A stretch of DNA of 64,000 bases from Candidatus Auribacterota bacterium (GTDB taxonomy: Bacteria > Auribacterota > Tritonobacteria > UBA1439): assembly GCA_026392015.1 (NCBI GenBank), contig JAPLCW010000174.1:1-64000 (forward strand). Direction: 5' to 3'. Positions 1 to 64,000 of this stretch are shown here, piece after piece. The position numbers and the translations under genes were made by a program. How positions within the stretch are numbered: the stretch's first letter is position 1; every line of letters starts with the position of its first letter. The notes under the pieces are model-generated. The model had not been told where the DNA came from. It made no database searches and was given only the letters and a program-made list of their open reading frames with translations.

Positions 1-146
1 GCGCCTCAGGCGCAAGGAGGTGAACCAGCAACTAAACCGGTTGACAGAGACCCGAAAAAGGAGCATAAACAACCAAGGTCAGGCGGCACTTTATAGTGTA
101 ATTCCATGACCTTTGGTCTCATTGTTCCAGAAACGGCCCGCTGCCG

Positions 147-968
147 ATGAAAAGGAAAGACGGCAGTGTCTTTTACGCGGATATAAGCACGTCGCAGATA
201 ACCTTATTCGGCAGAAAACATCTTATGGGAATTTTCCGGGATATCACCGAGCGCATGCAGGCAGAATCCGCTCGTATGGAAACGATAAAGGCAAAATCAG
301 ATTTTACCGGCATGGTTTCCCACGAATTAAGAACACCCCTCGCCGCTATCAAGGAAGGTGTCTCTGTGGTTTTAGATAAAATAGTCGGAAGCATTAACGA
401 CGAGCAGAAAAAATATCTGGAAATCACCCAAAAGAACGTGGACAGGCTGCATAGGTTGATAAACGGAATTTTAGATTTTCAGAAGCTCGAATCCGGAAAA
501 ATGGAATTTAAGATGGCAGACAATGATATGAATGAAATAGTTACGGATATACAGAGTACAATGATGATCTTATTCAGGAAGAAGGGTTTGGTTTTCGAGC
601 TTCAGCTCTGCGACAATCTTCCCCAAGTGAAGTTCGATAGGGATAAAATTATTCAAGTTTTAACAAATTTGACAAATAACGCCCTTAAATGTACCGACAA
701 GGGCGGTATTACGATTGGTACCAGGAGAGGAGATAATTTTATTCAAGTTATGGTTAAAGATACGGGTATAGGAATTAAAAAAGAAAATATGCAAAAACTA
801 TTCAAAGAATTCACGCAATTACAGAGAAAGGTAGGCGGTACAGGCCTGGGCCTTTCCATTTGCAGGAAACTAATAGAAGCGCATAAAGGAAGAATTTGGG
901 CAGAGTCGGAATTTGGCAGAGGCACAGCTTTTTATTTTACCTTGCCCATCGAAGAACGGAGAGCATGA
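147..968 (+). CDS. Sensor histidine kinase catalytic core (HisKA + HATPase_c); N-terminally truncated paralog of the kinase at 3082-6531
   Basis: H-box MVSHELRTPL and HATPase G-boxes (DTGIGI, GGTGLGLSI) are present and the C-terminal half aligns with the HK at 3082-6531. The first ~35 aa look like the C-terminal half of a PAS domain (RKDGSVFYADIS...FRDITER). In-frame stops lie at 21-23, 33-35, 42-44, 66-68 and 99-101 upstream, so the sensor part is missing or frameshifted. Confidence 0.75.
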   Translation: MKRKDGSVFYADISTSQITLFGRKHLMGIFRDITERMQAESARMETIKAKSDFTGMVSHELRTPLAAIKEGVSVVLDKIVGSINDEQKKYLEITQKNVDRLHRLINGILDFQKLESGKMEFKMADNDMNEIVTDIQSTMMILFRKKGLVFELQLCDNLPQVKFDRDKIIQVLTNLTNNALKCTDKGGITIGTRRGDNFIQVMVKDTGIGIKKENMQKLFKEFTQLQRKVGGTGLGLSICRKLIEAHKGRIWAESEFGRGTAFYFTLPIEERRA

Positions 969-1009
969 CCCTCCAAAATTTTTCCATTCATTTTATTTAG
1001 GCAAAAGAA

Positions 1010-1273
1010 ATGTACTATGTGTATATTTTGCAAAGTGAACGGGACAACAATTTATATATAGGTTATACAAATAATCTTAAAGAGCGTATTTTATTGCATA
1101 ATACCGGTAAAGTTTTTTCAACAAAAAATAGAACACCACTTCAGTTGATTTACTATGAGGCATTTATGGATAAAAAAGATGCATCTGAGAGAGAAAAATG
1201 GCTAAAAACAGGATGGGGGCATAATCAAATCAGAAAAATTTTAAGCAATTACTTAAATAATAAAAATTTATAG
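1010..1273 (+). CDS. Small GIY-YIG nuclease-superfamily protein (UPF0213/YhbQ-like)
   Basis: N-terminal YVYILQS...LYIGYTNNLKERILLHN matches the GIY-YIG motif. The gene is conspicuously AT-rich compared with its neighbours. It sits between a kinase and its response regulator. Confidence 0.65.
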   Translation: MYYVYILQSERDNNLYIGYTNNLKERILLHNTGKVFSTKNRTPLQLIYYEAFMDKKDASEREKWLKTGWGHNQIRKILSNYLNNKNL

Positions 1274-1295
1274 GTGAAAAATTTAGGAGGGTGCT

Positions 1296-1676
1296 ATGGC
1301 AAAAAAGATTCTTGTTGTTGATGATGAGCCGAACATTATGGATGTTGCAACAGTCAGATTGAAGCGCCTGGGGTATGAAATCATATCTGCCTTTGATGCC
1401 GAGAAGGCGCTGACTTTTCTGCAAAATGTTACTCCCGATTTAATATTACTGGATCTGCTCTTACCCCAAATGCAGGGGGATGAACTTTGTAAAAAGCTGA
1501 AATCTGATGACAAATTCAAACATATCCCCATTATCATATTTACCGCCAGTGCCATCCGCACCAGCCTTCCTGAAAAGATAAAAGAAATGGGCGCAGATGA
1601 TTGCATAATGAAACCATTTGACCCGGAAGAATTATTAGGAAAGGTGACGGGAAAGGTGAATAAATTTATACGATAG
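1296..1676 (+). CDS. Single-domain response regulator (CheY-like receiver)
   Basis: Acidic pocket VVDDE and phospho-acceptor D in LILLDLLLP; T and K motifs (IIIFTAS, MKPF). RBS AGGAGG lies upstream. It is 70% similar to the regulator at 6506-6868. Confidence 0.85.
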   Translation: MAKKILVVDDEPNIMDVATVRLKRLGYEIISAFDAEKALTFLQNVTPDLILLDLLLPQMQGDELCKKLKSDDKFKHIPIIIFTASAIRTSLPEKIKEMGADDCIMKPFDPEELLGKVTGKVNKFIR

Positions 1677-1738
1677 CGGATCCAAGATAATAATTTTGAT
1701 GAACATCAGAAGCACATTGGACAACAGGGAACAACTGT

Positions 1739-3085
1739 ATGTGCTCAAAGAAGATTTTCTTTTATCCCGCTGTGGCTTTTGCGGTTTTGCTGGTATTCGC
1801 ATTTGCCCTATCTCTTGTTGAGAAATCTCCTGCTTTCCCTGCACACCACCCCACCATCAAAGTCGGAATACTCCATTCCCTCACCGGCACAATGGCCATC
1901 AGTGAGAAATCGGTAGCGGATGCCACTTTGCTCGCGCTGGAAGAGATCAACAAAACAGGCGGTGTGCTGGGAATGAAGATAGAACCTGTGATCGCCGATG
2001 GGAAATCAGACCCGGATGTCTTTCAAAAAGAGGCCGAGCGGCTTATTGCTAAAGAGAACGTGAAGGTCATTTTCGGATGCTGGACATCGGCCAGCCGCAA
2101 GGCGGTCAAAGCCATCGTTGAGAAATACAATTCTCTCCTATTCTATCCAGTCCAATATGAAGGGTTGGAACAGTCCCCGAATATCGTATATATGGGAGCG
2201 GCGCCCAACCAGCAGATCATTCCCGCGGTTAAATGGTCCTGCGATAATTTGGGCAAAAGCTTTTTCCTGGTCGGATCGGATTATGTATTTCCCAGGGTGG
2301 CCAATGAAATAGCGAAGGATATCATTGGCCTTGTGGGGGGCAAGGTTGTCGGGGAGGAATACGTCCCGCTGGGCGGCAAGGATTTTAACGGCATCGCGAG
2401 GAAGATAAAGGAAACAAAACCCGAAGTCATTTTGAACACCATTAACGGCGACAGCAATATCGCTTTCCTGATGGCATTGCATGAGGCGGAAGTCCCGTCC
2501 GCGAAAGCGCAGATCATGTCGCTCAGCATGGCTGAAAATGAATTACAGAGCTTTAAGGATTATTTTCAGAAACATTATCCGCAGGAGGCGGGTCATTTTA
2601 TTGAAAAGCACCTCGCCGGAATGTACGCCTGCTGGAACTATTTTGAAACGATCGACAACCCCTTGAATCTGGATTTTATCGCGAAATTCAGGCAACAGTA
2701 CGGCAAAAACTATAAGGTGACCGATCCCATGGAGGCCGCCTATTTTGGGGTGTATCTATGGAGCAAGGCCGTCAATGAGTGCAAAGACGTTGATAATCCT
2801 GAAAATATCCTGAATTATCTGGGCGATATAAGCATTCCGGCCCCCGAAGGCATTATCACCATTGCGGATAATAATCATGCGCGGAAAACCGTCCGCATCG
2901 GCCGGCTCAATGAGAGAGGGGACTTTGATATTATCTGGAGTTCAAAGAACCCCGTGGATCCGGTTCCATATCCTTCTTTCAGGGACAAAACCTCCTGGGA
3001 ACATTTTCTTAATGAACTTTATCAAAAATGGAACGGCCACTGGAGCAGTATCGCGGAGCCATTTGATTCCGGAGGGAGCCGATGA
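1739..3085 (+). CDS. Periplasmic substrate-binding protein, type-1 PBP fold (UrtA/AmiC/Liv family)
   Basis: Signal peptide, then IKVGILHSLTGTMAISE (UrtA-like motif) and the GCWTSASRKAV region. Its stop overlaps the downstream kinase start (ATGA). Confidence 0.75.
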   Translation: MCSKKIFFYPAVAFAVLLVFAFALSLVEKSPAFPAHHPTIKVGILHSLTGTMAISEKSVADATLLALEEINKTGGVLGMKIEPVIADGKSDPDVFQKEAERLIAKENVKVIFGCWTSASRKAVKAIVEKYNSLLFYPVQYEGLEQSPNIVYMGAAPNQQIIPAVKWSCDNLGKSFFLVGSDYVFPRVANEIAKDIIGLVGGKVVGEEYVPLGGKDFNGIARKIKETKPEVILNTINGDSNIAFLMALHEAEVPSAKAQIMSLSMAENELQSFKDYFQKHYPQEAGHFIEKHLAGMYACWNYFETIDNPLNLDFIAKFRQQYGKNYKVTDPMEAAYFGVYLWSKAVNECKDVDNPENILNYLGDISIPAPEGIITIADNNHARKTVRIGRLNERGDFDIIWSSKNPVDPVPYPSFRDKTSWEHFLNELYQKWNGHWSSIAEPFDSGGSR

Positions 3086-6000
3086 AACCCCCGGGAAAAT
3101 CAAAACTCTCCAGAAGAATATTCGTATATTTCTTTATCGTCTCGGCGCTGCCCTTGTTATTCATGGCCATTGCCAGCTATCATGTCTTCTCCCGGTCACT
3201 GGAGGAGCACATTCGCAACAAGCTGATCGCTATCAGTGACGGCCGGCAGGCGGCTCTTAAACAAACCATATACGGCATATCAAGGTTTATCACTGAAAGG
3301 GCCTCGGGCCCCACGCCCGTCACGGGATTTGAAAAATTTACCGCGGCATTTGCATCATCCGGGATTCAAAGTGAAGAACATAAAGCCCTTGATTCACATT
3401 ATAGGGAAGCGTTCCAGAGATATTTTGACGTAAACGATTATATCTACGACATGCTTTTTGTTTCAAATGAGGGAAATGTCATATTTTCGATGAAGCATGA
3501 AAGCGATTTCGGACAAAACATCAACAGCCCTCTTTTGAAAACCACGGCACTTTTCGGACTCGTGAACACCGTGAATACCGTGTTAAGCACCTCCTTTTCT
3601 GATTTTGACTTTTACCCACCGTCCCATCAAGCCGCTCTATTCGCCGCCACTCCTGCCTTTGGGGAAGGCAAATTGCTCGGTGTGATGGTACTTCAGATCA
3701 AGCCTGAAATATTTTATGCATTCGCGCAAAATTACGTCGGGTTGCCTAAAAGCGGAGAAATCACTTTCGCAAAACGCGTCGGAGATGAAGTTGTATATAC
3801 CACACCACTTCGCTTTAAACCCGATGCCGCGCTCAACTACAAGATCAAGATCGGCTCTCACATCGCCGTTCCCATGCAGAAAGCTGTCAGCGGAGAAACA
3901 GGTATCGGGTTTTCAACGGATTACCGGGGGAAAAGCGTTCTCGCCAGATGGCAATATATCCCGCAGTTGCACTGGGGCATGATCGTTAAGGTAGATACAG
4001 ATGAGGTATTCCGATCAATTCATCAGTTAAGAAATTTATATATAATTCTTTTTTGCATTCTGATAGGCCTTATTTTAATGGCCTCTTTTGTGGTCGCCCG
4101 CACTATCTGCGGTCCCATCGAAACGGTCCGCGACGGCCTGAAGATAATCGGAGGCGGCAACCTTGGCCATAGAATCAATATTGCGCGCAATGACGAGATC
4201 GGGGAGCTGGCGGAGGACGTGGGTGCGATGGCGGAAAATTTGCAGCACACGACCGCTTCCATAGATAAACTCAACAAAGAAATCACCCAGCGCAAGAAAG
4301 TCGAGGAGGCGCTTCAAGAAAGCGAGCGCACGGTTCGGGCGATCCTTGACCAGACGTTCCAGTTCATCGGACTGATGACCGTTGACGGAGTCCTAATAGA
4401 CGCAAACAAGGCGGCATTAAAATTTGCCGGGATCGAGGAATCACAGGTTTTGAACAAGCCTTTTTGGGAAACGCCCTGGTGGACACACTCAGCGGAATTG
4501 CAGAATAAACTGCGCGACGCCGTCAAGAAAGTGGCACGGGGGGAATTTATACGTTTTGAGGCGACACACATGTTGAAAGGCGGCGGCCTTCATTATGTCG
4601 ATTTTTCACTTAAACCGGTCAAGGATGACGCAGGCACCGTCATCTTTATGATCCCGGAAGGCCGCGATATTACCGACCGCAAAAAAGTGGAAGAGAGGCT
4701 GCGCAGCAGCGAGGCGTGGCTTTCCGTCACTCTCAAGAGCATCGGCGACGCGGTTATCGCCACCGATACAAAAGGCCGTATCACGTTTGTTAATCCTGTC
4801 GCCTCGCGGTTGACCGGCTGGAGTCAGGAAGAAGCGACGGGCATGCCGCTCAAAGAGGTCTTTCACATTGTCAACGAAGAGACAGGCGCGCCCGTTGAAA
4901 ATCCGGCGACCCGGGTACTGAAAGAAGGCGTGGTTGTCGGGCTTGGGAACCATACGATATTGTTAGCCAAGAACGGAACAAGGTGCCCGATCGATGACAG
5001 CGCCGCGCCTATCATGGATGACGGACAGATCATCGGAGTGGTCTTGATTTTCCGCGATATCACTGAGCGCAGGAGGGCGGAAGAAAAGATCGCGCGCGCG
5101 AACAGGGAATGGGCGAATACGTTCGATTCCATATCGGATTTTGTCTTCATCCTAAATAACGACAGCACCATTGCAAAAGTGAACAGGTCTTTTCTCGACG
5201 TCCTCCATCTGGAAGAAAAGGATGTCGTGGGCAAGAAGTGCTACGAAATTGTTCACAAGACAACAACGCCATGGCCGGAATGTCCACATCAAAAAACACT
5301 GCTCAATAGAAAGCCGCAGACGGAAGAGGTGGACGACCCGGGAGTGGGCCTGCCGCTTCAAGTCAGCGTTTCGCCGATCTTCGACGAGCAAGGCGAATTG
5401 TTAGGCTCGGTCCATATCGCCAGGGATATCAGCAGCACGAGAAAAGCGGACGCGGCACTGAGGGAATCCGAAGAGAAATACCGCAGTCTTGTGGAAAACA
5501 TGATGGACGTAATATACGCCATGGACGCCGAGGGGAAAGTGACGGCCATCAACCAGGCGGTAAAGACTAACTACGGCTACGAACCGGAGGAGGTTCTCGG
5601 CAGGAATTTTTTGGAGTTCCACAAAAAGGAAGTTTATGCCCCGGTAGTGGAAAATTTCCACCATATACTTAAGGGAGAAAAGGTTCTCGGCGAGGCCATT
5701 ATTATTGATAAACAGGGGCTGGAACATAACGTTGAATTCTCCGGGGTGCCAATAGTAAGAGATGGAATAGTCGCCGGCGTGAGAGGTATGATGAGAGATG
5801 TCACCGAACGCAAGAAGATATTGGAGCAGAAAAACAATTTTATGAATATGGTATCTCATGAGCTGAGAACGCCTTTAACTTCCATTAAGGAGGGTATTTC
5901 TCTCGTCGCGGAAGGCATCGCGGGACCTATCAACCCGCAACAAAAAGAGTTGTTGGATATCGGGAAACAAAACATCGACAGGCTCTCGCGATTGATAAAC

Positions 6001-6531
6001 CAAGTTCTGGATTTTCAGGCAATCGACTCTGGCAGTATGCAATTCAGCTTCAGGGAAAATGACATAAATCGTGCGGTCAAGGAAGCCCGCGCATCTCTGC
6101 TGTCGCTCGCAACGAAAAAAGGAATACAGCTCAATCTCGCGCTTGATGAGAGCCTGCCCCTCATTAAATTTGATAAGGATAAAATCCTGGGGGTATTGAT
6201 CAATCTGCTCAACAATGCCCTGAAATTCACGGAAAAAGGAAGCATCACGATCACTACCGAACGCGGAGACAATATCATTAAAGTCTCCATTAAAGACACC
6301 GGTATCGGAATCAAAGAAGAGGACATGCCCAAGCTGTTCCAGCGTTTTTCTCAGGTAAAAAGAAAAGCCGGCGGGTCGGGATTAGGGCTCGCCATTTCCA
6401 AAGAGATCATAGAGGCCCACAACGGCAAGATAGGGGCGAAATCGGAGTTCGGCAAGGGAACGACGCTTCATTTTATCCTGCCGATCAAAGAGAGAAGGCT
6501 GCACTATGAAGAAAACAATCCTGATAGTTGA
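3082..6531 (+). CDS. Multi-sensor histidine kinase: TM, periplasmic sensor (~270 aa), TM, HAMP, coiled coil, 4 PAS domains, HisKA, HATPase_c
   Basis: Two hydrophobic segments flank a periplasmic domain. HAMP (GELAEDVGAMAENL). Four PAS-like blocks. The third PAS carries KCYEIVHKTTTPWPECPHQ. H-box MVSHELRTPL and HATPase G1/G2 boxes. Confidence 0.9.
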   Translation: MKPPGKSKLSRRIFVYFFIVSALPLLFMAIASYHVFSRSLEEHIRNKLIAISDGRQAALKQTIYGISRFITERASGPTPVTGFEKFTAAFASSGIQSEEHKALDSHYREAFQRYFDVNDYIYDMLFVSNEGNVIFSMKHESDFGQNINSPLLKTTALFGLVNTVNTVLSTSFSDFDFYPPSHQAALFAATPAFGEGKLLGVMVLQIKPEIFYAFAQNYVGLPKSGEITFAKRVGDEVVYTTPLRFKPDAALNYKIKIGSHIAVPMQKAVSGETGIGFSTDYRGKSVLARWQYIPQLHWGMIVKVDTDEVFRSIHQLRNLYIILFCILIGLILMASFVVARTICGPIETVRDGLKIIGGGNLGHRINIARNDEIGELAEDVGAMAENLQHTTASIDKLNKEITQRKKVEEALQESERTVRAILDQTFQFIGLMTVDGVLIDANKAALKFAGIEESQVLNKPFWETPWWTHSAELQNKLRDAVKKVARGEFIRFEATHMLKGGGLHYVDFSLKPVKDDAGTVIFMIPEGRDITDRKKVEERLRSSEAWLSVTLKSIGDAVIATDTKGRITFVNPVASRLTGWSQEEATGMPLKEVFHIVNEETGAPVENPATRVLKEGVVVGLGNHTILLAKNGTRCPIDDSAAPIMDDGQIIGVVLIFRDITERRRAEEKIARANREWANTFDSISDFVFILNNDSTIAKVNRSFLDVLHLEEKDVVGKKCYEIVHKTTTPWPECPHQKTLLNRKPQTEEVDDPGVGLPLQVSVSPIFDEQGELLGSVHIARDISSTRKADAALRESEEKYRSLVENMMDVIYAMDAEGKVTAINQAVKTNYGYEPEEVLGRNFLEFHKKEVYAPVVENFHHILKGEKVLGEAIIIDKQGLEHNVEFSGVPIVRDGIVAGVRGMMRDVTERKKILEQKNNFMNMVSHELRTPLTSIKEGISLVAEGIAGPINPQQKELLDIGKQNIDRLSRLINQVLDFQAIDSGSMQFSFRENDINRAVKEARASLLSLATKKGIQLNLALDESLPLIKFDKDKILGVLINLLNNALKFTEKGSITITTERGDNIIKVSIKDTGIGIKEEDMPKLFQRFSQVKRKAGGSGLGLAISKEIIEAHNGKIGAKSEFGKGTTLHFILPIKERRLHYEENNPDS

Positions 6532-6868
6532 TGATGAGCGTGATGTGCTCTCCGTTCTGAAACTGAGATTGCAGAGTTCGGGCTATAGGATTTTAGTCGC
6601 GGAGAGTGCCGAAGAGGCGCTTGACATACTCAAGAAAAATACCCCGGACCTGATATTTATGGATCTGCTCTTGCCCAAAATGCAAGGAGTGGAAGTGTGC
6701 AAAAGGTTAAAATCGGACGACAAATTTCGGCACATACCCATTATTCTCTTTACCGCAAGCACTATGGACGTCGCGGAAAAGGTCAAGGAAGCACATGCGG
6801 ATGACTATCTGCTGAAACCTTTTGAACCGGAAGCCCTGTTATCCAAGATCAGGAAGTTTATAGGTTGA
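6506..6868 (+). CDS. Single-domain response regulator (CheY-like), paralog of 1296-1676
   Basis: REC motifs (IVDDE, FMDLLLP, ILFTAS, LLKPF). It overlaps the kinase 3' end by 26 nt. Confidence 0.85.
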   Translation: MKKTILIVDDERDVLSVLKLRLQSSGYRILVAESAEEALDILKKNTPDLIFMDLLLPKMQGVEVCKRLKSDDKFRHIPIILFTASTMDVAEKVKEAHADDYLLKPFEPEALLSKIRKFIG

Positions 6869-7276
6869 TTCATCAACCGGAACAGAAATCATACACGCTT
6901 TGCCCCCGATCGCCGGTGACCTGAACGCGCCGCCGGGCGGGAAGAAGCATTCGGGAAAGGAGAAATATAAATTGTGACAGACCGGCTCGATATGCATGGA
7001 AAGTCGGGCAGGGCAGGGAACATCTGTCTTTGTGCACCTGCGGAAAGAAAGAAAAATAAGGATAAGGCAAGGCCTCGGTCTCAGGGAGGCATGTCACTCC
7101 CGCCCCTGTATAACTGAGAATGTGCGAAAAAATAAGATTCCTGAACTTGGTTATTTGCATATCTATTGTGGGGGCTTGATTTATCAAGCCCTTTAGGGAG
7201 GGTCGGATGAATCCGACCCCTACAGCAATGCGCAAAACTATTTTTTTTCCACACCTTCTGAGGGGATACAGGATAA

Positions 7277-7537
7277 GTGAACAGAGCCAATAAACGCTGG
7301 CAGGTCTACATCATCCAATGCAAGGACGGGACTCTCTACACCGGCGTCACCAATAATCTCGCGCATCGCATCGATGCCCACAATTGTGGCAAGGGCTGCC
7401 GCTACACGAAATGCAGGCGGCCCGTGAAGCTGCTCCATGCCGCATCGTTCCCCGATAAATCAGCGGCTATGCGGCGCGAAGCAGAGATCAAGAAATGGAG
7501 CAGGAGAGAAAAGGAGGAGTTTCTGGGGAAGAAGTAA
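7277..7537 (+). CDS. Small GIY-YIG nuclease-superfamily protein
   Basis: WQVYIIQCKDGTLYTGVTNNLAHRIDAHN matches the GIY-YIG motif. Second copy of this family, again next to a kinase / response-regulator pair. Confidence 0.6.
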   Translation: MNRANKRWQVYIIQCKDGTLYTGVTNNLAHRIDAHNCGKGCRYTKCRRPVKLLHAASFPDKSAAMRREAEIKKWSRREKEEFLGKK

Positions 7538-7987
7538 CAATGTTTTTCTCCGGAGTTAACGCTGTCCCATTACCCCTAATCCCTAACTACTGACTACTAA
7601 CTACTGTTTCCCAGCTGAGACTTTAGTCGAAACTTGTAGCCGAGACTTTAGTCTCGGAGGAGACAGGCGGAATCCCTTATCGCATATTCATCACTGCTAT
7701 TGCCTATCGCTTCTCCCAGGCGAAGCTTCGCCAGTACACTGTTAAAGTAGTTTTTGCTGATATAAATGCCGTAAGCATTATGTCATTGCGAGGATCCCGC
7801 CGAGGCGGGAGACGAAGCAATCTTTTTTTATCTTTTAGCAACGAGATTGCTGCGCCCTTTGGGCTCGCAATGACAGGTTACCTCGTAAGAATTAACTTAA
7901 CAGTGTACTAGCTACTGCAGTACGATTTTCCCGCTCGCCTGAGAAACGCGTCTTCGCGGCCTTTGATCAACTTGCTTCGTAACTGCT

Positions 7988-8125
7988 CTTGAGCCAGAAT
8001 TCAGAAGACAGAATACAGAATTCAGGAGACAGGAGATAAACGTTTCCTTGAAATGCCGCTATTCTTAATTCTGGATTCTGTATTCTGTCTTTTCCATTCT
8101 GGCTCCTGACTTCTGACTACCTGAG
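7988..8125. repeat. MITE-like palindromic element, copy A
   Basis: Arms are made of degenerate CAGAATN / CAGGAGN heptamers around a core AGGAGATAAACGTTTCCTTGAAATG. The same element occurs inverted at ~34216-34372 and ~40478-40650. Confidence 0.8.
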
Positions 8126-8241
8126 TAGTTACCTTGCTTCTATTGAAAGCCCGGGATACTCGGGTGAAAAAGCTATTGCGTGAGGTGATGCTTCTGCTAC
8201 AATGAAACCGCATGAAAGAAGCGGGCAGGAGGGCATGAATA

Positions 8242-9393
8242 ATGAACTACAGGGATATTCTGGATCTAGCCTGTGCCGGTATCGGGGCGGTTGCTTTTAT
8301 TCTTCTCCTCGTGAAGCGCAGCGTGAAGGTTATCGAGCGCCGCGTCGCTCTGACTCTCCTCTCCATTCTCCTCACCACGCTTGCCTACCTTCTCTACAGC
8401 GGTTACCAGTACCGGGTCTCCCCTGATTTGCTGGCGTCGCTCATGATCATCGAACTTGGGGTTTTCGCCCGAATCTACGATTCGTACAGAACCTTCCGTA
8501 GCCTCTCGGGAACGCTGCGGAATCTCGGCAATATCTATATCTTTGCGGGCGTCGTCTGCCTGCTCTCACGGAGCACAGGTTTCTCCCCGCTCCTCTGGGC
8601 GCTCCCTGTAATCCTCTTCTCGCTCGGCTATTTCTTCATGAAGAAGAGAAGGGGACTCGGAAACCTCTGCAAGGGCCTGGGAGTGCTCATATCCGTCGCC
8701 TTTGTCGCCTCAATCCTCTACGACGCGCGCGCCGGGGCAATACCCGGGCAAGGCGCAGCGCTTCTCCGGGGACACCTGCTTCCAGACATTATGAATCCTT
8801 CCTTCGTTGAGGAGCTCAACGCACTTAACAAGAAATTATCCGTCGCAGACGCTGAAAAGGCGCGCCTCTCCGAGAAACTCATCCTAACGAAAAAGGAATC
8901 CGAGAAGCTGACACAAGAGAAGAATGCGATTGAGGGGAAACTCGCGGAGATGGGCAAGGCGCGCGCGAATGAATCCTCTGAGCGGGAGACGCTCAAGACC
9001 GAGAAACAGAAGCTCCAGGAGCTCCTCAATAAAGAGACGGCAGCCAGGAACGATGCCAAGCATAAACTCGAGGAAGCAAAGGTGGCGGGCAAAGAAGGCT
9101 TCACCGCGATTGAAGAGAAACTGAAGCTCGCGGCTGACAACCTCAAGAAGGTGATGGAAGAGAAAACAGCCCTCACCGCGGAACTTCAGTCCCTCAGGGC
9201 CGCCTCACCGATGGCAACGCCCGGCTCTCAATCTGTAGATGTGCAAGAGATGAAGAAGAGACTCGCGGACAGGGAAGGAGAGCTTGCCGCCGTCACCCTG
9301 GAGAGAGATAGATTAAAGAAGATTGTCGGAAAGATCGAAGACGCACTGCCGACCGGGATGCCCTCGCCACAAGTGCCGGGGGCGGGGAACTGA
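8242..9393 (+). CDS. Membrane-anchored protein with long C-terminal coiled coil (hypothetical)
   Basis: 4-5 N-terminal hydrophobic helices, then K/E-rich heptad-like sequence (LSEKLILTKKESEKLTQEKNAIEGKLAEMGK...). No recognised catalytic motif. Confidence 0.5.
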   Translation: MNYRDILDLACAGIGAVAFILLLVKRSVKVIERRVALTLLSILLTTLAYLLYSGYQYRVSPDLLASLMIIELGVFARIYDSYRTFRSLSGTLRNLGNIYIFAGVVCLLSRSTGFSPLLWALPVILFSLGYFFMKKRRGLGNLCKGLGVLISVAFVASILYDARAGAIPGQGAALLRGHLLPDIMNPSFVEELNALNKKLSVADAEKARLSEKLILTKKESEKLTQEKNAIEGKLAEMGKARANESSERETLKTEKQKLQELLNKETAARNDAKHKLEEAKVAGKEGFTAIEEKLKLAADNLKKVMEEKTALTAELQSLRAASPMATPGSQSVDVQEMKKRLADREGELAAVTLERDRLKKIVGKIEDALPTGMPSPQVPGAGN

Positions 9394-9433
9394 GCATCTT
9401 CCGGACAGCGGATCCACTACTGATGAGGATCTT

Positions 9434-10315
9434 ATGACAGGAGCACCGAGGATCGGGATAATCGGCGGGAGCGGGCTCTACCAGATGGCGGAGATAGGGG
9501 GTCTGCGCGAGGAGCGCGTCGAGACTCCATTCGGCTCGCCCTCTGATCGCTATACCCTTGGGACATTGGCCGGACGGGAGGTTGTTTTCCTCCCCCGACA
9601 CGGCCCAGGACACCGCCTCATGCCGACGGATATCAACTACCGCGCGAATATTTTCGGGATGAAGAAGCTCGGCGTGGGCTGGATTATCGCGGTGAGCGCC
9701 GTGGGGAGCCTCCAGGAGCGTTACAGGCCGCTCGACATCGTCATCGTGGATCAGTTTTTCGATAGAACAAGCAAGAGACACTCAACCTTTTTCGAAGAGG
9801 GGCTCGTGGCGCACATCGCGTTCGCCGATCCCATCTGCGGGGCGCTCGCGCGCATCCTCTACGACGCCGGGAAGGAGATTGGCGCTCCCCTGCACATGGG
9901 AGGCACGTACGTAAATATGGAAGGTCCCGCCTTTTCGACAAAAGCGGAGGCTGCGGTATATCGCGCCATGGGGCTCGACCTCATCGGCATGACCAATCTC
10001 ACCGAGGCGAAACTCGCGCGTGAGGCGGAGATCTGCTATGCGACGATCGCGATGGTCACCGACTACGACTGCTGGCATCCCGAGCATGAGGCGGTAACTG
10101 TGGAGACCGTAGTCCGCAACCTCCGGAAGAACGCTGCGACTGCCACACAGTTGATCCTGAAGGCGATCAAGAAAGTGCCCCATCGGCAAAACTGCCCCTG
10201 CGCCAGCGCCCTTGCGGCAGCAATTATCACACAGCGCGACACGATACCGCCTGAAATCGTACTGAAGCTCCAGCCTCTCGTGGGGAAGTATTTGATGCCC
10301 GGGCAAAAAGCCTGA
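9434..10315 (+). CDS. mtnP: S-methyl-5'-thioadenosine phosphorylase (PNP family 2)
   Basis: RIGIIGGSGLY, FLPRHGPGH and INYRANIF motifs, then the CWHPEHEAVTVE region typical of MTAP. ATG at 9434 chosen by homology (the ORF-track start at 9323 adds a non-homologous leader). Confidence 0.85.
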   Translation: MTGAPRIGIIGGSGLYQMAEIGGLREERVETPFGSPSDRYTLGTLAGREVVFLPRHGPGHRLMPTDINYRANIFGMKKLGVGWIIAVSAVGSLQERYRPLDIVIVDQFFDRTSKRHSTFFEEGLVAHIAFADPICGALARILYDAGKEIGAPLHMGGTYVNMEGPAFSTKAEAAVYRAMGLDLIGMTNLTEAKLAREAEICYATIAMVTDYDCWHPEHEAVTVETVVRNLRKNAATATQLILKAIKKVPHRQNCPCASALAAAIITQRDTIPPEIVLKLQPLVGKYLMPGQKA

Positions 10316-10366
10316 AATCTGATGGGATAAAAGCCGTTTTCCGGTTTACTGCGAAAAAGGGCTTTC

Positions 10367-11002
10367 CTACTTGCCGAAGGAACTGATGCTGGTACCGGCG
10401 CTCCCGCTCGTGCTCGGGGATGAGGATGCGGTCGTGGGCGCAGAAGCGCTTGTGCCTTCGGAGCCGGCCCCCTGAGACGACGATGTTCCTCCTCGTGAAC
10501 CTTCCTTAGTCTTGCTGCGTTCATCAGACCGTTTGCGCCGTTCTTCCACGCCGCCCTTCTTTGCTATCTTTCCCGCGGCCTTGCCGCGAGCAGTGCCCGG
10601 GCGCGCGCCTCCCGGTCCCTTGGCGGCCTTGGGGCCCGGAGCGCTACCGCTGTAATAGACAGGCTCAAATGCCCGCCCGGGGTTTTGCACCCCCCCACCC
10701 TGGAAGAGCTTCCGGTTTTCCACATCAGAAGATTTGCTTATCGATTGAATGGCCCCGCGGCTCAGGAAGGTGGTGACGACCTTCCCCTTGTGGGGCATCC
10801 TGACCTTGACAAGGTTCTGCATCTCCTTGATTACCTTGCACGTGATGGTTCCTCCGTTCTTCAGCGTGATTGTGTCTGAGGAGGCACTGAGAATGAAGGC
10901 GAGGAGGACGGAGATTATGCATAGCGGGATAAAAGCCAGCCATGTGCGCCGCGCATGAATCGTCATGCCTCGATATAAAAGGGACAGTCTCATAAATCTC
11001 AT
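10367..11002 (-). CDS. Hypothetical secreted / membrane-anchored protein with low-complexity G/S/T/A-rich C-terminus
   Basis: Hydrophobic N-terminal segment (WLAFIPLCIISVLLAFIL), then a low-complexity tail. Weak call. Confidence 0.3.
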   Translation of the reverse strand: MRFMRLSLLYRGMTIHARRTWLAFIPLCIISVLLAFILSASSDTITLKNGGTITCKVIKEMQNLVKVRMPHKGKVVTTFLSRGAIQSISKSSDVENRKLFQGGGVQNPGRAFEPVYYSGSAPGPKAAKGPGGARPGTARGKAAGKIAKKGGVEERRKRSDERSKTKEGSRGGTSSSQGAGSEGTSASAPTTASSSPSTSGSAGTSISSFGK

Positions 11003-11770
11003 TTAATAATTGCAGTCACTGAGAATACCGGATCACAGTTTTATTCCTGTAGAACCGATTCCCCAAATGACCTCAAATATAATACTAGTATACTACATAT
11101 ATCCGGCATTTCCCATGTAAAGATCGGTCTCTGTGTAATGGGTCACTTATGGATACCCCCCAAGACTGACCCATTACGCTTAAAGATATGGCGGGCAGCC
11201 TATCTCCCCGGAAGGCAATTGAGCTTTTTCGCAGCATTAAGCTTGTTGAAGTATGGTTCGATACTATTGATGGACGGCGGATTTGTCTTCCGCGGATCAC
11301 GATGCCCGAACCTGACCATCAAGTAGTTCTGGAGCAGTTCAAATGGAATTTGCCCGAACAACCACCTCCGCGCATTTATACACGGAGGGAAGGTCATGTA
11401 AGAAATGTGTGGGAGATTCGAAGTTAAAATGCCCTCCTTTCCTATGAAAGCTGGGCTTCTATGCAAAATCTGCGAAAGTCGGGTTAGGATTGAACACGCA
11501 AGGTGAAGTCTTGCGAGTCGAAGTCCCTCCCCCATCCCCGCTCCCATCACTCCTATTGGATAGTGAACTTCGCTCTCACGTCGAGGAACGCATCCGCCCG
11601 CCCTGTAATCGGCTTCAAGGGGTCGAAGAACGCGAACGCCGCGACGACCTCGTACTACCCGACGGGCTTCACGTTCGGCCGGAGAGCGAGGGCGTCGAGC
11701 ATGAACCCGTCCGGGAGGATAACGACCGGCTCCGCGAGGGGCAGCATGGGGCAAATTGCCCAAGTTACGA

Positions 11771-12333
11771 CTAATCGCCCCCTCGAACGGCCCGCACTAA
11801 ATGAACATCGGTCTTATGGCCGAGGTACGTCACCCAGCCGTAGTCGAAAAGCGCCAGAAAAGCGTCGCCGCCAGTGGCAGGGGGGGGAGTCGTAGTAGAG
11901 CACCAATAGCCGCCCGCGCCCGAGACCGTGTCTGGGAAGTACGTTTTGTTGATGTAAGGGAGCCCCTGACCTGCATCGCACACAAACAACGTACTCAGCT
12001 CGTTTACGTTCGGCAAGCGCCAGTCGGTAGAACCGGCGAAGTTCAGCCCCTCCGCCCAGACAATCGCACTCGACCATACGAGTTGACCTCCGGTGTTGCA
12101 ACCGGCGCCCGTTCCGCTCTTCGGCCAGATAAGACCGGTCACCATGTCGACCACGGTGTCACCGTTGTCATAGTAACTGAATGCCTTTCCCTTAGTGGAC
12201 GAGTAACTGCCGTCATCTCCCGTCTGGTACACCGCCGTCTGGCCGGTCTTGAGGACGGCATTGGCGGCAATGGCCATACCGGCCACACCGACCGCGCATA
12301 TCAAACCCAAAACTGCCATCATCAACTTTTTCA
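11771..12333 (-). CDS. Secreted DUF1566 (Lcl C-terminal domain) protein
   Basis: Signal peptide MKKLMMAVLGL...AIA, then KTGQTAVYQTGDDG...DWRLPNVNEL...VRAVRGGD. Start placed at the MKK ATG with an AGGA RBS. Confidence 0.65.
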
Positions 12334-12394
12334 TCTTTTCAACCATCCTTTCATGTTTCACCGCTAAAATTACGTCAAATTGCCCAAGTTACGA

Positions 12395-13234
12395 CTAATC
12401 GCCCCCTCGAACGGCCCGCACATAATAGCTACGGGTCTTTTCGATGCTGCCCACGAAGCCGAGGTAGAAGTTCGGGCTCAAAGCGTACGTCGTACGGTTC
12501 GGCTCCGTAGTAGAGGACCAATAACCGCTCGTTGTCGTGTCTGGGAAGTACGTCTTGTTGATGCGAGGGGCCCCCCCATCGAGCACAAGCAACGTCTGCA
12601 GCTCAGTTTTGTTCGGCAAGCGCCAGTCGGTAGAACCGGCGAAGTTCAGCCCCTCCGCCCAGACAATCGCACTCGACCATACGAGTTGACCATTTGAATT
12701 GCATCCTGCGCCAGTTCCACTCGAGGGCCATATCAAACCTGTGACGTTGTCCATCACCGTATCCGTGCTGGAATCCCAGGCATAACTAAATGCCTTACCC
12801 TTGCTGGTAGAGTAAGTGCCGTCATCTCCCGTCTGGTACACCGCCGTCTGGCCGGTCTTAAAAACAGTATTATAAGGAGCCGCAAAAGTGCCTGTCTGAA
12901 CTCCCCATCTTCCTGACTGCGTGCTGAAGAACTTCGTGCCACTCGCTACTTTGTCGGCAGTCGCGTCGCACAGGTCAAACTTCGTTTTGACATCATCGCC
13001 AATCTGTTTCGCGCTCTTCATGGTACCGACCGTTGGCCCTGATGCGGGTCCCTGAAAACTGGTCTGCACTGTGAGCGCTGTGCCGCTAGTGAGATAATCG
13101 TACAGGTTTTGGAGCGTGTACATCCCGCTCCCCTCCGAAGGCGCTCCCGGAGAGTCAAGGCTCCCCGCAACGGCTATCCCGGCCATCGCGCCCGCGAACA
13201 TTAGACTTAAAACTGCTATCGTCAACTTTTTCAT
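12395..13234 (-). CDS. Secreted DUF1566 protein, tandem paralog with an extra ~90-aa N-terminal region
   Basis: Signal peptide MKKLTIAVLSL, then the same KTGQTAVYQTGDDG...DWRLPNKTEL...VRAVRGGD core. The last 9 codons plus 19 nt of 3' UTR are identical to 11771-12333. Confidence 0.65.
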   Translation of the reverse strand: MKKLTIAVLSLMFAGAMAGIAVAGSLDSPGAPSEGSGMYTLQNLYDYLTSGTALTVQTSFQGPASGPTVGTMKSAKQIGDDVKTKFDLCDATADKVASGTKFFSTQSGRWGVQTGTFAAPYNTVFKTGQTAVYQTGDDGTYSTSKGKAFSYAWDSSTDTVMDNVTGLIWPSSGTGAGCNSNGQLVWSSAIVWAEGLNFAGSTDWRLPNKTELQTLLVLDGGAPRINKTYFPDTTTSGYWSSTTEPNRTTYALSPNFYLGFVGSIEKTRSYYVRAVRGGD

Positions 13235-13446
13235 CTGTCCAACCATCCTTTCATTTTTTGCTTCCCCATTCCATGCTGCCGAAGTGGTATATCACTCTAT
13301 CGGGAATCATACTATCACCCATGGGGGGGATGTCCAACCAAATTAAATGTCCCCTTGATCACTCCCTCTCCCCCCATTCATGAGGCTGTCTCAAAACTCG
13401 TTACAAAACGATGGCAATAGCACTCTTGTCCAAAATAGCGTTTTTG

Positions 13447-14818
13447 GACAGCATCCCACATCATGCGATGTTTAACCATGATGCCAAAATGCAGTAGAAA
13501 AGCCAATTTGGGGGCATTTCCCCAGCTTTTGATCTCTGGAACCGAACCGGTAGTATCTTGGACAGCATTTTGAGGCCTCAAAATGAATCATGCAGAGATT
13601 TGTCTTAAACGGCCTATTTCTCTCACAATACGCGCATGACAATCACCAAACTAATTTATTTTGGACAGATGTGTGGCAATAGGATAAAATAAAGCCGGAG
13701 GCGAGCCAAAGGAGAGAGATATGAGATATGCGCAGATTACCAGCAGATGTACCTATTGCCACCTGCGTTGGAGAATTTTGTACCGCGAGATCATCCAGCG
13801 ATGTTGCTACGGGAGTTTGTGGATTCTCTGGACTTACTTGGATTGGGTTTTAAGGCCCGGGAAGCAGAGGAGGGACGTCCATATTATGGAGAAAGTTTAT
13901 TGCTGAAGGTATGGTTATATGGATACTTCAACGGGATACGAAGTAGTCGGAAACTTGAAAAAGAGAACAAGGAGAATATAGGGCTTATCTGGTTAACGGG
14001 GATGCATTATCCAGATCATAACACACTGTGGCGGTTTTACCAGAGGAACCAGAAGGCGCTCAAGAGTCTGTTTAAAGAAGCGGTACAAATAGCAGTGAAG
14101 GGTGGGTTAGTAAGGATGGTAGTCAACGCGGTAGACGGGACAAAGATCATGGCAGATGTGTCACAGAGGAGCGGGATACATCGAAAGAAGTTGGAAGAGA
14201 TATTACGGAGGATAGACGAGTCAGTGGATGAAGTATGTAGCGAGATAGAGAGAGCGGAAGAAGATGAAGCCGGAGAGGAATATGGGTTGCCTCTGGAGCT
14301 TCAGGAGAGGAAGAAGCTCCGGGCATTCATTGAGGGAGAACTAAAGGAGCTAAAAGAGAGAGGGACATCTAATCTGAGCAAGACGGACAAGGATGCTCGA
14401 ATGATGAAGGGGAATGAGTGGATACGGGCTATCTGGGGGACTCCCGCAAAATATGTTGCAGTATCAATGCGGAATGCTCCTGTCCATACCTGCCCATGGC
14501 TCGATGCCTCAAACGCCAGCAGCATCGCGCCAAACATTTTACTCAACATACCACAATAACCGCTTTTTTTCATATCGCGCATTCTCCCCATGTGCCATTA
14601 CAGTGTCTGAAAATATGACAGCTCGTGTTCAGCCGCGTCCGTTCCCGCCTCTGCGGAATGTTCTCCTATTTAATCATGAGCGTCTCCCCGGCGATCGAGC
14701 CCATCACTTTCCCCTTGTTGTCCTGGAGAGCATTTTCTCATGGGGCTTGACCGATTAGCCTCGCTTCAACCCTCACAGATAAATAGACTAGCAAAAACCG
14801 TACCAAACAGTATGGATC
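13447..14818. mobile_element. Degraded IS5/IS1182-family insertion sequence (putative)
   Basis: TTTTGGACAG motif at 13447 and 13657, and its reverse complement CTGTCCAAAA at 14809, bracket a truncated transposase ORF. Boundaries are uncertain. Confidence 0.35.
13747..14559 (+). pseudogene. IS5/IS1182-family transposase, C-terminally truncated
   Basis: N-terminal InsH/DUF772-like region (LLLKVWLYGYFNGIRSSRKLEKE). It reads through DKDARMMKGNE and then leaves the family frame. No DDE catalytic region is present. Confidence 0.6.
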
Positions 14819-15038
14819 TGTCCAAAAAAGGATAATATCTTCTATCATCTGTCATGCAATAGGTTATGAAAGAGAATAATGCCCGGGTAGTTCTAGGCCC
14901 TAGGGATAAGAAATGGAAACTGTTCAATTTCTGAACACTGGTGTTCGATAATTGAACAGTTCCGCAGGTTATATCGGAATGGACTGTGGTAAATGAAAAT
15001 TCAGTATTGTTGGATGGTAAATTTGGCTAAACCTATGA

Positions 15039-16154
15039 TCAACGCCGAGAGAGGAGCATTCTCAGGAGCACGGAAGGGCGAAGGAGGAGCAGGGTGCGCG
15101 TGTTACACTCGTGCGTACAGACGCAGCGCTTCTCACGGCGCAACGCGACGAATTCCCTCGCCCGGGCGCCGGCCAGCAGTTTTTTAAGGTCAAACCCGAA
15201 ATCGCGGACATTCCCGAGAGAGCGATTGAACATCAGCTCGCACGGGAACACTTCTCCATCCTCGGAGAGGACTACCTCACGCTCCCCGGCCAGGCAGGGG
15301 GCGATGAACTTCCCCTCCCTCCAGACACGGGCGATGTAGCGAGTGCGGGCTTTGTTCATCCTGTCGCGCACGCGGCGCTTCAGGGCACGGGCGGAGTGGA
15401 GGGCCCTCTCGCCCTTCCCGCGATAGAGCGTGTCCAGTTTTTCGCAGAGCGCCGTGTAGATCTCCGGCGTCACATCAGGGGGCCGCGCCGCGGGGCCGCC
15501 GCCTCGCCAGAGGTTGAGTGTGTGCGAATCGGGATGAATCTCCTTGAACACAAAGTCGATGAGCCGGTCCAGTTCCCCCTGGTTCTCGCGCATGAGCGTT
15601 GTGATGACACCCACGTACAGATTCCCATACCTGCGCTGAAGATCCTGAGCGCCTGCGAGCGTGCGCAGCGCCCGCGCGTGGATGCCCGAGACGCCGCGGA
15701 GGCTGTCGTGGAGCTCGCCGAAGCCGTCCAGTGAGACCGAGAGACTGCACGAGAGATTTGGCGAGATCGCGCAGATGCGCTCTACCGCGCCGAGGATCTC
15801 CTCCGTCCTCAGACCGTTCGTCGGAATGGAGATATTACCGAACGATGTCTCCCTGAAATAGGCCTCCACGACCTCCGGCAGATCCCTCCGCAAGAACGGC
15901 TCACCGCCGCTCAGGAGGAGAAAAGGGAGCTTGCCGATGGAATGGGCGATCTTACGGATTTCATCCAGGGTGAGCTCGCGGGTGCGCCTGTTTACCGTAT
16001 AGAAGCAATGAGCGCAGCGCGCATCGCACGCAGCGGTGACAAAGTGCGTGAGCTGGAAGAGACCGCGGCCCGGAAGAAACGCCTTTCCAATCATGCCGAT
16101 GGCTCCCGTGAGCGGGTTAACAGACTTAAAATCCTTTTTCACATCCCTCCTCAC
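15039..16154 (-). CDS. Radical SAM protein with C-terminal Cys-rich (SPASM/twitch-like) region
   Basis: CDARCAHC (CxxxCxxC) cluster near the N-terminus, and a GGEPFL SAM-binding motif. C-terminal cysteines (PCLAGE, FPCELM, CVCTHEC). Confidence 0.75.
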   Translation of the reverse strand: MRRDVKKDFKSVNPLTGAIGMIGKAFLPGRGLFQLTHFVTAACDARCAHCFYTVNRRTRELTLDEIRKIAHSIGKLPFLLLSGGEPFLRRDLPEVVEAYFRETSFGNISIPTNGLRTEEILGAVERICAISPNLSCSLSVSLDGFGELHDSLRGVSGIHARALRTLAGAQDLQRRYGNLYVGVITTLMRENQGELDRLIDFVFKEIHPDSHTLNLWRGGGPAARPPDVTPEIYTALCEKLDTLYRGKGERALHSARALKRRVRDRMNKARTRYIARVWREGKFIAPCLAGEREVVLSEDGEVFPCELMFNRSLGNVRDFGFDLKKLLAGARAREFVALRREKRCVCTHECNTRTLLLLRPSVLLRMLLSRR

Positions 16155-16803
16155 CTCCCCCTTCGCGGGGGGAGGGAATTATATTTATTTTGCCACACAA
16201 AATGCAGGAGAAGCATTAACCTGATCTATTCACCAGCTTTTAATGTTTTAACCGCGGATTAAGCGGATTACGCTGATTTGCATTGTTTAATCCGCCCAAT
16301 CCGCGAAATCTGCGGTTTCATATGTTTGGCCGTTAAAATTGCTCTTTTATTCGTCTGCTGAATAATCCAGGCTAAGCTGCTCTATTCATCAACCCGAGAT
16401 TAGCATTATCCGAATATTCGCAACATATTGCATTGCAGGGGATTGATCCTTCGGCAAGCTCAGGACAAGTTTTATCAAGCCCGTTCTCAACCCGGGTTCG
16501 ATAAATCAAACCCCTACATTACGCAGATGAATAGTCCAAGCTAAACCTTATCCCCATCCTTCCTCGCCAAAGACGAGCGAGCGTGAGGCTTGTCCGCCTT
16601 GGGCGGAGGAAGGGTCAAGGCGGGGTGTTTGTTGCGAAGTATGCCATTCTTGCACTTCGACTACGCTCAGTGCAAATTCGAGCAGAAATCCAGATTCCAT
16701 ACAGGATCCCCGCCTGCCTGCGCGAAGCCGCTTCGGCATAGGCAGGCTTCCTCGGGGATGACAATTGAACTGAACACCACCACAAGACTGACGTATTACT
16801 ACA

Positions 16804-17676
16804 CTATTTTTTCCCATAGCCGACACAACTTCGCCCTTTGAGTATCCCGGCCGTGCGGCAGATCTCGCCCACAGCTATGAGTGGTAACAAAACTATAAAC
16901 TGAACGAACCGCCGGGTAAACAGATATCGCCTGAAGAGAACTAAGAGGCGCGGCATGAAGAAGAGGAGGACCGGGTGACGCAGGAGCACACTCCCCCGCA
17001 GGGTAAATCGGGTGCGCGCGTAGACGAAGGCAAGCCCGCAGCGATATTGGTTCCGGAAAAAAGAAACGAGTCCCCGGCGCGCAGGAGCATGTGTCACGAT
17101 GATCGCGGGGTCGAAGATGAGGGTTCCGCCGCGCGCGGCGATCTCCGCATTGAATGTGGTGTCTTCCCCCGCTGTCGTCGGGATGAAATCAATCCCACGA
17201 ATGGCCTCCCGCCTGTACGCAACATTCAATGTCGGGATTGTTGAGACGGGTCCCGGCCTGGCCGATGGAATGAATTCCGAAAAGTTGGACAGGTACTCGA
17301 GTCTCCCGGAAATTCCGTTCGATCCGTCGAGGATGGCGCCCCCGACGCCGGCGGCGTCAGGATTGCGCGTGAACACCTGCTGGATTTTTTCCAGCCAATC
17401 ATCATAAGGTATCGCGTCCGCGTCGGTGAATGCGATGATATCCCCCTGGGCGCGCGCTTTTCCCACATTTCGCGCTTCTCCCGCGGAGAGAGGCATGGCG
17501 GAAGCGACGACCTTGACCGGGAAGCGCGCAGCGACTTCTCGCGAGCCATCCTCGGAGGCCCCATCCACCACGATGACGTCAAGCGGTTTCACCGTCTGCC
17601 GTCCGATCGCCTCGAGGCACGCCCCAATCGTCCCCGCCGCATTCCGGCAGGGGATCACAACACTGACGGTGTTCAT
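16804..17676 (-). CDS. Family 2 glycosyltransferase (GT-A fold)
   Basis: VSVVIPCRNAAGTIGACLEAI, DVIVVDGASEDGS and FTDADAIP (DxD) motifs. Start trimmed to MNTVSV; the ORF-track N-terminus (YRIQNTE)n is only translation of the heptamer tract. Confidence 0.75.
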   Translation of the reverse strand: MNTVSVVIPCRNAAGTIGACLEAIGRQTVKPLDVIVVDGASEDGSREVAARFPVKVVASAMPLSAGEARNVGKARAQGDIIAFTDADAIPYDDWLEKIQQVFTRNPDAAGVGGAILDGSNGISGRLEYLSNFSEFIPSARPGPVSTIPTLNVAYRREAIRGIDFIPTTAGEDTTFNAEIAARGGTLIFDPAIIVTHAPARRGLVSFFRNQYRCGLAFVYARTRFTLRGSVLLRHPVLLFFMPRLLVLFRRYLFTRRFVQFIVLLPLIAVGEICRTAGILKGRSCVGYGKK

Positions 17677-17723
17677 GCTGAAAAACCCTACCATATCTGT
17701 TGCTTTTTCGATATCCCTTTGTA

Positions 17724-17857
17724 TATTCTGTATTCTGTATTCTGTATTCTGTATTCTGTATTCTGTATTCTGTATTCTGTATTCTGTATTCTGTATTCTG
17801 TATTCTGTATTCTGTATTCTGTATTCTGTATTCTGTATTCTGTATTCTGTATTCTGT
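17724..17857. repeat. Perfect heptanucleotide tandem tract (TATTCTG)n, ~19 copies
   Basis: Read directly in the sequence. It lies in the intergenic region between the divergent GT2 (minus) and GT39-like (plus) genes. Confidence 0.9.
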
Positions 17858-17870
17858 ATACGCCCTGCCA

Positions 17871-19427
17871 TTGAGAGTTAGATCAGTTGTTGCGATCCTC
17901 CTCCTCGCATTCGGTCTGAGGCTTATTTTCGTATTCTTTCCCGCGGAGCTGAAACCGTTCTCCGACATGCAGGAGTACCATGAGAAGGCATGCATGATCC
18001 TCGATACGGGCAGCTACGGGCCTTCGTCCCGGCCCCCGCTCTATCCGGTCTTTCTCGCGTCCGTATATCGCATCTTCGGTATCCATTCCTTCGCTGTGAG
18101 GCTAATCCAGGCGCTGATGGGCACCGCCGTGTGCCTCTTCACATATTTAATCGCGCTCCGGTTGTGGGGGGAGCGCGCTGCGTGGATGAGCGGGCTCCTT
18201 GTCGCCTGCTACCCAAGCCTCGTCGTGTACACTGGCCTCCTCATGTCGGAGAATCTTTTCATTTTCCTGCTCATGGCCTCGCTCTGGATCCTCCTCTGTC
18301 CGGGGCGGAGGGGAGCTTTTGCCTGCGTCGCCGCAGGCATACTCCTCGGCGTTGCCTGCCTGACCAGATCAATTCTCATCGGATTTATCCCGATCGCGGC
18401 GCTCTGGCTGTGGCGGAAACGCAGCGGGAGAGAGGGGATGGTATGCCTTCTCGGAGCGCTCCTTGCCATTGCCCCCTGGACAATAAGAAACTATCGCTAC
18501 TATCAGCGGTTCATCCCGGTAGATCTCTACGGCGGCTATAACTTCCTTATCGGAAATACCCCGTACGCCACAGGGCGGCAGGAGCTCGGGACGCTGCGAA
18601 CACTCGAGGCCGAATATTGGAAGAACTGGTATATAACACCCGAGAAAAAAGGAGAGGGCGCGCCTCCGGCTAATGAATGGATTATGATCATAGATCCGGA
18701 CGGTTCCGCGCTGGGTTACCGGGAGGGGATTAAGTTCATAGCAGCCCATCCATTGAAATTCCTGATCCTTGGCATGAGAAAAATGGGTAACCTGTACGAT
18801 CTCGAGATCAGAGACCTCTCATGGGCGTATTCCAAAAACTACTTCGGGGAGGTGCCCCGGCTGATTCTCATTCCGGTGGCGGCGGCAATCATTGTCGCCT
18901 TTCCATTGCTCGCGATCCTTGCCCTCTGCGGCATACTCTGCAACGGAAAGGAAACATATGATGTAAGGGGACAGTCTCAGAGTAGGAAAAACAACCCCCT
19001 CCTCGCCCTCCCCTCGGCAAGCTCCCTTCGACTTCGCTCAGGATCTTCGACAGGACAAGCTCCCCTTCGCAGGGGGAGGGGATATGATTCGAGCCCCTCA
19101 GAAACTGAACAATTGTCACATAATAACGGCGGCGCATGGGCGCTGCTCATCTTTACCCTGCTCTATTTTTCCGCCGCGTGCTTCCTCACCTTCGGCGAAA
19201 GCAGGTTCCACCTCCCCCTCGTACCGGTCCTGGCACTGTTCGCCGGCGCTCTCGCGACATGCGCACCGCACCCCCTGTCCTCTGAGCCGGTCCGGCTGAA
19301 GAGATTGCTTCTTGTCTTACTGCTCGGCCTCCTCCTTATAGACTGGGGACTGAGCCTTATGGAGAATCGGCAGCGTCTCGGCATCGTGCTCGCCCCGGGA
19401 GGCAATCTCACGGAGATCAGCTATTGA
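17871..19427 (+). CDS. Polytopic membrane glycosyltransferase, GT39/PMT_2 (ArnT-like) family
   Basis: Multiple TM helices with the family pattern (PLYPVFLASVYRIFG...LIQALMGTAVCLFTYLIALRLWG). Start tentatively at the in-frame TTG at 17871, just downstream of the repeat tract. An in-frame repeat-derived insert sits at ~18985-19095. Confidence 0.6.
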   Translation: MRVRSVVAILLLAFGLRLIFVFFPAELKPFSDMQEYHEKACMILDTGSYGPSSRPPLYPVFLASVYRIFGIHSFAVRLIQALMGTAVCLFTYLIALRLWGERAAWMSGLLVACYPSLVVYTGLLMSENLFIFLLMASLWILLCPGRRGAFACVAAGILLGVACLTRSILIGFIPIAALWLWRKRSGREGMVCLLGALLAIAPWTIRNYRYYQRFIPVDLYGGYNFLIGNTPYATGRQELGTLRTLEAEYWKNWYITPEKKGEGAPPANEWIMIIDPDGSALGYREGIKFIAAHPLKFLILGMRKMGNLYDLEIRDLSWAYSKNYFGEVPRLILIPVAAAIIVAFPLLAILALCGILCNGKETYDVRGQSQSRKNNPLLALPSASSLRLRSGSSTGQAPLRRGRGYDSSPSETEQLSHNNGGAWALLIFTLLYFSAACFLTFGESRFHLPLVPVLALFAGALATCAPHPLSSEPVRLKRLLLVLLLGLLLIDWGLSLMENRQRLGIVLAPGGNLTEISY

Positions 19428-19560
19428 CCTCTCCGCCGACCAGAAACTAATGCATTAGTTACAGGCGGATGTGATTCTTTTTTCTCGCAGGGGGGCCTTA
19501 ACCTGGTCTATTCATCAACTCGAGATCAGGGCGATCTCCATATCTGATAACACATTGAAT

Positions 19561-19696
19561 TGTAGGGGCTTGATCCTTCGGCAAGGTCCCTTCGACTGAG
19601 TTTATACTGAGTGTAGCCGAAGTGCTCAGGGTCTTCGACAGGACAAGTTTTATCAAGCCCGTTTTTAACGCGGGTTCGATGAATCGAACCCCTACA
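19561..19696. repeat. Palindromic element family TGTAGGGG...CCCCTACA (representative copy)
   Basis: TGTAGGGGCTTGATCC...GGACAAGTTTTATCAAGCCC...GGGTTCGATGAATCGAACCCCTACA. Other copies at ~7166-7226, 16435-16519, 30238-30311 and 30714-30793, and a fragment inside the CDS at ~18985-19095. Confidence 0.8.
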
Positions 19697-20124
19697 ATAG
19701 GGAGATGAATAAAAGAGCTATTTTAACAGCCCACCATATGTAACCGCAGATTACGCGCCTGCCTGCCGGCAGGGATTGGGCGGATTACACAATGCGAATC
19801 CGCGTAATCCGCGGTTAGAACATTAGGTTCATGTCCAAAAAAGTTGCCCATTCATACGAGGAGAGTAGTCATCCCCGCGAAAGCGGGGATCCAGAAATGC
19901 AGCTTTCTAAGCTGGATTCCTGCTTCGCATAATAGAGGGATTACGCGAGGTGATGTCAGCGGGGTGCCGGTGCAAAAAAGTATAAAATCATACAATCGCA
20001 TATTTCCAGTTGACTTCCGGAAGCGGATAGCGTATCTTGAGCGGGTTTGCTGGGCATATATCTGCCGAGTCAACTCGTTCAGGCGCCGGCGCGTTGTTAC
20101 GGTGCCAGCGAAAGGGGAGACATT

Positions 20125-20757
20125 ATGGTACAGTTGAGATCGTACGTCTTCATCGACAGTCTCCAGCCGCAGCTCGCCTCCTTCGTCGCCTCCGCAGCCA
20201 AGGGCTTCATGCCGGTTGCGGGAATGGCGTCGCTCTACGTGGAGGTGGCTCCCGGCATGGAGATCATCCGCGCGCTCGATGTGGCGCTCAAGGCGACCTC
20301 CTGCCGACCTGCGGTACAGGTAGTGGAGAGGGCCTATGGCGTCCTCGAGGTGCACTCAGAGGATAAGGGGCAGGTCATCAACGCAGGCAGGGCGATTCTC
20401 GAACATCTCGGCCTGAAGGAGGAGGACCGACTCAAGCCGAAGGTAGTCGCCACGCAGATCATCCGGCGGATCAGTCCCTACCAGTCGCAGCTCATCAACA
20501 AGGGGCGCGACGGCTCGATGCTCCTCGGAGAGCAGACGCTTTACATAATGGAAACAGATCCGGCAGCTTACGTAACGATTGCGGCCAACGAGGCGGAGAA
20601 AGCCTCGCTTGTGACGCTCATCGAAGTGCGGCCGGTCGGCCGTTTTGGCCGTCTCTACCTCGGCGGTGAGGAGAGGGACATCATGGTGGGAAGCGAGGCA
20701 GCCCTGAAGGCAATCGAGGCCATCACGGGCAAGGAACACGGCGGTAAAGGCGAATAA
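20125..20757 (+). CDS. BMC-domain-like shell protein, possibly permuted/tandem (EutL/PduB-like); assignment tentative
   Basis: RBS AAAGGGGAGA precedes the ATG. Segments GMASLYVEVAPGMEIIRALDVALKAT...VQVVERAYGVLEVHSED and LVTLIEVRPVGRFGRLYLGGEERDIMVGSEAALKAIEAI resemble BMC-fold strands. It is first gene of the microcompartment operon. Confidence 0.4.
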   Translation: MVQLRSYVFIDSLQPQLASFVASAAKGFMPVAGMASLYVEVAPGMEIIRALDVALKATSCRPAVQVVERAYGVLEVHSEDKGQVINAGRAILEHLGLKEEDRLKPKVVATQIIRRISPYQSQLINKGRDGSMLLGEQTLYIMETDPAAYVTIAANEAEKASLVTLIEVRPVGRFGRLYLGGEERDIMVGSEAALKAIEAITGKEHGGKGE

Positions 20758-20826
20758 CCACAGTGTAAGATTTAAAGTGTAAAGTGTAAGGTTGAAAAGG
20801 AAAGCGTTAGAGAAAGGGGGTAGGCG

Positions 20827-21117
20827 ATGTCAGAGGCACTGGGAATGATCGAAACGAGAGGGTTTGCAGCCATGGTTGAGGCATCGGATGCCATGGTCAA
20901 GGCCGCAAAGGTCGAGCTGGTGAGCTACGAGAAGATCGGCGGCGGTTACGTCACCGCTATCGTCCGCGGCGATGTGGCGGCCGTGCGCGCGGCGGTTGAA
21001 GCAGGGGCGCGTGGCGCCGAGAAGGTGGGAGAGCTAGTATCCGTACACGTCATACCGAGACCGCACGTCAATGTCGATGCGGTGCTGCCGCTCGGAAGGC
21101 CCACCGGGAAGGAATGA
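20827..21117 (+). CDS. BMC-H hexameric shell protein (PduA/EutM/CcmK-like)
   Basis: Canonical [29 protein letters not shown]...[13 protein letters not shown]...VHVIPRPH. Confidence 0.9.
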
Positions 21118-21222
21118 CAAATACCAAGTGACAAATGACAGAACATATTTGTTTTGTCATTTAGATTTTGTCATTTGTCATTCATTTAGTGTCTATTGTG
21201 GTTGGTGGACAAGGAGGATTCG

Positions 21223-21522
21223 ATGCTCCTGGGGAAAGTGACGGGAACCCTCGTCTCCACACAGAAGGATGAGAAACTCAGAGGTCTCAAGTTCTTCGTT
21301 GTGGAGAAACTCGATATGCAGGGGAAGCCGACGGGTACGTTCGTTATCGCGGCTGATTCTGTGGGGGCGGGCGTGGGAGAGGTTGTGATATACGTCTCCG
21401 GAAGTTCCGCCCGCTACACCGCCTCTACGGAGGGGAAGCCGGCGGACGCGACCATCATCGGGATCGTCGACACGTGGGACCTCAACGGGAAGGCGCAGTA
21501 CCAAAAATCAGAGGAAAGGTAA
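21223..21522 (+). CDS. BMC-P pentameric vertex protein (EutN/PduN/CcmL family)
   Basis: MLLGKVTGTLVSTQKDEKLRGLKFFVV...GAGVGEVVIYVSGSSAR. AGGAGG RBS lies 8 nt upstream of the ATG at 21223. Confidence 0.85.
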   Translation: MLLGKVTGTLVSTQKDEKLRGLKFFVVEKLDMQGKPTGTFVIAADSVGAGVGEVVIYVSGSSARYTASTEGKPADATIIGIVDTWDLNGKAQYQKSEER

Positions 21523-21653
21523 TGCCTCAGCCACAGGGTGATCATACCCCCCACCCTGACCCTCCCCTCAAAGGGGGGAGGGGAATAAGGTTTGATTGCA
21601 TTCCGAGACTGAAGCATTGCGAGGAACGAGCCTGACGGCTCATGGAGTAGCGC

Positions 21654-23084
21654 ATGAATCTCACCGAGGCTCAGATTGCGGCCATAGTGGAAAATGTCAT
21701 CAACCGGCTCTCCACTGAGGGGGCTTTTGAGAAAGCCGCCGAGGGGGGGACGGCTGCAGGGGATGGTGTCTTCTCAGACATCGAATCAGCCCTCAGGGCT
21801 GCGGAACTCGCCCAGCGCGAGCTCGATGCACAGACACTCGATATGCGTCGCAAGGCCATCGCCGTTCTCAGGCGTACTGTCGAGGAAAATGTCCAAACTC
21901 TCTCCCGCATGGCAATCGAGGAAACCGGCATCGGTCGCTACGAAGACAAGATAAAGAAGAACCTCTGCGTCGCCCAGCTCACGCCGGGGACCGAAGACCT
22001 GCAACCGATCGCCTTCACCGGCGACCATGGGCTCACGCTCATCGAGCGCGCCCCCTATGGGGTGATCGGGTCGATCACTCCCTGCACCAACCCTTCTGAG
22101 ACGATCATCTGCAATGCAATTGGGATGATCGCCGGCGGGAACTCGGTCGTTTTCAACCCTCACCCCGGCGCCAAAGAGACATCCGCCTACACCATCAGGC
22201 TCCTCAACAAGGCGATCGTCGCCGTCGGGGGCCCCAGGAACCTGCTCTGCAGTATCGCCGATCCGACGCAGGAAACGGCTCAAGAGATGATGAAGCATCC
22301 GAAGGTCAAGCTCCTGGTAGTCACCGGGGGCCCGGGAGTGGTGAAGGCCGCCATGAACAGCGGCAAGAAGGCGATCTGCGCGGGTCCGGGAAACCCGCCG
22401 GTCGTGGTCGACGAGACCGCGGATATCGCGAAGGCCGGAAAAGATATCGTCGCGGGAGCATCCCTCGACAACAATATCATCTGCATAGACGAGAAGGAGG
22501 CGATCGTCGTCGACTCCGTTGCGGACGCGCTCAAGAGCGAAATGAAAAAACACGGAGTCCATGAACTCACGGGCCGCGACATCGGCAGGATCACGGATCT
22601 GGTGATTAAGGAGCGGCATCCCGCGCCGCATGAGAGCGTCGCGAACAAGAAATGGGTCGGAAAGGATGCGGCGGTCATCCTCAAGGAACTGGGAATCAGC
22701 GCGCCGCCGGACCTGCGATTGATCCTTGTCGAGGTCGAGCGTGACCACCCGCTGCTCTGGACAGAGCAGCTAATGCCGGTCTTCCCCCTCACGAGGGTCC
22801 GAAGTTCCGACGAGGGGATCGATCTCGCCGTCGAGATGGAGCACGGTTTTCGTCACACGGCGTCGATGTTCTCGAGAAATATCGAGAAGCTCTCCAGGAT
22901 GGCACGGATGATCAACTGTTCCATCTTTGTGAAGAATGGCCCGAACTATGCGGGGCTCGGCTTGGGCGGGGAGGGCTACACCTCGTTCAGTATCGCAAGC
23001 CCGACCGGCGAGGGTCTTACCTCGGCGAAGGACTTCACGCGCGTGCGCCGATGCACCCTGGTGGATTACTTCCGGATCGTCTGA
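21654..23084 (+). CDS. CoA-acylating aldehyde dehydrogenase (PduP/EutE-like) with N-terminal amphipathic helix
   Basis: ALDH fold with the catalytic Cys in DNNIICIDEKEA, and GPGNPPVVVDETAD. N-terminus MNLTEAQIAAIVENVINRL has the character of an encapsulation peptide. Confidence 0.85.
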   Translation: MNLTEAQIAAIVENVINRLSTEGAFEKAAEGGTAAGDGVFSDIESALRAAELAQRELDAQTLDMRRKAIAVLRRTVEENVQTLSRMAIEETGIGRYEDKIKKNLCVAQLTPGTEDLQPIAFTGDHGLTLIERAPYGVIGSITPCTNPSETIICNAIGMIAGGNSVVFNPHPGAKETSAYTIRLLNKAIVAVGGPRNLLCSIADPTQETAQEMMKHPKVKLLVVTGGPGVVKAAMNSGKKAICAGPGNPPVVVDETADIAKAGKDIVAGASLDNNIICIDEKEAIVVDSVADALKSEMKKHGVHELTGRDIGRITDLVIKERHPAPHESVANKKWVGKDAAVILKELGISAPPDLRLILVEVERDHPLLWTEQLMPVFPLTRVRSSDEGIDLAVEMEHGFRHTASMFSRNIEKLSRMARMINCSIFVKNGPNYAGLGLGGEGYTSFSIASPTGEGLTSAKDFTRVRRCTLVDYFRIV

Positions 23085-23107
23085 CGCCGCGGCAGGTTCC
23101 ACTTAAA

Positions 23108-23460
23108 CCACTGGGGACACTGAAGCAACATCAATAGATTCAAGGTGGCTATATTTTTTAGATTCCCTTGCATTTTGTGTGCGTGCACTGCATTCTCCTC
23201 CCCCCTTGAGGGGGAGGAAGAAGGTGGGGGGTATTGCAAAGGCAGATATGCTACCCATTACATTGGATGGAGTTACAATGAGTATCCGTTATCCATTCCT
23301 CACCCCCACCCTTACCCTCCCCCTTCGGAGGGGGGGGATAAGAAATTTGCCCACACAAAGTGGAAGAGAACCCTTTTTAAATCAGCGTAATCCGCGGTTC
23401 GAACCGTTATCGTAACGAAGTTAGTCTCTGTTTCAGTGCGCTCAGTGTCCTCAGTGGTTA
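23108..23460. repeat. MITE-like element with terminal inverted repeats, inside the BMC operon
   Basis: AACCACTGGGGACACTGAAGC at the left end and its reverse complement GCGCTCAGTGTCCTCAGTGGTTA at the right end. The interior holds GC-rich UUCG-loop hairpins and a CCGCGGATT motif. Confidence 0.6.
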
Positions 23461-23484
23461 ATCAACAAATAGTGCAGTGCGTCG

Positions 23485-24828
23485 GTGGTGCAATACATTA
23501 TGAGCGTGACCCTCGTTGAAAAAGTCAAACGCGCCGGTGTCGTGGGCGCCGGCGGAGCCGGGTTCCCCACCTGGAAAAAGATCGCCGCCCGCGTCGACTA
23601 CGTGGTCGCCAACGGCGCCGAGTGCGAACCTCTCCTCCATAACGACCAGTACATCATGTCTCGTGAGTCCGAGCGGGTCGTCAAAGGCGTAGAGCTTGTT
23701 ATGCAGGCAACGGGCGCAAAGAAGGGCATCATCGCGCTCAAAGAAAAATATCCGGATGCCGTGGCGGCGTTCCGCCACACCCTGAAAAAGAAGGAACATC
23801 TCACCCTCTCTTTTCTTCCGAACAGCTACCCGGCCGGGGATGAGTTCGTCCTCGTGTACGAGACCACGGGGCGCGTGATACCGGAGTCGGGACTCCCGCT
23901 CGATGTGGGAGTGGTCAACAGCAACGTGGAGACGTTCAAGAATGTCGCGGATGCGGACGAGGGAGTTCCGGTGACCGAGCGATACGTCACCGTCACCGGA
24001 GCGGTGCGTCATCCCGTCGTTCTCCAGGCGCCGATCGGCACGAGTTTTGCGGATCTTGTTTCCGCTGCCGGGGGCGCTGCCGTTGAGGAATATGCGCTCA
24101 TGATGGGAGGAATCATGATGGGAAAGCTCTCCTATGACCTCTCCCAGCCGGTGACCAAAACCACGGGCGCCATCATCCTTCTCCCGACCGACCATTTGCT
24201 CGTCAGGAGACGCACGGTTCCGTTCATGAGCAGTCTCCACGTGACGAGGGAGTTCTGCTGCCAGTGCACCCTCTGCACGCTCATCTGTCCTCGTTACCTG
24301 CTCGGACATGAATTGTACCCGCACCTGATCATGCGCTCGGTGCTGTTCGGCCTGCCCTTTCCCGAGCGCGGCGGGGTTACCTCCGCGCACCTCTGCTGCG
24401 AGTGTGAGCTCTGCGGGCTCTACATCTGCCCGATGAACCTCCCGATCGCGCGCATCAACGGCAATATCAAACGAAACCTGGAAGCCCTCGGGTGGGAAGC
24501 GCAGAAAAAGTGCGAATCCCCGAAACCGCGCCTTCTTCGGGAGCAGTCCCGCATTCTCGCGGACCGTCTCGTCTATCGCCTCGGCCTCAGCGCGTACAAA
24601 GGGAAGGTCCCGTTCCAGGAAAAGCAGCTTCAGCCGAGGCGGGTGAAAATACCGCTCAAGCAGAACGCGGGGGCCCCCGCGACTCCGTGTGTGAAGGTGG
24701 GCCAGAGGGTAAAACGGGGACAGGTCATCGGAGAGATCCCCGAGGGGAAACTGGGCGCCCGGCATCACGCAAGCATCAGCGGCGTGGTAAAAGAGGTGAA
24801 AGACTTTATTCTCATCGAAGCCGCATAG
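23485..24828 (+). CDS. RnfC/PduS-like flavin- and Fe-S-binding oxidoreductase
   Basis: GVVGAGGAGFPTWKK nucleotide-binding motif and two Cys clusters (CCQCTLCTLICP, CCECELCGLYICP). The ORF-track start is a GTG; an ATG at 23500 is an alternative. Confidence 0.75.
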   Translation: MVQYIMSVTLVEKVKRAGVVGAGGAGFPTWKKIAARVDYVVANGAECEPLLHNDQYIMSRESERVVKGVELVMQATGAKKGIIALKEKYPDAVAAFRHTLKKKEHLTLSFLPNSYPAGDEFVLVYETTGRVIPESGLPLDVGVVNSNVETFKNVADADEGVPVTERYVTVTGAVRHPVVLQAPIGTSFADLVSAAGGAAVEEYALMMGGIMMGKLSYDLSQPVTKTTGAIILLPTDHLLVRRRTVPFMSSLHVTREFCCQCTLCTLICPRYLLGHELYPHLIMRSVLFGLPFPERGGVTSAHLCCECELCGLYICPMNLPIARINGNIKRNLEALGWEAQKKCESPKPRLLREQSRILADRLVYRLGLSAYKGKVPFQEKQLQPRRVKIPLKQNAGAPATPCVKVGQRVKRGQVIGEIPEGKLGARHHASISGVVKEVKDFILIEAA

Positions 24829-24880
24829 TATGCGTGACGGCGTATCGGCGTGATAAATGACGTGCCAAAGAGCACATAAA

Positions 24881-24953
24881 GGATTACAGCGCGTAACTGC
24901 GGATTGGATGGACTACCGTAAAGAATCCGCCTAATCCGCGCAATCCGCGGTTA
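24881..24953. repeat. Palindromic element family TTAACCGCGGATTACGC (representative copy)
   Basis: Units of GGATTN3GCG with inverted symmetry and ends like TTAACCGCGGATT / AATCCGCGGTTAA. Further copies at ~16250-16320, 19741-19818, 23385-23412, 25828-25860, 40425-40455, 41685-41730, 41975-42009 and 63855-63985. Confidence 0.8.
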
Positions 24954-24978
24954 AAACATTAAAGGTGTCTGAACAGTC

Positions 24979-25527
24979 ATGGAACCGGCAATAGGATTAA
25001 TCGAGTTTAACAGCATCGCTTCCGGCATCCTCGCGACAGACGCCATGGCCAAGAAGTCCAGTGTCACCGTGGTCGATTCGCGGAGCATCTGCCCGGGGAA
25101 ATACATCGTGCTGATCACGGGCGATGTCGAAGCTGTCCAGCAGTCGCTTGACGCGGGACTCCAGGCCGGTGGAGGAGCAGTAACTGAGAAACTCCTCCTG
25201 CCGAACGTCCACGAGCAGGTGGTGCCGGCTCTCATCGCGGCAACTCCTGTTCACAAGATAGAGGCGCTGGGAGTCATCGAGACATTCAACGCGCCCGCCT
25301 GTATCGTTGCCGCGGATGCCGCGGCAAAGGCGACCGAGGTCCAACTCGTGCTCATCAGGGTGGGGAACGGCCTCGGGGGAAAATCATTTGTCGTCATCAC
25401 GGGCGAGTGGGTGAACGTGGAGGCCGCGGTTGCGGCGGGCATCGAGCGGATCAAGGGAATGGGAGCGCTTGTGCGGCGGATCGTAATCCCGAACCCGCAT
25501 GTCGATTTGAACAGCTTTATTCTGTAA
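24979..25527 (+). CDS. Tandem-BMC-domain shell protein (BMC-T, PduT-like)
   Basis: Two BMC domains (AIGLIEFNSIASGILATDAMAKKSSV... and ALGVIETFNAPACIVAADAAAKATEV...). Length and order match PduT. Confidence 0.85.
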   Translation: MEPAIGLIEFNSIASGILATDAMAKKSSVTVVDSRSICPGKYIVLITGDVEAVQQSLDAGLQAGGGAVTEKLLLPNVHEQVVPALIAATPVHKIEALGVIETFNAPACIVAADAAAKATEVQLVLIRVGNGLGGKSFVVITGEWVNVEAAVAAGIERIKGMGALVRRIVIPNPHVDLNSFIL

Positions 25528-25737
25528 AAAGATGACAAAGCATATCTAACCTGGATTATTCACGAGGCGCCCGTAGTAAAAGGGACATAACCACTGAGGC
25601 AATGAATATACTGAATGTTTGGACGCAGATTTGCGCAGATGAACGCAGATTAACAAAAGAAGCAGATTGAACCCTTGAGGTTTTAACCGCAAGCTGTATT
25701 TGTATCTGCGTGTTCTGTTGGGCGGATTAAAGAGGCA

Positions 25738-25826
25738 CATGCAACCACGGATGAACACGGATGAACACCGAACAGCAGAAGGAGCATTTGAACCGTGTTA
25801 ATCCGTGTTCATCCGTGGTTCAAAAT
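25738..25826. repeat. Palindromic element family CACGGATGAACAC / GTGTTCATCCGTG (representative copy)
   Basis: AACCACGGATGAACACGGATGAACAC...GTGTTAATCCGTGTTCATCCGTGGTT. Related copies at ~30470-30500, 30607-30640, 51127-51150, 53990-54140 and 60150-60220. Confidence 0.75.
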
Positions 25827-25882
25827 TTTTCAATCCGCGCAATCCGCGGTTAAGACTTTAATATTTCGTCTTTTATCCAATT

Positions 25883-26656
25883 ATGAAATCCGAACGTGAA
25901 CACCGTCAGGACATTGTGGAGGTTTGCCGCCGTATGTACTCCCGCGGTTTCATTTCCGGGAGCGACGGCAACGTGAGCATTCGCCTCGCCGCGGACCGGA
26001 TCCTGAGCACGCCGAGCGGGATCAACAAAGGGTTCCTCGCGCCATCGGATATGATCGTCACGGACATGGGAGGCAAAAAGCTCATCGGGGCTCACAAACC
26101 GACCACCGAACTCCGCATGCACCTCGAAACATATCGGAAGCGGCCCGACGTCAAGGCAGTGATCCACGCGCACCCTCCTTTCACCATCGCCTTCTCTCTG
26201 GCAGGCCAGAAGCTCCCGCAGTGCGTGATGCCGGAAATCATAATGATATTCGGCTCCATCCCCACGACAGCGTATGCAACCCCCTGCACGGAGGAGGGGC
26301 CGGAGGCGATCTCCGCGCTCATCGAGGAGTGCGATGCCCTCATCATCGAACGCCACGGCACGCTCACGGTCGGCGACACCGTGTACGGGGCGTACGATAA
26401 GCTGGAGAAGGTCGAGCACAGCGCCCAGGTGAGCGCCACAGCCCGGCAGCTCGGCCCCGTGAAGCCGCTGTCCAAGGAACAGATTCAGAAACTCCTCGAC
26501 CTCAGAGAGCAGCTCGGACTGAAGGGAAAGATATATCCCTGCAACCAGTGCGGGATGTGCGCGCCGCGCGAGGGCGGGACCAAGGCTGACCCGCTCGTGA
26601 ACTCCCTCTCCGCCGAGCTGTTCGCCACGCTACGGGAGAAACTGCGCAATGGCTAG
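25883..26656 (+). CDS. Class II aldolase (FucA/RhaD-like) with ~45-aa C-terminal extension
   Basis: GNVSIR, HAHPP and a GxxxxH metal-ligand pattern. The extension carries CNQCGMC and a terminal amphipathic helix (LSAELFATLREKLRNG). Confidence 0.8.
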   Translation: MKSEREHRQDIVEVCRRMYSRGFISGSDGNVSIRLAADRILSTPSGINKGFLAPSDMIVTDMGGKKLIGAHKPTTELRMHLETYRKRPDVKAVIHAHPPFTIAFSLAGQKLPQCVMPEIIMIFGSIPTTAYATPCTEEGPEAISALIEECDALIIERHGTLTVGDTVYGAYDKLEKVEHSAQVSATARQLGPVKPLSKEQIQKLLDLREQLGLKGKIYPCNQCGMCAPREGGTKADPLVNSLSAELFATLREKLRNG

Positions 26657-26939
26657 AAAGACCGTTCCCCCCGCACAGGTGAAGCGCGAATCCCCTCACT
26701 ACCCCGAGGTAATGACGATCGAGCAGGCCGCCGAGTACCTCCACCTGCACAAGCAGGTTGTCTATCGCCATGTCAAGAAGGGCAACATCCCCGCGAGCCG
26801 GATCGGATCGACCATCCGATTCAAAAAGTCCGTCATCGATGCATGGCTCGAGGATTCAGCCCTGCGCAGCCTGCACAGGGCCGAGGAACGAAAACCCGAA
26901 GCGCCGCGCGCGGAGAAAGAAAAGTTCGTCTGGGAATGA
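26649..26939 (+). CDS. Small helix-turn-helix DNA-binding protein (excisionase/MerR-like)
   Basis: MTIEQAAEYLHLHKQVVYRHVKKGNIPASRIGSTIRFKKSVIDAWL is a typical HTH_17-like segment. It overlaps the aldolase stop. Confidence 0.55.
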   Translation: MARKTVPPAQVKRESPHYPEVMTIEQAAEYLHLHKQVVYRHVKKGNIPASRIGSTIRFKKSVIDAWLEDSALRSLHRAEERKPEAPRAEKEKFVWE

Positions 26940-26970
26940 CGGCGACATTCCTGACGGCAAGGAGCCTCCC

Positions 26971-27756
26971 ATGAGCCTGTGGCGCGAGGTCGTCACAAAA
27001 CGAGGTTTGCTGGGCACCCTCGTTTCCCGGAATCTCAAGATACGCTACCAGGGCTCCGCAATCGGGTTCCTCTGGACTCTGCTCAACCCGCTCTTCATGG
27101 CCCTTATCTACTGGATCTTCATCCGCTTCATGAAGTTTGCCATGGACCCTTTCAGCCTGCTCGCCGGGGTGCTCTCGTGGCAGTTCCTCACGATGTGCTG
27201 CGGCGACGCGGTGAATTCCGTTGCGGGACATCCCAATCTGGTAAAGAAGGTCTACTTCCCGCGTATCATCCTGCCGCTCTCAACGGTGCTCGCCAACCTC
27301 CTCAACTTTCTGCTCTCGCTCCTCGTGCTCATCGCACTGGCGATCATTGCGGGCAGGCTTGCCTGGGGAGAGGCGCTGGCTGCCCTCCCCGCCGTGGTGC
27401 TCCTCCAGACAATCTTCTGCCTGGGGCTCACGCTCATCATCTCCTGTTCCAGCGTCTATTTCAGGGATACGGAGCATATCATCCAGGTGCTCCTCATGGC
27501 GTGGTTTTTTATGTCACCGGTGGTCTACCCCATGGAGCTCCTGTCACGGGGGGGAGTGATGCCCGCATGGCTTCTCGGCGTGTATTCGCTGAACCCGATG
27601 GTCGGCCTCATCACCAGCTACAGGGCAAGCATCCTCCACGGGCCGGCCCCTGAATGGATAGCCGCTGCCGCATCGCTGCTCCTCGCCCCCCTGGCGCTCG
27701 TCGCGGGGTTGAGGGTATTCATGCGGCATGAACCGGATTTTGCGGATGAACTGTAG
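26971..27756 (+). CDS. wzm: ABC-2 type polysaccharide exporter permease
   Basis: Six TM helices and conserved N-terminus LLGTLVSRNLKIRYQGSAIGFLWTLLNP. AAGGAG RBS precedes the ATG at 26971. Confidence 0.8.
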   Translation: MSLWREVVTKRGLLGTLVSRNLKIRYQGSAIGFLWTLLNPLFMALIYWIFIRFMKFAMDPFSLLAGVLSWQFLTMCCGDAVNSVAGHPNLVKKVYFPRIILPLSTVLANLLNFLLSLLVLIALAIIAGRLAWGEALAALPAVVLLQTIFCLGLTLIISCSSVYFRDTEHIIQVLLMAWFFMSPVVYPMELLSRGGVMPAWLLGVYSLNPMVGLITSYRASILHGPAPEWIAAAASLLLAPLALVAGLRVFMRHEPDFADEL

Positions 27757-27865
27757 GAGAACCATCGACACGGAGAATGGGCGATACGGTGATAGGGCGA
27801 AACTATATTCGCCGCGTCGCCGCGTCGCCCGCTCGCCGATTCGGATAAGGTAGTCATAGATAACG

Positions 27866-29044
27866 ATGAAATCTATCGAAGTCAATGGAGTCGGAAAAAA
27901 ATTCTATCTCAAGCACGCCGGCCGCCACACGCTGAAGGCCGCCGCACTGGGGTTGATTCTCAGGAAGAAAACGCGCGAAGAATTCTGGGCGCTACGGGAT
28001 ATCAACTTCCAGGTCGAAGCGGGGCGGACCCTCGGCATCATCGGCGCGAACGGCGCGGGGAAAAGCACCCTTCTCGGAATTCTCGCCCGCACAATGCGCC
28101 CCTCATCGGGAACGGTCATGGTACGCGGGCGGGTGTCTTCGCTCCTCGAGCTCGGTGCCGGATTCCACCCCGATCTCACCGGCGCGGAGAATATCTACCT
28201 CAACGGATCGATCCTCGGTCTCAGCCGAAGCGAAATTAATAAAAAGTTCGATTACATGGTGCGATTCGCGGAGCTCGAGCAGTTCATCGACACACCGGTG
28301 AAACACTACTCCTCGGGGATGTATGTACGCCTCGGCTTCGCGGTGGCGACCGAAGTGAATCCTGATATTCTTCTCATCGATGAGGTGATGGCGGTGGGAG
28401 ACGAGGGGTTCAAGAAAAAGTGCCTGGACAGGATTGCGCAGTTCAGGGCGGAGGGGAAGACGCTCCTCATCGTCTCCCACGACCTGGACACGATCACACG
28501 GGTGAGCGATGAGGTGCTCCTTCTCGACGCGGGGAGAATTGTCAATGTCGGGGAACCGGGGCAGGTGGTCGATCAGTACAAGAGTCTCGGATTCTTCAAG
28601 GAGGGGGCCCTCGTCATCCGGGAGTGGGGAACGCGGGAGGCGGTGATTAGTTCCGTCAGATTCTGCAATGTAACGGGTGAAACTCTCGAACGCATTTCGA
28701 GCAATGAACAGCTTATCGCCGAAATAAAATACCGGACGGAAAAGAAAATATCGGATCCCGTCTTCGGCTTCGCGATTGCGAAAAGCGACGGAACGCTCTG
28801 TGTGGGCAGCAACACCGTCATCGATAATTGCCCGATCCCCTCGATCGAGGGAGAGGGAGCGGTGCGCCTGCGCTTCCCCGCGCTTCCGCTCCTCCAGGGC
28901 AAATACTTCTTCTCGTTCTCCCTCCACACGCGCGACCAGAAGACGAATTATCATCGCCTGGACAACCGTTTCAGCCTCTGGGTGGACTGCCCCAGAAAGG
29001 CGGAGGGGGTGGTGAATCTGGGCTGCGTGTGGGAGCGGGCATAG
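27866..29044 (+). CDS. wzt: ABC polysaccharide exporter ATPase with C-terminal substrate-binding extension
   Basis: Walker A GANGAGKST, signature YSSGMYVRLGF and Walker B LLIDEV, followed by a ~150-aa C-terminal domain. Confidence 0.85.
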   Translation: MKSIEVNGVGKKFYLKHAGRHTLKAAALGLILRKKTREEFWALRDINFQVEAGRTLGIIGANGAGKSTLLGILARTMRPSSGTVMVRGRVSSLLELGAGFHPDLTGAENIYLNGSILGLSRSEINKKFDYMVRFAELEQFIDTPVKHYSSGMYVRLGFAVATEVNPDILLIDEVMAVGDEGFKKKCLDRIAQFRAEGKTLLIVSHDLDTITRVSDEVLLLDAGRIVNVGEPGQVVDQYKSLGFFKEGALVIREWGTREAVISSVRFCNVTGETLERISSNEQLIAEIKYRTEKKISDPVFGFAIAKSDGTLCVGSNTVIDNCPIPSIEGEGAVRLRFPALPLLQGKYFFSFSLHTRDQKTNYHRLDNRFSLWVDCPRKAEGVVNLGCVWERA

Positions 29045-29143
29045 GGAGGGGGTAATAGGCCATCGTACTCATCTCGATGAAGCTCGGTTCCCCATCTGGG
29101 GGGGCCTTGAAAATAGCTCACAATTTCAAAAGAAAGGAAGGCT

Positions 29144-29551
29144 ATGATTACAAGAACATTGCTTTATGGAACCATCCTCTGTGCGTGTATCGCATGCGTG
29201 GGTATTTCATGCAACTCCAACTCTCAAAACCCCAGCTCTCAAAACCCTCAAGAACCCGCTCGCAAACAAGAACCCACTCACAAAGCAATGAACACATCTA
29301 TCCCGGGGGAATTCAGGAATTGGATTCTTTTGCTTTCCCAATCCCAGGCATACTATATCGCGAATAATAGATGGCCCAAAACCTTCGAGGAACTAAAGGC
29401 CAGCGCGAGCAAGCCGGAAATGGACAAGTATGAATCGGTCAATTTCTCTCCTCAGCCGGATGGAAGCGTAGAAATCGAATACACTTTGAAGAGCGATCCC
29501 GGTAAAAAACATACTCACAAGGCCCCCGTCCCCAAGCCTCGCAAGAAATAA
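29144..29551 (+). CDS. Hypothetical lipoprotein / secreted protein (low-GC region)
   Basis: Hydrophobic N-terminus with Cys cluster (LCACIACVGISC). No known motif. Confidence 0.4.
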   Translation: MITRTLLYGTILCACIACVGISCNSNSQNPSSQNPQEPARKQEPTHKAMNTSIPGEFRNWILLLSQSQAYYIANNRWPKTFEELKASASKPEMDKYESVNFSPQPDGSVEIEYTLKSDPGKKHTHKAPVPKPRKK

Positions 29552-29627
29552 TTGTAGACGTTGTAGGTAACATATTGCGGCAGAAAGAGATGTTAGATTA
29601 TTTGTACCAGTAATTTAACCGGAATTT

Positions 29628-30146
29628 GTGGATGCGTTTGACAACAACAATTCTCTTCAGTACCATAGGGGCATTCGTGACATAACCACTTATCAGACAA
29701 ATTGTTACATACAACGTCTGCAAATGGAGGATGTGGAAATGGGCGAGATATTTGAAATCGGGGCGGAGGGTGTGGATGTAAAAAATATTATGGCGGAGAT
29801 CGAAGAACGCGTGGCCAGAAAGAAGGAGGCAGGCATTTACGATCGCTACGACCTCTCCCGAATCGAGACGCTGGAACTCAGCAAGATAAAAAGTGAGGCG
29901 GAGTATCTTAACTATCTCATTAAGGTAATCCAACAGACCTGGGATATCGATATCGGGGATTTCCCAATATACTCGAAGAGTGGTATTCTCGGCAAACCCG
30001 CGGTGATGCTCAAGAAGGTCATTTGGAAACTGCTTAAATTCTATACTTACCGCCTCTTCTCACAGCAGAAGGAGTTCAACTGCCAGGTCGCCAACGCCAT
30101 CAGCAGTTTGAAAAACAAGATCGACGAGCTTGCAAAAAAGCAGTAA
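29628..30146 (+). CDS. Hypothetical protein (low-GC region)
   Basis: ORF with AT-rich codon usage. The true start may be an internal Met (MEDVEMGEI). Confidence 0.35.
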   Translation: MDAFDNNNSLQYHRGIRDITTYQTNCYIQRLQMEDVEMGEIFEIGAEGVDVKNIMAEIEERVARKKEAGIYDRYDLSRIETLELSKIKSEAEYLNYLIKVIQQTWDIDIGDFPIYSKSGILGKPAVMLKKVIWKLLKFYTYRLFSQQKEFNCQVANAISSLKNKIDELAKKQ

Positions 30147-31383
30147 CCGCTCATTATACTCATTCCTTTCGCACTACAGACTCCCCCTCAAAATCGGGCA
30201 GTGGTTCAATTCGACCAAGCATATAGTTTCTCTACGATGTAGGGGCGTGATGAACTTGTCCTGAGCGAAGTCGAAGGATCACGCCCGGGTTCGATAAATC
30301 GAACCCCTACAAATCAACGCTCCCCAGAATGACCCACTACCCATAATCGCTTATGTCTGGCAAGCAAAGATGGTAGGCCTGAATGGCGGATAACAAATCA
30401 AAACGTTGACCTGGTGTAATGCGTCAGTTACGCTGGGGGCTGCTGACTTTGTCCGGACATGCATATTTTTATTCTAACCACGGATAAACAATGTGGGAGC
30501 GGCTTCCAGCCGCGATAATCGGGGCGAGGACGCACCTCCCACAGTATGCTCTTATCTTGATAGCTTGATAGCTCGATAGCTAAATTGCTCTCCTCCCCCC
30601 TCCCACAATTGAACTACGTGAGACAATCCGTGTTCATCCGTAATTTATATACTCCTGTCAAACTGCCCCATGACTATCTGGTGGATGACATTTAATAAGG
30701 AGTATTTCTCGTCGTAGGGGCTTAATTTATCACGCCCGCCAAACGGATCGGATAAAACTTGTCCTGAGCCTGCCGAAGGATCCAACCCCTACATTATTCG
30801 CCGTTTCGAGTGTAGAATGGTCCAGAAGAAAGCAGAAAACACCAAGAATTGTATACAAACTGCATACAAAGTATACATACTTGACACAATAGAATGTATA
30901 CTGAGTATGCAAGGCCATTTCTCGCTAGCTAATATTTCGCAAAATACAGTTTAATCCTATAGATAACTACCTAGCATTAAAGGAGTTGCATTTGATAAAA
31001 TAAATATCACCAAAACCTACAAATTGGCATGAAATTTGCTACCTTCCTAGGGTATGAGAGTGATACCCACTTATTCAGAAGCTGACTTGGGCAAAAGAAC
31101 TCCAATGCTCCCGATAATTCAAAGGGCGTCATATAGCGGGCATAAGGGTTTGAGTACAGTAGTGGGTTGCGTATTGACTGATGCTGATAACTGTTGTATT
31201 ACATTTAATAAGCGCCATGCAATATGTAACTGCAATCCAGCCTTGGCGACAGAAGCCATCCATCAACAGCACTCGAGGGATTGCCTCGTCCTCCCGCACC
31301 TTGCAATAGCATAATAGCGCAGCTCATCTTTTATCCTGCGCATACATTGTAATCGGGACTTGTCTCAGGAAAGGAAGAAGCAA

Positions 31384-34176
31384 ATGAAAAGGATAATTCT
31401 GATTATAGGATCCGCGGTATCTATAATGGGGTTCGTGATAGCGAATTCGAGCGTAGCTCAGCTCGCTGATACCCCGTGGCCCATGTTCCGTCATGATGCG
31501 AGGCACACCGGATTGAGCGATTACGCCGGAATCGACCAACCGGGACTCAGGTGGAGTTATTTTTCAGGCTGGCCGCTATACTCTTCACCTGTTCTTGAGG
31601 CCGACGGGAGCATATATATCGGGATGGATCGCTCGCTGTACCGCCTTGCTTCAACAGGGGCGATACAATGGAGCTACAGAACGGAAGAGGCCATTGAAGC
31701 CGCCCCGGCATTGGAAAACGGAGGGCGGGTATTCATACCTGGTGATCACAACCATCTCTACTGCATGAATTCCAACGGCACCCTGTTCTGGAGTTATCGG
31801 ACTCCTTCGTATTTAGATATGGACTCCTCTCCAACGATCGGAAACGACGGGAAGATACGCATATCCTCCAGTTTCCCTTCTCACAACCTTCTTTACGCTC
31901 TGAATAAGAATTGCACGCTGTTCTGGAGTTATAGCGCAGGCGGTTCCATCCAGGGCTCCCCTGCTCTATCCGATGACGACACTTTATACGCCGGCGCAGC
32001 GGATAAAAATGTATATTCGATCACTGCTCATGGATCCTTAAATTGGAGTTATGATGCCGGAATTTCCTCTGATAATTCTTCTCCACCTTCGCCGGCCATA
32101 GGGAACGATGGATCAATCTACTATAGCAGTGTAGAAGCGAACACACTCTACACCCTGACATCGCCAGGCGCATTATCCTGGTCTTACACAATGAGCAATT
32201 CACACTCCTCTCCGGCGATAGGGCTCGACGGAACGATTTGCATAGGCCCCACCCATGGTTCGCTCAAGACAGGGCCCTATGAAATCATGGCGCTCAGATC
32301 GAATGGCCTTCTCGCATGGAGCTATAGCAGCGAATACCCCGATAATTATTCTTACTCTTCCCCGGTGTTGGACAGCAACGGATCCGTCTTTGCCACCTTT
32401 GCAGCCAACCCGTTTTTCGCGTTCGATTCAAACGGAGCGTTTCAATGGTCGTACAGTCTGGCGGACGAGCCGTACTGTTCATCTCCGTCAATCGGTTCTG
32501 ACGGGGCTATTTATACCGGAGGGTATCGCACGCTCTATGCCCTGTATCCCGAAACGCCGGGGCCCACAGCTCCTCCGACAAATACGCCTACGTCCACACT
32601 TACCCCATCCCCGACCCCGACAGGCCCTACCCCGACTCCGCTTCCATGGGCCATGTTCCGTTACAACGCGCGCCATACCGGCCTAAGCCCCAACGCGGGC
32701 CCCCTCTTGCCAACATTGAAATGGAGTTACAGGGCCGGCAACGACATCCTGCGCTCATCCCCTGTATTGGATGCAACCGGCACAATGTATATAGGATCGG
32801 AAGACAGTAACATCTACTCCATTGACTCGGGCGGCAAACTGAATTGGAGCTACCTCACGGAAGACGCGATTTCCTACTCTTCCCCCGCCATAGGCAGGGG
32901 AGGGGAAATCTACATAGGAAGCGGCTACTGGGACCAGAACCTTTACTGTCTTAACTCAAACGGCGTGCTTGCATGGAAATTCCGCGCATGGGAGGAAATT
33001 GCCGCATCGCCCGTACTCGGCGACAACGGGGAGATATACTTTGGCACGACGGATGAGGTCATGTACTGTCTGGATCCGCACGGCATGCTCAGATGGAGCT
33101 ATTACTCGGCATCCGAAAATTCTTCGCCTGCAATCAATGATGAGGGGACGGTATTCTATCTATCCACGTATCGGGTTATGACGTTGAAATCCGACGGTGA
33201 ATTTTTTTGGAGCTACAACTCCGGGTCAACAAGTTCTTCGCCGGCGCTCGATTCCGATGGCGCTCTCTATTTCGGCGCGGACAATAATAATTTTTACGCG
33301 ATCAGTTCAGGCGGCCAGGTGCGATGGAGCTATAAGTCAGTGGATAATATACTCTCGTCCGCGGCAGTTGGCCGTTCGGGCACAGTATATTTCGGTTCAG
33401 AAGATAATGCCTTCTATGCCATTGAGAGCGGAGGTTCCCTCTCCTGGAGTTACCTGACACCGGACAGGATCTATTCTTCTCCCGCGGCGGATAGCGACGG
33501 GAGACTATATTTTACCTCGCTTGATGACCGGGCGTATGCCCTTAATGAACTTGGCTCGCTCAGTTGGAGTTACAGAACTTCAGCCAGTATGCAATGCTCG
33601 CCGGCGATAGGTGTGGGGAACACATTATATTTCGGCTCAAACTCCAACATTATCTATGCCCTGACCAACAAGGGCCCGACCCCCACGCCGACGTGCACAC
33701 GCACGCCGTCGGCCACTCCGACGCGTACCCAAACCCCCACCCGGACTCCTACACCCACCCGGACTCCTACACCCACATCCACACCGACAGACACCCCCAC
33801 GCCTTCACCCACGACAACTCCTCCTCCTCCCCAAATAGTGATCAATGGTTCGTCATTTAAAGCCGGGGACCAGCTTACCGCCACATTCGTGCTGCCGTTG
33901 CCGATCCCACAGTCATTCACTGCCTACTCCGTGATAGTGCTTCCGGATGGCTCAATGCTCAATACGATGACGCTCAGCAACAAACTAACCCCCGCAGCCT
34001 CAAATGTTCCGGGGCTTCCCGCGCATTTCTCTCGCGTCATCCTCTCCACCATCATACCCGGAGGAGCGCCGAGGGGTAACTTTGAGACATTCATAGCCTT
34101 TTTTGACCCCCAGAGAAAGATACGCAGCAGAAAAGACGCATTCCTGGACGTGTCTTCTTCCTTCAGACTGGAATAG
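31384..34176 (+). CDS. Large secreted protein with two PQQ-like beta-propeller repeat arrays separated by Pro/Thr linkers
   Basis: Signal peptide; more than 16 repeats of the LY.....G...WSY pattern; PT-rich linkers (PTAPPTNTPTSTLTPSPTPT, TPTPTCTRTPSATPTRTQTPT); ~110-aa C-terminal domain. AGGAAG RBS before the ATG at 31384. Confidence 0.75.
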   Translation: MKRIILIIGSAVSIMGFVIANSSVAQLADTPWPMFRHDARHTGLSDYAGIDQPGLRWSYFSGWPLYSSPVLEADGSIYIGMDRSLYRLASTGAIQWSYRTEEAIEAAPALENGGRVFIPGDHNHLYCMNSNGTLFWSYRTPSYLDMDSSPTIGNDGKIRISSSFPSHNLLYALNKNCTLFWSYSAGGSIQGSPALSDDDTLYAGAADKNVYSITAHGSLNWSYDAGISSDNSSPPSPAIGNDGSIYYSSVEANTLYTLTSPGALSWSYTMSNSHSSPAIGLDGTICIGPTHGSLKTGPYEIMALRSNGLLAWSYSSEYPDNYSYSSPVLDSNGSVFATFAANPFFAFDSNGAFQWSYSLADEPYCSSPSIGSDGAIYTGGYRTLYALYPETPGPTAPPTNTPTSTLTPSPTPTGPTPTPLPWAMFRYNARHTGLSPNAGPLLPTLKWSYRAGNDILRSSPVLDATGTMYIGSEDSNIYSIDSGGKLNWSYLTEDAISYSSPAIGRGGEIYIGSGYWDQNLYCLNSNGVLAWKFRAWEEIAASPVLGDNGEIYFGTTDEVMYCLDPHGMLRWSYYSASENSSPAINDEGTVFYLSTYRVMTLKSDGEFFWSYNSGSTSSSPALDSDGALYFGADNNNFYAISSGGQVRWSYKSVDNILSSAAVGRSGTVYFGSEDNAFYAIESGGSLSWSYLTPDRIYSSPAADSDGRLYFTSLDDRAYALNELGSLSWSYRTSASMQCSPAIGVGNTLYFGSNSNIIYALTNKGPTPTPTCTRTPSATPTRTQTPTRTPTPTRTPTPTSTPTDTPTPSPTTTPPPPQIVINGSSFKAGDQLTATFVLPLPIPQSFTAYSVIVLPDGSMLNTMTLSNKLTPAASNVPGLPAHFSRVILSTIIPGGAPRGNFETFIAFFDPQRKIRSRKDAFLDVSSSFRLE

Positions 34177-34215
34177 CTTCCGGTATTCTGCAGTGATATA
34201 TCTGGTAACCACTCA

Positions 34216-34372
34216 GATAGTCAGGATGCAGAAGCCAGGAGCCAGAATGGAAAAGCAAGAATCCAGAATACAGAATTAAGAATAACGGCATTTCAAGGAA
34301 ACGTTTATCTCCTGTCTCCTGAATTCTGACTCCTGAATTCTGACTCCTGAATTCTGGCTTCTAAATTCTTGC
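34216..34372. repeat. MITE-like palindromic element, copy B (inverted relative to copy A)
   Basis: Same core GGAAACGTTTATCTCCT with CTGAATTCTGACTCCTG heptamer arms. Confidence 0.8.
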
Positions 34373-34469
34373 TCCTCGCAGTCACGACATCGCCCTATTT
34401 ATTGAGTGAAAATTGTGGCTTCTGCGCTTATAATCTCTAGATATCAACTTTTTAGGGCGGTGATATACT

Positions 34470-35660
34470 ATGCCGGTTGGAAATATCGCATTTGTCGTTC
34501 CCCGCTACGGCGTGCAATCCGCCGGGGGGGCGGAGGTTCTGGCGCAGAGAGTGGCGGAGAAGCTTGCCGCTGCCGGCGCTCATATCTCCGTCCTCACCAC
34601 CTGCGCGCGCGACCATTTTACCTGGGCGAACTACTTCTCGCCCGGGCAGGAATTTATCAACGGCGTGTCCGTGCACCGTTTTCCCGCGGACGAGCGGAAA
34701 CCGGATTCAGAGTTCATATCCATCCAGGGACGCATTGCGCAGGGGATGAAGGTCAGCCGGGATGAGGAAGAGAAATGGATCAGGGGGAGCGTCCACAGCC
34801 GCGCACTCTATGAGTTCATCAGCACAAATCGCGGTTATTTTGATGCGTTCCTCTTTATCCCCTATCTCTTCGGAACGACCTGGGCGGGGAGTGCGCTCGC
34901 GCCCGAAAAAGCAATCCTCATACCCTGTCTCCACGATGAGCCGTACGCGCGCCTCAGCATATTCAGGGAGATGTTCGGCCGCTGCCGGGGACTGATCTTC
35001 AACAGCGAGCCGGAGCGTGACCTCGCCCTGCAGCTTTACGGGTTGCACGCCGATACGGTTGCCGTCGGAGGGATGGGGCTCGAACCGCGGGATCAGTATC
35101 GCCCCGAGCGATTCAGGAAGAAGTTCCGCCTTGCGCAACCATTCATACTCTACGCGGGGAGGCGCGAGGAAGGGAAGAACACTCCTCTCCTGATCGAGTA
35201 TTTCCGGACATTCAAGAAACAGAACCGGAACGATCTCGCGCTCGTGCTCCTGGGAACAGGCGATGTGACGATCCCTGAAGATGCCGCGGGGGAGATCCAT
35301 GACCTGGGTTACATCGCGGAGGATCTCAAGCACGATGCCTACGCCGCGAGCCTGGCGCTCTGCCAGCCATCCGTCAACGAGAGTTTCTCCATCGTGCTCA
35401 TGGAGGCCTGGCTCGCGGGAGCCGCGGCCCTGGCGCACGGGGGATGCGCAGTCACCGCGCGGCACTGCCTCGATTCCAACGGCGGCCTCCTCTTCCGGGA
35501 CTACTATACTTTTGAGGAGTGCCTCCTCTACCTTATGGAGAATAAGGGACTCCGCGAGCGCCTCGCTGCCGGCGGGAGAGCCTACGTGCGGCGGGAATAC
35601 TCATGGGATGCCGTGCTGAAACGTTACGCGCACGCATTCGACCAATTCAAACTCGCATAA
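34470..35660 (+). CDS. Family 4 glycosyltransferase (GT-B)
   Basis: C-terminal GT1/GT4 fold with an E-x7-E-like region (SVNESFSIVLMEAWLAGAAALAHGG). Confidence 0.8.
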   Translation: MPVGNIAFVVPRYGVQSAGGAEVLAQRVAEKLAAAGAHISVLTTCARDHFTWANYFSPGQEFINGVSVHRFPADERKPDSEFISIQGRIAQGMKVSRDEEEKWIRGSVHSRALYEFISTNRGYFDAFLFIPYLFGTTWAGSALAPEKAILIPCLHDEPYARLSIFREMFGRCRGLIFNSEPERDLALQLYGLHADTVAVGGMGLEPRDQYRPERFRKKFRLAQPFILYAGRREEGKNTPLLIEYFRTFKKQNRNDLALVLLGTGDVTIPEDAAGEIHDLGYIAEDLKHDAYAASLALCQPSVNESFSIVLMEAWLAGAAALAHGGCAVTARHCLDSNGGLLFRDYYTFEECLLYLMENKGLRERLAAGGRAYVRREYSWDAVLKRYAHAFDQFKLA

Positions 35661-35760
35661 AAATCAACCGGTTACTCCCCGGGTTCGGGAATAGCCCACC
35701 CTGCAGGCGGGACTTTAGGCCCGCATGCCGGGCACATGAGAGGATGCGCGTGCGGTAGCC

Positions 35761-36855
35761 ATGAGAATCAACCAGCTTCTACCCGGGTTTGGAAGCGGTG
35801 ACGCGATCAGCAACTTCGCGCTCCAGCTCCAGTCGATTCTGCGCTCCTGGGGGCATGAATCCGTGATCTACTGCCCGCTCCGGCACGTCGGCCCCACGGA
35901 ACAGCATCTGTGCCTGGACTACCGGCTGCTCCCAGATCCCCTGGCGGGGGATATCACCCTCTACCATTATTCGGTCAGCTCCGAACTCACCGAACTTTTC
36001 AAGCAGTTGAACGGCCGGCGCCTCCTCTTCTACCACAATATCACTCCGCACCATTATTTCGAGGGCATTCACGCCGGGAAGGCCCTGGCACTCCGGCGAG
36101 GGCGCGAGGAGCTCCGCACCCTCGCCGACGCATCAGACCTTGCCGTCGGCGCCTCTGAGTTCAGCAGGCGCGAGTTGGAGGAAAACGGATTCACCCGCAC
36201 CGCCACCCTCCCCTACATACTGGATCGCCAGGCTCTCTCCACCCCTCCCAACCGTTCGGTGATGAGACAGTACGGGGACGGGGCGACGAATCTGCTCTTT
36301 GTCGGGCGCGTGGCGCCGAACAAGAGGGTGGAGGATCTGATAAAGATATTCCATTTCTACAGAAACACGATCGCGGCGCGCTCCCGCCTCCTCATCGCCG
36401 GATCGCTCATGGGCGTGGACCGCTACACACACCATCTGAATAGCATGATCAGGCTGCTCGATCTCCCCGATGTGGTTTTCATCAACCACGTCGTGGGCCC
36501 CGAGCTCTACGCCCTCTACCACAGCGCCCACGTTTTTCTTTGCATGAGCGAGCACGAGGGCTTCTGCATGCCCCTGCTGGAGGCGATGCACTTCCGTCTC
36601 CCCGTCATCGCGTATGCGGCGGGGGCGGTTCCCGAGACGCTCGGCGGCGCCGGCGTGCTCGTGAAGGAGAAAGATCACGCGGCAATCGCGGAACTGGCGG
36701 ATGCCGTGTGCCGCGACCGGGCGCTCAGGGAATCGATTATCCGGAAACAGCTGGCGCGCCTCGATGCCTTCTCTCCCGAAGCGATCGCAAGTAGGCTCGG
36801 GGAGCTCCTGTCGCCCTGGCTGACGCAAGGAGGGGAGGATGCCGCGCATGCCTAA
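35761..36855 (+). CDS. Family 4 glycosyltransferase
   Basis: FVGRVAPNKRVEDLI...SEHEGFCMPLLEAMHFRLPVIAYAAGAVPETLG. Confidence 0.8.
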   Translation: MRINQLLPGFGSGDAISNFALQLQSILRSWGHESVIYCPLRHVGPTEQHLCLDYRLLPDPLAGDITLYHYSVSSELTELFKQLNGRRLLFYHNITPHHYFEGIHAGKALALRRGREELRTLADASDLAVGASEFSRRELEENGFTRTATLPYILDRQALSTPPNRSVMRQYGDGATNLLFVGRVAPNKRVEDLIKIFHFYRNTIAARSRLLIAGSLMGVDRYTHHLNSMIRLLDLPDVVFINHVVGPELYALYHSAHVFLCMSEHEGFCMPLLEAMHFRLPVIAYAAGAVPETLGGAGVLVKEKDHAAIAELADAVCRDRALRESIIRKQLARLDAFSPEAIASRLGELLSPWLTQGGEDAAHA

Positions 36856-37930
36856 GCCGTCCATTCACCAGATCGTCGCCGGATTCGTCGAGGGGGACGC
36901 GATCAGCAATCTCGCCGTACAGCTGCGGGAAATATTCAGGAACTGGGGATATGCGTCGGAAATCTTCTGCCCCCTGCGGCACATCGCCCCCAAGATGCGC
37001 AATATCGCTCTGGACCTCAGGGAACATAGAATCCGCAGCGCGCCGGGGGATATCATGGTGTTTCATTTTTCCATAGGGTCGGAGACGGTGGACTATTTCA
37101 AGAAACTCCCGGGGACAAAGATCCTCGTCTACCACAATATCACCCCGGGGCACTACTATCGCTCCATCTACGACGAGCGTGAGCTTCTCCTCACCAAGGG
37201 CAGGGAGGAGCTGAAGAACCTTGCCATGCTCCCCGATCTCTCGCTCGCCGATTCCGCATTCAACGCGCGGGAGCTCATGGACGCGGGATTCAAAAACGTG
37301 CATGTGATGCCGATCCTCCTCAGCCTGGAGCACCTGAACCGCCGTCCGGACAGGGGCATCCTCGCGCGCTACCGCGACGGGGTGAAGAACATCCTTTTCG
37401 TGGGAAGGGTCGTCCCGAACAAGAGGTTTGAGGATCTGATCAAGGCTCTCTACGCATATCGCGCGGCGGGACATCCCGAGGCGCGGCTTATTCTCGTAGG
37501 CGCTCATCTGGGCCTCGAACGCTATCTCGCCCTGCTCAGGAACCTCGTACGGGAACTCAAGCTCGACAACGTCACGTTTACCAATCATGTGAGGATCGAG
37601 CAGCTCTGCGCATACTATAGGGTTGCCGACCTCTTCCTCTGCATGAGCGAGCACGAGGGCTTCTGCATCCCCCTGCTCGAGGCGATGCATTTCGACATCC
37701 CCATTCTGGCATACCGCGCGGGGGCCGTACCGGAGACTCTCGGGGAAAGCGGCGTCCTGGTGAACGAGAAGGACTTCCCGCGGATCGCAGAGATGATGGA
37801 TATGCTCCTCCACAACCCCGCGCTGCGGGAGGGGATCGTGAGACGGCAGAGGGAGAGGCTCAAGGATTTTGCCCCCGACCGCCTCGAGGACCGGTTGAAA
37901 GGATATCTGAAACAATGGCTCACGCTCTGA
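36839..37930 (+). CDS. Family 4 glycosyltransferase (tandem paralog of 35761-36855)
   Basis: About 55% identity to the upstream GT4 (FVGRVVPNKRFEDLI...SEHEGFCIPLLEAMHFDIPILAYRAGAVPETLG). The starts overlap. Confidence 0.8.
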   Translation: MPRMPKPSIHQIVAGFVEGDAISNLAVQLREIFRNWGYASEIFCPLRHIAPKMRNIALDLREHRIRSAPGDIMVFHFSIGSETVDYFKKLPGTKILVYHNITPGHYYRSIYDERELLLTKGREELKNLAMLPDLSLADSAFNARELMDAGFKNVHVMPILLSLEHLNRRPDRGILARYRDGVKNILFVGRVVPNKRFEDLIKALYAYRAAGHPEARLILVGAHLGLERYLALLRNLVRELKLDNVTFTNHVRIEQLCAYYRVADLFLCMSEHEGFCIPLLEAMHFDIPILAYRAGAVPETLGESGVLVNEKDFPRIAEMMDMLLHNPALREGIVRRQRERLKDFAPDRLEDRLKGYLKQWLTL

Positions 37931-40428
37931 AGATACTGCTCTCCTTTCCCTTGCTCTTCCTGGCCCCGGGATTCTTCATTCTCCATTTTTTAAAGTCGCG
38001 CGGAAGAATGCCCGCATCGCTCGACTCCCGCTTCCCCGAACGGCTCTACTTCACCGTGCTCACGAGCGTCGCGGTCACCTCGTGGATCGCGCTCATCCTC
38101 GCGCAGATCGGCTTCTTTTCGCTGCCGGCGGTGTGCGCCATCCTTCTCGCCATCTCCCTCGCGTTCGGAATTCTTTCAAGAGGCGCCCCGTGGACGTTCC
38201 CCAGGCCGCCCGCCGGCTCCTGCGTTATTGCCGCGCTCTTTGCGTGCATCGGACTTTTCCTCTACACGCCGCCGTACGAATATGTGCTCGGGATATGGGA
38301 CCCCGGTGTCTATGTGAATGCGGGCGCTCACCTCGCGCGGACCGGCTCCATCATCATCCACGACCGCATCCTTCCGCAGATACCCGCCCCCGATCGCGAG
38401 CTCTTCTACGACACGCGGTTCTACCCGCAGCGCTACGAGGGGATGGCGATCGCAGACGCGGAAAAAGGGATCATCTCGCCGCACTTCTACCACCTCTATA
38501 TAGTCTGGATAGGACTGTTTCACGCGATCGGCGGGCTGAAATTCTCTCTTCTGGTGAATACCGTCTTCGGACTCCTCTCCCTCTCCGCGTTCTTCCTTCT
38601 CGGCAAGGAGCTCGCCGGGAAAAGAACAGCGTTCCTTGCGGCGCTCCTCCTCCTGTTCAGCGCGGCTCAGACATGGGCGGTGAGGTTTCCCACCTCGGAG
38701 ATCCTCGCCCAGTTTTTTCTCCTCTCCTGGCTCCTCTGCCTCCTCCGTCCTCGGGATGACACGAGCAACTTCTGGACTCTCCTCGGGGGAGTCTGCTTTG
38801 CAGAGGCGCTACTCACGGTGTTCACCGCAGTCACCCTTGTACCCCTCTTCATTGTGGTCATCTTCTGGCGCACCTGGGATGGATCGCGCAGGGGCTATCT
38901 GCTTTCGCTCATCCCGCTTGGGGGCGGCCTGCTCCATCTCGCCATCCAGGATGCGACGGTCTGCCGGTCGTATGCCGCGCTTCAGTTTCAGATCCTCCGC
39001 TCCGAGGGCCTTTCCCCCGCGTTGCTCCTCGCATCCGCGCTTATCCTCCTGCTCTCCCTCCTCTCCGCGCACAGATGGATGAAGCGGCTCCAGACTCGCC
39101 TTCGCCGCATCTTCGGAACGGCGGCATTCGGGGCGCTCCTCGGCTCCGTTCTGATCGGTCTCTTCGCATTCGCGTACTACCTGCGGCCGCTCCTCAGCGG
39201 CGCAGCGGACGTGCGCAATCTGCGTGAGCTCGGCTGGTTCCTCTATCCGCTCGCGGCGGGGAAATTTTATTTCCCCGCAGGTCTTTACCTAGCCCTCGCC
39301 GGAGTCCTGCTTTTCATCCGCGGACGATCAGACGAGAAATGGGGGGCGTTTATCTTCATTTCGCTCATCGCCTCCGTCATCCTGTTGCACAGGAAGATGA
39401 TCTTTCCTTCCTATCCATGGGCGATGCGGCGCTACATGCCGCTTGTCTATCCCTCGCTCATTTTCTTCACGGCGTTCGCTCTGGCGCGGCTCTCCGGGCG
39501 AAAGGGAATAGGGACTCCGGCGGCGGTTGCGCTCGCGGCCCTCCTTATCCTCCCCACGCAGCGCACCTACGGGCGGTATGTGCGCCCCACGGAATTCTCC
39601 GGGACCATAGATTTCCTCGGGCGACTTGCCGGCCGGCTGGACCGCGGCGGCGTCTATATCTGCGAGGGGAGCGGGATGGCCGCGCCGCTCGACTGCGTCT
39701 ACGGACTGGATATGCTCCATCTCCGCGCCCAGACACCCGAGAAATGCCGCGGGGTGGAGCGCGTGATCGGACAGCTCATCGGCACGGGGCGGAAGGTATA
39801 CTACATTTCGCGCGACGGCTGGCCCATTTCCCGCACCCTCAATTTCATTCCCCTCTTTTCCCTGCCGCTCAGGACGGATCATCTCGACTATACCATCGGG
39901 GGCTTCTCGGGGAGGCGTGTTCCTCTTGAGATTGATGCGCGGGTATTTCGCGTTGCGCCGCTCGGCGGCTCCCCCGAGGCGGATGGGGAGAGCAGGACAA
40001 CTGACATCGGTGAGGATTGCTTCGGCCTCATCGGAGGATTTGAGGAGATGATGCCTCTTTCGGGGAAGGAAGGCGGGAAAAGGGTCAAACGCTGGGGCCG
40101 GTGGACGCGGGGGGAGGCGGAGGTCGTGATCCCGACATTCGGATCGCGCAACGACCTTTCCCTTATTCTCAGGGCGTCGGCAGGGAGAGAGAGGCCGGCG
40201 GCCCAGGTGCCGGTTAAAATCTCTGTCGATGGAAAGGAAGTCGGGATCCTGGACATAGGGAGGGCGTGGGGCGAGTATGGGGTCACGTTCCCGGCATCGG
40301 CCCTTCCTGGCAATAGTGACAGGGCAGTCCTGAAAATATCCTGCCCTGTCTGGAATCCACCCGGGAATAATCCGGGGGGAGTGGGGATATGCATCGACTG
40401 GATCCGGGTCGCGCCGTTCAAAAAATAA
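37915..40428 (+). CDS. Large polytopic membrane protein (837 aa), probably a glycan-processing or lipid-linked-sugar transferase; family unresolved
   Basis: About 13 hydrophobic helices in the first 600 aa, then a soluble C-terminal domain. It sits in the GT cluster and overlaps the preceding GT4 stop. Confidence 0.55.
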   Translation: MAHALKILLSFPLLFLAPGFFILHFLKSRGRMPASLDSRFPERLYFTVLTSVAVTSWIALILAQIGFFSLPAVCAILLAISLAFGILSRGAPWTFPRPPAGSCVIAALFACIGLFLYTPPYEYVLGIWDPGVYVNAGAHLARTGSIIIHDRILPQIPAPDRELFYDTRFYPQRYEGMAIADAEKGIISPHFYHLYIVWIGLFHAIGGLKFSLLVNTVFGLLSLSAFFLLGKELAGKRTAFLAALLLLFSAAQTWAVRFPTSEILAQFFLLSWLLCLLRPRDDTSNFWTLLGGVCFAEALLTVFTAVTLVPLFIVVIFWRTWDGSRRGYLLSLIPLGGGLLHLAIQDATVCRSYAALQFQILRSEGLSPALLLASALILLLSLLSAHRWMKRLQTRLRRIFGTAAFGALLGSVLIGLFAFAYYLRPLLSGAADVRNLRELGWFLYPLAAGKFYFPAGLYLALAGVLLFIRGRSDEKWGAFIFISLIASVILLHRKMIFPSYPWAMRRYMPLVYPSLIFFTAFALARLSGRKGIGTPAAVALAALLILPTQRTYGRYVRPTEFSGTIDFLGRLAGRLDRGGVYICEGSGMAAPLDCVYGLDMLHLRAQTPEKCRGVERVIGQLIGTGRKVYYISRDGWPISRTLNFIPLFSLPLRTDHLDYTIGGFSGRRVPLEIDARVFRVAPLGGSPEADGESRTTDIGEDCFGLIGGFEEMMPLSGKEGGKRVKRWGRWTRGEAEVVIPTFGSRNDLSLILRASAGRERPAAQVPVKISVDGKEVGILDIGRAWGEYGVTFPASALPGNSDRAVLKISCPVWNPPGNNPGGVGICIDWIRVAPFKK

Positions 40429-40477
40429 CCGCGGATTGGGCGGATGAAAACATTAAATCTTATTAACTGCTCGGGTG

Positions 40478-40650
40478 GTCAGAAGACAGAATCCAGGAGT
40501 CAGAATCCAGAATGGAAAAGCAAGAATACAGAATCCGGAATACAGAATTAAGAATAACGACATTTCAAGGAAACGTTTATCTCCTGTCTCCTGAATTCTG
40601 TATTCTGTCTTCTGAATTCTGGCTCCTGACTCCTGAATTCTGACTCCTGA
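40478..40650. repeat. MITE-like palindromic element, copy C
   Basis: Same core and heptamer arms as copies A and B. Confidence 0.8.
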
Positions 40651-40675
40651 GCAGTTACAAATCTTAAAGGATAAT

Positions 40676-41656
40676 GTGATGCAAAAGAAAGCTGCTCTGC
40701 TCCTGTGCCTGCTCCTGGCGCTCGTTCTCTGCATGTGCGGGCGAACCTATGTGACGCTCGAGAACCGCTTCACCCGCGGAGAGGGGCGCCGCTACCTGCT
40801 CTCCATGAAGCTGGAGGGGACAACCCGCATCGCAGGGCTCCCGGGCCAGCGTGCAGCCTCCGAATCGCCGATGAAGATCGAGATGGAGCTTGCGTATGAA
40901 ACGAGCGTGAAAGATGTCAACCCAAAAGGGATCGCGGAGATTGAAACCAGTTTCGAGCAATTCAGATCCCTGACGGAGAGCGGGGAGATGAAGATACGGA
41001 TCGAGGCCGACGAGAAGGGGGCAAGGCTCATCCAGGGAGAGACAGTGACCAAAGACGCCCCCGGCCTCGACGGCATACGGGCGCTCTTTAAAAATCCCAC
41101 GATTCTGACGATGGACAAACGGGGGAAAATCCTCTCAGTCACCGCGCCGGCGAGTTCGGAGGCGCTCTTGCCTCACACAGACCTCACGAGCCTCCTCACG
41201 CAGAGCCAGTGCCTCCTCCCCGAGGGTCCTGTTGCGGTGGGGAGTTCGTGGAGTGAGAAACGCGATATCATCCCGGGAGAGGGGACCGGCGTACTGGCCC
41301 CCACGGCCAAGGCCCTCGTTTTGAATGTCACATGCACGCTCGCGGGAATAGCGGAGCAGGCCGGCCGTCGCTGCGCGGAGATAAAACTCCGTGGAGACAC
41401 CAACGTCGCGAACATTCCCCTCCAGATGTCCCGGACGGAGACCCCGCAAGAAACAAAAACGGTGCTTGACCGCCTGAACGAGAGCCTTCTCGGCGTTATC
41501 CACTTTGATCAGGAAAAGGGCTGTCTCCTGAACATGCATACTGATACGCAACAAGAGATGGCGATGACAACGACCCCCCTCACCGGCGAACAGAACTTGA
41601 AATTCACCGTGGAAACATCAATGAAGATCAGCATGGACGTGAAGTTGAAAGAATAG
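40676..41656 (+). CDS. Hypothetical secreted protein / lipoprotein
   Basis: Signal peptide MMQKKAALLLCLLLALVLCMCG with a possible lipobox. No recognised domain. Confidence 0.5.
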   Translation: MMQKKAALLLCLLLALVLCMCGRTYVTLENRFTRGEGRRYLLSMKLEGTTRIAGLPGQRAASESPMKIEMELAYETSVKDVNPKGIAEIETSFEQFRSLTESGEMKIRIEADEKGARLIQGETVTKDAPGLDGIRALFKNPTILTMDKRGKILSVTAPASSEALLPHTDLTSLLTQSQCLLPEGPVAVGSSWSEKRDIIPGEGTGVLAPTAKALVLNVTCTLAGIAEQAGRRCAEIKLRGDTNVANIPLQMSRTETPQETKTVLDRLNESLLGVIHFDQEKGCLLNMHTDTQQEMAMTTTPLTGEQNLKFTVETSMKISMDVKLKE

Positions 41657-42059
41657 GCCCCCGCCCGATCCGGTTATATCAACTATTAATGTTTTTAACC
41701 GCGGATTATGCTGATTACGCGGATTCTTGTTTGGGCTCTTGCAGGATTTTTGTGAATAAGTAGATGGGAGGACGCTACATAACATCCTATTCGCAATTAA
41801 GATATTGCTGAGCCGCCATCCCGTATGCCCTCTCCCCTCCGAAGGGGAGAGGCATGGTGAGGGGTGAATCCGCATGGACCACCTTCACACCCCCACCCTC
41901 GCCCTCCCCCTTCGGAGGGGGAGGGGTATGGCCCACGTCCTTTCTTCACAAAAATCTGGCTTGAGCCCTTGTTTGTAATCCGCCCAATCCGCGAAATCCG
42001 CGGTTTCATGCCTTGATCTGCTGAAATTACCTATGTATATTTCTGAATAATAACCCGGA

Positions 42060-45000
42060 CTAGACGCTCACCTTTTCGATGGTGCGGCGGAGGCGGCGGC
42101 AGAACTCCTCGCACATCATGATCGAAACCCCGGGGTACTCCCTGAGCATGTCCCTGAACTCCTGCTTGTAGATTGCGAGGGCCCTCACATCGCCGTCGGC
42201 AATCGCACTCGCCGAGCGGGGAGAGTCGTCAAAGAGCGCCATTTCACCGAAGTAGTCGTTCTCCTTGAGGGTCGCAAGGTGGACACGCTCCCCTGCCGCT
42301 CCTGACACGATGCGCACAACGCCGGAGACAATGATGTACATGCTGTCTCCCCGCTCCCCTTCTTTCACGATCTCGTCGCCTACGTGGAACGACTCTTCAC
42401 GCGATATAGACGCGATCGCAAGCAGCTCCTTGAAGTGCAGGTGCGAAAAGATCGGAATCCCTTTTAGCGTCAGAACCTTTTCCATGAGGTCTTCCACGGA
42501 TTGTCCTCCTTTTACCTTCAACCCCTCCTCCACCTTCGATGCCATCTCCCGCAACCGGGCAGTGAGCGCCGGACTTCCTTTTTCTCGCGCTTCGGCTATA
42601 CACATCAGCGCACACATTTTTTCAGCGGTGTTCTCCGATTTCAACATCTCCTCGAGCACGGCGCCGAGATCCATCGCCTCGGCGCCGTAGTATCCCTTCC
42701 CCGCGGCACATTTCATCTCGATCGGCAGATCCTCGAGCAGCGGGAGCAGGCGGCGGGCGAGATAAGGGGTGAGCACATCCTCAAGCGCCTCGAGGGCGTG
42801 CTCCCGTACCGACTCCTCGCGATCGTGGTAGCGTTCGAGAATAAACTGCATACGGCTGCCCTTGAGGAGCAGGCCGAGTGCGCGAAAAATCTCATAGATC
42901 GCCTCGCCAAGTCTATTCTGGAGCAGCAACGAGACAACCTCGCAGGACCTCCCCGCCGGAAGCTCATCGAGCACCCGCATCCGCGCAACCGTCCGGTACC
43001 CCTCGCGCACCTTGTCATCGATGAAAGCCAGCAGTGTCTGCTCCTTGACGCCGAGCTGGTCGAGGATCCCGATCAACGCCGTCCGCGTGAAAAGCCCCGC
43101 GGCGGGAAGCGCTTCCGTGAGCAGCGGGATCGCCCCCTCGCCCTGGCGGACAATGAGCGATCGCGCGGCCGCGCGCACCGCCCCGTCCTCATCGCCGAGC
43201 AAACGAATCACACGCCGGGCCGCCCCCGGCGTGCCGAGGGCATCGAGTCCCTCGACAGCCTTGAGCCGGACAATCGCCTCCCGGTCGTTGAGGAGCCCCT
43301 CCCACATATCGGCGGCTGCATCGACGCCGAGCTTCCCGACCGCGAGCGCGCACTCCGCCCTCACCGCAACCTCCCGGGAATCGAGGAGCGGATAGAGCTG
43401 CGGCAGGACCTCACGATCTCCCGTCTCTCCAATAAAATACAGCGCGCTGCATACCTCGTCTGCCTCATGCGAATGAAGCTTCGAGAGAGCCCACGCCTCG
43501 TCAACATTCTCGCCCACCGCCTTTAGCCCGAGGATCGATTCCGCGACGAGCTGGGGGTTCTCACTCTTCGCCCATTTTCGAAAGAGGTCCCGCCCCCTCT
43601 CCGGAGCAACCCTCCGCACAATGCGCGCCACCTCTGTCCGCGCGGCCTCATGGACCCTGTCGGCGACGCAGAGCATAGCCTCCGCAACCTCCCCCGGAGG
43701 CGCCGCCCCGACGATTCTGAGCATCTCGATCTGTACCGCTCCCTCGCGGCGGGGCAGCTCGGCGCAGACGAGCTCCGGCCACCCGGGAATCCCTGACTGG
43801 CTCAGGAGCCTCGCCGCCATGAGGGCGGTCCCGGCATCCTCGCTCGAGAGGCCTTTCGAGAGCAGTCTCACGCTCTCACGCGTCATGAGCGAGCAGAGGT
43901 CGCGGCTCTCGAGTTCGGCGAAGTTCACATGTTTCTCGCTCAGGCTGCGGTAGAGGATCGCGGAGTAGGAGCGCCGCAGGAAATAGGTGGAAAGAACCCA
44001 TAGCAGCGCAAAGACCGGTCCCACAAGCGTGAGGCTATGCGCGGGGATGAAGAGGATCAGCACCCATAGCATCCCGCTCCCCGCCAGCTCGCCCAGTCTC
44101 CGGACAGCCCCCTGCACCAGCGCGCTCACCCTGCCGCGGAACTCCATCGGGATGATGTTGTAGAGCATCTGGCATCCGGGCTTGTAGAATGCCGCATCGA
44201 TCACCTCAAGGCTCGCATCTCCCACAATCGCCGTGGGCATCCGGAAGTGGAGGCAGAGAGCCACAAAGCTCAGAAAGTATCCGCAGGGATACGTGAAAAG
44301 GACATTGACGATCCCGTAGCGCCTGAAGACACTGCCCGCGCACACGATCTGAAAGATAAGGACGAGGAGATTGTACGAGCCGTTGTATATGCCGAAAAAC
44401 CCGAGGAGCGACGACTCCGAACGAAAGGTCTGATTTGCGAGGTATTTGAATATATACTCGAACAGCGGCCCCAGGATGCCGGGGAGGAGGGCAAGGAGCA
44501 TGAGGTAGTTCAGAAGCGAGGAGCCGCGGATCTGGAAGAGCTCCCTCCTGAAGAACTTGCCGAGGGAGGCGATCGTAACTTCCTCCTTGGGAGAGTAGCT
44601 GAGAGGCGAGAGTCGGGCAACCTGGCGGCGGCCGAAGCCTATGAGCAGGTAGGAGATGAGCATTCCCGCCGCGGAGAAGAGCACCACATTATCCGTTCCC
44701 GTGACCCGGGCGATCTGCGCGCTGAGCATGCTCCCGGAGATTGTGCCCAAAACCGCCCCTCCGCCAATGAGTGGGAAGAGCCTGCGCGCCTTGCGCGTCG
44801 AGTAGATATCAGATGCGAGGGTCCAGAAGACGATGAAAAAGACATACTTCATCTGCTTGACCGCGATGTAGGTCACCGGATACGCCAATGGCAGGCCTGA
44901 GAGGATCAGGAGCCTCAACCCCGCGAGGGTGACTGCATACAGGAGCAGGAGCTGTGAGACGAGGCGAGTGCGCGCGCAACGGTCCACCACGCGATGCAGC

Positions 45001-45209
45001 AGAAGCAGGAGAACCAGGAATACCAGGGAATTTAAAAAAAACGTCGTCGGCAGATATCGGACCCCGTAGCGCTTTAAGAACACAGTGGCAGAAAAATTCT
45101 CATTGAGGATCTGGCAGAACTGGAAGAGCGCGATGGTCCCCATCATGAGGAGCAAGAGAGGCTGCTCCTGGCGCCGTGTCCGGAGCACTCGTTCCAGCGA
45201 GAGCTTCAT
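42060..45209 (-). CDS. Fusion protein: 12-TM MFS/TLC-like transporter, HEAT (PBS-lyase-type) repeats, C-terminal cyclic-nucleotide-binding domain
   Basis: N-terminal ~450 aa are polytopic. The middle has HEAT-like repeats (SREVAVRAECALAVGKLG..., DREAIVRLKAVEGLDALG, EDGAVRAAARSLI). The C-terminus has the cNMP-binding signature (GDSMYIIVSGVVRI...FGEMALFDDSPRSASAIA). Confidence 0.75.
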   Translation of the reverse strand: MKLSLERVLRTRRQEQPLLLLMMGTIALFQFCQILNENFSATVFLKRYGVRYLPTTFFLNSLVFLVLLLLLHRVVDRCARTRLVSQLLLLYAVTLAGLRLLILSGLPLAYPVTYIAVKQMKYVFFIVFWTLASDIYSTRKARRLFPLIGGGAVLGTISGSMLSAQIARVTGTDNVVLFSAAGMLISYLLIGFGRRQVARLSPLSYSPKEEVTIASLGKFFRRELFQIRGSSLLNYLMLLALLPGILGPLFEYIFKYLANQTFRSESSLLGFFGIYNGSYNLLVLIFQIVCAGSVFRRYGIVNVLFTYPCGYFLSFVALCLHFRMPTAIVGDASLEVIDAAFYKPGCQMLYNIIPMEFRGRVSALVQGAVRRLGELAGSGMLWVLILFIPAHSLTLVGPVFALLWVLSTYFLRRSYSAILYRSLSEKHVNFAELESRDLCSLMTRESVRLLSKGLSSEDAGTALMAARLLSQSGIPGWPELVCAELPRREGAVQIEMLRIVGAAPPGEVAEAMLCVADRVHEAARTEVARIVRRVAPERGRDLFRKWAKSENPQLVAESILGLKAVGENVDEAWALSKLHSHEADEVCSALYFIGETGDREVLPQLYPLLDSREVAVRAECALAVGKLGVDAAADMWEGLLNDREAIVRLKAVEGLDALGTPGAARRVIRLLGDEDGAVRAAARSLIVRQGEGAIPLLTEALPAAGLFTRTALIGILDQLGVKEQTLLAFIDDKVREGYRTVARMRVLDELPAGRSCEVVSLLLQNRLGEAIYEIFRALGLLLKGSRMQFILERYHDREESVREHALEALEDVLTPYLARRLLPLLEDLPIEMKCAAGKGYYGAEAMDLGAVLEEMLKSENTAEKMCALMCIAEAREKGSPALTARLREMASKVEEGLKVKGGQSVEDLMEKVLTLKGIPIFSHLHFKELLAIASISREESFHVGDEIVKEGERGDSMYIIVSGVVRIVSGAAGERVHLATLKENDYFGEMALFDDSPRSASAIADGDVRALAIYKQEFRDMLREYPGVSIMMCEEFCRRLRRTIEKVSV

Positions 45210-46594
45210 CGGGAGCTTTCCCCCTCCGCACGCGCTCCATTGTCCCCGGCGGGCGCGATCCCGAACTCCCGGAGAATGCTGTGCCGCCGATCGAGCAGAG
45301 TCCGGAAGATATAGTCCGAATCCTCCTTCCTCGTATACGACGCGAGATTAACCACTGTGCGGATCTGATCTTCGCTGTATCTCGCCAGCAGGCGCGCCGC
45401 CCAGAGGCCGTCATCCCTCGTCATGGCCATCCATGCCATGTTCGGATAATTCGCCCTGTAGCAGAGCGCGCTCACGTTGCTGTCGAAGAAGCCTACCGCC
45501 TCGCTGTACGTGGTAGTGTTCTCCTGGTACGGCCTCCGGATCAGTCCCAGGAGCCTGAGCGGGCGCTTCACCGGCCAGGAGAAGAACTCTCCGAAATCGA
45601 CATAGTGTTCCCAGCCATCCCTGGGCTCCTTGGTGCGCACATTCCAGCTTCCGAGCGAACCCCCGAAATCGAAGATGTAGTATCGTACGAGGGGCACCCC
45701 CTCCACATCCACCACACTGATTCCCGTATTATGGTCCACCCAATCGGTGTTGTGGATCCATGCCCCGAAAACCTTGGTGGCCCTGATCTCGCGGCGATCC
45801 CTGAAGGCGTGGTATGACCAGTGCCCCTTGTAGCCCTCGACGAGCCTGGTGACGACCCCGCGCTTGCCGTCGAATTCCGGATTGCCCGTCCCCTGGATTG
45901 TAATGATCGCGCTCAGGGGGACATAGTAGCCCGCCATACGCACCAGGGTGCCCCCGACCACCTCGGCGCTCGTCTCCTGCTCCTGCATCATCGGCGGATC
46001 GATGATGCAGATGTAGTCCCATCCCCGCTCATCCTTGGCAAGAAATCCCTCGGACTTCCCCTCTCCCTTCTTCCCGGTGATCGTGAGCTTCCCATGCGGT
46101 TTCACGAGCGTGTCCGCCTCGATGAGCTCGGCGGGAGTAATCGATGCGATGTCGGTGTTGATGAAGAATGCCGAGTCGGGAACACCCCCGTCCCGTGTCA
46201 GATCCCCCGCTTGTTTCGGAAGACGCACAAACCTGCGCACCATCCTCCGCGGATCGATCACACGAAGAAAATCCCAGTAGATGCTGTTGGCGAACCAGGA
46301 CCCGTCAATAAACCAATCCCCGAATATGTCCTCCGTCTCTCCCCTCTTCCCGATAAAGGTCCTGTAGTCGATCTTATCCCTTACGAGATCCTGGCTCAGC
46401 TTCCCGCAGCGCTCCCGGAGTTCCGCGCGCCGCCCGGAATCGGTGGATGCGGCGACTTCGCTCTTGCACTTCGAGAATCCGGCGACGCGCTTCATGATTG
46501 CATCGACTTTTTTGTCGGGGTCCCACGCGGCATGGAGACTCCCCACCACTATCATCGCCAGTACGATAACTATTCCTGTATCTCTCCGCTTCAT
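45206..46594 (-). CDS. Hypothetical secreted protein (462 aa)
   Basis: Signal peptide MKRRDTGIVIVLAMIVVGSLHA. Its 3' end overlaps the downstream gene by 4 nt. Confidence 0.55.
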   Translation of the reverse strand: MKRRDTGIVIVLAMIVVGSLHAAWDPDKKVDAIMKRVAGFSKCKSEVAASTDSGRRAELRERCGKLSQDLVRDKIDYRTFIGKRGETEDIFGDWFIDGSWFANSIYWDFLRVIDPRRMVRRFVRLPKQAGDLTRDGGVPDSAFFINTDIASITPAELIEADTLVKPHGKLTITGKKGEGKSEGFLAKDERGWDYICIIDPPMMQEQETSAEVVGGTLVRMAGYYVPLSAIITIQGTGNPEFDGKRGVVTRLVEGYKGHWSYHAFRDRREIRATKVFGAWIHNTDWVDHNTGISVVDVEGVPLVRYYIFDFGGSLGSWNVRTKEPRDGWEHYVDFGEFFSWPVKRPLRLLGLIRRPYQENTTTYSEAVGFFDSNVSALCYRANYPNMAWMAMTRDDGLWAARLLARYSEDQIRTVVNLASYTRKEDSDYIFRTLLDRRHSILREFGIAPAGDNGARAEGESSR

Positions 46595-46621
46595 GATTAT
46601 CGTTTCCTCCCCTGGGTGTGA

Positions 46622-47542
46622 TTAGCCCTCGCCGGCGTTCGCCGCCGGGTCCTGACTGAAAAATTGCGCAAGCGCGCCATAGAGCTCCGCATGCTTTTCC
46701 TTGAGTTCGACCGGGCGTTCGAAAAAATACTCCACGGAGACCGCGAAGAACTCCGCCTCATTCTCGGCTGCGTAGAAACAGAGGAGCGACCGGTTGCTCT
46801 CCACCTTTTCCATCTCCCGATGGATCAGTGTGAGCCAGGCCCCGCTCGCCGCCGGATTGAGCATTCGGGGCAGGCCGGTTGCCTGCCCCGCCCGAATATC
46901 CATCAAGTGCGCGAACTCATGCAGCACTACGTTGTCGCCTCTCCATGGCTCGCGCCAGCCGTCGAGGAGCGCCTCACGCGAAATAATGATCGGCCCCTGC
47001 CCATGGGCCTTGCCGAGAAACGGTCCCCGGCGCGTGAATCTGAACTCCTCATCGAAACTACCCGGGTACACGAGGATCGTGTGGCCGCGCGGGAGTTCCC
47101 ACTCTGGCTGCCCGTTCAGGAGCACCGCTGCCCCCGCTGCGATAAGCACCCTGACCTCATCGGTGACCTCGGCGCCCCCCACCCCCTCGATCCTTCGCTC
47201 GGCGAGGAAGTAGCGCACATCATCCTCAAAGCGCCTGCGGTGCCGGTCATCGAGACCGCGGTAGAATCGCACCTGCTCGCGCAGAATCTTCCTCCATTCG
47301 CCGGGGAACTCCTCCCGATGCAGCCGCAACCGCCTCATGGGGCGCCTCAGCGCCATCCATGTGTACAGCGCCAGGACAGGAACCGCACTGAGAGCCCATG
47401 CCGGATGCAGTGATCCCGAAAAAACCACCGCGACGCTGAACGCAATCACCGCGACAAGCGCGCCGTGGAGAAAAATGTCCGCTGTAGGTATCGCACGCAT
47501 GAGAACTACTGTGTAAAGTGTATAATCAGCTGTAAGCGGCAA
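46622..47542 (-). CDS. Zinc metallopeptidase, M90 (MtfA-like) family, with N-terminal TM helices
   Basis: HEXXH motif in NVVLHEFAHLMD and surrounding MtfA-like sequence (GWREPWRGD...EFFAVSVEYFFERP). Confidence 0.6.
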   Translation of the reverse strand: MPLTADYTLYTVVLMRAIPTADIFLHGALVAVIAFSVAVVFSGSLHPAWALSAVPVLALYTWMALRRPMRRLRLHREEFPGEWRKILREQVRFYRGLDDRHRRRFEDDVRYFLAERRIEGVGGAEVTDEVRVLIAAGAAVLLNGQPEWELPRGHTILVYPGSFDEEFRFTRRGPFLGKAHGQGPIIISREALLDGWREPWRGDNVVLHEFAHLMDIRAGQATGLPRMLNPAASGAWLTLIHREMEKVESNRSLLCFYAAENEAEFFAVSVEYFFERPVELKEKHAELYGALAQFFSQDPAANAGEG

Positions 47543-47706
47543 GCTGTAAGCAATAAGTATTTTGTTTGTAGCTTATGGCTTATCACTTACCGCTTTCCAT
47601 TGTGTAGCAGTATGCAGTTTTCCTGGCTACTAACCACTGCCCCGCTGCTTCTGTTTCTTTGTAGCGTTATGCAGTTTCCCTAACCCCTAGCTACTAACTA
47701 CTGCAG

Positions 47707-49386
47707 TTAAAGTCTGCCCGACTTGAGGATTCCGAATATGAGCCAGAGGCCCAGGAGCCCCGCGAGCAGGAACCCCGCCAGCCCGAAGAGCGGGAGGCCG
47801 AGGATGTGCGGCCCCTTGTCGCTCAAGGTCACGAGCGACGATCCGATGATCAGGGCGGCGACGATGAGGCCGAAGGAAAGCCTGTTACTCGACTTATCCA
47901 TTTCGGCGATGAAGGTGTCGAGTCCGCGGTGCTGGAATTCGAGCTTGAACCGCCCCTTCGCGGCCTTCCGTAACATGAGCTGGAGATCGCCGGGGAGCTC
48001 CCGCAGCAGGCCGAACAGGTCACCCGCCATTTCCTCGATTTTCCACTTGATTTGCGCCGGCCTGAGTTTTGAGAGAATGTACCCACGCGCATACTCCCGC
48101 GCCACTGCGATCATGTCGAACTCCGGATCGAGTATGCGCCCCACACCCTCCATATTGACGACCGCCTTTCCCAGGAGCACGAGATCCGGGGGCATTTTCA
48201 ACTGGTAGCGCGACGCGATGGAGATCGTCTCGTTGAGTATGTGGCCGAGGTTGATCTCCTTGAGGGGGCGACCCGAGTAGCCCTCGATGATGTAGGCGAG
48301 GTCGGATTTGAAAGACTCCTCATCGATCTCCTCCTCGGAGGTGCGCAGCCTGAGCAGGTGGTGCGCGGCCTTCGCGGCGTCCCACTCGGCGATCGCGAGG
48401 AGCATGCCGGCGAGTTCCTCGAGGTGCTCGCTGCTGAGCCGTCCCACCATGCCGAAATCGATTAGCGCGATGCGCCCGTCCGGAAGGACGGAGAAATTGC
48501 CCGGGTGCGGATCCGCGTGGAAAAACTTGTCCACAAAGACCTGCTTGAGGAAGGCACGCGCGCCGTTGAGCGCAACCTTCTTCACGTCGATGTCCATTTC
48601 CTGCAACCGGTCGTGATCGTCAACACGTATCCCCTCGATGTCCTCCATGACGAGCACCCGGCTGGAGGAGAAGTCCCAGAAGACCTTCGGAATGCATATC
48701 TCCTTCTCATCAGACAAGTTGCGGCGGAACCTCTCCGCATTCCTCGCCTCCACCAGGAAATCGATCTCCCTCGCCATCATCTTGCGGAAGAACCTCACGA
48801 GATCCGCCGGGCAGAACGCCCTGCTCTCGTGGATGTAGCGCTCGAGCCCGTTTGCGAGCGCCTCGAGAATATTGAGATCGGTGGCGATCTGTTTCTGGAT
48901 TCCGGGGCGCTGCACCTTCACCACCACTTTCTCCCCGGAGCGGAGGACCGCCCGGTGAACCTGGGCCATCGAGGCTGCGGCCATAGGCTCGGGATCGAAT
49001 TCAGCGAACATCTCCTCGGGCCGGCGGCCAAGCTCAGCAATGATGATTTCGCGCGCGGTATTGGTCGGAAAGGGCGCCGCGCGATCCTGAAGCTTTGTGA
49101 GCTCGCGCACGACATCCGCGGGAATCAGGTCGACTCTGGTGCTGAGAATCTGGCCGAACTTGACGAAGGTGGGACCGAGCTCCTCAAATGCAAGCCGTAA
49201 GCGCTCGCCGATGTTGAGCGGTTTGGCGGACTCGCGGTGTTTCAGGAATCTGTTGACGAGAGGAAGGTGGTCTGCAAGCTTGAGTTCGTACACAAAGTAG
49301 CCGAAGCCATGACGGAAGAGTACCGCCATGACTTGGCGGAACCTGACGAGCTCGTCGCGGCGCCTGATCAGAGACAGATATCTCAT
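47707..49386 (-). CDS. UbiB/ABC1-family atypical protein kinase
   Basis: LGPTFVKFGQILSTRVDLIP, AAASMAQVH and VVKVQRPGI motifs; FHADPHPGN catalytic loop; C-terminal TM helices. Confidence 0.85.
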   Translation of the reverse strand: MRYLSLIRRRDELVRFRQVMAVLFRHGFGYFVYELKLADHLPLVNRFLKHRESAKPLNIGERLRLAFEELGPTFVKFGQILSTRVDLIPADVVRELTKLQDRAAPFPTNTAREIIIAELGRRPEEMFAEFDPEPMAAASMAQVHRAVLRSGEKVVVKVQRPGIQKQIATDLNILEALANGLERYIHESRAFCPADLVRFFRKMMAREIDFLVEARNAERFRRNLSDEKEICIPKVFWDFSSSRVLVMEDIEGIRVDDHDRLQEMDIDVKKVALNGARAFLKQVFVDKFFHADPHPGNFSVLPDGRIALIDFGMVGRLSSEHLEELAGMLLAIAEWDAAKAAHHLLRLRTSEEEIDEESFKSDLAYIIEGYSGRPLKEINLGHILNETISIASRYQLKMPPDLVLLGKAVVNMEGVGRILDPEFDMIAVAREYARGYILSKLRPAQIKWKIEEMAGDLFGLLRELPGDLQLMLRKAAKGRFKLEFQHRGLDTFIAEMDKSSNRLSFGLIVAALIIGSSLVTLSDKGPHILGLPLFGLAGFLLAGLLGLWLIFGILKSGRL

Positions 49387-49427
49387 TGAGCCCTACGCGC
49401 ACCCTTCCCCGCCGGGGGGGACAACAG

Positions 49428-49730
49428 CTATTTCTTCGCCTTTAACTTCCTCTCGAGGCTCCTCAGGCGCTTCTCCATCTCCTCCATTTTGTCAGAGGTG
49501 GCAAGATGCATCTTTCCGAGAAGTGACGAGAAACCTTTCTCCAGTGTCTCCTCCAGGTCCTTTCGCCGCTGCCGGGCGGACCGTGAGAACGATTCCATGA
49601 TCTTCTTCGCCTCGGCCTTGCTCACCTCACCCTTCTTCTCGAGCTCCTGGATGGCATTGGCAAGCGTCTCCCGGGTGAATTCAGCCGCCCCCATCCCGAT
49701 GAGAAGACCTTTCTTGAGCAACTCCTTCAT
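49428..49730 (-). CDS. Phasin-like / PHA-granule-associated family small protein (tentative)
   Basis: 100-aa charged helical protein, LLIGMGAAEFTRETLANAIQELEKKGE. Confidence 0.5.
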   Translation of the reverse strand: MKELLKKGLLIGMGAAEFTRETLANAIQELEKKGEVSKAEAKKIMESFSRSARQRRKDLEETLEKGFSSLLGKMHLATSDKMEEMEKRLRSLERKLKAKK

Positions 49731-49924
49731 GCCGACCTCCTTTTTTATAGAAAGTAGTTAGTAGCTAGTAGTTAGGGATAACGTTCCCTTGTGCGGCCTT
49801 CGGCTGCAGCTACATGCTCCACCGTGGATGGATCCGTCTTCGGCAGACCAAACCAAAACGCCCATGCAAAAATACACCGAGGTTAAGAAACCAGAACCTA
49901 ACTACCAACTACTAGCTACTTCTT

Positions 49925-50404
49925 CTAGTTTCCCCATTTCTCGAGCCCGAAGAGCCAGTCCAGGGAACATGCGTACCTTCGCGCAAAGAGTATCCGGAGC
50001 GCCATCGCGAAGAAGACAAGATCCCTCACGAGAAGGTCCGCCGCCGCACCGGGTTTTGTATGCGCAAACGAGAAGCAGCCGCAGTCGAATTCGATCCCCC
50101 GCATGAGGTTGTAGGTGAGCGCAACGATGAATACCCAGAGACAGAGCGAGATTACCAGCGCCGACCCCCTGCACAGGAAACCCAGGACGAGGAAAATACC
50201 CGCGATCAGCTCGATGCCCGGCAGCACGATCGCGAACAGGTTGATTGTAAAGGCAGGGAGTATCTTATACCCATAGATGATCTTGCTGAATGCGACAGGG
50301 TCCGAGAGCTTATGCAGGCTGGCGTAGACGAACATTCCTCCCAGAAAGAGGCGCAGGACCAGCACCGTCGAGTGATGGAAAAAAGAGGAGAGTCTGTTTC
50401 TCAT
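49925..50404 (-). CDS. DoxX/MauE-family membrane protein
   Basis: Four TM helices and the LRLFLGGMFVYASLHKL pattern. GGAGGAG RBS before the Met at 50404. Confidence 0.7.
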   Translation of the reverse strand: MRNRLSSFFHHSTVLVLRLFLGGMFVYASLHKLSDPVAFSKIIYGYKILPAFTINLFAIVLPGIELIAGIFLVLGFLCRGSALVISLCLWVFIVALTYNLMRGIEFDCGCFSFAHTKPGAAADLLVRDLVFFAMALRILFARRYACSLDWLFGLEKWGN

Positions 50405-50943
50405 TTTTGCTCCTCCCCCTTTTCCAGGGAGGACCCGGCCGCTTTCCACTCCCCCAGGCCGCCGGCGAACACGCATACGTTACCAATCCCTCCCTCGCGC
50501 AGTTTCGCAGCTATTATGTGGGACTCGTCACAATCCATTCCCTGGCAGTAGACAACCACTTTCTTGCCTTGTGCAACCCCTTCGGAAATCTCACTCAGAC
50601 GATCAGGGAGCGTATCCTCCGTCACGGAGCGGGCCCCCGGGATATGATCCTCCAGGAACGCTTCGCGTGGCCGAGCGTCGACAAACAGCGCCCCTTCCAG
50701 CAAAAGGCGCTGCGCGTCCGAGAGATGGATTTCGATATTCCCGTGAGTAGATGCGTGCGCTCCGCCGGGCGAAGGAACGCCGTACGCCTTGTTCCATTCG
50801 CCGAGGAGGGGGATACTGCGGGAGGAGAACGTATTGCTGAGGACGCCCGCAAAGCATCCGGCAATGATCACCACCATCGCCTCGTAGAGTGACCGTCGGA
50901 TCTTGCGATCCCTATTCAACATGAGCGGTGCAAGATAAGTCAT
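50401..50943 (-). CDS. Rhodanese-domain sulfurtransferase with N-terminal membrane anchor
   Basis: Rhodanese fold with active-site Cys in VVVYCQGMDCDES, and FLEDHIPGARSV. Confidence 0.7.
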   Translation of the reverse strand: MTYLAPLMLNRDRKIRRSLYEAMVVIIAGCFAGVLSNTFSSRSIPLLGEWNKAYGVPSPGGAHASTHGNIEIHLSDAQRLLLEGALFVDARPREAFLEDHIPGARSVTEDTLPDRLSEISEGVAQGKKVVVYCQGMDCDESHIIAAKLREGGIGNVCVFAGGLGEWKAAGSSLEKGEEQK

Positions 50944-51229
50944 GGCAACTCCGCGTGTCAGTGCTATTATTGCATATTATCATGGCTTGACAAGCATTTC
51001 TGTTGCCTCGCGCGACTCCCTTTGCCGCTCAGGTGAGATCTCCTGTCATTTTAGCAAGGCTTTTTGCTTTCAAAATTCTTAACTCGTTGTTTCGCAATAT
51101 ATTGTTGTATCGTTTAAGCTTAATGTAGGACACAGATGAACACAGTAATGCCAATCATGCCGGGGGCTGCTGACTTTGTCCGTACATACAGATTTCCTAT
51201 GATCACAAACAACCGTTGGATTTGTAACT

Positions 51230-53053
51230 TTAAGCACACTTTCGAAAGATATTTACGACGCTATCGGGAAAGATCGGATCATCGATTAGCTTTCTGATTT
51301 TTGTCGGGACACGTTCGGGGGTTATTTGAACATTGCGTAATTCCTCGCGCGCGAGTGCAACGTCAAGGTCGGCGAAGCGCTCTTCTAATGTGGAATAGCC
51401 GTTGAGCAAGATCTGTGTGTAGTGGGGATTTTCCAGGTTTCTTACCAAAGGGGTATCAGCAAGCATGGCGTGCAGAGTTTTGCCCATGGATGTATTTCCG
51501 CTTTTTCTGCGGTTGCCACGCCTCAGATCGCGGAAGAAGCGTTCCATGATGTTATTGGTCCGCTGCGGTTGAATGATGATTCTCCCCTGAGGGGTTTCGA
51601 CGATGATCGGATCGGCAAAGAGTTTTTGCCAGTAGTGATCAATTTGAGCGATCATCTTTTGGTAAGCCGGATTGGTTGCATACTGCGGAGCGGACACTAC
51701 TCGCGCGCGGAATTTGCGAACCGCTTTCTCGATGCCACCCATATCGGCGTTGAGGTCGCCCGAATTCAGTCCTTCGGACCCGTGCGGTGGGGCGATGCGC
51801 ATGGCCTTGCGCAATTGATCAAAGACCTTGATCTTCGCATCAATCTGATCGAGCGTGCGTTGCAGGCTCGTATCGAAGAAAACCGGCTTCAGTTCACAGG
51901 CAAGTTTGAACAAGGGCTTATTGTCCTGCCATTCGCCGCGCAGGTGGATGTCTTTGATCTGTTCGATCTGTGTGTAAATGGTGCGTAGTCGGTTGGCAAA
52001 GACCACATGCGGACGATCAAACGGAAAGCCATATCCCCGTCCCTGATGCTTACCGGCCAGCGCCCATTGAATGAGACTGTACGCGCTCAGAATGGGGACC
52101 TCTTCGATGCAGGAACCGGCGGGGGCCTGGTTCGTAATGCGCTGAATAAAGGCGTCCAGTAACGGCGGGTTCTGATCCATTACCATCTTCAGCCGTCTGG
52201 CATGATACCGCAATTTACCCGTGATCCCGTGCCGGCGCAAACGATTTCGAATCAGGTCGTATTCCTGCCCGAAAAGGTCTTGACCGATATCCCGCAGGAA
52301 ATGATAGTGGCACACGAAATCAGGGGTGTTTGGGAAGACGATTTTGATCGCGCGCAGAATTCCGCCGCCCATGTCGTGGATTAAAGCCAGGGGCGAACCG
52401 AAGCGCGATTTCATCTCCTTGATGAAAGGAATAATCTGCTCGGCTTTTTCCGAAGGCAGCTTCACATTGCCCAGCACAATCTCCGAAAGGGAGTCCAGTC
52501 CACTCATCAGCACGGGCGCGCCGCCCTCACAGTTTCCATCCAAATGGAAGATAGAGCCTCCTTTTTCATGCATCGCCTCCCGAATTTTCGGCGTGCACTG
52601 GCGATGGGACAGCGCCAGATACACGATGAACTTCTTCCCCAAATACTCTACTTCGCTGGGGCTGATCGAAACGTTGCGCTCCCGTAACGCCTCGACGATT
52701 TCCCCGACAGTGCGATGGCTTCGGAAAAGCGCCAGGCCGACAAAAACGATTACGTCATAACCGAAACGGCATCGCTCAGGCGCCAGGCGTGCCAGTTCAT
52801 TCGAAGCGTAGACCGCGTGGTTCTCACAGTCTGCGCACTGCCGCAGCGTTTCGTGTGCGGTAAACTCGCCAATGGACATCGTGGTCGCCGTCTTCATCTG
52901 TGTCTTTCGCACCGTTAGCCGCGTCGCGCACACTGGACATGTGGTCTGCTCCGGCTCAAAACGCAACGTCGGCCGTTCCGCAAACAGAACCGGCGCTGTG
53001 TTCTCCTTCCCCAACCTCTCCATGTAAGTGTTCAGCGTGCGTAAAGTCTTCAT
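51230..53053 (-). CDS. Transposase (607 aa) with N-terminal zinc-ribbon-like Cys pairs; family unresolved (TNNxxE signature, ISL3/IS66-like)
   Basis: CPVCATRL...CADCENH near the N-terminus and TNNIMERFFRDLRRGNRRKSG near the C-terminus. It lies between the terminal inverted repeats. Confidence 0.7.
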   Translation of the reverse strand: MKTLRTLNTYMERLGKENTAPVLFAERPTLRFEPEQTTCPVCATRLTVRKTQMKTATTMSIGEFTAHETLRQCADCENHAVYASNELARLAPERCRFGYDVIVFVGLALFRSHRTVGEIVEALRERNVSISPSEVEYLGKKFIVYLALSHRQCTPKIREAMHEKGGSIFHLDGNCEGGAPVLMSGLDSLSEIVLGNVKLPSEKAEQIIPFIKEMKSRFGSPLALIHDMGGGILRAIKIVFPNTPDFVCHYHFLRDIGQDLFGQEYDLIRNRLRRHGITGKLRYHARRLKMVMDQNPPLLDAFIQRITNQAPAGSCIEEVPILSAYSLIQWALAGKHQGRGYGFPFDRPHVVFANRLRTIYTQIEQIKDIHLRGEWQDNKPLFKLACELKPVFFDTSLQRTLDQIDAKIKVFDQLRKAMRIAPPHGSEGLNSGDLNADMGGIEKAVRKFRARVVSAPQYATNPAYQKMIAQIDHYWQKLFADPIIVETPQGRIIIQPQRTNNIMERFFRDLRRGNRRKSGNTSMGKTLHAMLADTPLVRNLENPHYTQILLNGYSTLEERFADLDVALAREELRNVQITPERVPTKIRKLIDDPIFPDSVVNIFRKCA

Positions 53054-53057
53054 CGCA

Positions 53058-53705
53058 CTATATCCGTACTTTTTTTAACCCATGTTGCTCAAAAAATGAG
53101 TTAATGCTCTCGGTCGAAACCGTCAGCTGTCTCCGCGCCTGAATGTGCGCGGCGATCTGATCCGCCCTCAACTGCGGCTGCTTGATGCATTCGACCAGCA
53201 CCCAAACCGCTACCTGGGCGCTGAGCGGCGCTGCCGCCGCCGTCGGCTGGCGAGCTTCCAAGGCCACCCGTTGGCGTCGATTGATCCAGGACTGCGGAGA
53301 CAAGTACCGAAACGCCCGCCCAACTCGAATCCGATCCAACCGTCCTCCCTGGTACATGCTACTCAAAACCCCATCACAGGGATGGTGCAACTTGCCGCCC
53401 AGTTCGCCGGCGGATAGTCCCGTCGAACTCTTGTCGAGCAGAGATCGAATCGTGGCGATCAGACTTCCATGTCGGGAAAACCCGATCGCCTTGTAGCGCC
53501 AAAGACCATCACGGTCGAAAACCGGCTGGGAACGTGACGTGTACCACTTGCCATTGTCACTGTAGCTGCGAAAATAACCGATCTGTTTCAGGAATCGTCG
53601 CACCGAAATCTGCGCATAACCAAGCGCTTTGGCCAATTCGGTCAACATCCAGCACGGGTGGCGTTCCAGTAACTGTCGCAGCTGATCTGTGGGTTTTTCG
53701 GGCAT
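53058..53705 (-). CDS. IS-encoded helix-turn-helix accessory protein (orfA)
   Basis: N-terminal HTH (WMLTELAKALGYAQISVRRFLKQ). 4-nt spacing to orfB, same strand, inside the IS. Confidence 0.6.
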   Translation of the reverse strand: MPEKPTDQLRQLLERHPCWMLTELAKALGYAQISVRRFLKQIGYFRSYSDNGKWYTSRSQPVFDRDGLWRYKAIGFSRHGSLIATIRSLLDKSSTGLSAGELGGKLHHPCDGVLSSMYQGGRLDRIRVGRAFRYLSPQSWINRRQRVALEARQPTAAAAPLSAQVAVWVLVECIKQPQLRADQIAAHIQARRQLTVSTESINSFFEQHGLKKVRI

Positions 53706-54251
53706 CGTAGTCCTCCATGATAGAGTATGCAGTTATAGCCACTATCCGCCTAATTATTCCATACTCTATCATGACTCCGCTACCTGTCAACCCCTTTCTG
53801 TAAAAAAGCCAACCCTCTTCCGATTGGGACGATTGAACCGATCACGATACCAATCAGTCACTTACGACAATAAATCCCTTCTTCGTGCTTTGCCGTCAAA
53901 CTCTTGCTTCAATCCTCTGATGATAGAGTATGAAACTGGCATTCGTCGTAACTCCTTGATAATCAACCACCCAACGGTTGTTTGTGATCATAGCGGATTT
54001 TTATTATAACCACGGATAAACACGGATTAACATAGAATCACGTAACACAATCTGTGTTCATCCCTGCCGCCGGGCAGGCGGGGTTATCTGTGTTCATCTG
54101 TGATGATCGTCTAAGCTTAATGCGCGACACAGATGAACACAGATCCCGGAATGCCGGAAATTCAAACTAAAAATCCCCCGCTTGGCATTAAGTAGTACGC
54201 GGTAAGCTATACGTAAAATGCTTACAACTTATTGATTACAACTTACGGCTG

Positions 54252-54385
54252 GTAAGGGGTCACTTATGGGTGGTACATTGCTGAATATGTCATTCCTGCG
54301 AAAGCAGGAATCCAGGTTTCATAATGGATCCCCGCTTTCGCGGGGATGACAAGCGAAATGGATACCACCCATAAGTGACCCCTTA
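54252..54385. repeat. Palindromic ~135-bp element (family GGGGTCACTTATGG...), copy 1
   Basis: Ends TAAGGGGTCACTTATGGGTGGTA / TACCACCCATAAGTGACCCCTTAC, with inner hairpins GTCATTCCTGCGAAAGCAGGAATCCA and ATCCCCGCTTTCGCGGGGATGAC. A second copy is at 59722-59870. A solo-end copy is at ~11140-11180 and a diverged copy at ~16560-16800. Confidence 0.8.
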
Positions 54386-54543
54386 CTACGGCTGGCTGAA
54401 TTTGGTTGCGGTGAAAGCCTGGCTGTGCTATTTTCAAGTAGATGCTATGAGCAAACTCGGGCGATTGATACTAGTTACACTGCTTCTCTTGCACGCCGCT
54501 TTTGCGCTCGCCGGGTGTCAATCAACCCGGCAGAAGTGGGAAG

Positions 54544-55563
54544 ATGCCAAATACTACCTCCACAACGAGGTCGTGCGATGGTAACATTCTCGGTTCCCCA
54601 CTCGTTCTCGGGAGCCTTCGCATCCAATCCCGGTGCGTTCTTGCCCCGCTGTCGGGGGTAAGCGACCTCCCCTTTCGCCTCATCAACCGCTCCCTTGGAT
54701 GCGAACTCGCATTCGCCCAGATGATCAACGCGCGTGCCCTCATGCGCAGCAATTGGAGAACCGTTGCGATGCTCGCCTCAAGCCATCTCGACAGGCCGCT
54801 CGGGGTGCAGCTTCTGGGCGCGGATACTGAGGCAATCGTTTCTGCAGTGCGAAAACTCCAGGATTTTGATATCGACTTCATCGACATCAATGCCGCGTGC
54901 CCGGCACGGAAGGTGGTGAAGAGGGGCGAGGGCGCATACCTCCTCACAATGCCCCGCGCGCTCGAGGATCTGCTCCGGGCCGCGGTGCGGTGCTCCCGCA
55001 TGCCTGTCACGGTGAAGATCCGCACGGGATGGGATACCAGCACGCGCAACGCCCGCGAGATCGCCCGCTGTGCCCGGGATGCCGGCGTGACCGCCATCTT
55101 TATCCACGGTAGGACGCGGGCGCAGGGGTATTCGGGCGACGTGGACTATCGGGCGATTCGCGAGGTAAAGGAGGAGGTGGACATTCCCGTCATCGCGAGC
55201 GGCGACGGGCTGTCCCCGCAGCTTATCAAGAAGATGTTCGACGAAACGGGGTGTGACGGCGTGGCGATCGCGCGAGGAGCCCTGGGTAATCCATGGATAT
55301 TCCGGCGCGCGGCTCAGTTTTTTTCCTGCGGGACAGTTCCGCCTCCGCCCGCGCCTTCGGAAATCGCGCACGTAATGCGCGTGCACCTTGCTGCCTGCTC
55401 CGAACAGTACGGCGAAGAACAGGGCCCCGTTATTTTCAGGAAGCACTTTACCTGGTATACGAAGGGTCTTCCCGGCGGAAAGGCGCTGCGCCAGAAGGCG
55501 TTCTCAACCCGCACCATGGAGGAGATGGCGCGCATTATTCAAGAAGTCTGTTCTGTTTCCTGA
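54544..55563 (+). CDS. dus: tRNA-dihydrouridine synthase (Dus family)
   Basis: LAPLSGVSDLPFR, catalytic region TVKIRTGWD, and C-terminal helical domain. ATG at 54544 preferred over the TTG at 54502. Confidence 0.8.
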   Translation: MPNTTSTTRSCDGNILGSPLVLGSLRIQSRCVLAPLSGVSDLPFRLINRSLGCELAFAQMINARALMRSNWRTVAMLASSHLDRPLGVQLLGADTEAIVSAVRKLQDFDIDFIDINAACPARKVVKRGEGAYLLTMPRALEDLLRAAVRCSRMPVTVKIRTGWDTSTRNAREIARCARDAGVTAIFIHGRTRAQGYSGDVDYRAIREVKEEVDIPVIASGDGLSPQLIKKMFDETGCDGVAIARGALGNPWIFRRAAQFFSCGTVPPPPAPSEIAHVMRVHLAACSEQYGEEQGPVIFRKHFTWYTKGLPGGKALRQKAFSTRTMEEMARIIQEVCSVS

Positions 55564-57115
55564 GTTTCTGCCTGCACAGCTCCCGGTGCCTGATAATGAC
55601 CGAATCATCCAGATAGGCCGGACTCAATTGCGACGCCTTCCCATAGGCGTCGAGCGCCTTCCCAAATTCGCCCCGTTGCTCATAGATGAGCCCCATCCCG
55701 ATATATACGCTGGCGGCATACACAATATCCTTCGTCAAGTCCATCGCCTTCTGGAGCTCGACAAGAGCCTCATCGTTCCTACCGGTGAGCCGGTACACGT
55801 TGGCGAGGTTATTGTGCGCGGATGCGAAATTCGGGCGCAGCTCCAGTGCCTTCCTTGCGGCATCCTCGGCATCTTGATACATGCCGATCCGCGCATAGGC
55901 GATGCTGAGGTTATTGTATGCGTCGGCGTTCGAGGGATTGCGCGCGAGCACCGATTTCCAGAGAGAGAAGCTGCTTCCCCACACGGTATTCCTGGAAATG
56001 GTAAGGAGCATAAGACAGGTGATCATGGCGGTGATGGCGAGAATAGTTCCCCTCCCCACGAAAGCGGAACGCCGGCCCGACATCCAGGAACCCGCGAGGA
56101 GGGAAAGGGCCGCGACCGGAAGGTAAAGGTATCTGTCCGCCTTGACCACATTGGTGGGGATGATCTGAAGCACGGGAAGAAGAGAGAGTACGGCCCACAG
56201 GGTACAGAAGGAGAAAATCGGAGAGCGTTTTCGCGCCGCCAGGGCACCTGCCAGAAGTGCGAGCCAGATGAGAAGCGGGAATACACAGCTCATCTCTCCC
56301 AGCCGGGAAGGCAGTGAGACGACGTAGAGCGAGTTCAGGCGCACCGGGATCAACAACATCCTGAGGTAATCGCCCATCACCTTGAGCACCGCGAGGAAAG
56401 TCATGAATGCGCTTCCACCATGGTAAGGCAGGCTCGTCTCATTATGTGGATCAAGGAAAACAGTGGCGAGCGCGGTGATGAGCAGAGGGAGGACATAGGG
56501 AAGTTTGTTCCGGATCGATTCCGCGACTCTGCTCCTGCGGGGACCAAGCAGCAGGTCGTAAAGTACCAGTGCGAGCGGGAGCGTGACAGTGAACGGTTTG
56601 GCCCAGAGCGCGCAGAGATAGAAAAGCGCGCTGAGCCAGATGAATCGCGCGCCGCCGGACCTTGAGAAGCGGATGTAGGAGAGAAAGGCGAGGAGGTAGA
56701 AGAGCATCCCGAGTCCGTCCTTTCGGCTCGAGAGCCAGGCGACCGATTCCACGTGCAGGGGGTGAAGCAGGAAGATCGCTGCCGCAAGAAAGCCTGCGCG
56801 CGAATCCCTCAGCAGGCCGAGGCATATGTAAAAAAACGTGAGCACGCTGAGGGCGTAGAGCATGATGTCGGTGAGGTGATATCCAATTGGGTTGAACCCC
56901 CAGTAAAGATGATCCAGTGCGTGCGAGAAGACGGTCAGCGGAGGGTAACTGATATGGAAGTTCGCGAGCATGAAGAGCAGATCAAGGGATCGGATCCCCT
57001 TGTTCTTCACGATAAGATGCTCGTCGTCCCAGTTGGTGAAGAAGTTCCCGGGTATGTTGGCGTATGCCACACACACCAGCATCACCAGCGCAATAATCGT
57101 GACAACCTTCCTCAT
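55535..57115 (-). CDS. TMTC-like membrane protein: DUF1736/PMT_2-like polytopic domain with C-terminal TPR repeats
   Basis: N-terminal NWDDEHLI motif region, about 11 TM helices, and 4-5 TPR repeats at the C-terminus (AYNNLSIAYARIGMYQDAEDAARKALEL...). Confidence 0.7.
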   Translation of the reverse strand: MRKVVTIIALVMLVCVAYANIPGNFFTNWDDEHLIVKNKGIRSLDLLFMLANFHISYPPLTVFSHALDHLYWGFNPIGYHLTDIMLYALSVLTFFYICLGLLRDSRAGFLAAAIFLLHPLHVESVAWLSSRKDGLGMLFYLLAFLSYIRFSRSGGARFIWLSALFYLCALWAKPFTVTLPLALVLYDLLLGPRRSRVAESIRNKLPYVLPLLITALATVFLDPHNETSLPYHGGSAFMTFLAVLKVMGDYLRMLLIPVRLNSLYVVSLPSRLGEMSCVFPLLIWLALLAGALAARKRSPIFSFCTLWAVLSLLPVLQIIPTNVVKADRYLYLPVAALSLLAGSWMSGRRSAFVGRGTILAITAMITCLMLLTISRNTVWGSSFSLWKSVLARNPSNADAYNNLSIAYARIGMYQDAEDAARKALELRPNFASAHNNLANVYRLTGRNDEALVELQKAMDLTKDIVYAASVYIGMGLIYEQRGEFGKALDAYGKASQLSPAYLDDSVIIRHRELCRQKLRKQNRLLE

Positions 57116-57117
57116 TT

Positions 57118-57941
57118 GGTGTCAGAACTCCCTTATTCATTGCACGCAAAAGTATTATGACTTAATTATTACCTGATCGGGGGCGGCCCGGTGGTTTTTT
57201 CTCTGTCCTTAACACGTCCTTCTGAAGTCCCTCCAGATAGCTATCAGAACTAAAATGGCTCTGGCCGCCAAGGCTTTTCCTGATAAGAGCCGCTTTGCTT
57301 TCCTCTAGCGGAACCGAAACGATCCTTTTGTAGTTCTCAATTCTCTCTGCCATTGTTCGCCCCAGACTCAAGAAAGTTGGATTATCTTCCTTATCGATCA
57401 ATTCATCTTCCTCCATTATTACGTTCGCGCGATAGCTTGAATAATGGTATTTACCCGGATGATCTACCAGACCGGCCCGCACCGGATTTTGCTCGATGTA
57501 GCGCATGAGCGCCAAAAAATAGTCATCAGTACTGACAATGGGACTCTTAAACCTTCCTTGCCAGACATGGCCGGAGGATTTGTATTTATGGTGATAGCGA
57601 CGCGTATGCGCAATGGTTATTGCCTTCATGATATCGCTCACGGTACCCATGGAAGAAGTCTTGATCAAAAGATGAATATGATTTTTCATAAGGCAATAGG
57701 CGAAGATCTTAAAATTAAATTTATGCTTATATCTTTTTAGGATGCCAAGGTAGTGCAGATAATCGTGGTCTTCCAGAAATACATCCTGACGATTATTGCC
57801 GCGATTGAGGATGTGATGATTCAGATTCGGCAGATGTATTCTGATGGGGCGTCCCATACACTAAGCATATCAAAAAAGGCGCCAGAGCAATAATTAATTT
57901 ATATTGCATTGCGGCACAAGCAATTATCGAGTTCTGACACC
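57118..57941. mobile_element. RAYT / IS200-like unit bounded by imperfect inverted repeats
   Basis: GGTGTCAGAACTC at 57118-57130 and GAGTTCTGACACC at 57929-57941, plus about 40 bp of further partial symmetry, enclose the Y1 transposase gene. Confidence 0.55.
57162..57857 (-). CDS. REP-associated tyrosine transposase (RAYT; IS200/IS605-like Y1 HUH transposase)
   Basis: HUH motif NHIHLLI; GHVWQGRFKS; Tyr region YHYSSYRA. 231 aa. Confidence 0.8.
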   Translation of the reverse strand: MGRPIRIHLPNLNHHILNRGNNRQDVFLEDHDYLHYLGILKRYKHKFNFKIFAYCLMKNHIHLLIKTSSMGTVSDIMKAITIAHTRRYHHKYKSSGHVWQGRFKSPIVSTDDYFLALMRYIEQNPVRAGLVDHPGKYHYSSYRANVIMEEDELIDKEDNPTFLSLGRTMAERIENYKRIVSVPLEESKAALIRKSLGGQSHFSSDSYLEGLQKDVLRTEKKPPGRPRSGNN

Positions 57942-57950
57942 AAATATACG

Positions 57951-59348
57951 TCAGCGTATGGTGAACTCCATCGAGTCGAGCGCAAAGGCATTCGCCGCCG
58001 ATGGCGCAGCGCCCGCGGGCATGAGCCCGGCGTATATGGTCCACACACCTGCGGGTATACCATCGGGGATTTGGGTGCGGAGCAACGTACCCTCCGTCCT
58101 TTCGCTGATGAGAATCTTTTTTGCATACGCGCCCATGCCTTTTTTGATTTTGTTCGGCGCCAGGGAGAAGAGGGCGCCGGAGCCAGCAGGCCCTGCTATC
58201 ACAGCATAGGCATCGCACACAGTATCAGTCGGCTGGGCCGTGAAATTGATAAGAATCTCATCCCCCGTAGTGAAGCTCTGTCCGTTACAATTCAGTTGAA
58301 TTACCTCCTGCCGAGGCACCGGTGTCGATTCCGGACCGGCTGGCGCGACAGGGTTTACCTGGTACAAATCCGGGAGACTGGTGCTGCCGGAGAGGCCAAG
58401 GTAGCCCAGCGCGAGTTTGGCCGGCGTGCGTGTAACGGGAGCGAAGGATTGGTCCCTTCTGTACATCGAGAGAATCGTGAACCCTCCGGTTGTACCCAGG
58501 CTCAGGGTTGTGAACTGGGACAGGGGGGCAACTTTATAGATCTTGCCGTTGTTGGCGTCTGATACAAAGAGTGCGCCCGAAGAGTGCCACGCCACGTCAT
58601 ATCCGCCATCAAGACCATCCGCAATAACGGAGGCAATCCCCTCTCCCAGCACAGTGTGGCCCGCGAGCGCTCCGCTCAGCGCTGCAGCCGAGAACCGGAG
58701 AACGGTGAAATCGCCCGGCTGTACCGGATAGTTGGCTTTGCCCTTCACATAGTAGAGATTCCCCTTGTCATCCACGTCTATCCCGCCTGAATAGGTGGAG
58801 GAAACCGAAACCACCTCCGTGAGAAGCCTCGTTGCCAGATCCAGATAAAATATCTTGTTGGTGGAACCCCCCGCAGCAAACGGATTCGCGCTGATATAAC
58901 AATGGCCATTGTCAATGAACGCCAGATCGTAGGTGCCATCGAAACTTCCCGATGCGGGCACGAGATCGCTCACGGAATAATTGGATAGATCCATCCGCTT
59001 TATTTTATATTCGTATGTCGCGAGCGAGAACTCCTCGAAGAGCATGGTGTTTCCGTCGGGGCTCACCTTGACGAAGGCTCCGAACACAGGCTGCCCCGCA
59101 TCGTAGACCTTGCGCGGCGTTCCGGGATTGCCATCCCCATTCGCATCGATAATCGCAACATACGCATTATGAGCCGCCATCGGGTCGGTATACATGCCGA
59201 TAATATCGCCGTTGGGGAGGCAATCAAAGCCGCCCATGAAATCCTGACCGAGCCCCTTGACCTCATACCCCTCCGGAACCTGAACTGCACCCTGCGCCAT
59301 GACAGTCCACACCCCCAGTAATGCTGCGGCAAATAGCGTGATTCTCAT
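57951..59348 (-). CDS. Secreted beta-propeller-like protein, function unknown, under cobalamin-riboswitch control
   Basis: Signal peptide MRITLFAAALLGVWTVMAQG. Repeated strand-like motifs (GNLYYVKG, GALFVSDANNGKIYKV). Strong GGAGGAG RBS. A riboswitch leader lies immediately upstream. Confidence 0.6.
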   Translation of the reverse strand: MRITLFAAALLGVWTVMAQGAVQVPEGYEVKGLGQDFMGGFDCLPNGDIIGMYTDPMAAHNAYVAIIDANGDGNPGTPRKVYDAGQPVFGAFVKVSPDGNTMLFEEFSLATYEYKIKRMDLSNYSVSDLVPASGSFDGTYDLAFIDNGHCYISANPFAAGGSTNKIFYLDLATRLLTEVVSVSSTYSGGIDVDDKGNLYYVKGKANYPVQPGDFTVLRFSAAALSGALAGHTVLGEGIASVIADGLDGGYDVAWHSSGALFVSDANNGKIYKVAPLSQFTTLSLGTTGGFTILSMYRRDQSFAPVTRTPAKLALGYLGLSGSTSLPDLYQVNPVAPAGPESTPVPRQEVIQLNCNGQSFTTGDEILINFTAQPTDTVCDAYAVIAGPAGSGALFSLAPNKIKKGMGAYAKKILISERTEGTLLRTQIPDGIPAGVWTIYAGLMPAGAAPSAANAFALDSMEFTIR

Positions 59349-59426
59349 TGTCTCCTCCTCTCTGTTGCTTTGTTATCCGATCAGGATCTATGCACACCCC
59401 GAAGCAAGAGCCTCAAAACCGAAAAT

Positions 59427-59466
59427 AAAAAGGCCGGCTCCTAAGGAAAGGAAGAACCGGCCCAAT
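59427..59466 (-). terminator. Rho-independent terminator/attenuator at the 3' end of the riboswitch
   Basis: Minus-strand GGGCCGGTTCTTCCTTTCCTTAGGAGCCGGCC followed by TTTTTATTTT, about 80 nt upstream of the regulated ATG. Confidence 0.65.
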
Positions 59467-59671
59467 AAACCCATCGGACTTCTCCTGCCCCGAAGAAGAT
59501 TTCCCTGAGGTCTCCTGGCTTGTGGCACTCGGACAATCGCGGGCCTTCCCAATGCAGCAACCTTTACGATCGACTGCATCAGTGACGCGCGACCACTGGT
59601 CACCACTCACAGTTGCGGGGGCAGCAGCGGATTCTCACCGCTTTCCCTCATGCACTCCTCACTCAAAGATC
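59427..59671 (-). promoter_or_regulatory. Cobalamin (B12) riboswitch with intrinsic terminator expression platform
   Basis: On the minus strand: GGGAAAGCGGUGAGAAUCCGCUGCUGCCCCCGCAACUGU, then GUCACUG, then GGGAAGGCCCG, then the B12 box AAGCCAGGAGACCU, then a GGCCGG...CCGGCC hairpin followed by a U tract. Confidence 0.8.
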
Positions 59672-59678
59672 TGCGCTT

Positions 59679-59706
59679 ATTATACGACATCACCATTACG
59701 GGTCAA
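59679..59706 (-). promoter_or_regulatory. Sigma70-type promoter for the riboswitch transcript
   Basis: Minus-strand TTGACC, 16-nt spacer, TATAAT, with predicted start ~7 nt downstream. Confidence 0.6.
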
Positions 59707-60203
59707 CATGTTTTGTACTAAGGACGTAAGGGGTCACTTATGGGGGGTACATTGCTGAATATGTCATTCCTGCGAAAGCAGGAATCCAGATTTCATAGTG
59801 GATCCCCGCTTTCGCGGGGATGACAAGTGAAAGGGCTACCCCCCAAGACTGACCCATTACCTAAGGACCATCCCCAATTTCGATAAAAATAGCTGCGCAA
59901 AATAGTTTCTCACCACGAAGCACACGAAGGGCATGAAGAAGAGACAGCCTGGGAACCAACGAATTCCACTATGTTATGAGCCAGTCCGTAAGTGTATAGA
60001 CACGTCATTGCGAGGAGCAAGGCGACGAAGCAATCTCTTCTCCTTCTGTCCTTGTGCGACAGGAGATTGCTTCGCTCCACTCGCAATGACTTATTGCAGA
60101 ATCATCGATATTGCAATGGACTGGTTAGTAATTGCCTTCGTGGTGAAACCGCTAAACACAGATGAACACTGAATCACGTGCGACAATCCGTGTTCATCGG
60201 CGT

Positions 60204-60539
60204 TCATCCGTGGTTTATATTCCCTTGCGTGTCTGCTGCCTTCCCCTGTTTTGCTTTTTTTCTGCGCGCCATCGCGCCGATGCCACACGCAAGCCCGAAC
60301 GCGATAACCGTACCCGCCACTCCGGCGATGCGCGTCGCGGTGCGTCCGCTCTGGATTCCGGGCCAGGCATAGTCGGGGATCGGCGCCGCAATCACCGGCT
60401 TCCCCCCGCCCCTGTAAAGAAAGCCGTGGTCGCCCGCGATCTTTTCAAGCCCGTCCGGCCACGGGGATGCGAAGGGGGAAAGCACAAGCGCGAGCAGCAG
60501 CGCTGCACCAAGGCCGATGAGCATATCCCGGAGTTTCAT
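60204..60539 (-). CDS. PDGLE-domain membrane protein (CbiN-like partner of CbiM)
   Basis: Contains the SPWPDGLE motif and two TM helices. Overlaps the cbiM stop. Confidence 0.65.
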   Translation of the reverse strand: MKLRDMLIGLGAALLLALVLSPFASPWPDGLEKIAGDHGFLYRGGGKPVIAAPIPDYAWPGIQSGRTATRIAGVAGTVIAFGLACGIGAMARRKKAKQGKAADTQGNINHG

Positions 60540-61180
60540 GTCCGGATTCCCTCAGACCGATACACCAGATCAGGCCGCACTTTCAGCACGAAGGAGATGA
60601 CGAGGCAGGTGATGATCGCCTCCCCGATGCCGATGAGCGCATGAACCGCCACCATCGCCGGCAATGCCACCCTTAGGGGCGATGTCCCCGACAGAGCCAG
60701 CTCGCACGCGCACGCGGCGCTCGCAAGCACCACCGAACACCACGCGGCAACCGCGGTGGCCGTGAGAATCCTTCCCCTTCCCGATGACCCGCCACGAACG
60801 GCCGCATAGAAACCGTAACCCAGCACCGAACCGATAAGGCTCATATTCACTATATTCGCCCCGAGCGCGGTGAGACCTCCATCCTGAAAGATAAGGCACT
60901 GGACCACAAGCACAATACTGATGACCACCCCGCCCGCCCACGGTCCGAGAAGAACAGCCGCAAGGACTCCTCCCAGGAGATGACCCGAGGTCCCCCCTGC
61001 AACAGGGAAATTGAGCATCTGCGCGGCGAAGACGAACGCCGCCATCACTCCCATCAGCGGGACCGCCCTCTCTCCGAGAGAACGTCCAACCTGCCTCAGG
61101 CAGCACCAGATCCCTCCCACGCCAAGGATCCATAGCGGCCCCCAGACACGCGCAGCCAGGAATCCATCCGGTATGTGCAT
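60536..61180 (-). CDS. cbiM: ECF-type Ni/Co transporter substrate-capture component CbiM/NikM
   Basis: Hallmark N-terminus MHIPDGFL and the CbiM TM pattern. Confidence 0.85.
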   Translation of the reverse strand: MHIPDGFLAARVWGPLWILGVGGIWCCLRQVGRSLGERAVPLMGVMAAFVFAAQMLNFPVAGGTSGHLLGGVLAAVLLGPWAGGVVISIVLVVQCLIFQDGGLTALGANIVNMSLIGSVLGYGFYAAVRGGSSGRGRILTATAVAAWCSVVLASAACACELALSGTSPLRVALPAMVAVHALIGIGEAIITCLVISFVLKVRPDLVYRSEGIRT

Positions 61181-61265
61181 CTTGACCTCAGTTGTAAGTT
61201 GTACGCAGTAAGTTGTACAGCTATTTTCGGCTTATAACTTATAGCTTATGGCTTACTGCTGCTTT

Positions 61266-62204
61266 CTAAAACTCCATCGATAACTTCAGCCCCCCCCATG
61301 GGAGGATGTCATGGAATACGTCGTTCTCCGGCGAGTAATCGCCGTGTGCGAGACTCTTCGTGAAGTGCAGCATCCCTGTGACTGCAATATGACGGATGAG
61401 GGGAAATGTCAGCTCAAGCCCCCAATCGATGTGCGTGAGGGTGGTGTGCGCCTGGTATTTGTGGGCATCCAGGCCCATCGCCATGGACGGAGTGAAGACG
61501 GCTATCCGTTCGCCGTTTGGGGCGATATCAATATCGTGCGAAATAGACCATTCATAATACGTTCCCGTATAAATACTGAAGTCATGGTTCCAGTAGAATG
61601 TCGGCTTGAGCGGAACGTCAAGGGTGAATTCGCTCCCTATTTCATCGAAGCCTCGGCGTCTGTCGTCAAGGTAGATATATTTCCAGAACGGCTCCAGCGA
61701 AAATATCTTCCATGAAAGCGGCGCGTATACCGTGAAATCCCGCTCCATGGTGCTGGGCTTCATCCCCTTCCATGTGCTGTCGATCTGAAAGTATTCAAAG
61801 CCGGCTCCTCCCGAGAACTCGCCGAAGGAGCGCGTATACTCGGTAAAGTAGGTCTGCTCGATTTGCACACCGTTTTTAGCCCAGTCGCCGCCCTCGCTCA
61901 GCCAGTTGCTTTCAAACCGGCTTTCCGCCCCGAACTTGAGAGGGCTTATCTCCTCGATATGGTCCATGACCCGGTCCGTCCGCTGGAGCAGGGGGATATG
62001 GTTCATCAGACAAAAGCGCTCCTTCCCCTCTGAAACCTTTTCGACCTCCTCTTTGATCTCTTCCTCCTGTGGCTCAACATCGATGTAACTCTGGGCGCGT
62101 CCCGCAAAAGGGACCGCTACGACACTGCAGAGCACCATCCCCGCTCCGAGGTTCCACCGCATCGTCCCGCGCTTCCCGTACCCCCCCTGTCCTTCGCGAA
62201 ACAT
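61266..62204 (-). CDS. Hypothetical secreted protein, possible outer-membrane beta-barrel
   Basis: Signal peptide (start likely at MRWNLGAGMVLCSVVAVPFAGRA), alternating amphipathic strands, C-terminal ...LKLSMEF. Confidence 0.45.
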   Translation of the reverse strand: MFREGQGGYGKRGTMRWNLGAGMVLCSVVAVPFAGRAQSYIDVEPQEEEIKEEVEKVSEGKERFCLMNHIPLLQRTDRVMDHIEEISPLKFGAESRFESNWLSEGGDWAKNGVQIEQTYFTEYTRSFGEFSGGAGFEYFQIDSTWKGMKPSTMERDFTVYAPLSWKIFSLEPFWKYIYLDDRRRGFDEIGSEFTLDVPLKPTFYWNHDFSIYTGTYYEWSISHDIDIAPNGERIAVFTPSMAMGLDAHKYQAHTTLTHIDWGLELTFPLIRHIAVTGMLHFTKSLAHGDYSPENDVFHDILPWGGLKLSMEF

Positions 62205-62205
62205 G

Positions 62206-62622
62206 CTATTCGATTCCCTTTCCGGTAGAACTCATGGTGACCTGAAGATGCTTTACCCCGCGGCATGCGCCCAGCTGATCGGCAAGTGCCTTTATCTTCC
62301 CCGGCACTCCCCGCACCACAACCACCTCGAGACAATTGCATTGGTCAAGGTGGATATGCTGGGAGGACAGTATTTCAGTATAGTAATGATGCTGAATGTC
62401 GAGAAGCCTTGACGTGAGCTCGCGCTGATGGTGGTTGTAGATCATGGTGATCGTACCCACTACCTCCTTCCCCTCCGCCCATTCCTGCACAATGAGCTTT
62501 TCGCGCACGATGTCCGCCAATGCCTTCGAACGATTGCCGTATCCCTTCCGGCGCATGAGCCGGTCGAACTTGTCCAGGAGCCCCTTTTCAAGCGATACGC
62601 CGAAACGCACAATGCCCGCCAT
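62206..62622 (-). CDS. nikR: Nickel-responsive transcriptional regulator NikR
   Basis: Ribbon-helix-helix N-terminus (RFGVSLEKGLLDKFD...GYGNRSKALADIVRE) and C-terminal metal-binding domain with His cluster (HHQRE...HH...HIHLD...C). Confidence 0.85.
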   Translation of the reverse strand: MAGIVRFGVSLEKGLLDKFDRLMRRKGYGNRSKALADIVREKLIVQEWAEGKEVVGTITMIYNHHQRELTSRLLDIQHHYYTEILSSQHIHLDQCNCLEVVVVRGVPGKIKALADQLGACRGVKHLQVTMSSTGKGIE

Positions 62623-62836
62623 CGCGCCACCTCCATTGTGTTACTATTTTAATAATTGTAGCACCACGCATTGCCAAGTCAACATTTATTTGAAAATATT
62701 TTAAAATAGTTGAACGTGCGGGAGGAAGCTACCCGAGCCGCAAAAAGACATGCCTTTGTGTGCAACATCCTCACGCCACTTTTATACGAGCGACCGCTCC
62801 GACTCGGAAGATGCGGCAATAATGCATACTGTGATA

Positions 62837-63709
62837 TTACTTTGCCTTGACCCCCGCCGCCTTTACCACAAAGCTGCCTATCGTAACCCCGAGCGCATCG
62901 GCGATGACCGGGCACTTGGCGCGTAGAAGAAAAAATATTTTCTTGCCATCGTACGAGTTTAACGATTCGTAGTTTCCCTGACCCTTGGCCAAAATCAGGT
63001 CCGCGCTCCGGAACACCCTGCGGAACTCCTTTGAGCAGTAGTCGAGGATGACCCCCGGGGTCGCCGAACCGGTTGAAACCACCTCCGCGATATCCTTCAT
63101 ACCGACCCGCTCCGCGTCACGGAGCGTCGCGTCGTTGATGATCGGCCCTCCCCGTACGGAAAATGTCCTCTTGAGGGATGGGTACTGAGCGGCAATTGTT
63201 TCCAGGAGCAGCTTGTCCAGCACGATCTCGCCGGCGTTGTCGCCGATATAGAGCAGGGATTTCGCGGCGGAGAGGCTGCTCTTGAATGTCGCGCTCTCAT
63301 CCATCTGGAGTCCCTTCTCCAGGACACTCCTGAGGGCCTCCTTCAAATCTCCCTTGACCCCCACGCCGAAATCGACCACATTGGCCGCGACCGCCAGCTT
63401 CATCGCGGTGTCAAGCGGGGATGCCGACTTGGATACCGTCTCCTTCGCCCATGGATAGCACTCGAGCGCCATCCCATCGCTGCGCTCCTTTATCTGGAGA
63501 TACGGATCTGCGCATCCCGTGGCTTTGTTCACAGCCCCATAGACGGAGTAGGCAATCTGCGGCGGGGGAAAACGGTAGTCGATCTTCGAGAGGACTTTCA
63601 TCACACGCTTGAGCACACGCGCATGAAGCGCCTCGTCATCGCTTACAATCCGGGCAACCTCCAGAGCCTGCCGCGTGAGGCAGGGCTGACACTCAAGGGA
63701 GCTTCTCAT
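62837..63709 (-). CDS. DUF89 (ARMT1-like damage-control phosphatase/methyltransferase) family protein
   Basis: YIGDNAGEIVLD and AKGQGNYE motifs. Confidence 0.55.
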   Translation of the reverse strand: MRSSLECQPCLTRQALEVARIVSDDEALHARVLKRVMKVLSKIDYRFPPPQIAYSVYGAVNKATGCADPYLQIKERSDGMALECYPWAKETVSKSASPLDTAMKLAVAANVVDFGVGVKGDLKEALRSVLEKGLQMDESATFKSSLSAAKSLLYIGDNAGEIVLDKLLLETIAAQYPSLKRTFSVRGGPIINDATLRDAERVGMKDIAEVVSTGSATPGVILDYCSKEFRRVFRSADLILAKGQGNYESLNSYDGKKIFFLLRAKCPVIADALGVTIGSFVVKAAGVKAK

Positions 63710-64000
63710 TGCTCGTCTCCTCCTTATGATATCCTCTTATATGAACACGCGGCAGCCGTGTCAATGACATTCTGGGCCGGGGCGAACAAATATCATTCAT
63801 GAAAAACAAATCGCCACTTTATCCGGTTTATCCGATGGTTATATTGTTCTATTCAACCGCGGATTACGCAGATGTAAAAACTGCCCGAGGTTTAGGGCGG
63901 AAAGAATAGCGACATTCCTCGAAGCTTCCGCTTTACGCTATCAACCGCAGTTCAATCCGCCCAATCCGCGTAATCTGCGGTTAAATCCTTTAGCCATCGG

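Follow-up and report, generated by a model that had tools for sequence, protein, structure and literature searches.

In a Candidatus Auribacterota bacterium, a gene encoding an exported beta-propeller protein of a family to which no known function is attached is preceded by a cobalamin riboswitch, and this association of riboswitch and gene spans several bacterial phyla. The gene is located on the minus strand of a 64,000-nt stretch of DNA (hereafter the window), where it appears to form a self-contained, B12-repressed transcription unit with a sigma-70-type promoter of its own. We consider the product to be probably a B12-repressed corrinoid-acquisition protein acting outside the cytoplasm, most likely as a soluble or envelope-associated candidate binder of corrinoids.

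A covariance search against Rfam gave only one match in the 64-kb window, to the cobalamin riboswitch model RF00174 at 59684..59495 of the minus strand (82.8 bits compared with a gathering score of 31.5 bits; E value 6.9e-19), and this match covers the full model (positions 1–189). A cobalamin riboswitch on this strand had been proposed in an earlier reading made from the letters of the DNA (hereafter the sequence-only reading), which also recommended this search, and the strength and completeness of the match bear the proposal out. All the leader elements quoted in that reading are found on the minus strand, that is, GAGGGAAAGCGGUGAGAAUCCGCUGCUGCCCCCGCAACUGU, GGGAAGGCCCG, and the B12 box AAGCCAGGAGACCU (59521..59508), as are the aptamer core motifs GGGAA...GGUG...CC and GCCCCCGCAACUG and the P6-extension GUCACUG. 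The L5 loop of the aptamer, GCCCCCGC, is identical across 14 related leaders. Ahead of the aptamer is the promoter TTGACC-N16-TATAAT (59679..59706, minus strand) that the sequence-only reading had named, with the −35 element TTGACC at 59706..59701 and the −10 element TATAAT at 59684..59679 separated by a 16-nt spacer and matching the consensus at 11 of 12 positions. This site ranks first among the four found in the 3.4 kb scanned; given that shuffled sequences yielded 3.8 sites, the promoter is plausible but taken alone not statistically special. Because model positions 1 to approximately 9 of RF00174 fall on the −10 hexamer, the RNA probably starts near 59672, the putative transcription start site. 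With its full-length match, B12 box, P6 extension, potential for L5/L13 pairing, and terminator, the RNA resembles the OFF switches of the class-I/AdoCbl type, and we predict that it is a class-I-like riboswitch that would respond to its ligand by turning the gene off through transcription termination. The RNA itself is ordinary, and the only unusual part is the gene that it regulates.

Folding of the region between aptamer and gene identified a P13-like hairpin (UCUUCUUC-GGGGCA-GGAGAAG; 59479..59499, minus strand) followed by an intrinsic terminator, or attenuator (59422..59463, minus strand), in which GGGCCGGUUCUU and AGGAGCCGGCC(U) form a 12-bp stem (59463..59432; −19.6 kcal/mol in RNAfold) around a 9-nt loop and the U-tract UUUUUAUUUU extends to 59422. 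A consensus terminator scanner missed the attenuator because of the 9-nt loop, and it was recovered by folding. The RBS GAGGAGGAG (59352..59360, minus strand) includes GGAGG at 59358..59354, which is separated by 5 nt from the ATG at 59348. Thus, the strong RBS, the start codon, and the attenuator hairpin with its U-tract described in the sequence-only reading are all present; however, the distance from the end of the U-tract to GGAGG is about 60 nt and not the about 80 nt that had been given. CCCC in the L5 loop is complementary to GGGG in the loop of the P13-like hairpin, and the predicted L5/L13 duplex has an energy of −15.9 kcal/mol. For the nascent transcript, the predicted minimum free energy (MFE) structure is an antiterminator (−17.8 kcal/mol), which is predicted to be mutually exclusive with the terminator. 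The MFE z-score of the whole leader (−1.26) is unremarkable, as expected for a multi-state RNA, and we did not use it as evidence.

From these folding models we infer a kissing-loop and antiterminator logic. With a corrinoid bound, the L5 loop would form a kissing contact with the GGGG loop of P13 and keep this hairpin closed, in which case the downstream GC-rich hairpin and U-tract would form and transcription would end approximately 75 nt short of the start codon. Under B12 limitation, the antiterminator would form instead, through pairing between the 3′ arm of P13 and the terminator's 5′ arm, RNA polymerase would read through, and the ORF with its strong Shine–Dalgarno sequence would be translated. 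Of 15 related leaders, 14 share this arrangement of an aptamer followed by the P13 hairpin, the terminator, and the RBS, and RBSs of the AAAGGAGG type are found at the corresponding position in related loci. A clear terminator hairpin with T-tract is present in 13 of the 15; the leader of L008 has a hairpin with an interrupted T-tract, and the leader of L021 has no room for a terminator and is of an RBS-proximal platform design. P13 in L005 is a compensatory variant (CUCCUCC/GAGGAGG), and in some leaders (L004 and L005) the pairing that would form the antiterminator is harder to discern.

The regulated gene (57951..59348, minus strand) encodes a protein of 465 aa that is identical to NTZ78_13015, an NCBI protein from a metagenome-assembled genome (MAG) of a Candidatus Aureabacteria bacterium annotated as a hypothetical protein. 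Residues 1–18 (59295..59348, minus strand) form a putative Sec-type signal peptide consisting of MR, a hydrophobic core, and VMA|QG, with a mean Kyte–Doolittle hydrophobicity of 2.1 over residues 3–17, as read from the sequence; residues 1–19 of the structural model have a pLDDT below 50, and all homologs possess an N-terminal hydrophobic segment. The predicted structure is confident (pLDDT 88) and comprises a beta-propeller of six four-stranded blades with NHL/SGL-like topology at residues 21–333 approximately (58350..59288, minus strand), in which the N-terminal strand closes blade 6 to give 24 strands in total, and a C-terminal Ig/FnIII-like beta-sandwich at residues 350–465 approximately (57954..58301, minus strand) with invariant D379 and Y381. 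At the level of sequence, an NHL-like repeat is visible in one blade only (residues 239–274), and the propeller includes a DANGDGxP loop at residues 68–75. No Pfam family matches the ORF at E ≤ 0.01, with NHL (PF01436) and SGL (PF08450) both below threshold, and a weak ScyE-like NCBIfam match (21.7 bits compared with a cutoff of 80) was ignored. The sequence-only reading of this ORF as a signal-peptide beta-propeller protein lacking similarity to transporter or enzyme families, for which it had recommended structure prediction, therefore agrees with both the blank domain searches and the model. The mature proteins of the family are acidic (pI 4.0–4.9). We found no lipobox Cys, sortase motif, PEP-CTERM, or autotransporter domain in the window protein, the family as a whole has no conserved Cys close to the cleavage site, and no corrinoid-binding motif is identifiable in the propeller protein. 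An exported propeller–Ig protein of this kind would act outside the cytoplasm. The sequence-only reading had also spoken of a surface factor; what the sequence supports is Sec export, and a location at the cell surface is not supported. Apart from a JGI label on one homolog (P0010), no source gives the propeller family a function, and our literature search found no description of it or of B12-riboswitch-regulated NHL/lactonase-like proteins.

To follow the pairing of riboswitch and gene in relatives, as the sequence-only reading had suggested, we sampled the full-length family at 14 distinct loci including the window, in which the homologs are 42–55% identical. The riboswitch is located immediately upstream of the gene in 12 of these loci, with RF00174 matches directly upstream and on the same strand in L001, L002, L003, L004, L005, L012, L013, L015, L019, L022, and L025 in addition to the window, and it is located one paralog further upstream in one more (L016). 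L001 and L002 are two paralogs of one MAG, each under its own riboswitch. The pairing also extends to five distant homologs of 27–31% identity with RF00174 directly upstream on the same strand (L007, L008, L009, L011, and L021), four of which are Verrucomicrobiota-type loci; plus-strand ORFs that follow the first L008 riboswitch were judged to be spurious antisense ORFs. The leader aptamers are clearly different in sequence (57–124 bits). Gene-neighborhood clustering of 26 loci identified no conserved transporter partner in the close family, and no transporter gene adjoins the propeller gene in the window or at any other close-family locus. Apart from the riboswitch, the neighbors of the gene are unrelated housekeeping genes, which leaves the riboswitch as its sole constant partner, and retention of the riboswitch at 27–31% protein identity indicates purifying selection on the regulation, which implies a function. 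Family members in Verrucomicrobiota are paired with a DUF1559 pseudopilin-like protein, and the window gene, in contrast to these and to the operon fusions of Planctomycetales described below, stands alone.

Upstream of the window gene and on the same (minus) strand are a PDGLE gene (60204..60539), cbiM (60536..61180), and nikR (62206..62622). The sequence-only reading had pointed to this Ni/Co ECF module, and its position is as described; functional coupling to it is rejected, because most loci lack the module and only L012 and L013, the closest relatives, retain the arrangement. The synteny around the gene is lineage-local, with NikR-X-CbiM-PDGLE upstream and a RAYT gene and a TPR membrane protein downstream (the window, L012, L013, L025, and L001), and the Ni/Co module looks like part of this local synteny. 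A MITE is located 25 nt upstream of the −35 element, the RAYT gene is immediately downstream of the unit, and IS genes are nearby.

A link to B12 uptake is found among the Planctomycetales relatives, in which the propeller domain shares an operon with a CbrT-like B12 ECF importer. Four loci (L006, L010, L027, and L029) encode this domain as a fusion with a beta-helix, in the last gene of an operon that encodes, in order, a He_PIG Ig-repeat protein, a DUF4430 protein, CbiQ/EcfT, a fused EcfA, and an ECF S component. In the PDB, the S component of L029 has a single significant match, 6FNP_A (E value 6e-13), and 6FNP is the ECF-CbrT vitamin-B12 importer (PMC5997447); transcobalamins have DUF4430 as their C-terminal domain (PMC4350170). 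The L029 operon is itself led by an RF00174 riboswitch (69.9 bits); no riboswitch was detected for the L027 operon, which is followed by a gene for a B12-binding radical-SAM protein, and in L006 and L010 the operon starts at the edge of the examined sequence. Unlike these relatives, which share an operon with CbrT-like S, EcfT, EcfA, and DUF4430 genes, the window gene is monocistronic and so not part of an ECF T/A/S operon; the window contains no ECF-CbrT genes, and the nearby ECF genes cbiM and PDGLE are of the Ni/Co type under NikR, unlike ECF-CbrT. The B12-scavenging role that the sequence-only reading had raised is now much better supported through the cross-phylum riboswitch pairing and the riboswitch-led ECF-CbrT/DUF4430 operon. 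In such a role, the protein would capture B12-type cofactors outside the cell and hand them over to the cell's importers, comparable to BtuG, BtuH, BtuJ, and BtuK but with an unrelated fold. Cobalamin ABC importers have been reported in Auribacterota MAGs, and these bacteria have been drawn with an outer membrane (PMC9324843).

BtuG (PDB 8BMZ, 8BMX, and 8P98) is a seven-bladed, lipid-anchored propeller that is encoded beside BtuB and caps it (PMC10404256, PMC6143338; reviewed in PMC13616437). Both BtuG and the window protein are acidic, exported beta-propellers in a B12-regulated regulon, and they may have a presumed job in common, the capture of corrinoids outside the cell for an importer. 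However, the window protein has six blades rather than seven, is NHL/SGL-like, and carries an Ig domain at its C-terminus, it lacks both a lipobox and an adjoining TonB-dependent transporter, and its family occurs in Auribacterota and PVC-type lineages. No gene for a TonB-dependent receptor (BtuB) adjoins the gene in the window or in any homolog locus examined, neither sequence comparison nor the top-ranking fold matches connect the window protein to BtuG or BtuK, and a profile search of the PDB with the family alignment returned NHL-repeat matches to one blade only and no B12-binding protein. Six blades, no lipobox Cys, no BtuB, and no sequence similarity to solved B12 binders rule out membership in BtuG/BtuK, and we have therefore dropped the label BtuG-type used in the sequence-only reading; the window protein is at most an analog of BtuG and not a homolog. 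Other accessory, non-transporter members of the Bacteroides B12 regulon that bind B12, namely BtuK1 (a PKD domain with a seven-bladed propeller; PDB 9S6C), BtuH, and BtuJ/DUF4465, resemble the window protein in combining an Ig-like domain with a propeller or beta-rich module, but their domain order and blade number differ and there is no sequence similarity. The C-terminal domain of the window protein resembles generic FnIII/MG sandwiches and not known B12-binding domains, and its closest match is the biofilm scaffold protein RbmA.

The fold of the propeller also raises the question of catalysis, because the class of SGL, NHL, DFPase, and strictosidine-synthase-like propellers is rich in Ca-dependent hydrolases and lactonases. 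The protein could be a secreted enzyme of this type that is made only when B12 is scarce and that acts on extracellular corrinoids, either freeing them (from debris or carrier proteins, for instance) or converting them, as in the repair or remodeling of inactive analogs. Its best structural neighbors include many enzymes (the lactonases 2p4o, 8djf, and 3dr2, Drp35, DFPase, PON1, sGDH, and strictosidine synthase), P0010 is labeled by JGI as "sugar lactone lactonase YvrE," the Verrucomicrobiota relative L008 scores 25.9 bits on Pfam SGL compared with a cutoff of 26.3, and among 37 superfamily members D42, D141, N155, and N164 are broadly conserved (positions from the DSSP string only), with D42 and D141 being acidic residues atop inner strands. 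However, equally good structural neighbors are non-enzymatic (the PknD sensor, NHL domains, lectins, and the YWTD propellers of LRP and nidogen), and identity to SGL/SMP-30/gluconolactonase and NHL propellers (Drp35, 2DG0; PknD sensor, 1RWI; 2P4O, 8DJF, and 3DR2) is 10–16% and below Pfam and NCBIfam thresholds, with the window protein matching no enzyme family. The residues conserved across the superfamily are mostly structural, D191 and D251 vary, W254/H255 are specific to the close family, and, as judged from the DSSP string, no intact four-ligand metal site of the SGL/DFPase type (acidic or amide ligands on the inner strands of blades 1, 3, 4, and 5) is apparent. We know of no SGL or NHL propeller family that is B12-regulated and of no extracellular corrinoid-processing enzyme of propeller fold, and we regard an enzymatic role as unlikely.

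Still less probable is that the propeller–Ig protein, and its operon partners elsewhere, are surface factors induced by B12 limitation that attach to B12 producers, particles, or host surfaces and do not handle the vitamin at all. Such a role would fit the adhesin-typical surrounding domains (He_PIG, beta-helix/NosD, Ig-like, and N_methyl/DUF1559) and the resemblance to RbmA, but the window protein has no anchoring signal, the operon shared with a transcobalamin-like protein and all parts of a B12 importer favors direct handling of the ligand, and Bacteroides proteins with the same kinds of domains bind B12 (PMC13616437). Among genes repressed by cobalamin riboswitches, B12-independent substitutes such as metE and nrdAB make up one classical class. 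That the window gene encodes such a substitute, which would take over a B12-dependent function in the absence of the vitamin and hence be repressed by B12, would suit a gene that in the close family occurs alone without transport genes; we nevertheless consider it very improbable for a Sec-exported protein with no similarity to metabolic isozymes and with relatives whose ECF-CbrT/DUF4430 context points to uptake, and the only extracytoplasmic B12-dependent enzymes known to us that a propeller might replace are respiratory reductive dehalogenases. The mobile elements flanking the unit, and its insertion in unrelated contexts across genomes, might suggest that leader and gene merely travel together as a cassette whose protein has nothing to do with B12. 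This lineage accident was already disfavored and is hardly credible, given that the pairing persists down to 27–31% protein identity, with different aptamers and expression platforms (including the RBS-proximal one of L021) and in different gene architectures, and that the link to ECF-CbrT is independent of it.

Returning to the preferred reading of a corrinoid-acquisition protein, we raise as a tentative but real possibility that the propeller domain may define a new, phylogenetically broad family of extracytoplasmic corrinoid binders in Auribacterota, Verrucomicrobiota, Planctomycetota, and their relatives, non-homologous to BtuF, BtuG, BtuH, BtuJ, BtuK, transcobalamin, and CbrT and working with lineage-specific uptake machines. 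Most microbes require B12 but few synthesize it, so that capture proteins for the vitamin shape microbial communities; to our knowledge, little has been described of the extracellular side of this capture outside Proteobacteria and Bacteroides. What had been annotated as a hypothetical protein is now a candidate that can be tested, given a riboswitch signature that persists to 27% protein identity, an independent genomic link to an importer, and a confident structural model. Should the product be an enzyme, no other protein of this propeller fold would be known to process corrinoids outside the cell. Should it bind corrinoids, propeller-based B12 catchers would have arisen independently a third time; the protein would then also be an indicator of B12 scavenging in uncultivated phyla, and its DUF1559 pseudopilin-like, He_PIG, and DUF4430 partners would be candidates for further components of a relay. 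Should the reading as a new family be true, PVC-type and candidate-phylum bacteria would own an independently evolved, multi-protein extracellular B12 relay.

All of the cobalamin riboswitch elements named by the sequence-only reading are present on the minus strand between 59706 and 59346, and a search with Rfam 15 gave a significant match to the cobalamin riboswitch family RF00174 at 59684..59495 (-) that spans the entire model and scores 82.8 bits (E = 6.9e-19; gathering score 31.5). RF00174 is the sole Rfam family in the entire 64-kb window. Because the 5'-most model positions align on the TATAAT box, transcription probably begins near 59672. A promoter-like sequence, TTGACC-N16-TATAAT (59706..59679, -), agrees with the consensus at 11 of 12 positions; promoter-like sites are about as numerous in the scanned region as in shuffled sequences, and this site is therefore a plausible, not a proven, riboswitch promoter. 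Folding identified a terminator or attenuator hairpin at 59463..59432 (-) with a 12-bp stem (-19.6 kcal/mol) followed by UUUUUAUUUU, which is absent from the terminator-scan output because its loop is 9 nt. The hairpin with U-tract described earlier is thus present, but its distance to the ribosome binding site is about 60 nt and not 80. A GGAGG ribosome binding site lies 5 nt upstream of the ATG at 59348, the start of a 465-aa propeller ORF that ends at 57951 (-).

Directly 3' of the aptamer is a P13-like hairpin, UCUUCUUC-GGGGCA-GGAGAAG (59499..59479, -). The aptamer loop GCCCCCGC is complementary to the GGGG loop of this hairpin (computed duplex energy -15.9 kcal/mol), as in the L5-L13 kissing loop of cobalamin riboswitches. 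When the nascent transcript was folded without the 3' arm of the terminator, the minimum free energy structure (-17.8 kcal/mol) did not contain the P13-like hairpin; instead, the terminator 5' arm paired with the loop and 3' arm of that hairpin, forming a predicted antiterminator. In the proposed switch, bound corrinoid would stabilize the kissing loop and P13, the terminator arm would be left free, and transcription would terminate (OFF), and without ligand the antiterminator would allow polymerase to read through. The order of aptamer, P13-like hairpin, terminator with T-tract, spacer, AAGGAGG, and start is found in 14 of 15 related leaders. P13 of the homologous locus L005 is a compensatory CUCCUCC/GAGGAGG version, and the platform of L021 is instead short and close to the ribosome binding site.

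The regulated protein occurs with identical sequence in a Candidatus Aureabacteria (Auribacterota) MAG, where it is annotated as a "hypothetical protein". No Pfam family matches it, and nothing reaches the threshold in NCBIfam, where a sub-threshold ScyE fragment is the only match. Its N-terminus (MR, a 15-residue hydrophobic core with a mean Kyte-Doolittle value of 2.1, and VMA|QG) is predicted to be a Sec/SPase-I signal with no lipobox cysteine, and all 34 aligned homologs have a comparable hydrophobic N-terminal segment. The AlphaFold2 model based on the 34-sequence alignment (pLDDT 87.8, pTM 0.71) has 24 strands in residues 28-333 that form six four-stranded blades, the N-terminal strand closing blade 6, followed by a low-confidence linker (337-346) and a beta-sandwich (350-465). 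Foldseek is consistent with this fold, and the signal-peptide beta-propeller anticipated from sequence is borne out by both the Sec-type N-terminus and the six-bladed model. When compared with all PDB sequences, the family profile matched NHL-repeat proteins only, via one blade (residues 239-274). Mature family proteins are acidic (pI 4.0-4.9). In L012 and the homologs P0004, P0005, P0007, P0008, and P0023, an upstream in-frame start adds about 40 residues (MRTGLIAG...VFNFSPRRTRRSQRKEAK) ahead of the normal signal peptide, and each of the two starts is preceded by an RBS-like GGAGG; the upstream start may be a gene-calling artifact or an alternative start.

Homolog searches identified 35 relatives with 42-81% identity, among which the sole functional name from any source is the JGI annotation "sugar lactone lactonase YvrE" of P0010. 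Scans of genome and metagenome collections provided 21 loci, and protein look-ups provided more. The riboswitch-gene pairing is conserved both in the full-length family, with one exception, and in distant relatives. Among loci encoding full-length proteins (propeller plus C-terminal sandwich), RF00174 lies directly upstream on the same strand in L001, L002, L003, L004 (=L018), L005, L012, L013, L015, L019 (=L020), L022 (=L023/24), and L025 (=L026). L001 and L002 are two gene copies of one MAG, each with its own riboswitch, and in L016 (=L017) the riboswitch is followed by a propeller-only paralog and then by the full-length gene. L014 is the only full-length locus without RF00174, and its 328 nt of upstream sequence are too short for an aptamer at the usual distance. 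The distant relatives with a riboswitch (27-31% identity over the propeller) are L007, L008, L009, and L011, three of whose four records are labeled Verrucomicrobiota, and L021, which encodes a 1387-aa fusion. In the close family, the flanking genes have nothing to do with one another (enolase, ZnuA, rhodanese, papain-like protease, alpha/beta hydrolase, fmt/def, and others), leaving the riboswitch as the only constant partner. The pairing is kept despite changes in aptamer sequence (57-124 bits) and varied gene architecture; with a handful of cobalamin riboswitches in each genome, chance cannot account for this pattern.

Two further features were observed at the distant loci. L008 has a second, very strong cobalamin riboswitch (125..308, +; 123.7 bits) with no credible downstream gene on the same strand; it faces the 3' end of the gene for a convergent 1092-aa protein with propeller-type repeats in its C-terminal part, and it may be an orphan copy or control an antisense transcript. 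In the Verrucomicrobiota-type loci (L007, L008, L009, and L011), the next gene after the propeller gene invariably encodes a prepilin-type, pseudopilin-like N_methyl/DUF1559 protein (e.g., 9180..9932 in L009). DUF1559 pseudopilin-like proteins are very numerous in PVC bacteria, and this placement hints that some of them may act in B12 uptake.

According to an exhaustive profile search, few proteins have the full-length architecture (6-7 clusters at 50% identity), and the propeller domain alone (profile positions ~9-333) is present in dozens of longer proteins. In the Planctomycetales-type loci L006, L010, L027, and L029, this domain is fused to a right-handed beta-helix in the product of the last gene of a conserved operon, which encodes, in order, a He_PIG Ig-repeat protein of 1100-1280 aa, a DUF4430 protein, CbiQ/EcfT, a fused double ECF ATPase, an ECF S component, and the propeller-beta-helix protein. 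B12 carriers of the transcobalamin family have DUF4430 as their C-terminal domain (PMC4350170), and the L029 S component has a single significant PDB match, to chain A of 6FNP (E = 6e-13, nearly full length), the ECF-CbrT vitamin-B12 importer (PMC5997447). The L029 operon is headed by RF00174 (69.9 bits) 11 nt upstream of the first gene. A search for a riboswitch at the L027 operon found none, and this operon is followed by a B12-binding radical-SAM gene; the available L006 and L010 sequences reach no further than the operon start. L016 encodes a He_PIG-related 447-aa protein with its own riboswitch adjoining the propeller genes.

Upstream of the propeller gene in the window, on the same strand, are a PDGLE gene, cbiM, a gene for a 312-aa protein, nikR, and an ARMT1-like phosphatase gene, an order in agreement with the cbiM/PDGLE and nikR placement reported from sequence. 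The 312-aa protein (61266..62204, -), located between nikR and cbiM, has an N-terminal signal-like segment and no match in Pfam or NCBIfam; the arrangement is kept in L012, and the protein may be an outer-membrane or periplasmic part of a Ni/Co uptake system. A MITE-like element of about 125 bp (59731..59855, minus-strand read), 25 nt upstream of the -35 box of the riboswitch promoter, has imperfect 19-nt terminal inverted repeats (GGGTCAGTCTTGGGGGGTA ... TACCCCCCATAAGTGACCC) and two internal palindromes (CCCCGCGAAAGCGGGG and GGATTCCTGCTTTCGCAGGAATGAC). A second, near-identical copy lies at ~54265..54390 and a third, sharing the core palindrome, at 19873..19889; the core is present as three exact 17-mers in the window compared with 0.48 expected by chance. 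Directly downstream of the propeller gene is a gene for a 231-aa RAYT/IS200-like Y1 (REP-associated tyrosine transposase) protein (57162..57857, -), with no minus-strand terminator found between the two. The RAYT gene has the same position in L012, L013, and L025/L026, loci with propeller proteins that share only ~50-55% identity with that of the window, which suggests vertical inheritance and domestication. A 526-aa protein (55535..57115, -) combines C-terminal TPR repeats with an N-terminal part that is multi-pass in the membrane and has no Pfam match. Its gene comes after the propeller or RAYT gene, in the same orientation, not only in the window but also in L001, L012, and L025; the protein is possibly a GT-C/TMTC-like glycosyltransferase, and its gene might share a transcription unit with the propeller gene. 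An IS-like gene pair (51230..53705, -), encoding a 215-aa HTH_32 protein and a 607-aa protein without Pfam match, separates the rhodanese gene (50401..50943) from the riboswitch region. In L025, the rhodanese gene adjoins the riboswitch-propeller unit with a single called ORF of 56 aa between them, which suggests that mobile DNA has rearranged the locus in the window. Elsewhere in the window, a bacterial microcompartment locus (20827..26656, +) encodes BMC-H (PF00936), EutN/BMC-P (PF03319), an aldehyde dehydrogenase, an RnfC/PduS-like flavoprotein (Complex1_51K+SLBB+Fer4+RnfC_N), a tandem-BMC shell protein, and a class II aldolase, a make-up that resembles PVM-type, B12-independent sugar-phosphate/aldehyde microcompartments.

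The sequence-only reading had suggested that the propeller protein may be an analog of BtuG-type B12-capture proteins. BtuG paralogs and BtuK of Bacteroides are seven-bladed, lipid-anchored surface proteins, and BtuG caps BtuB (PMC13616437; PMC10404256); the window protein, in contrast, has six blades and no lipobox. Neither the window nor any of the related loci has a TonB-dependent transporter next to the propeller gene, and chains of BtuG, BtuK, BtuH, or BtuJ are neither among the sequence-profile matches at E <= 10 nor among the fold matches listed. We therefore rejected membership in the BtuG family; functional analogy to BtuG is a separate question. Judged by sequence, the propeller family appears to be non-homologous to every known B12 binder.

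The propeller family belongs to the B12 regulon of at least three deep lineages and in one of them shares an operon with a recognizable B12 importer and a transcobalamin-like protein. Regulon membership, placement in the importer operon, and Sec export are together best explained by an extracytoplasmic role in corrinoid acquisition. Such a role could involve enzymatic processing of corrinoids, given that the fold is common to many Ca-dependent hydrolases, but the fold is equally found in many pure binding modules, and we prefer the reading that the propeller binds corrinoids. Most of the positions conserved among 37 superfamily members are structural. Conservation is wide for D42, D48, D141, S153, N155, N164, and the DxNxDGxP loop but not for D191, D251, and W254/H255.

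A literature search, outside whose coverage most subscription-journal papers fall, found no description of the propeller family, and an earlier description is possible. The riboswitch itself is a textbook element, and the interest lies in the regulated gene, a member of an uncharacterized, confidently modeled, cross-phylum family of which B12 control is the only invariant feature. Cobalamin ABC importers have been reported in Auribacterota MAGs, which are drawn with an outer membrane (PMC9324843), and both fit a scavenging lifestyle. We infer that members of the propeller family are probably riboswitch-controlled accessory corrinoid-capture proteins.
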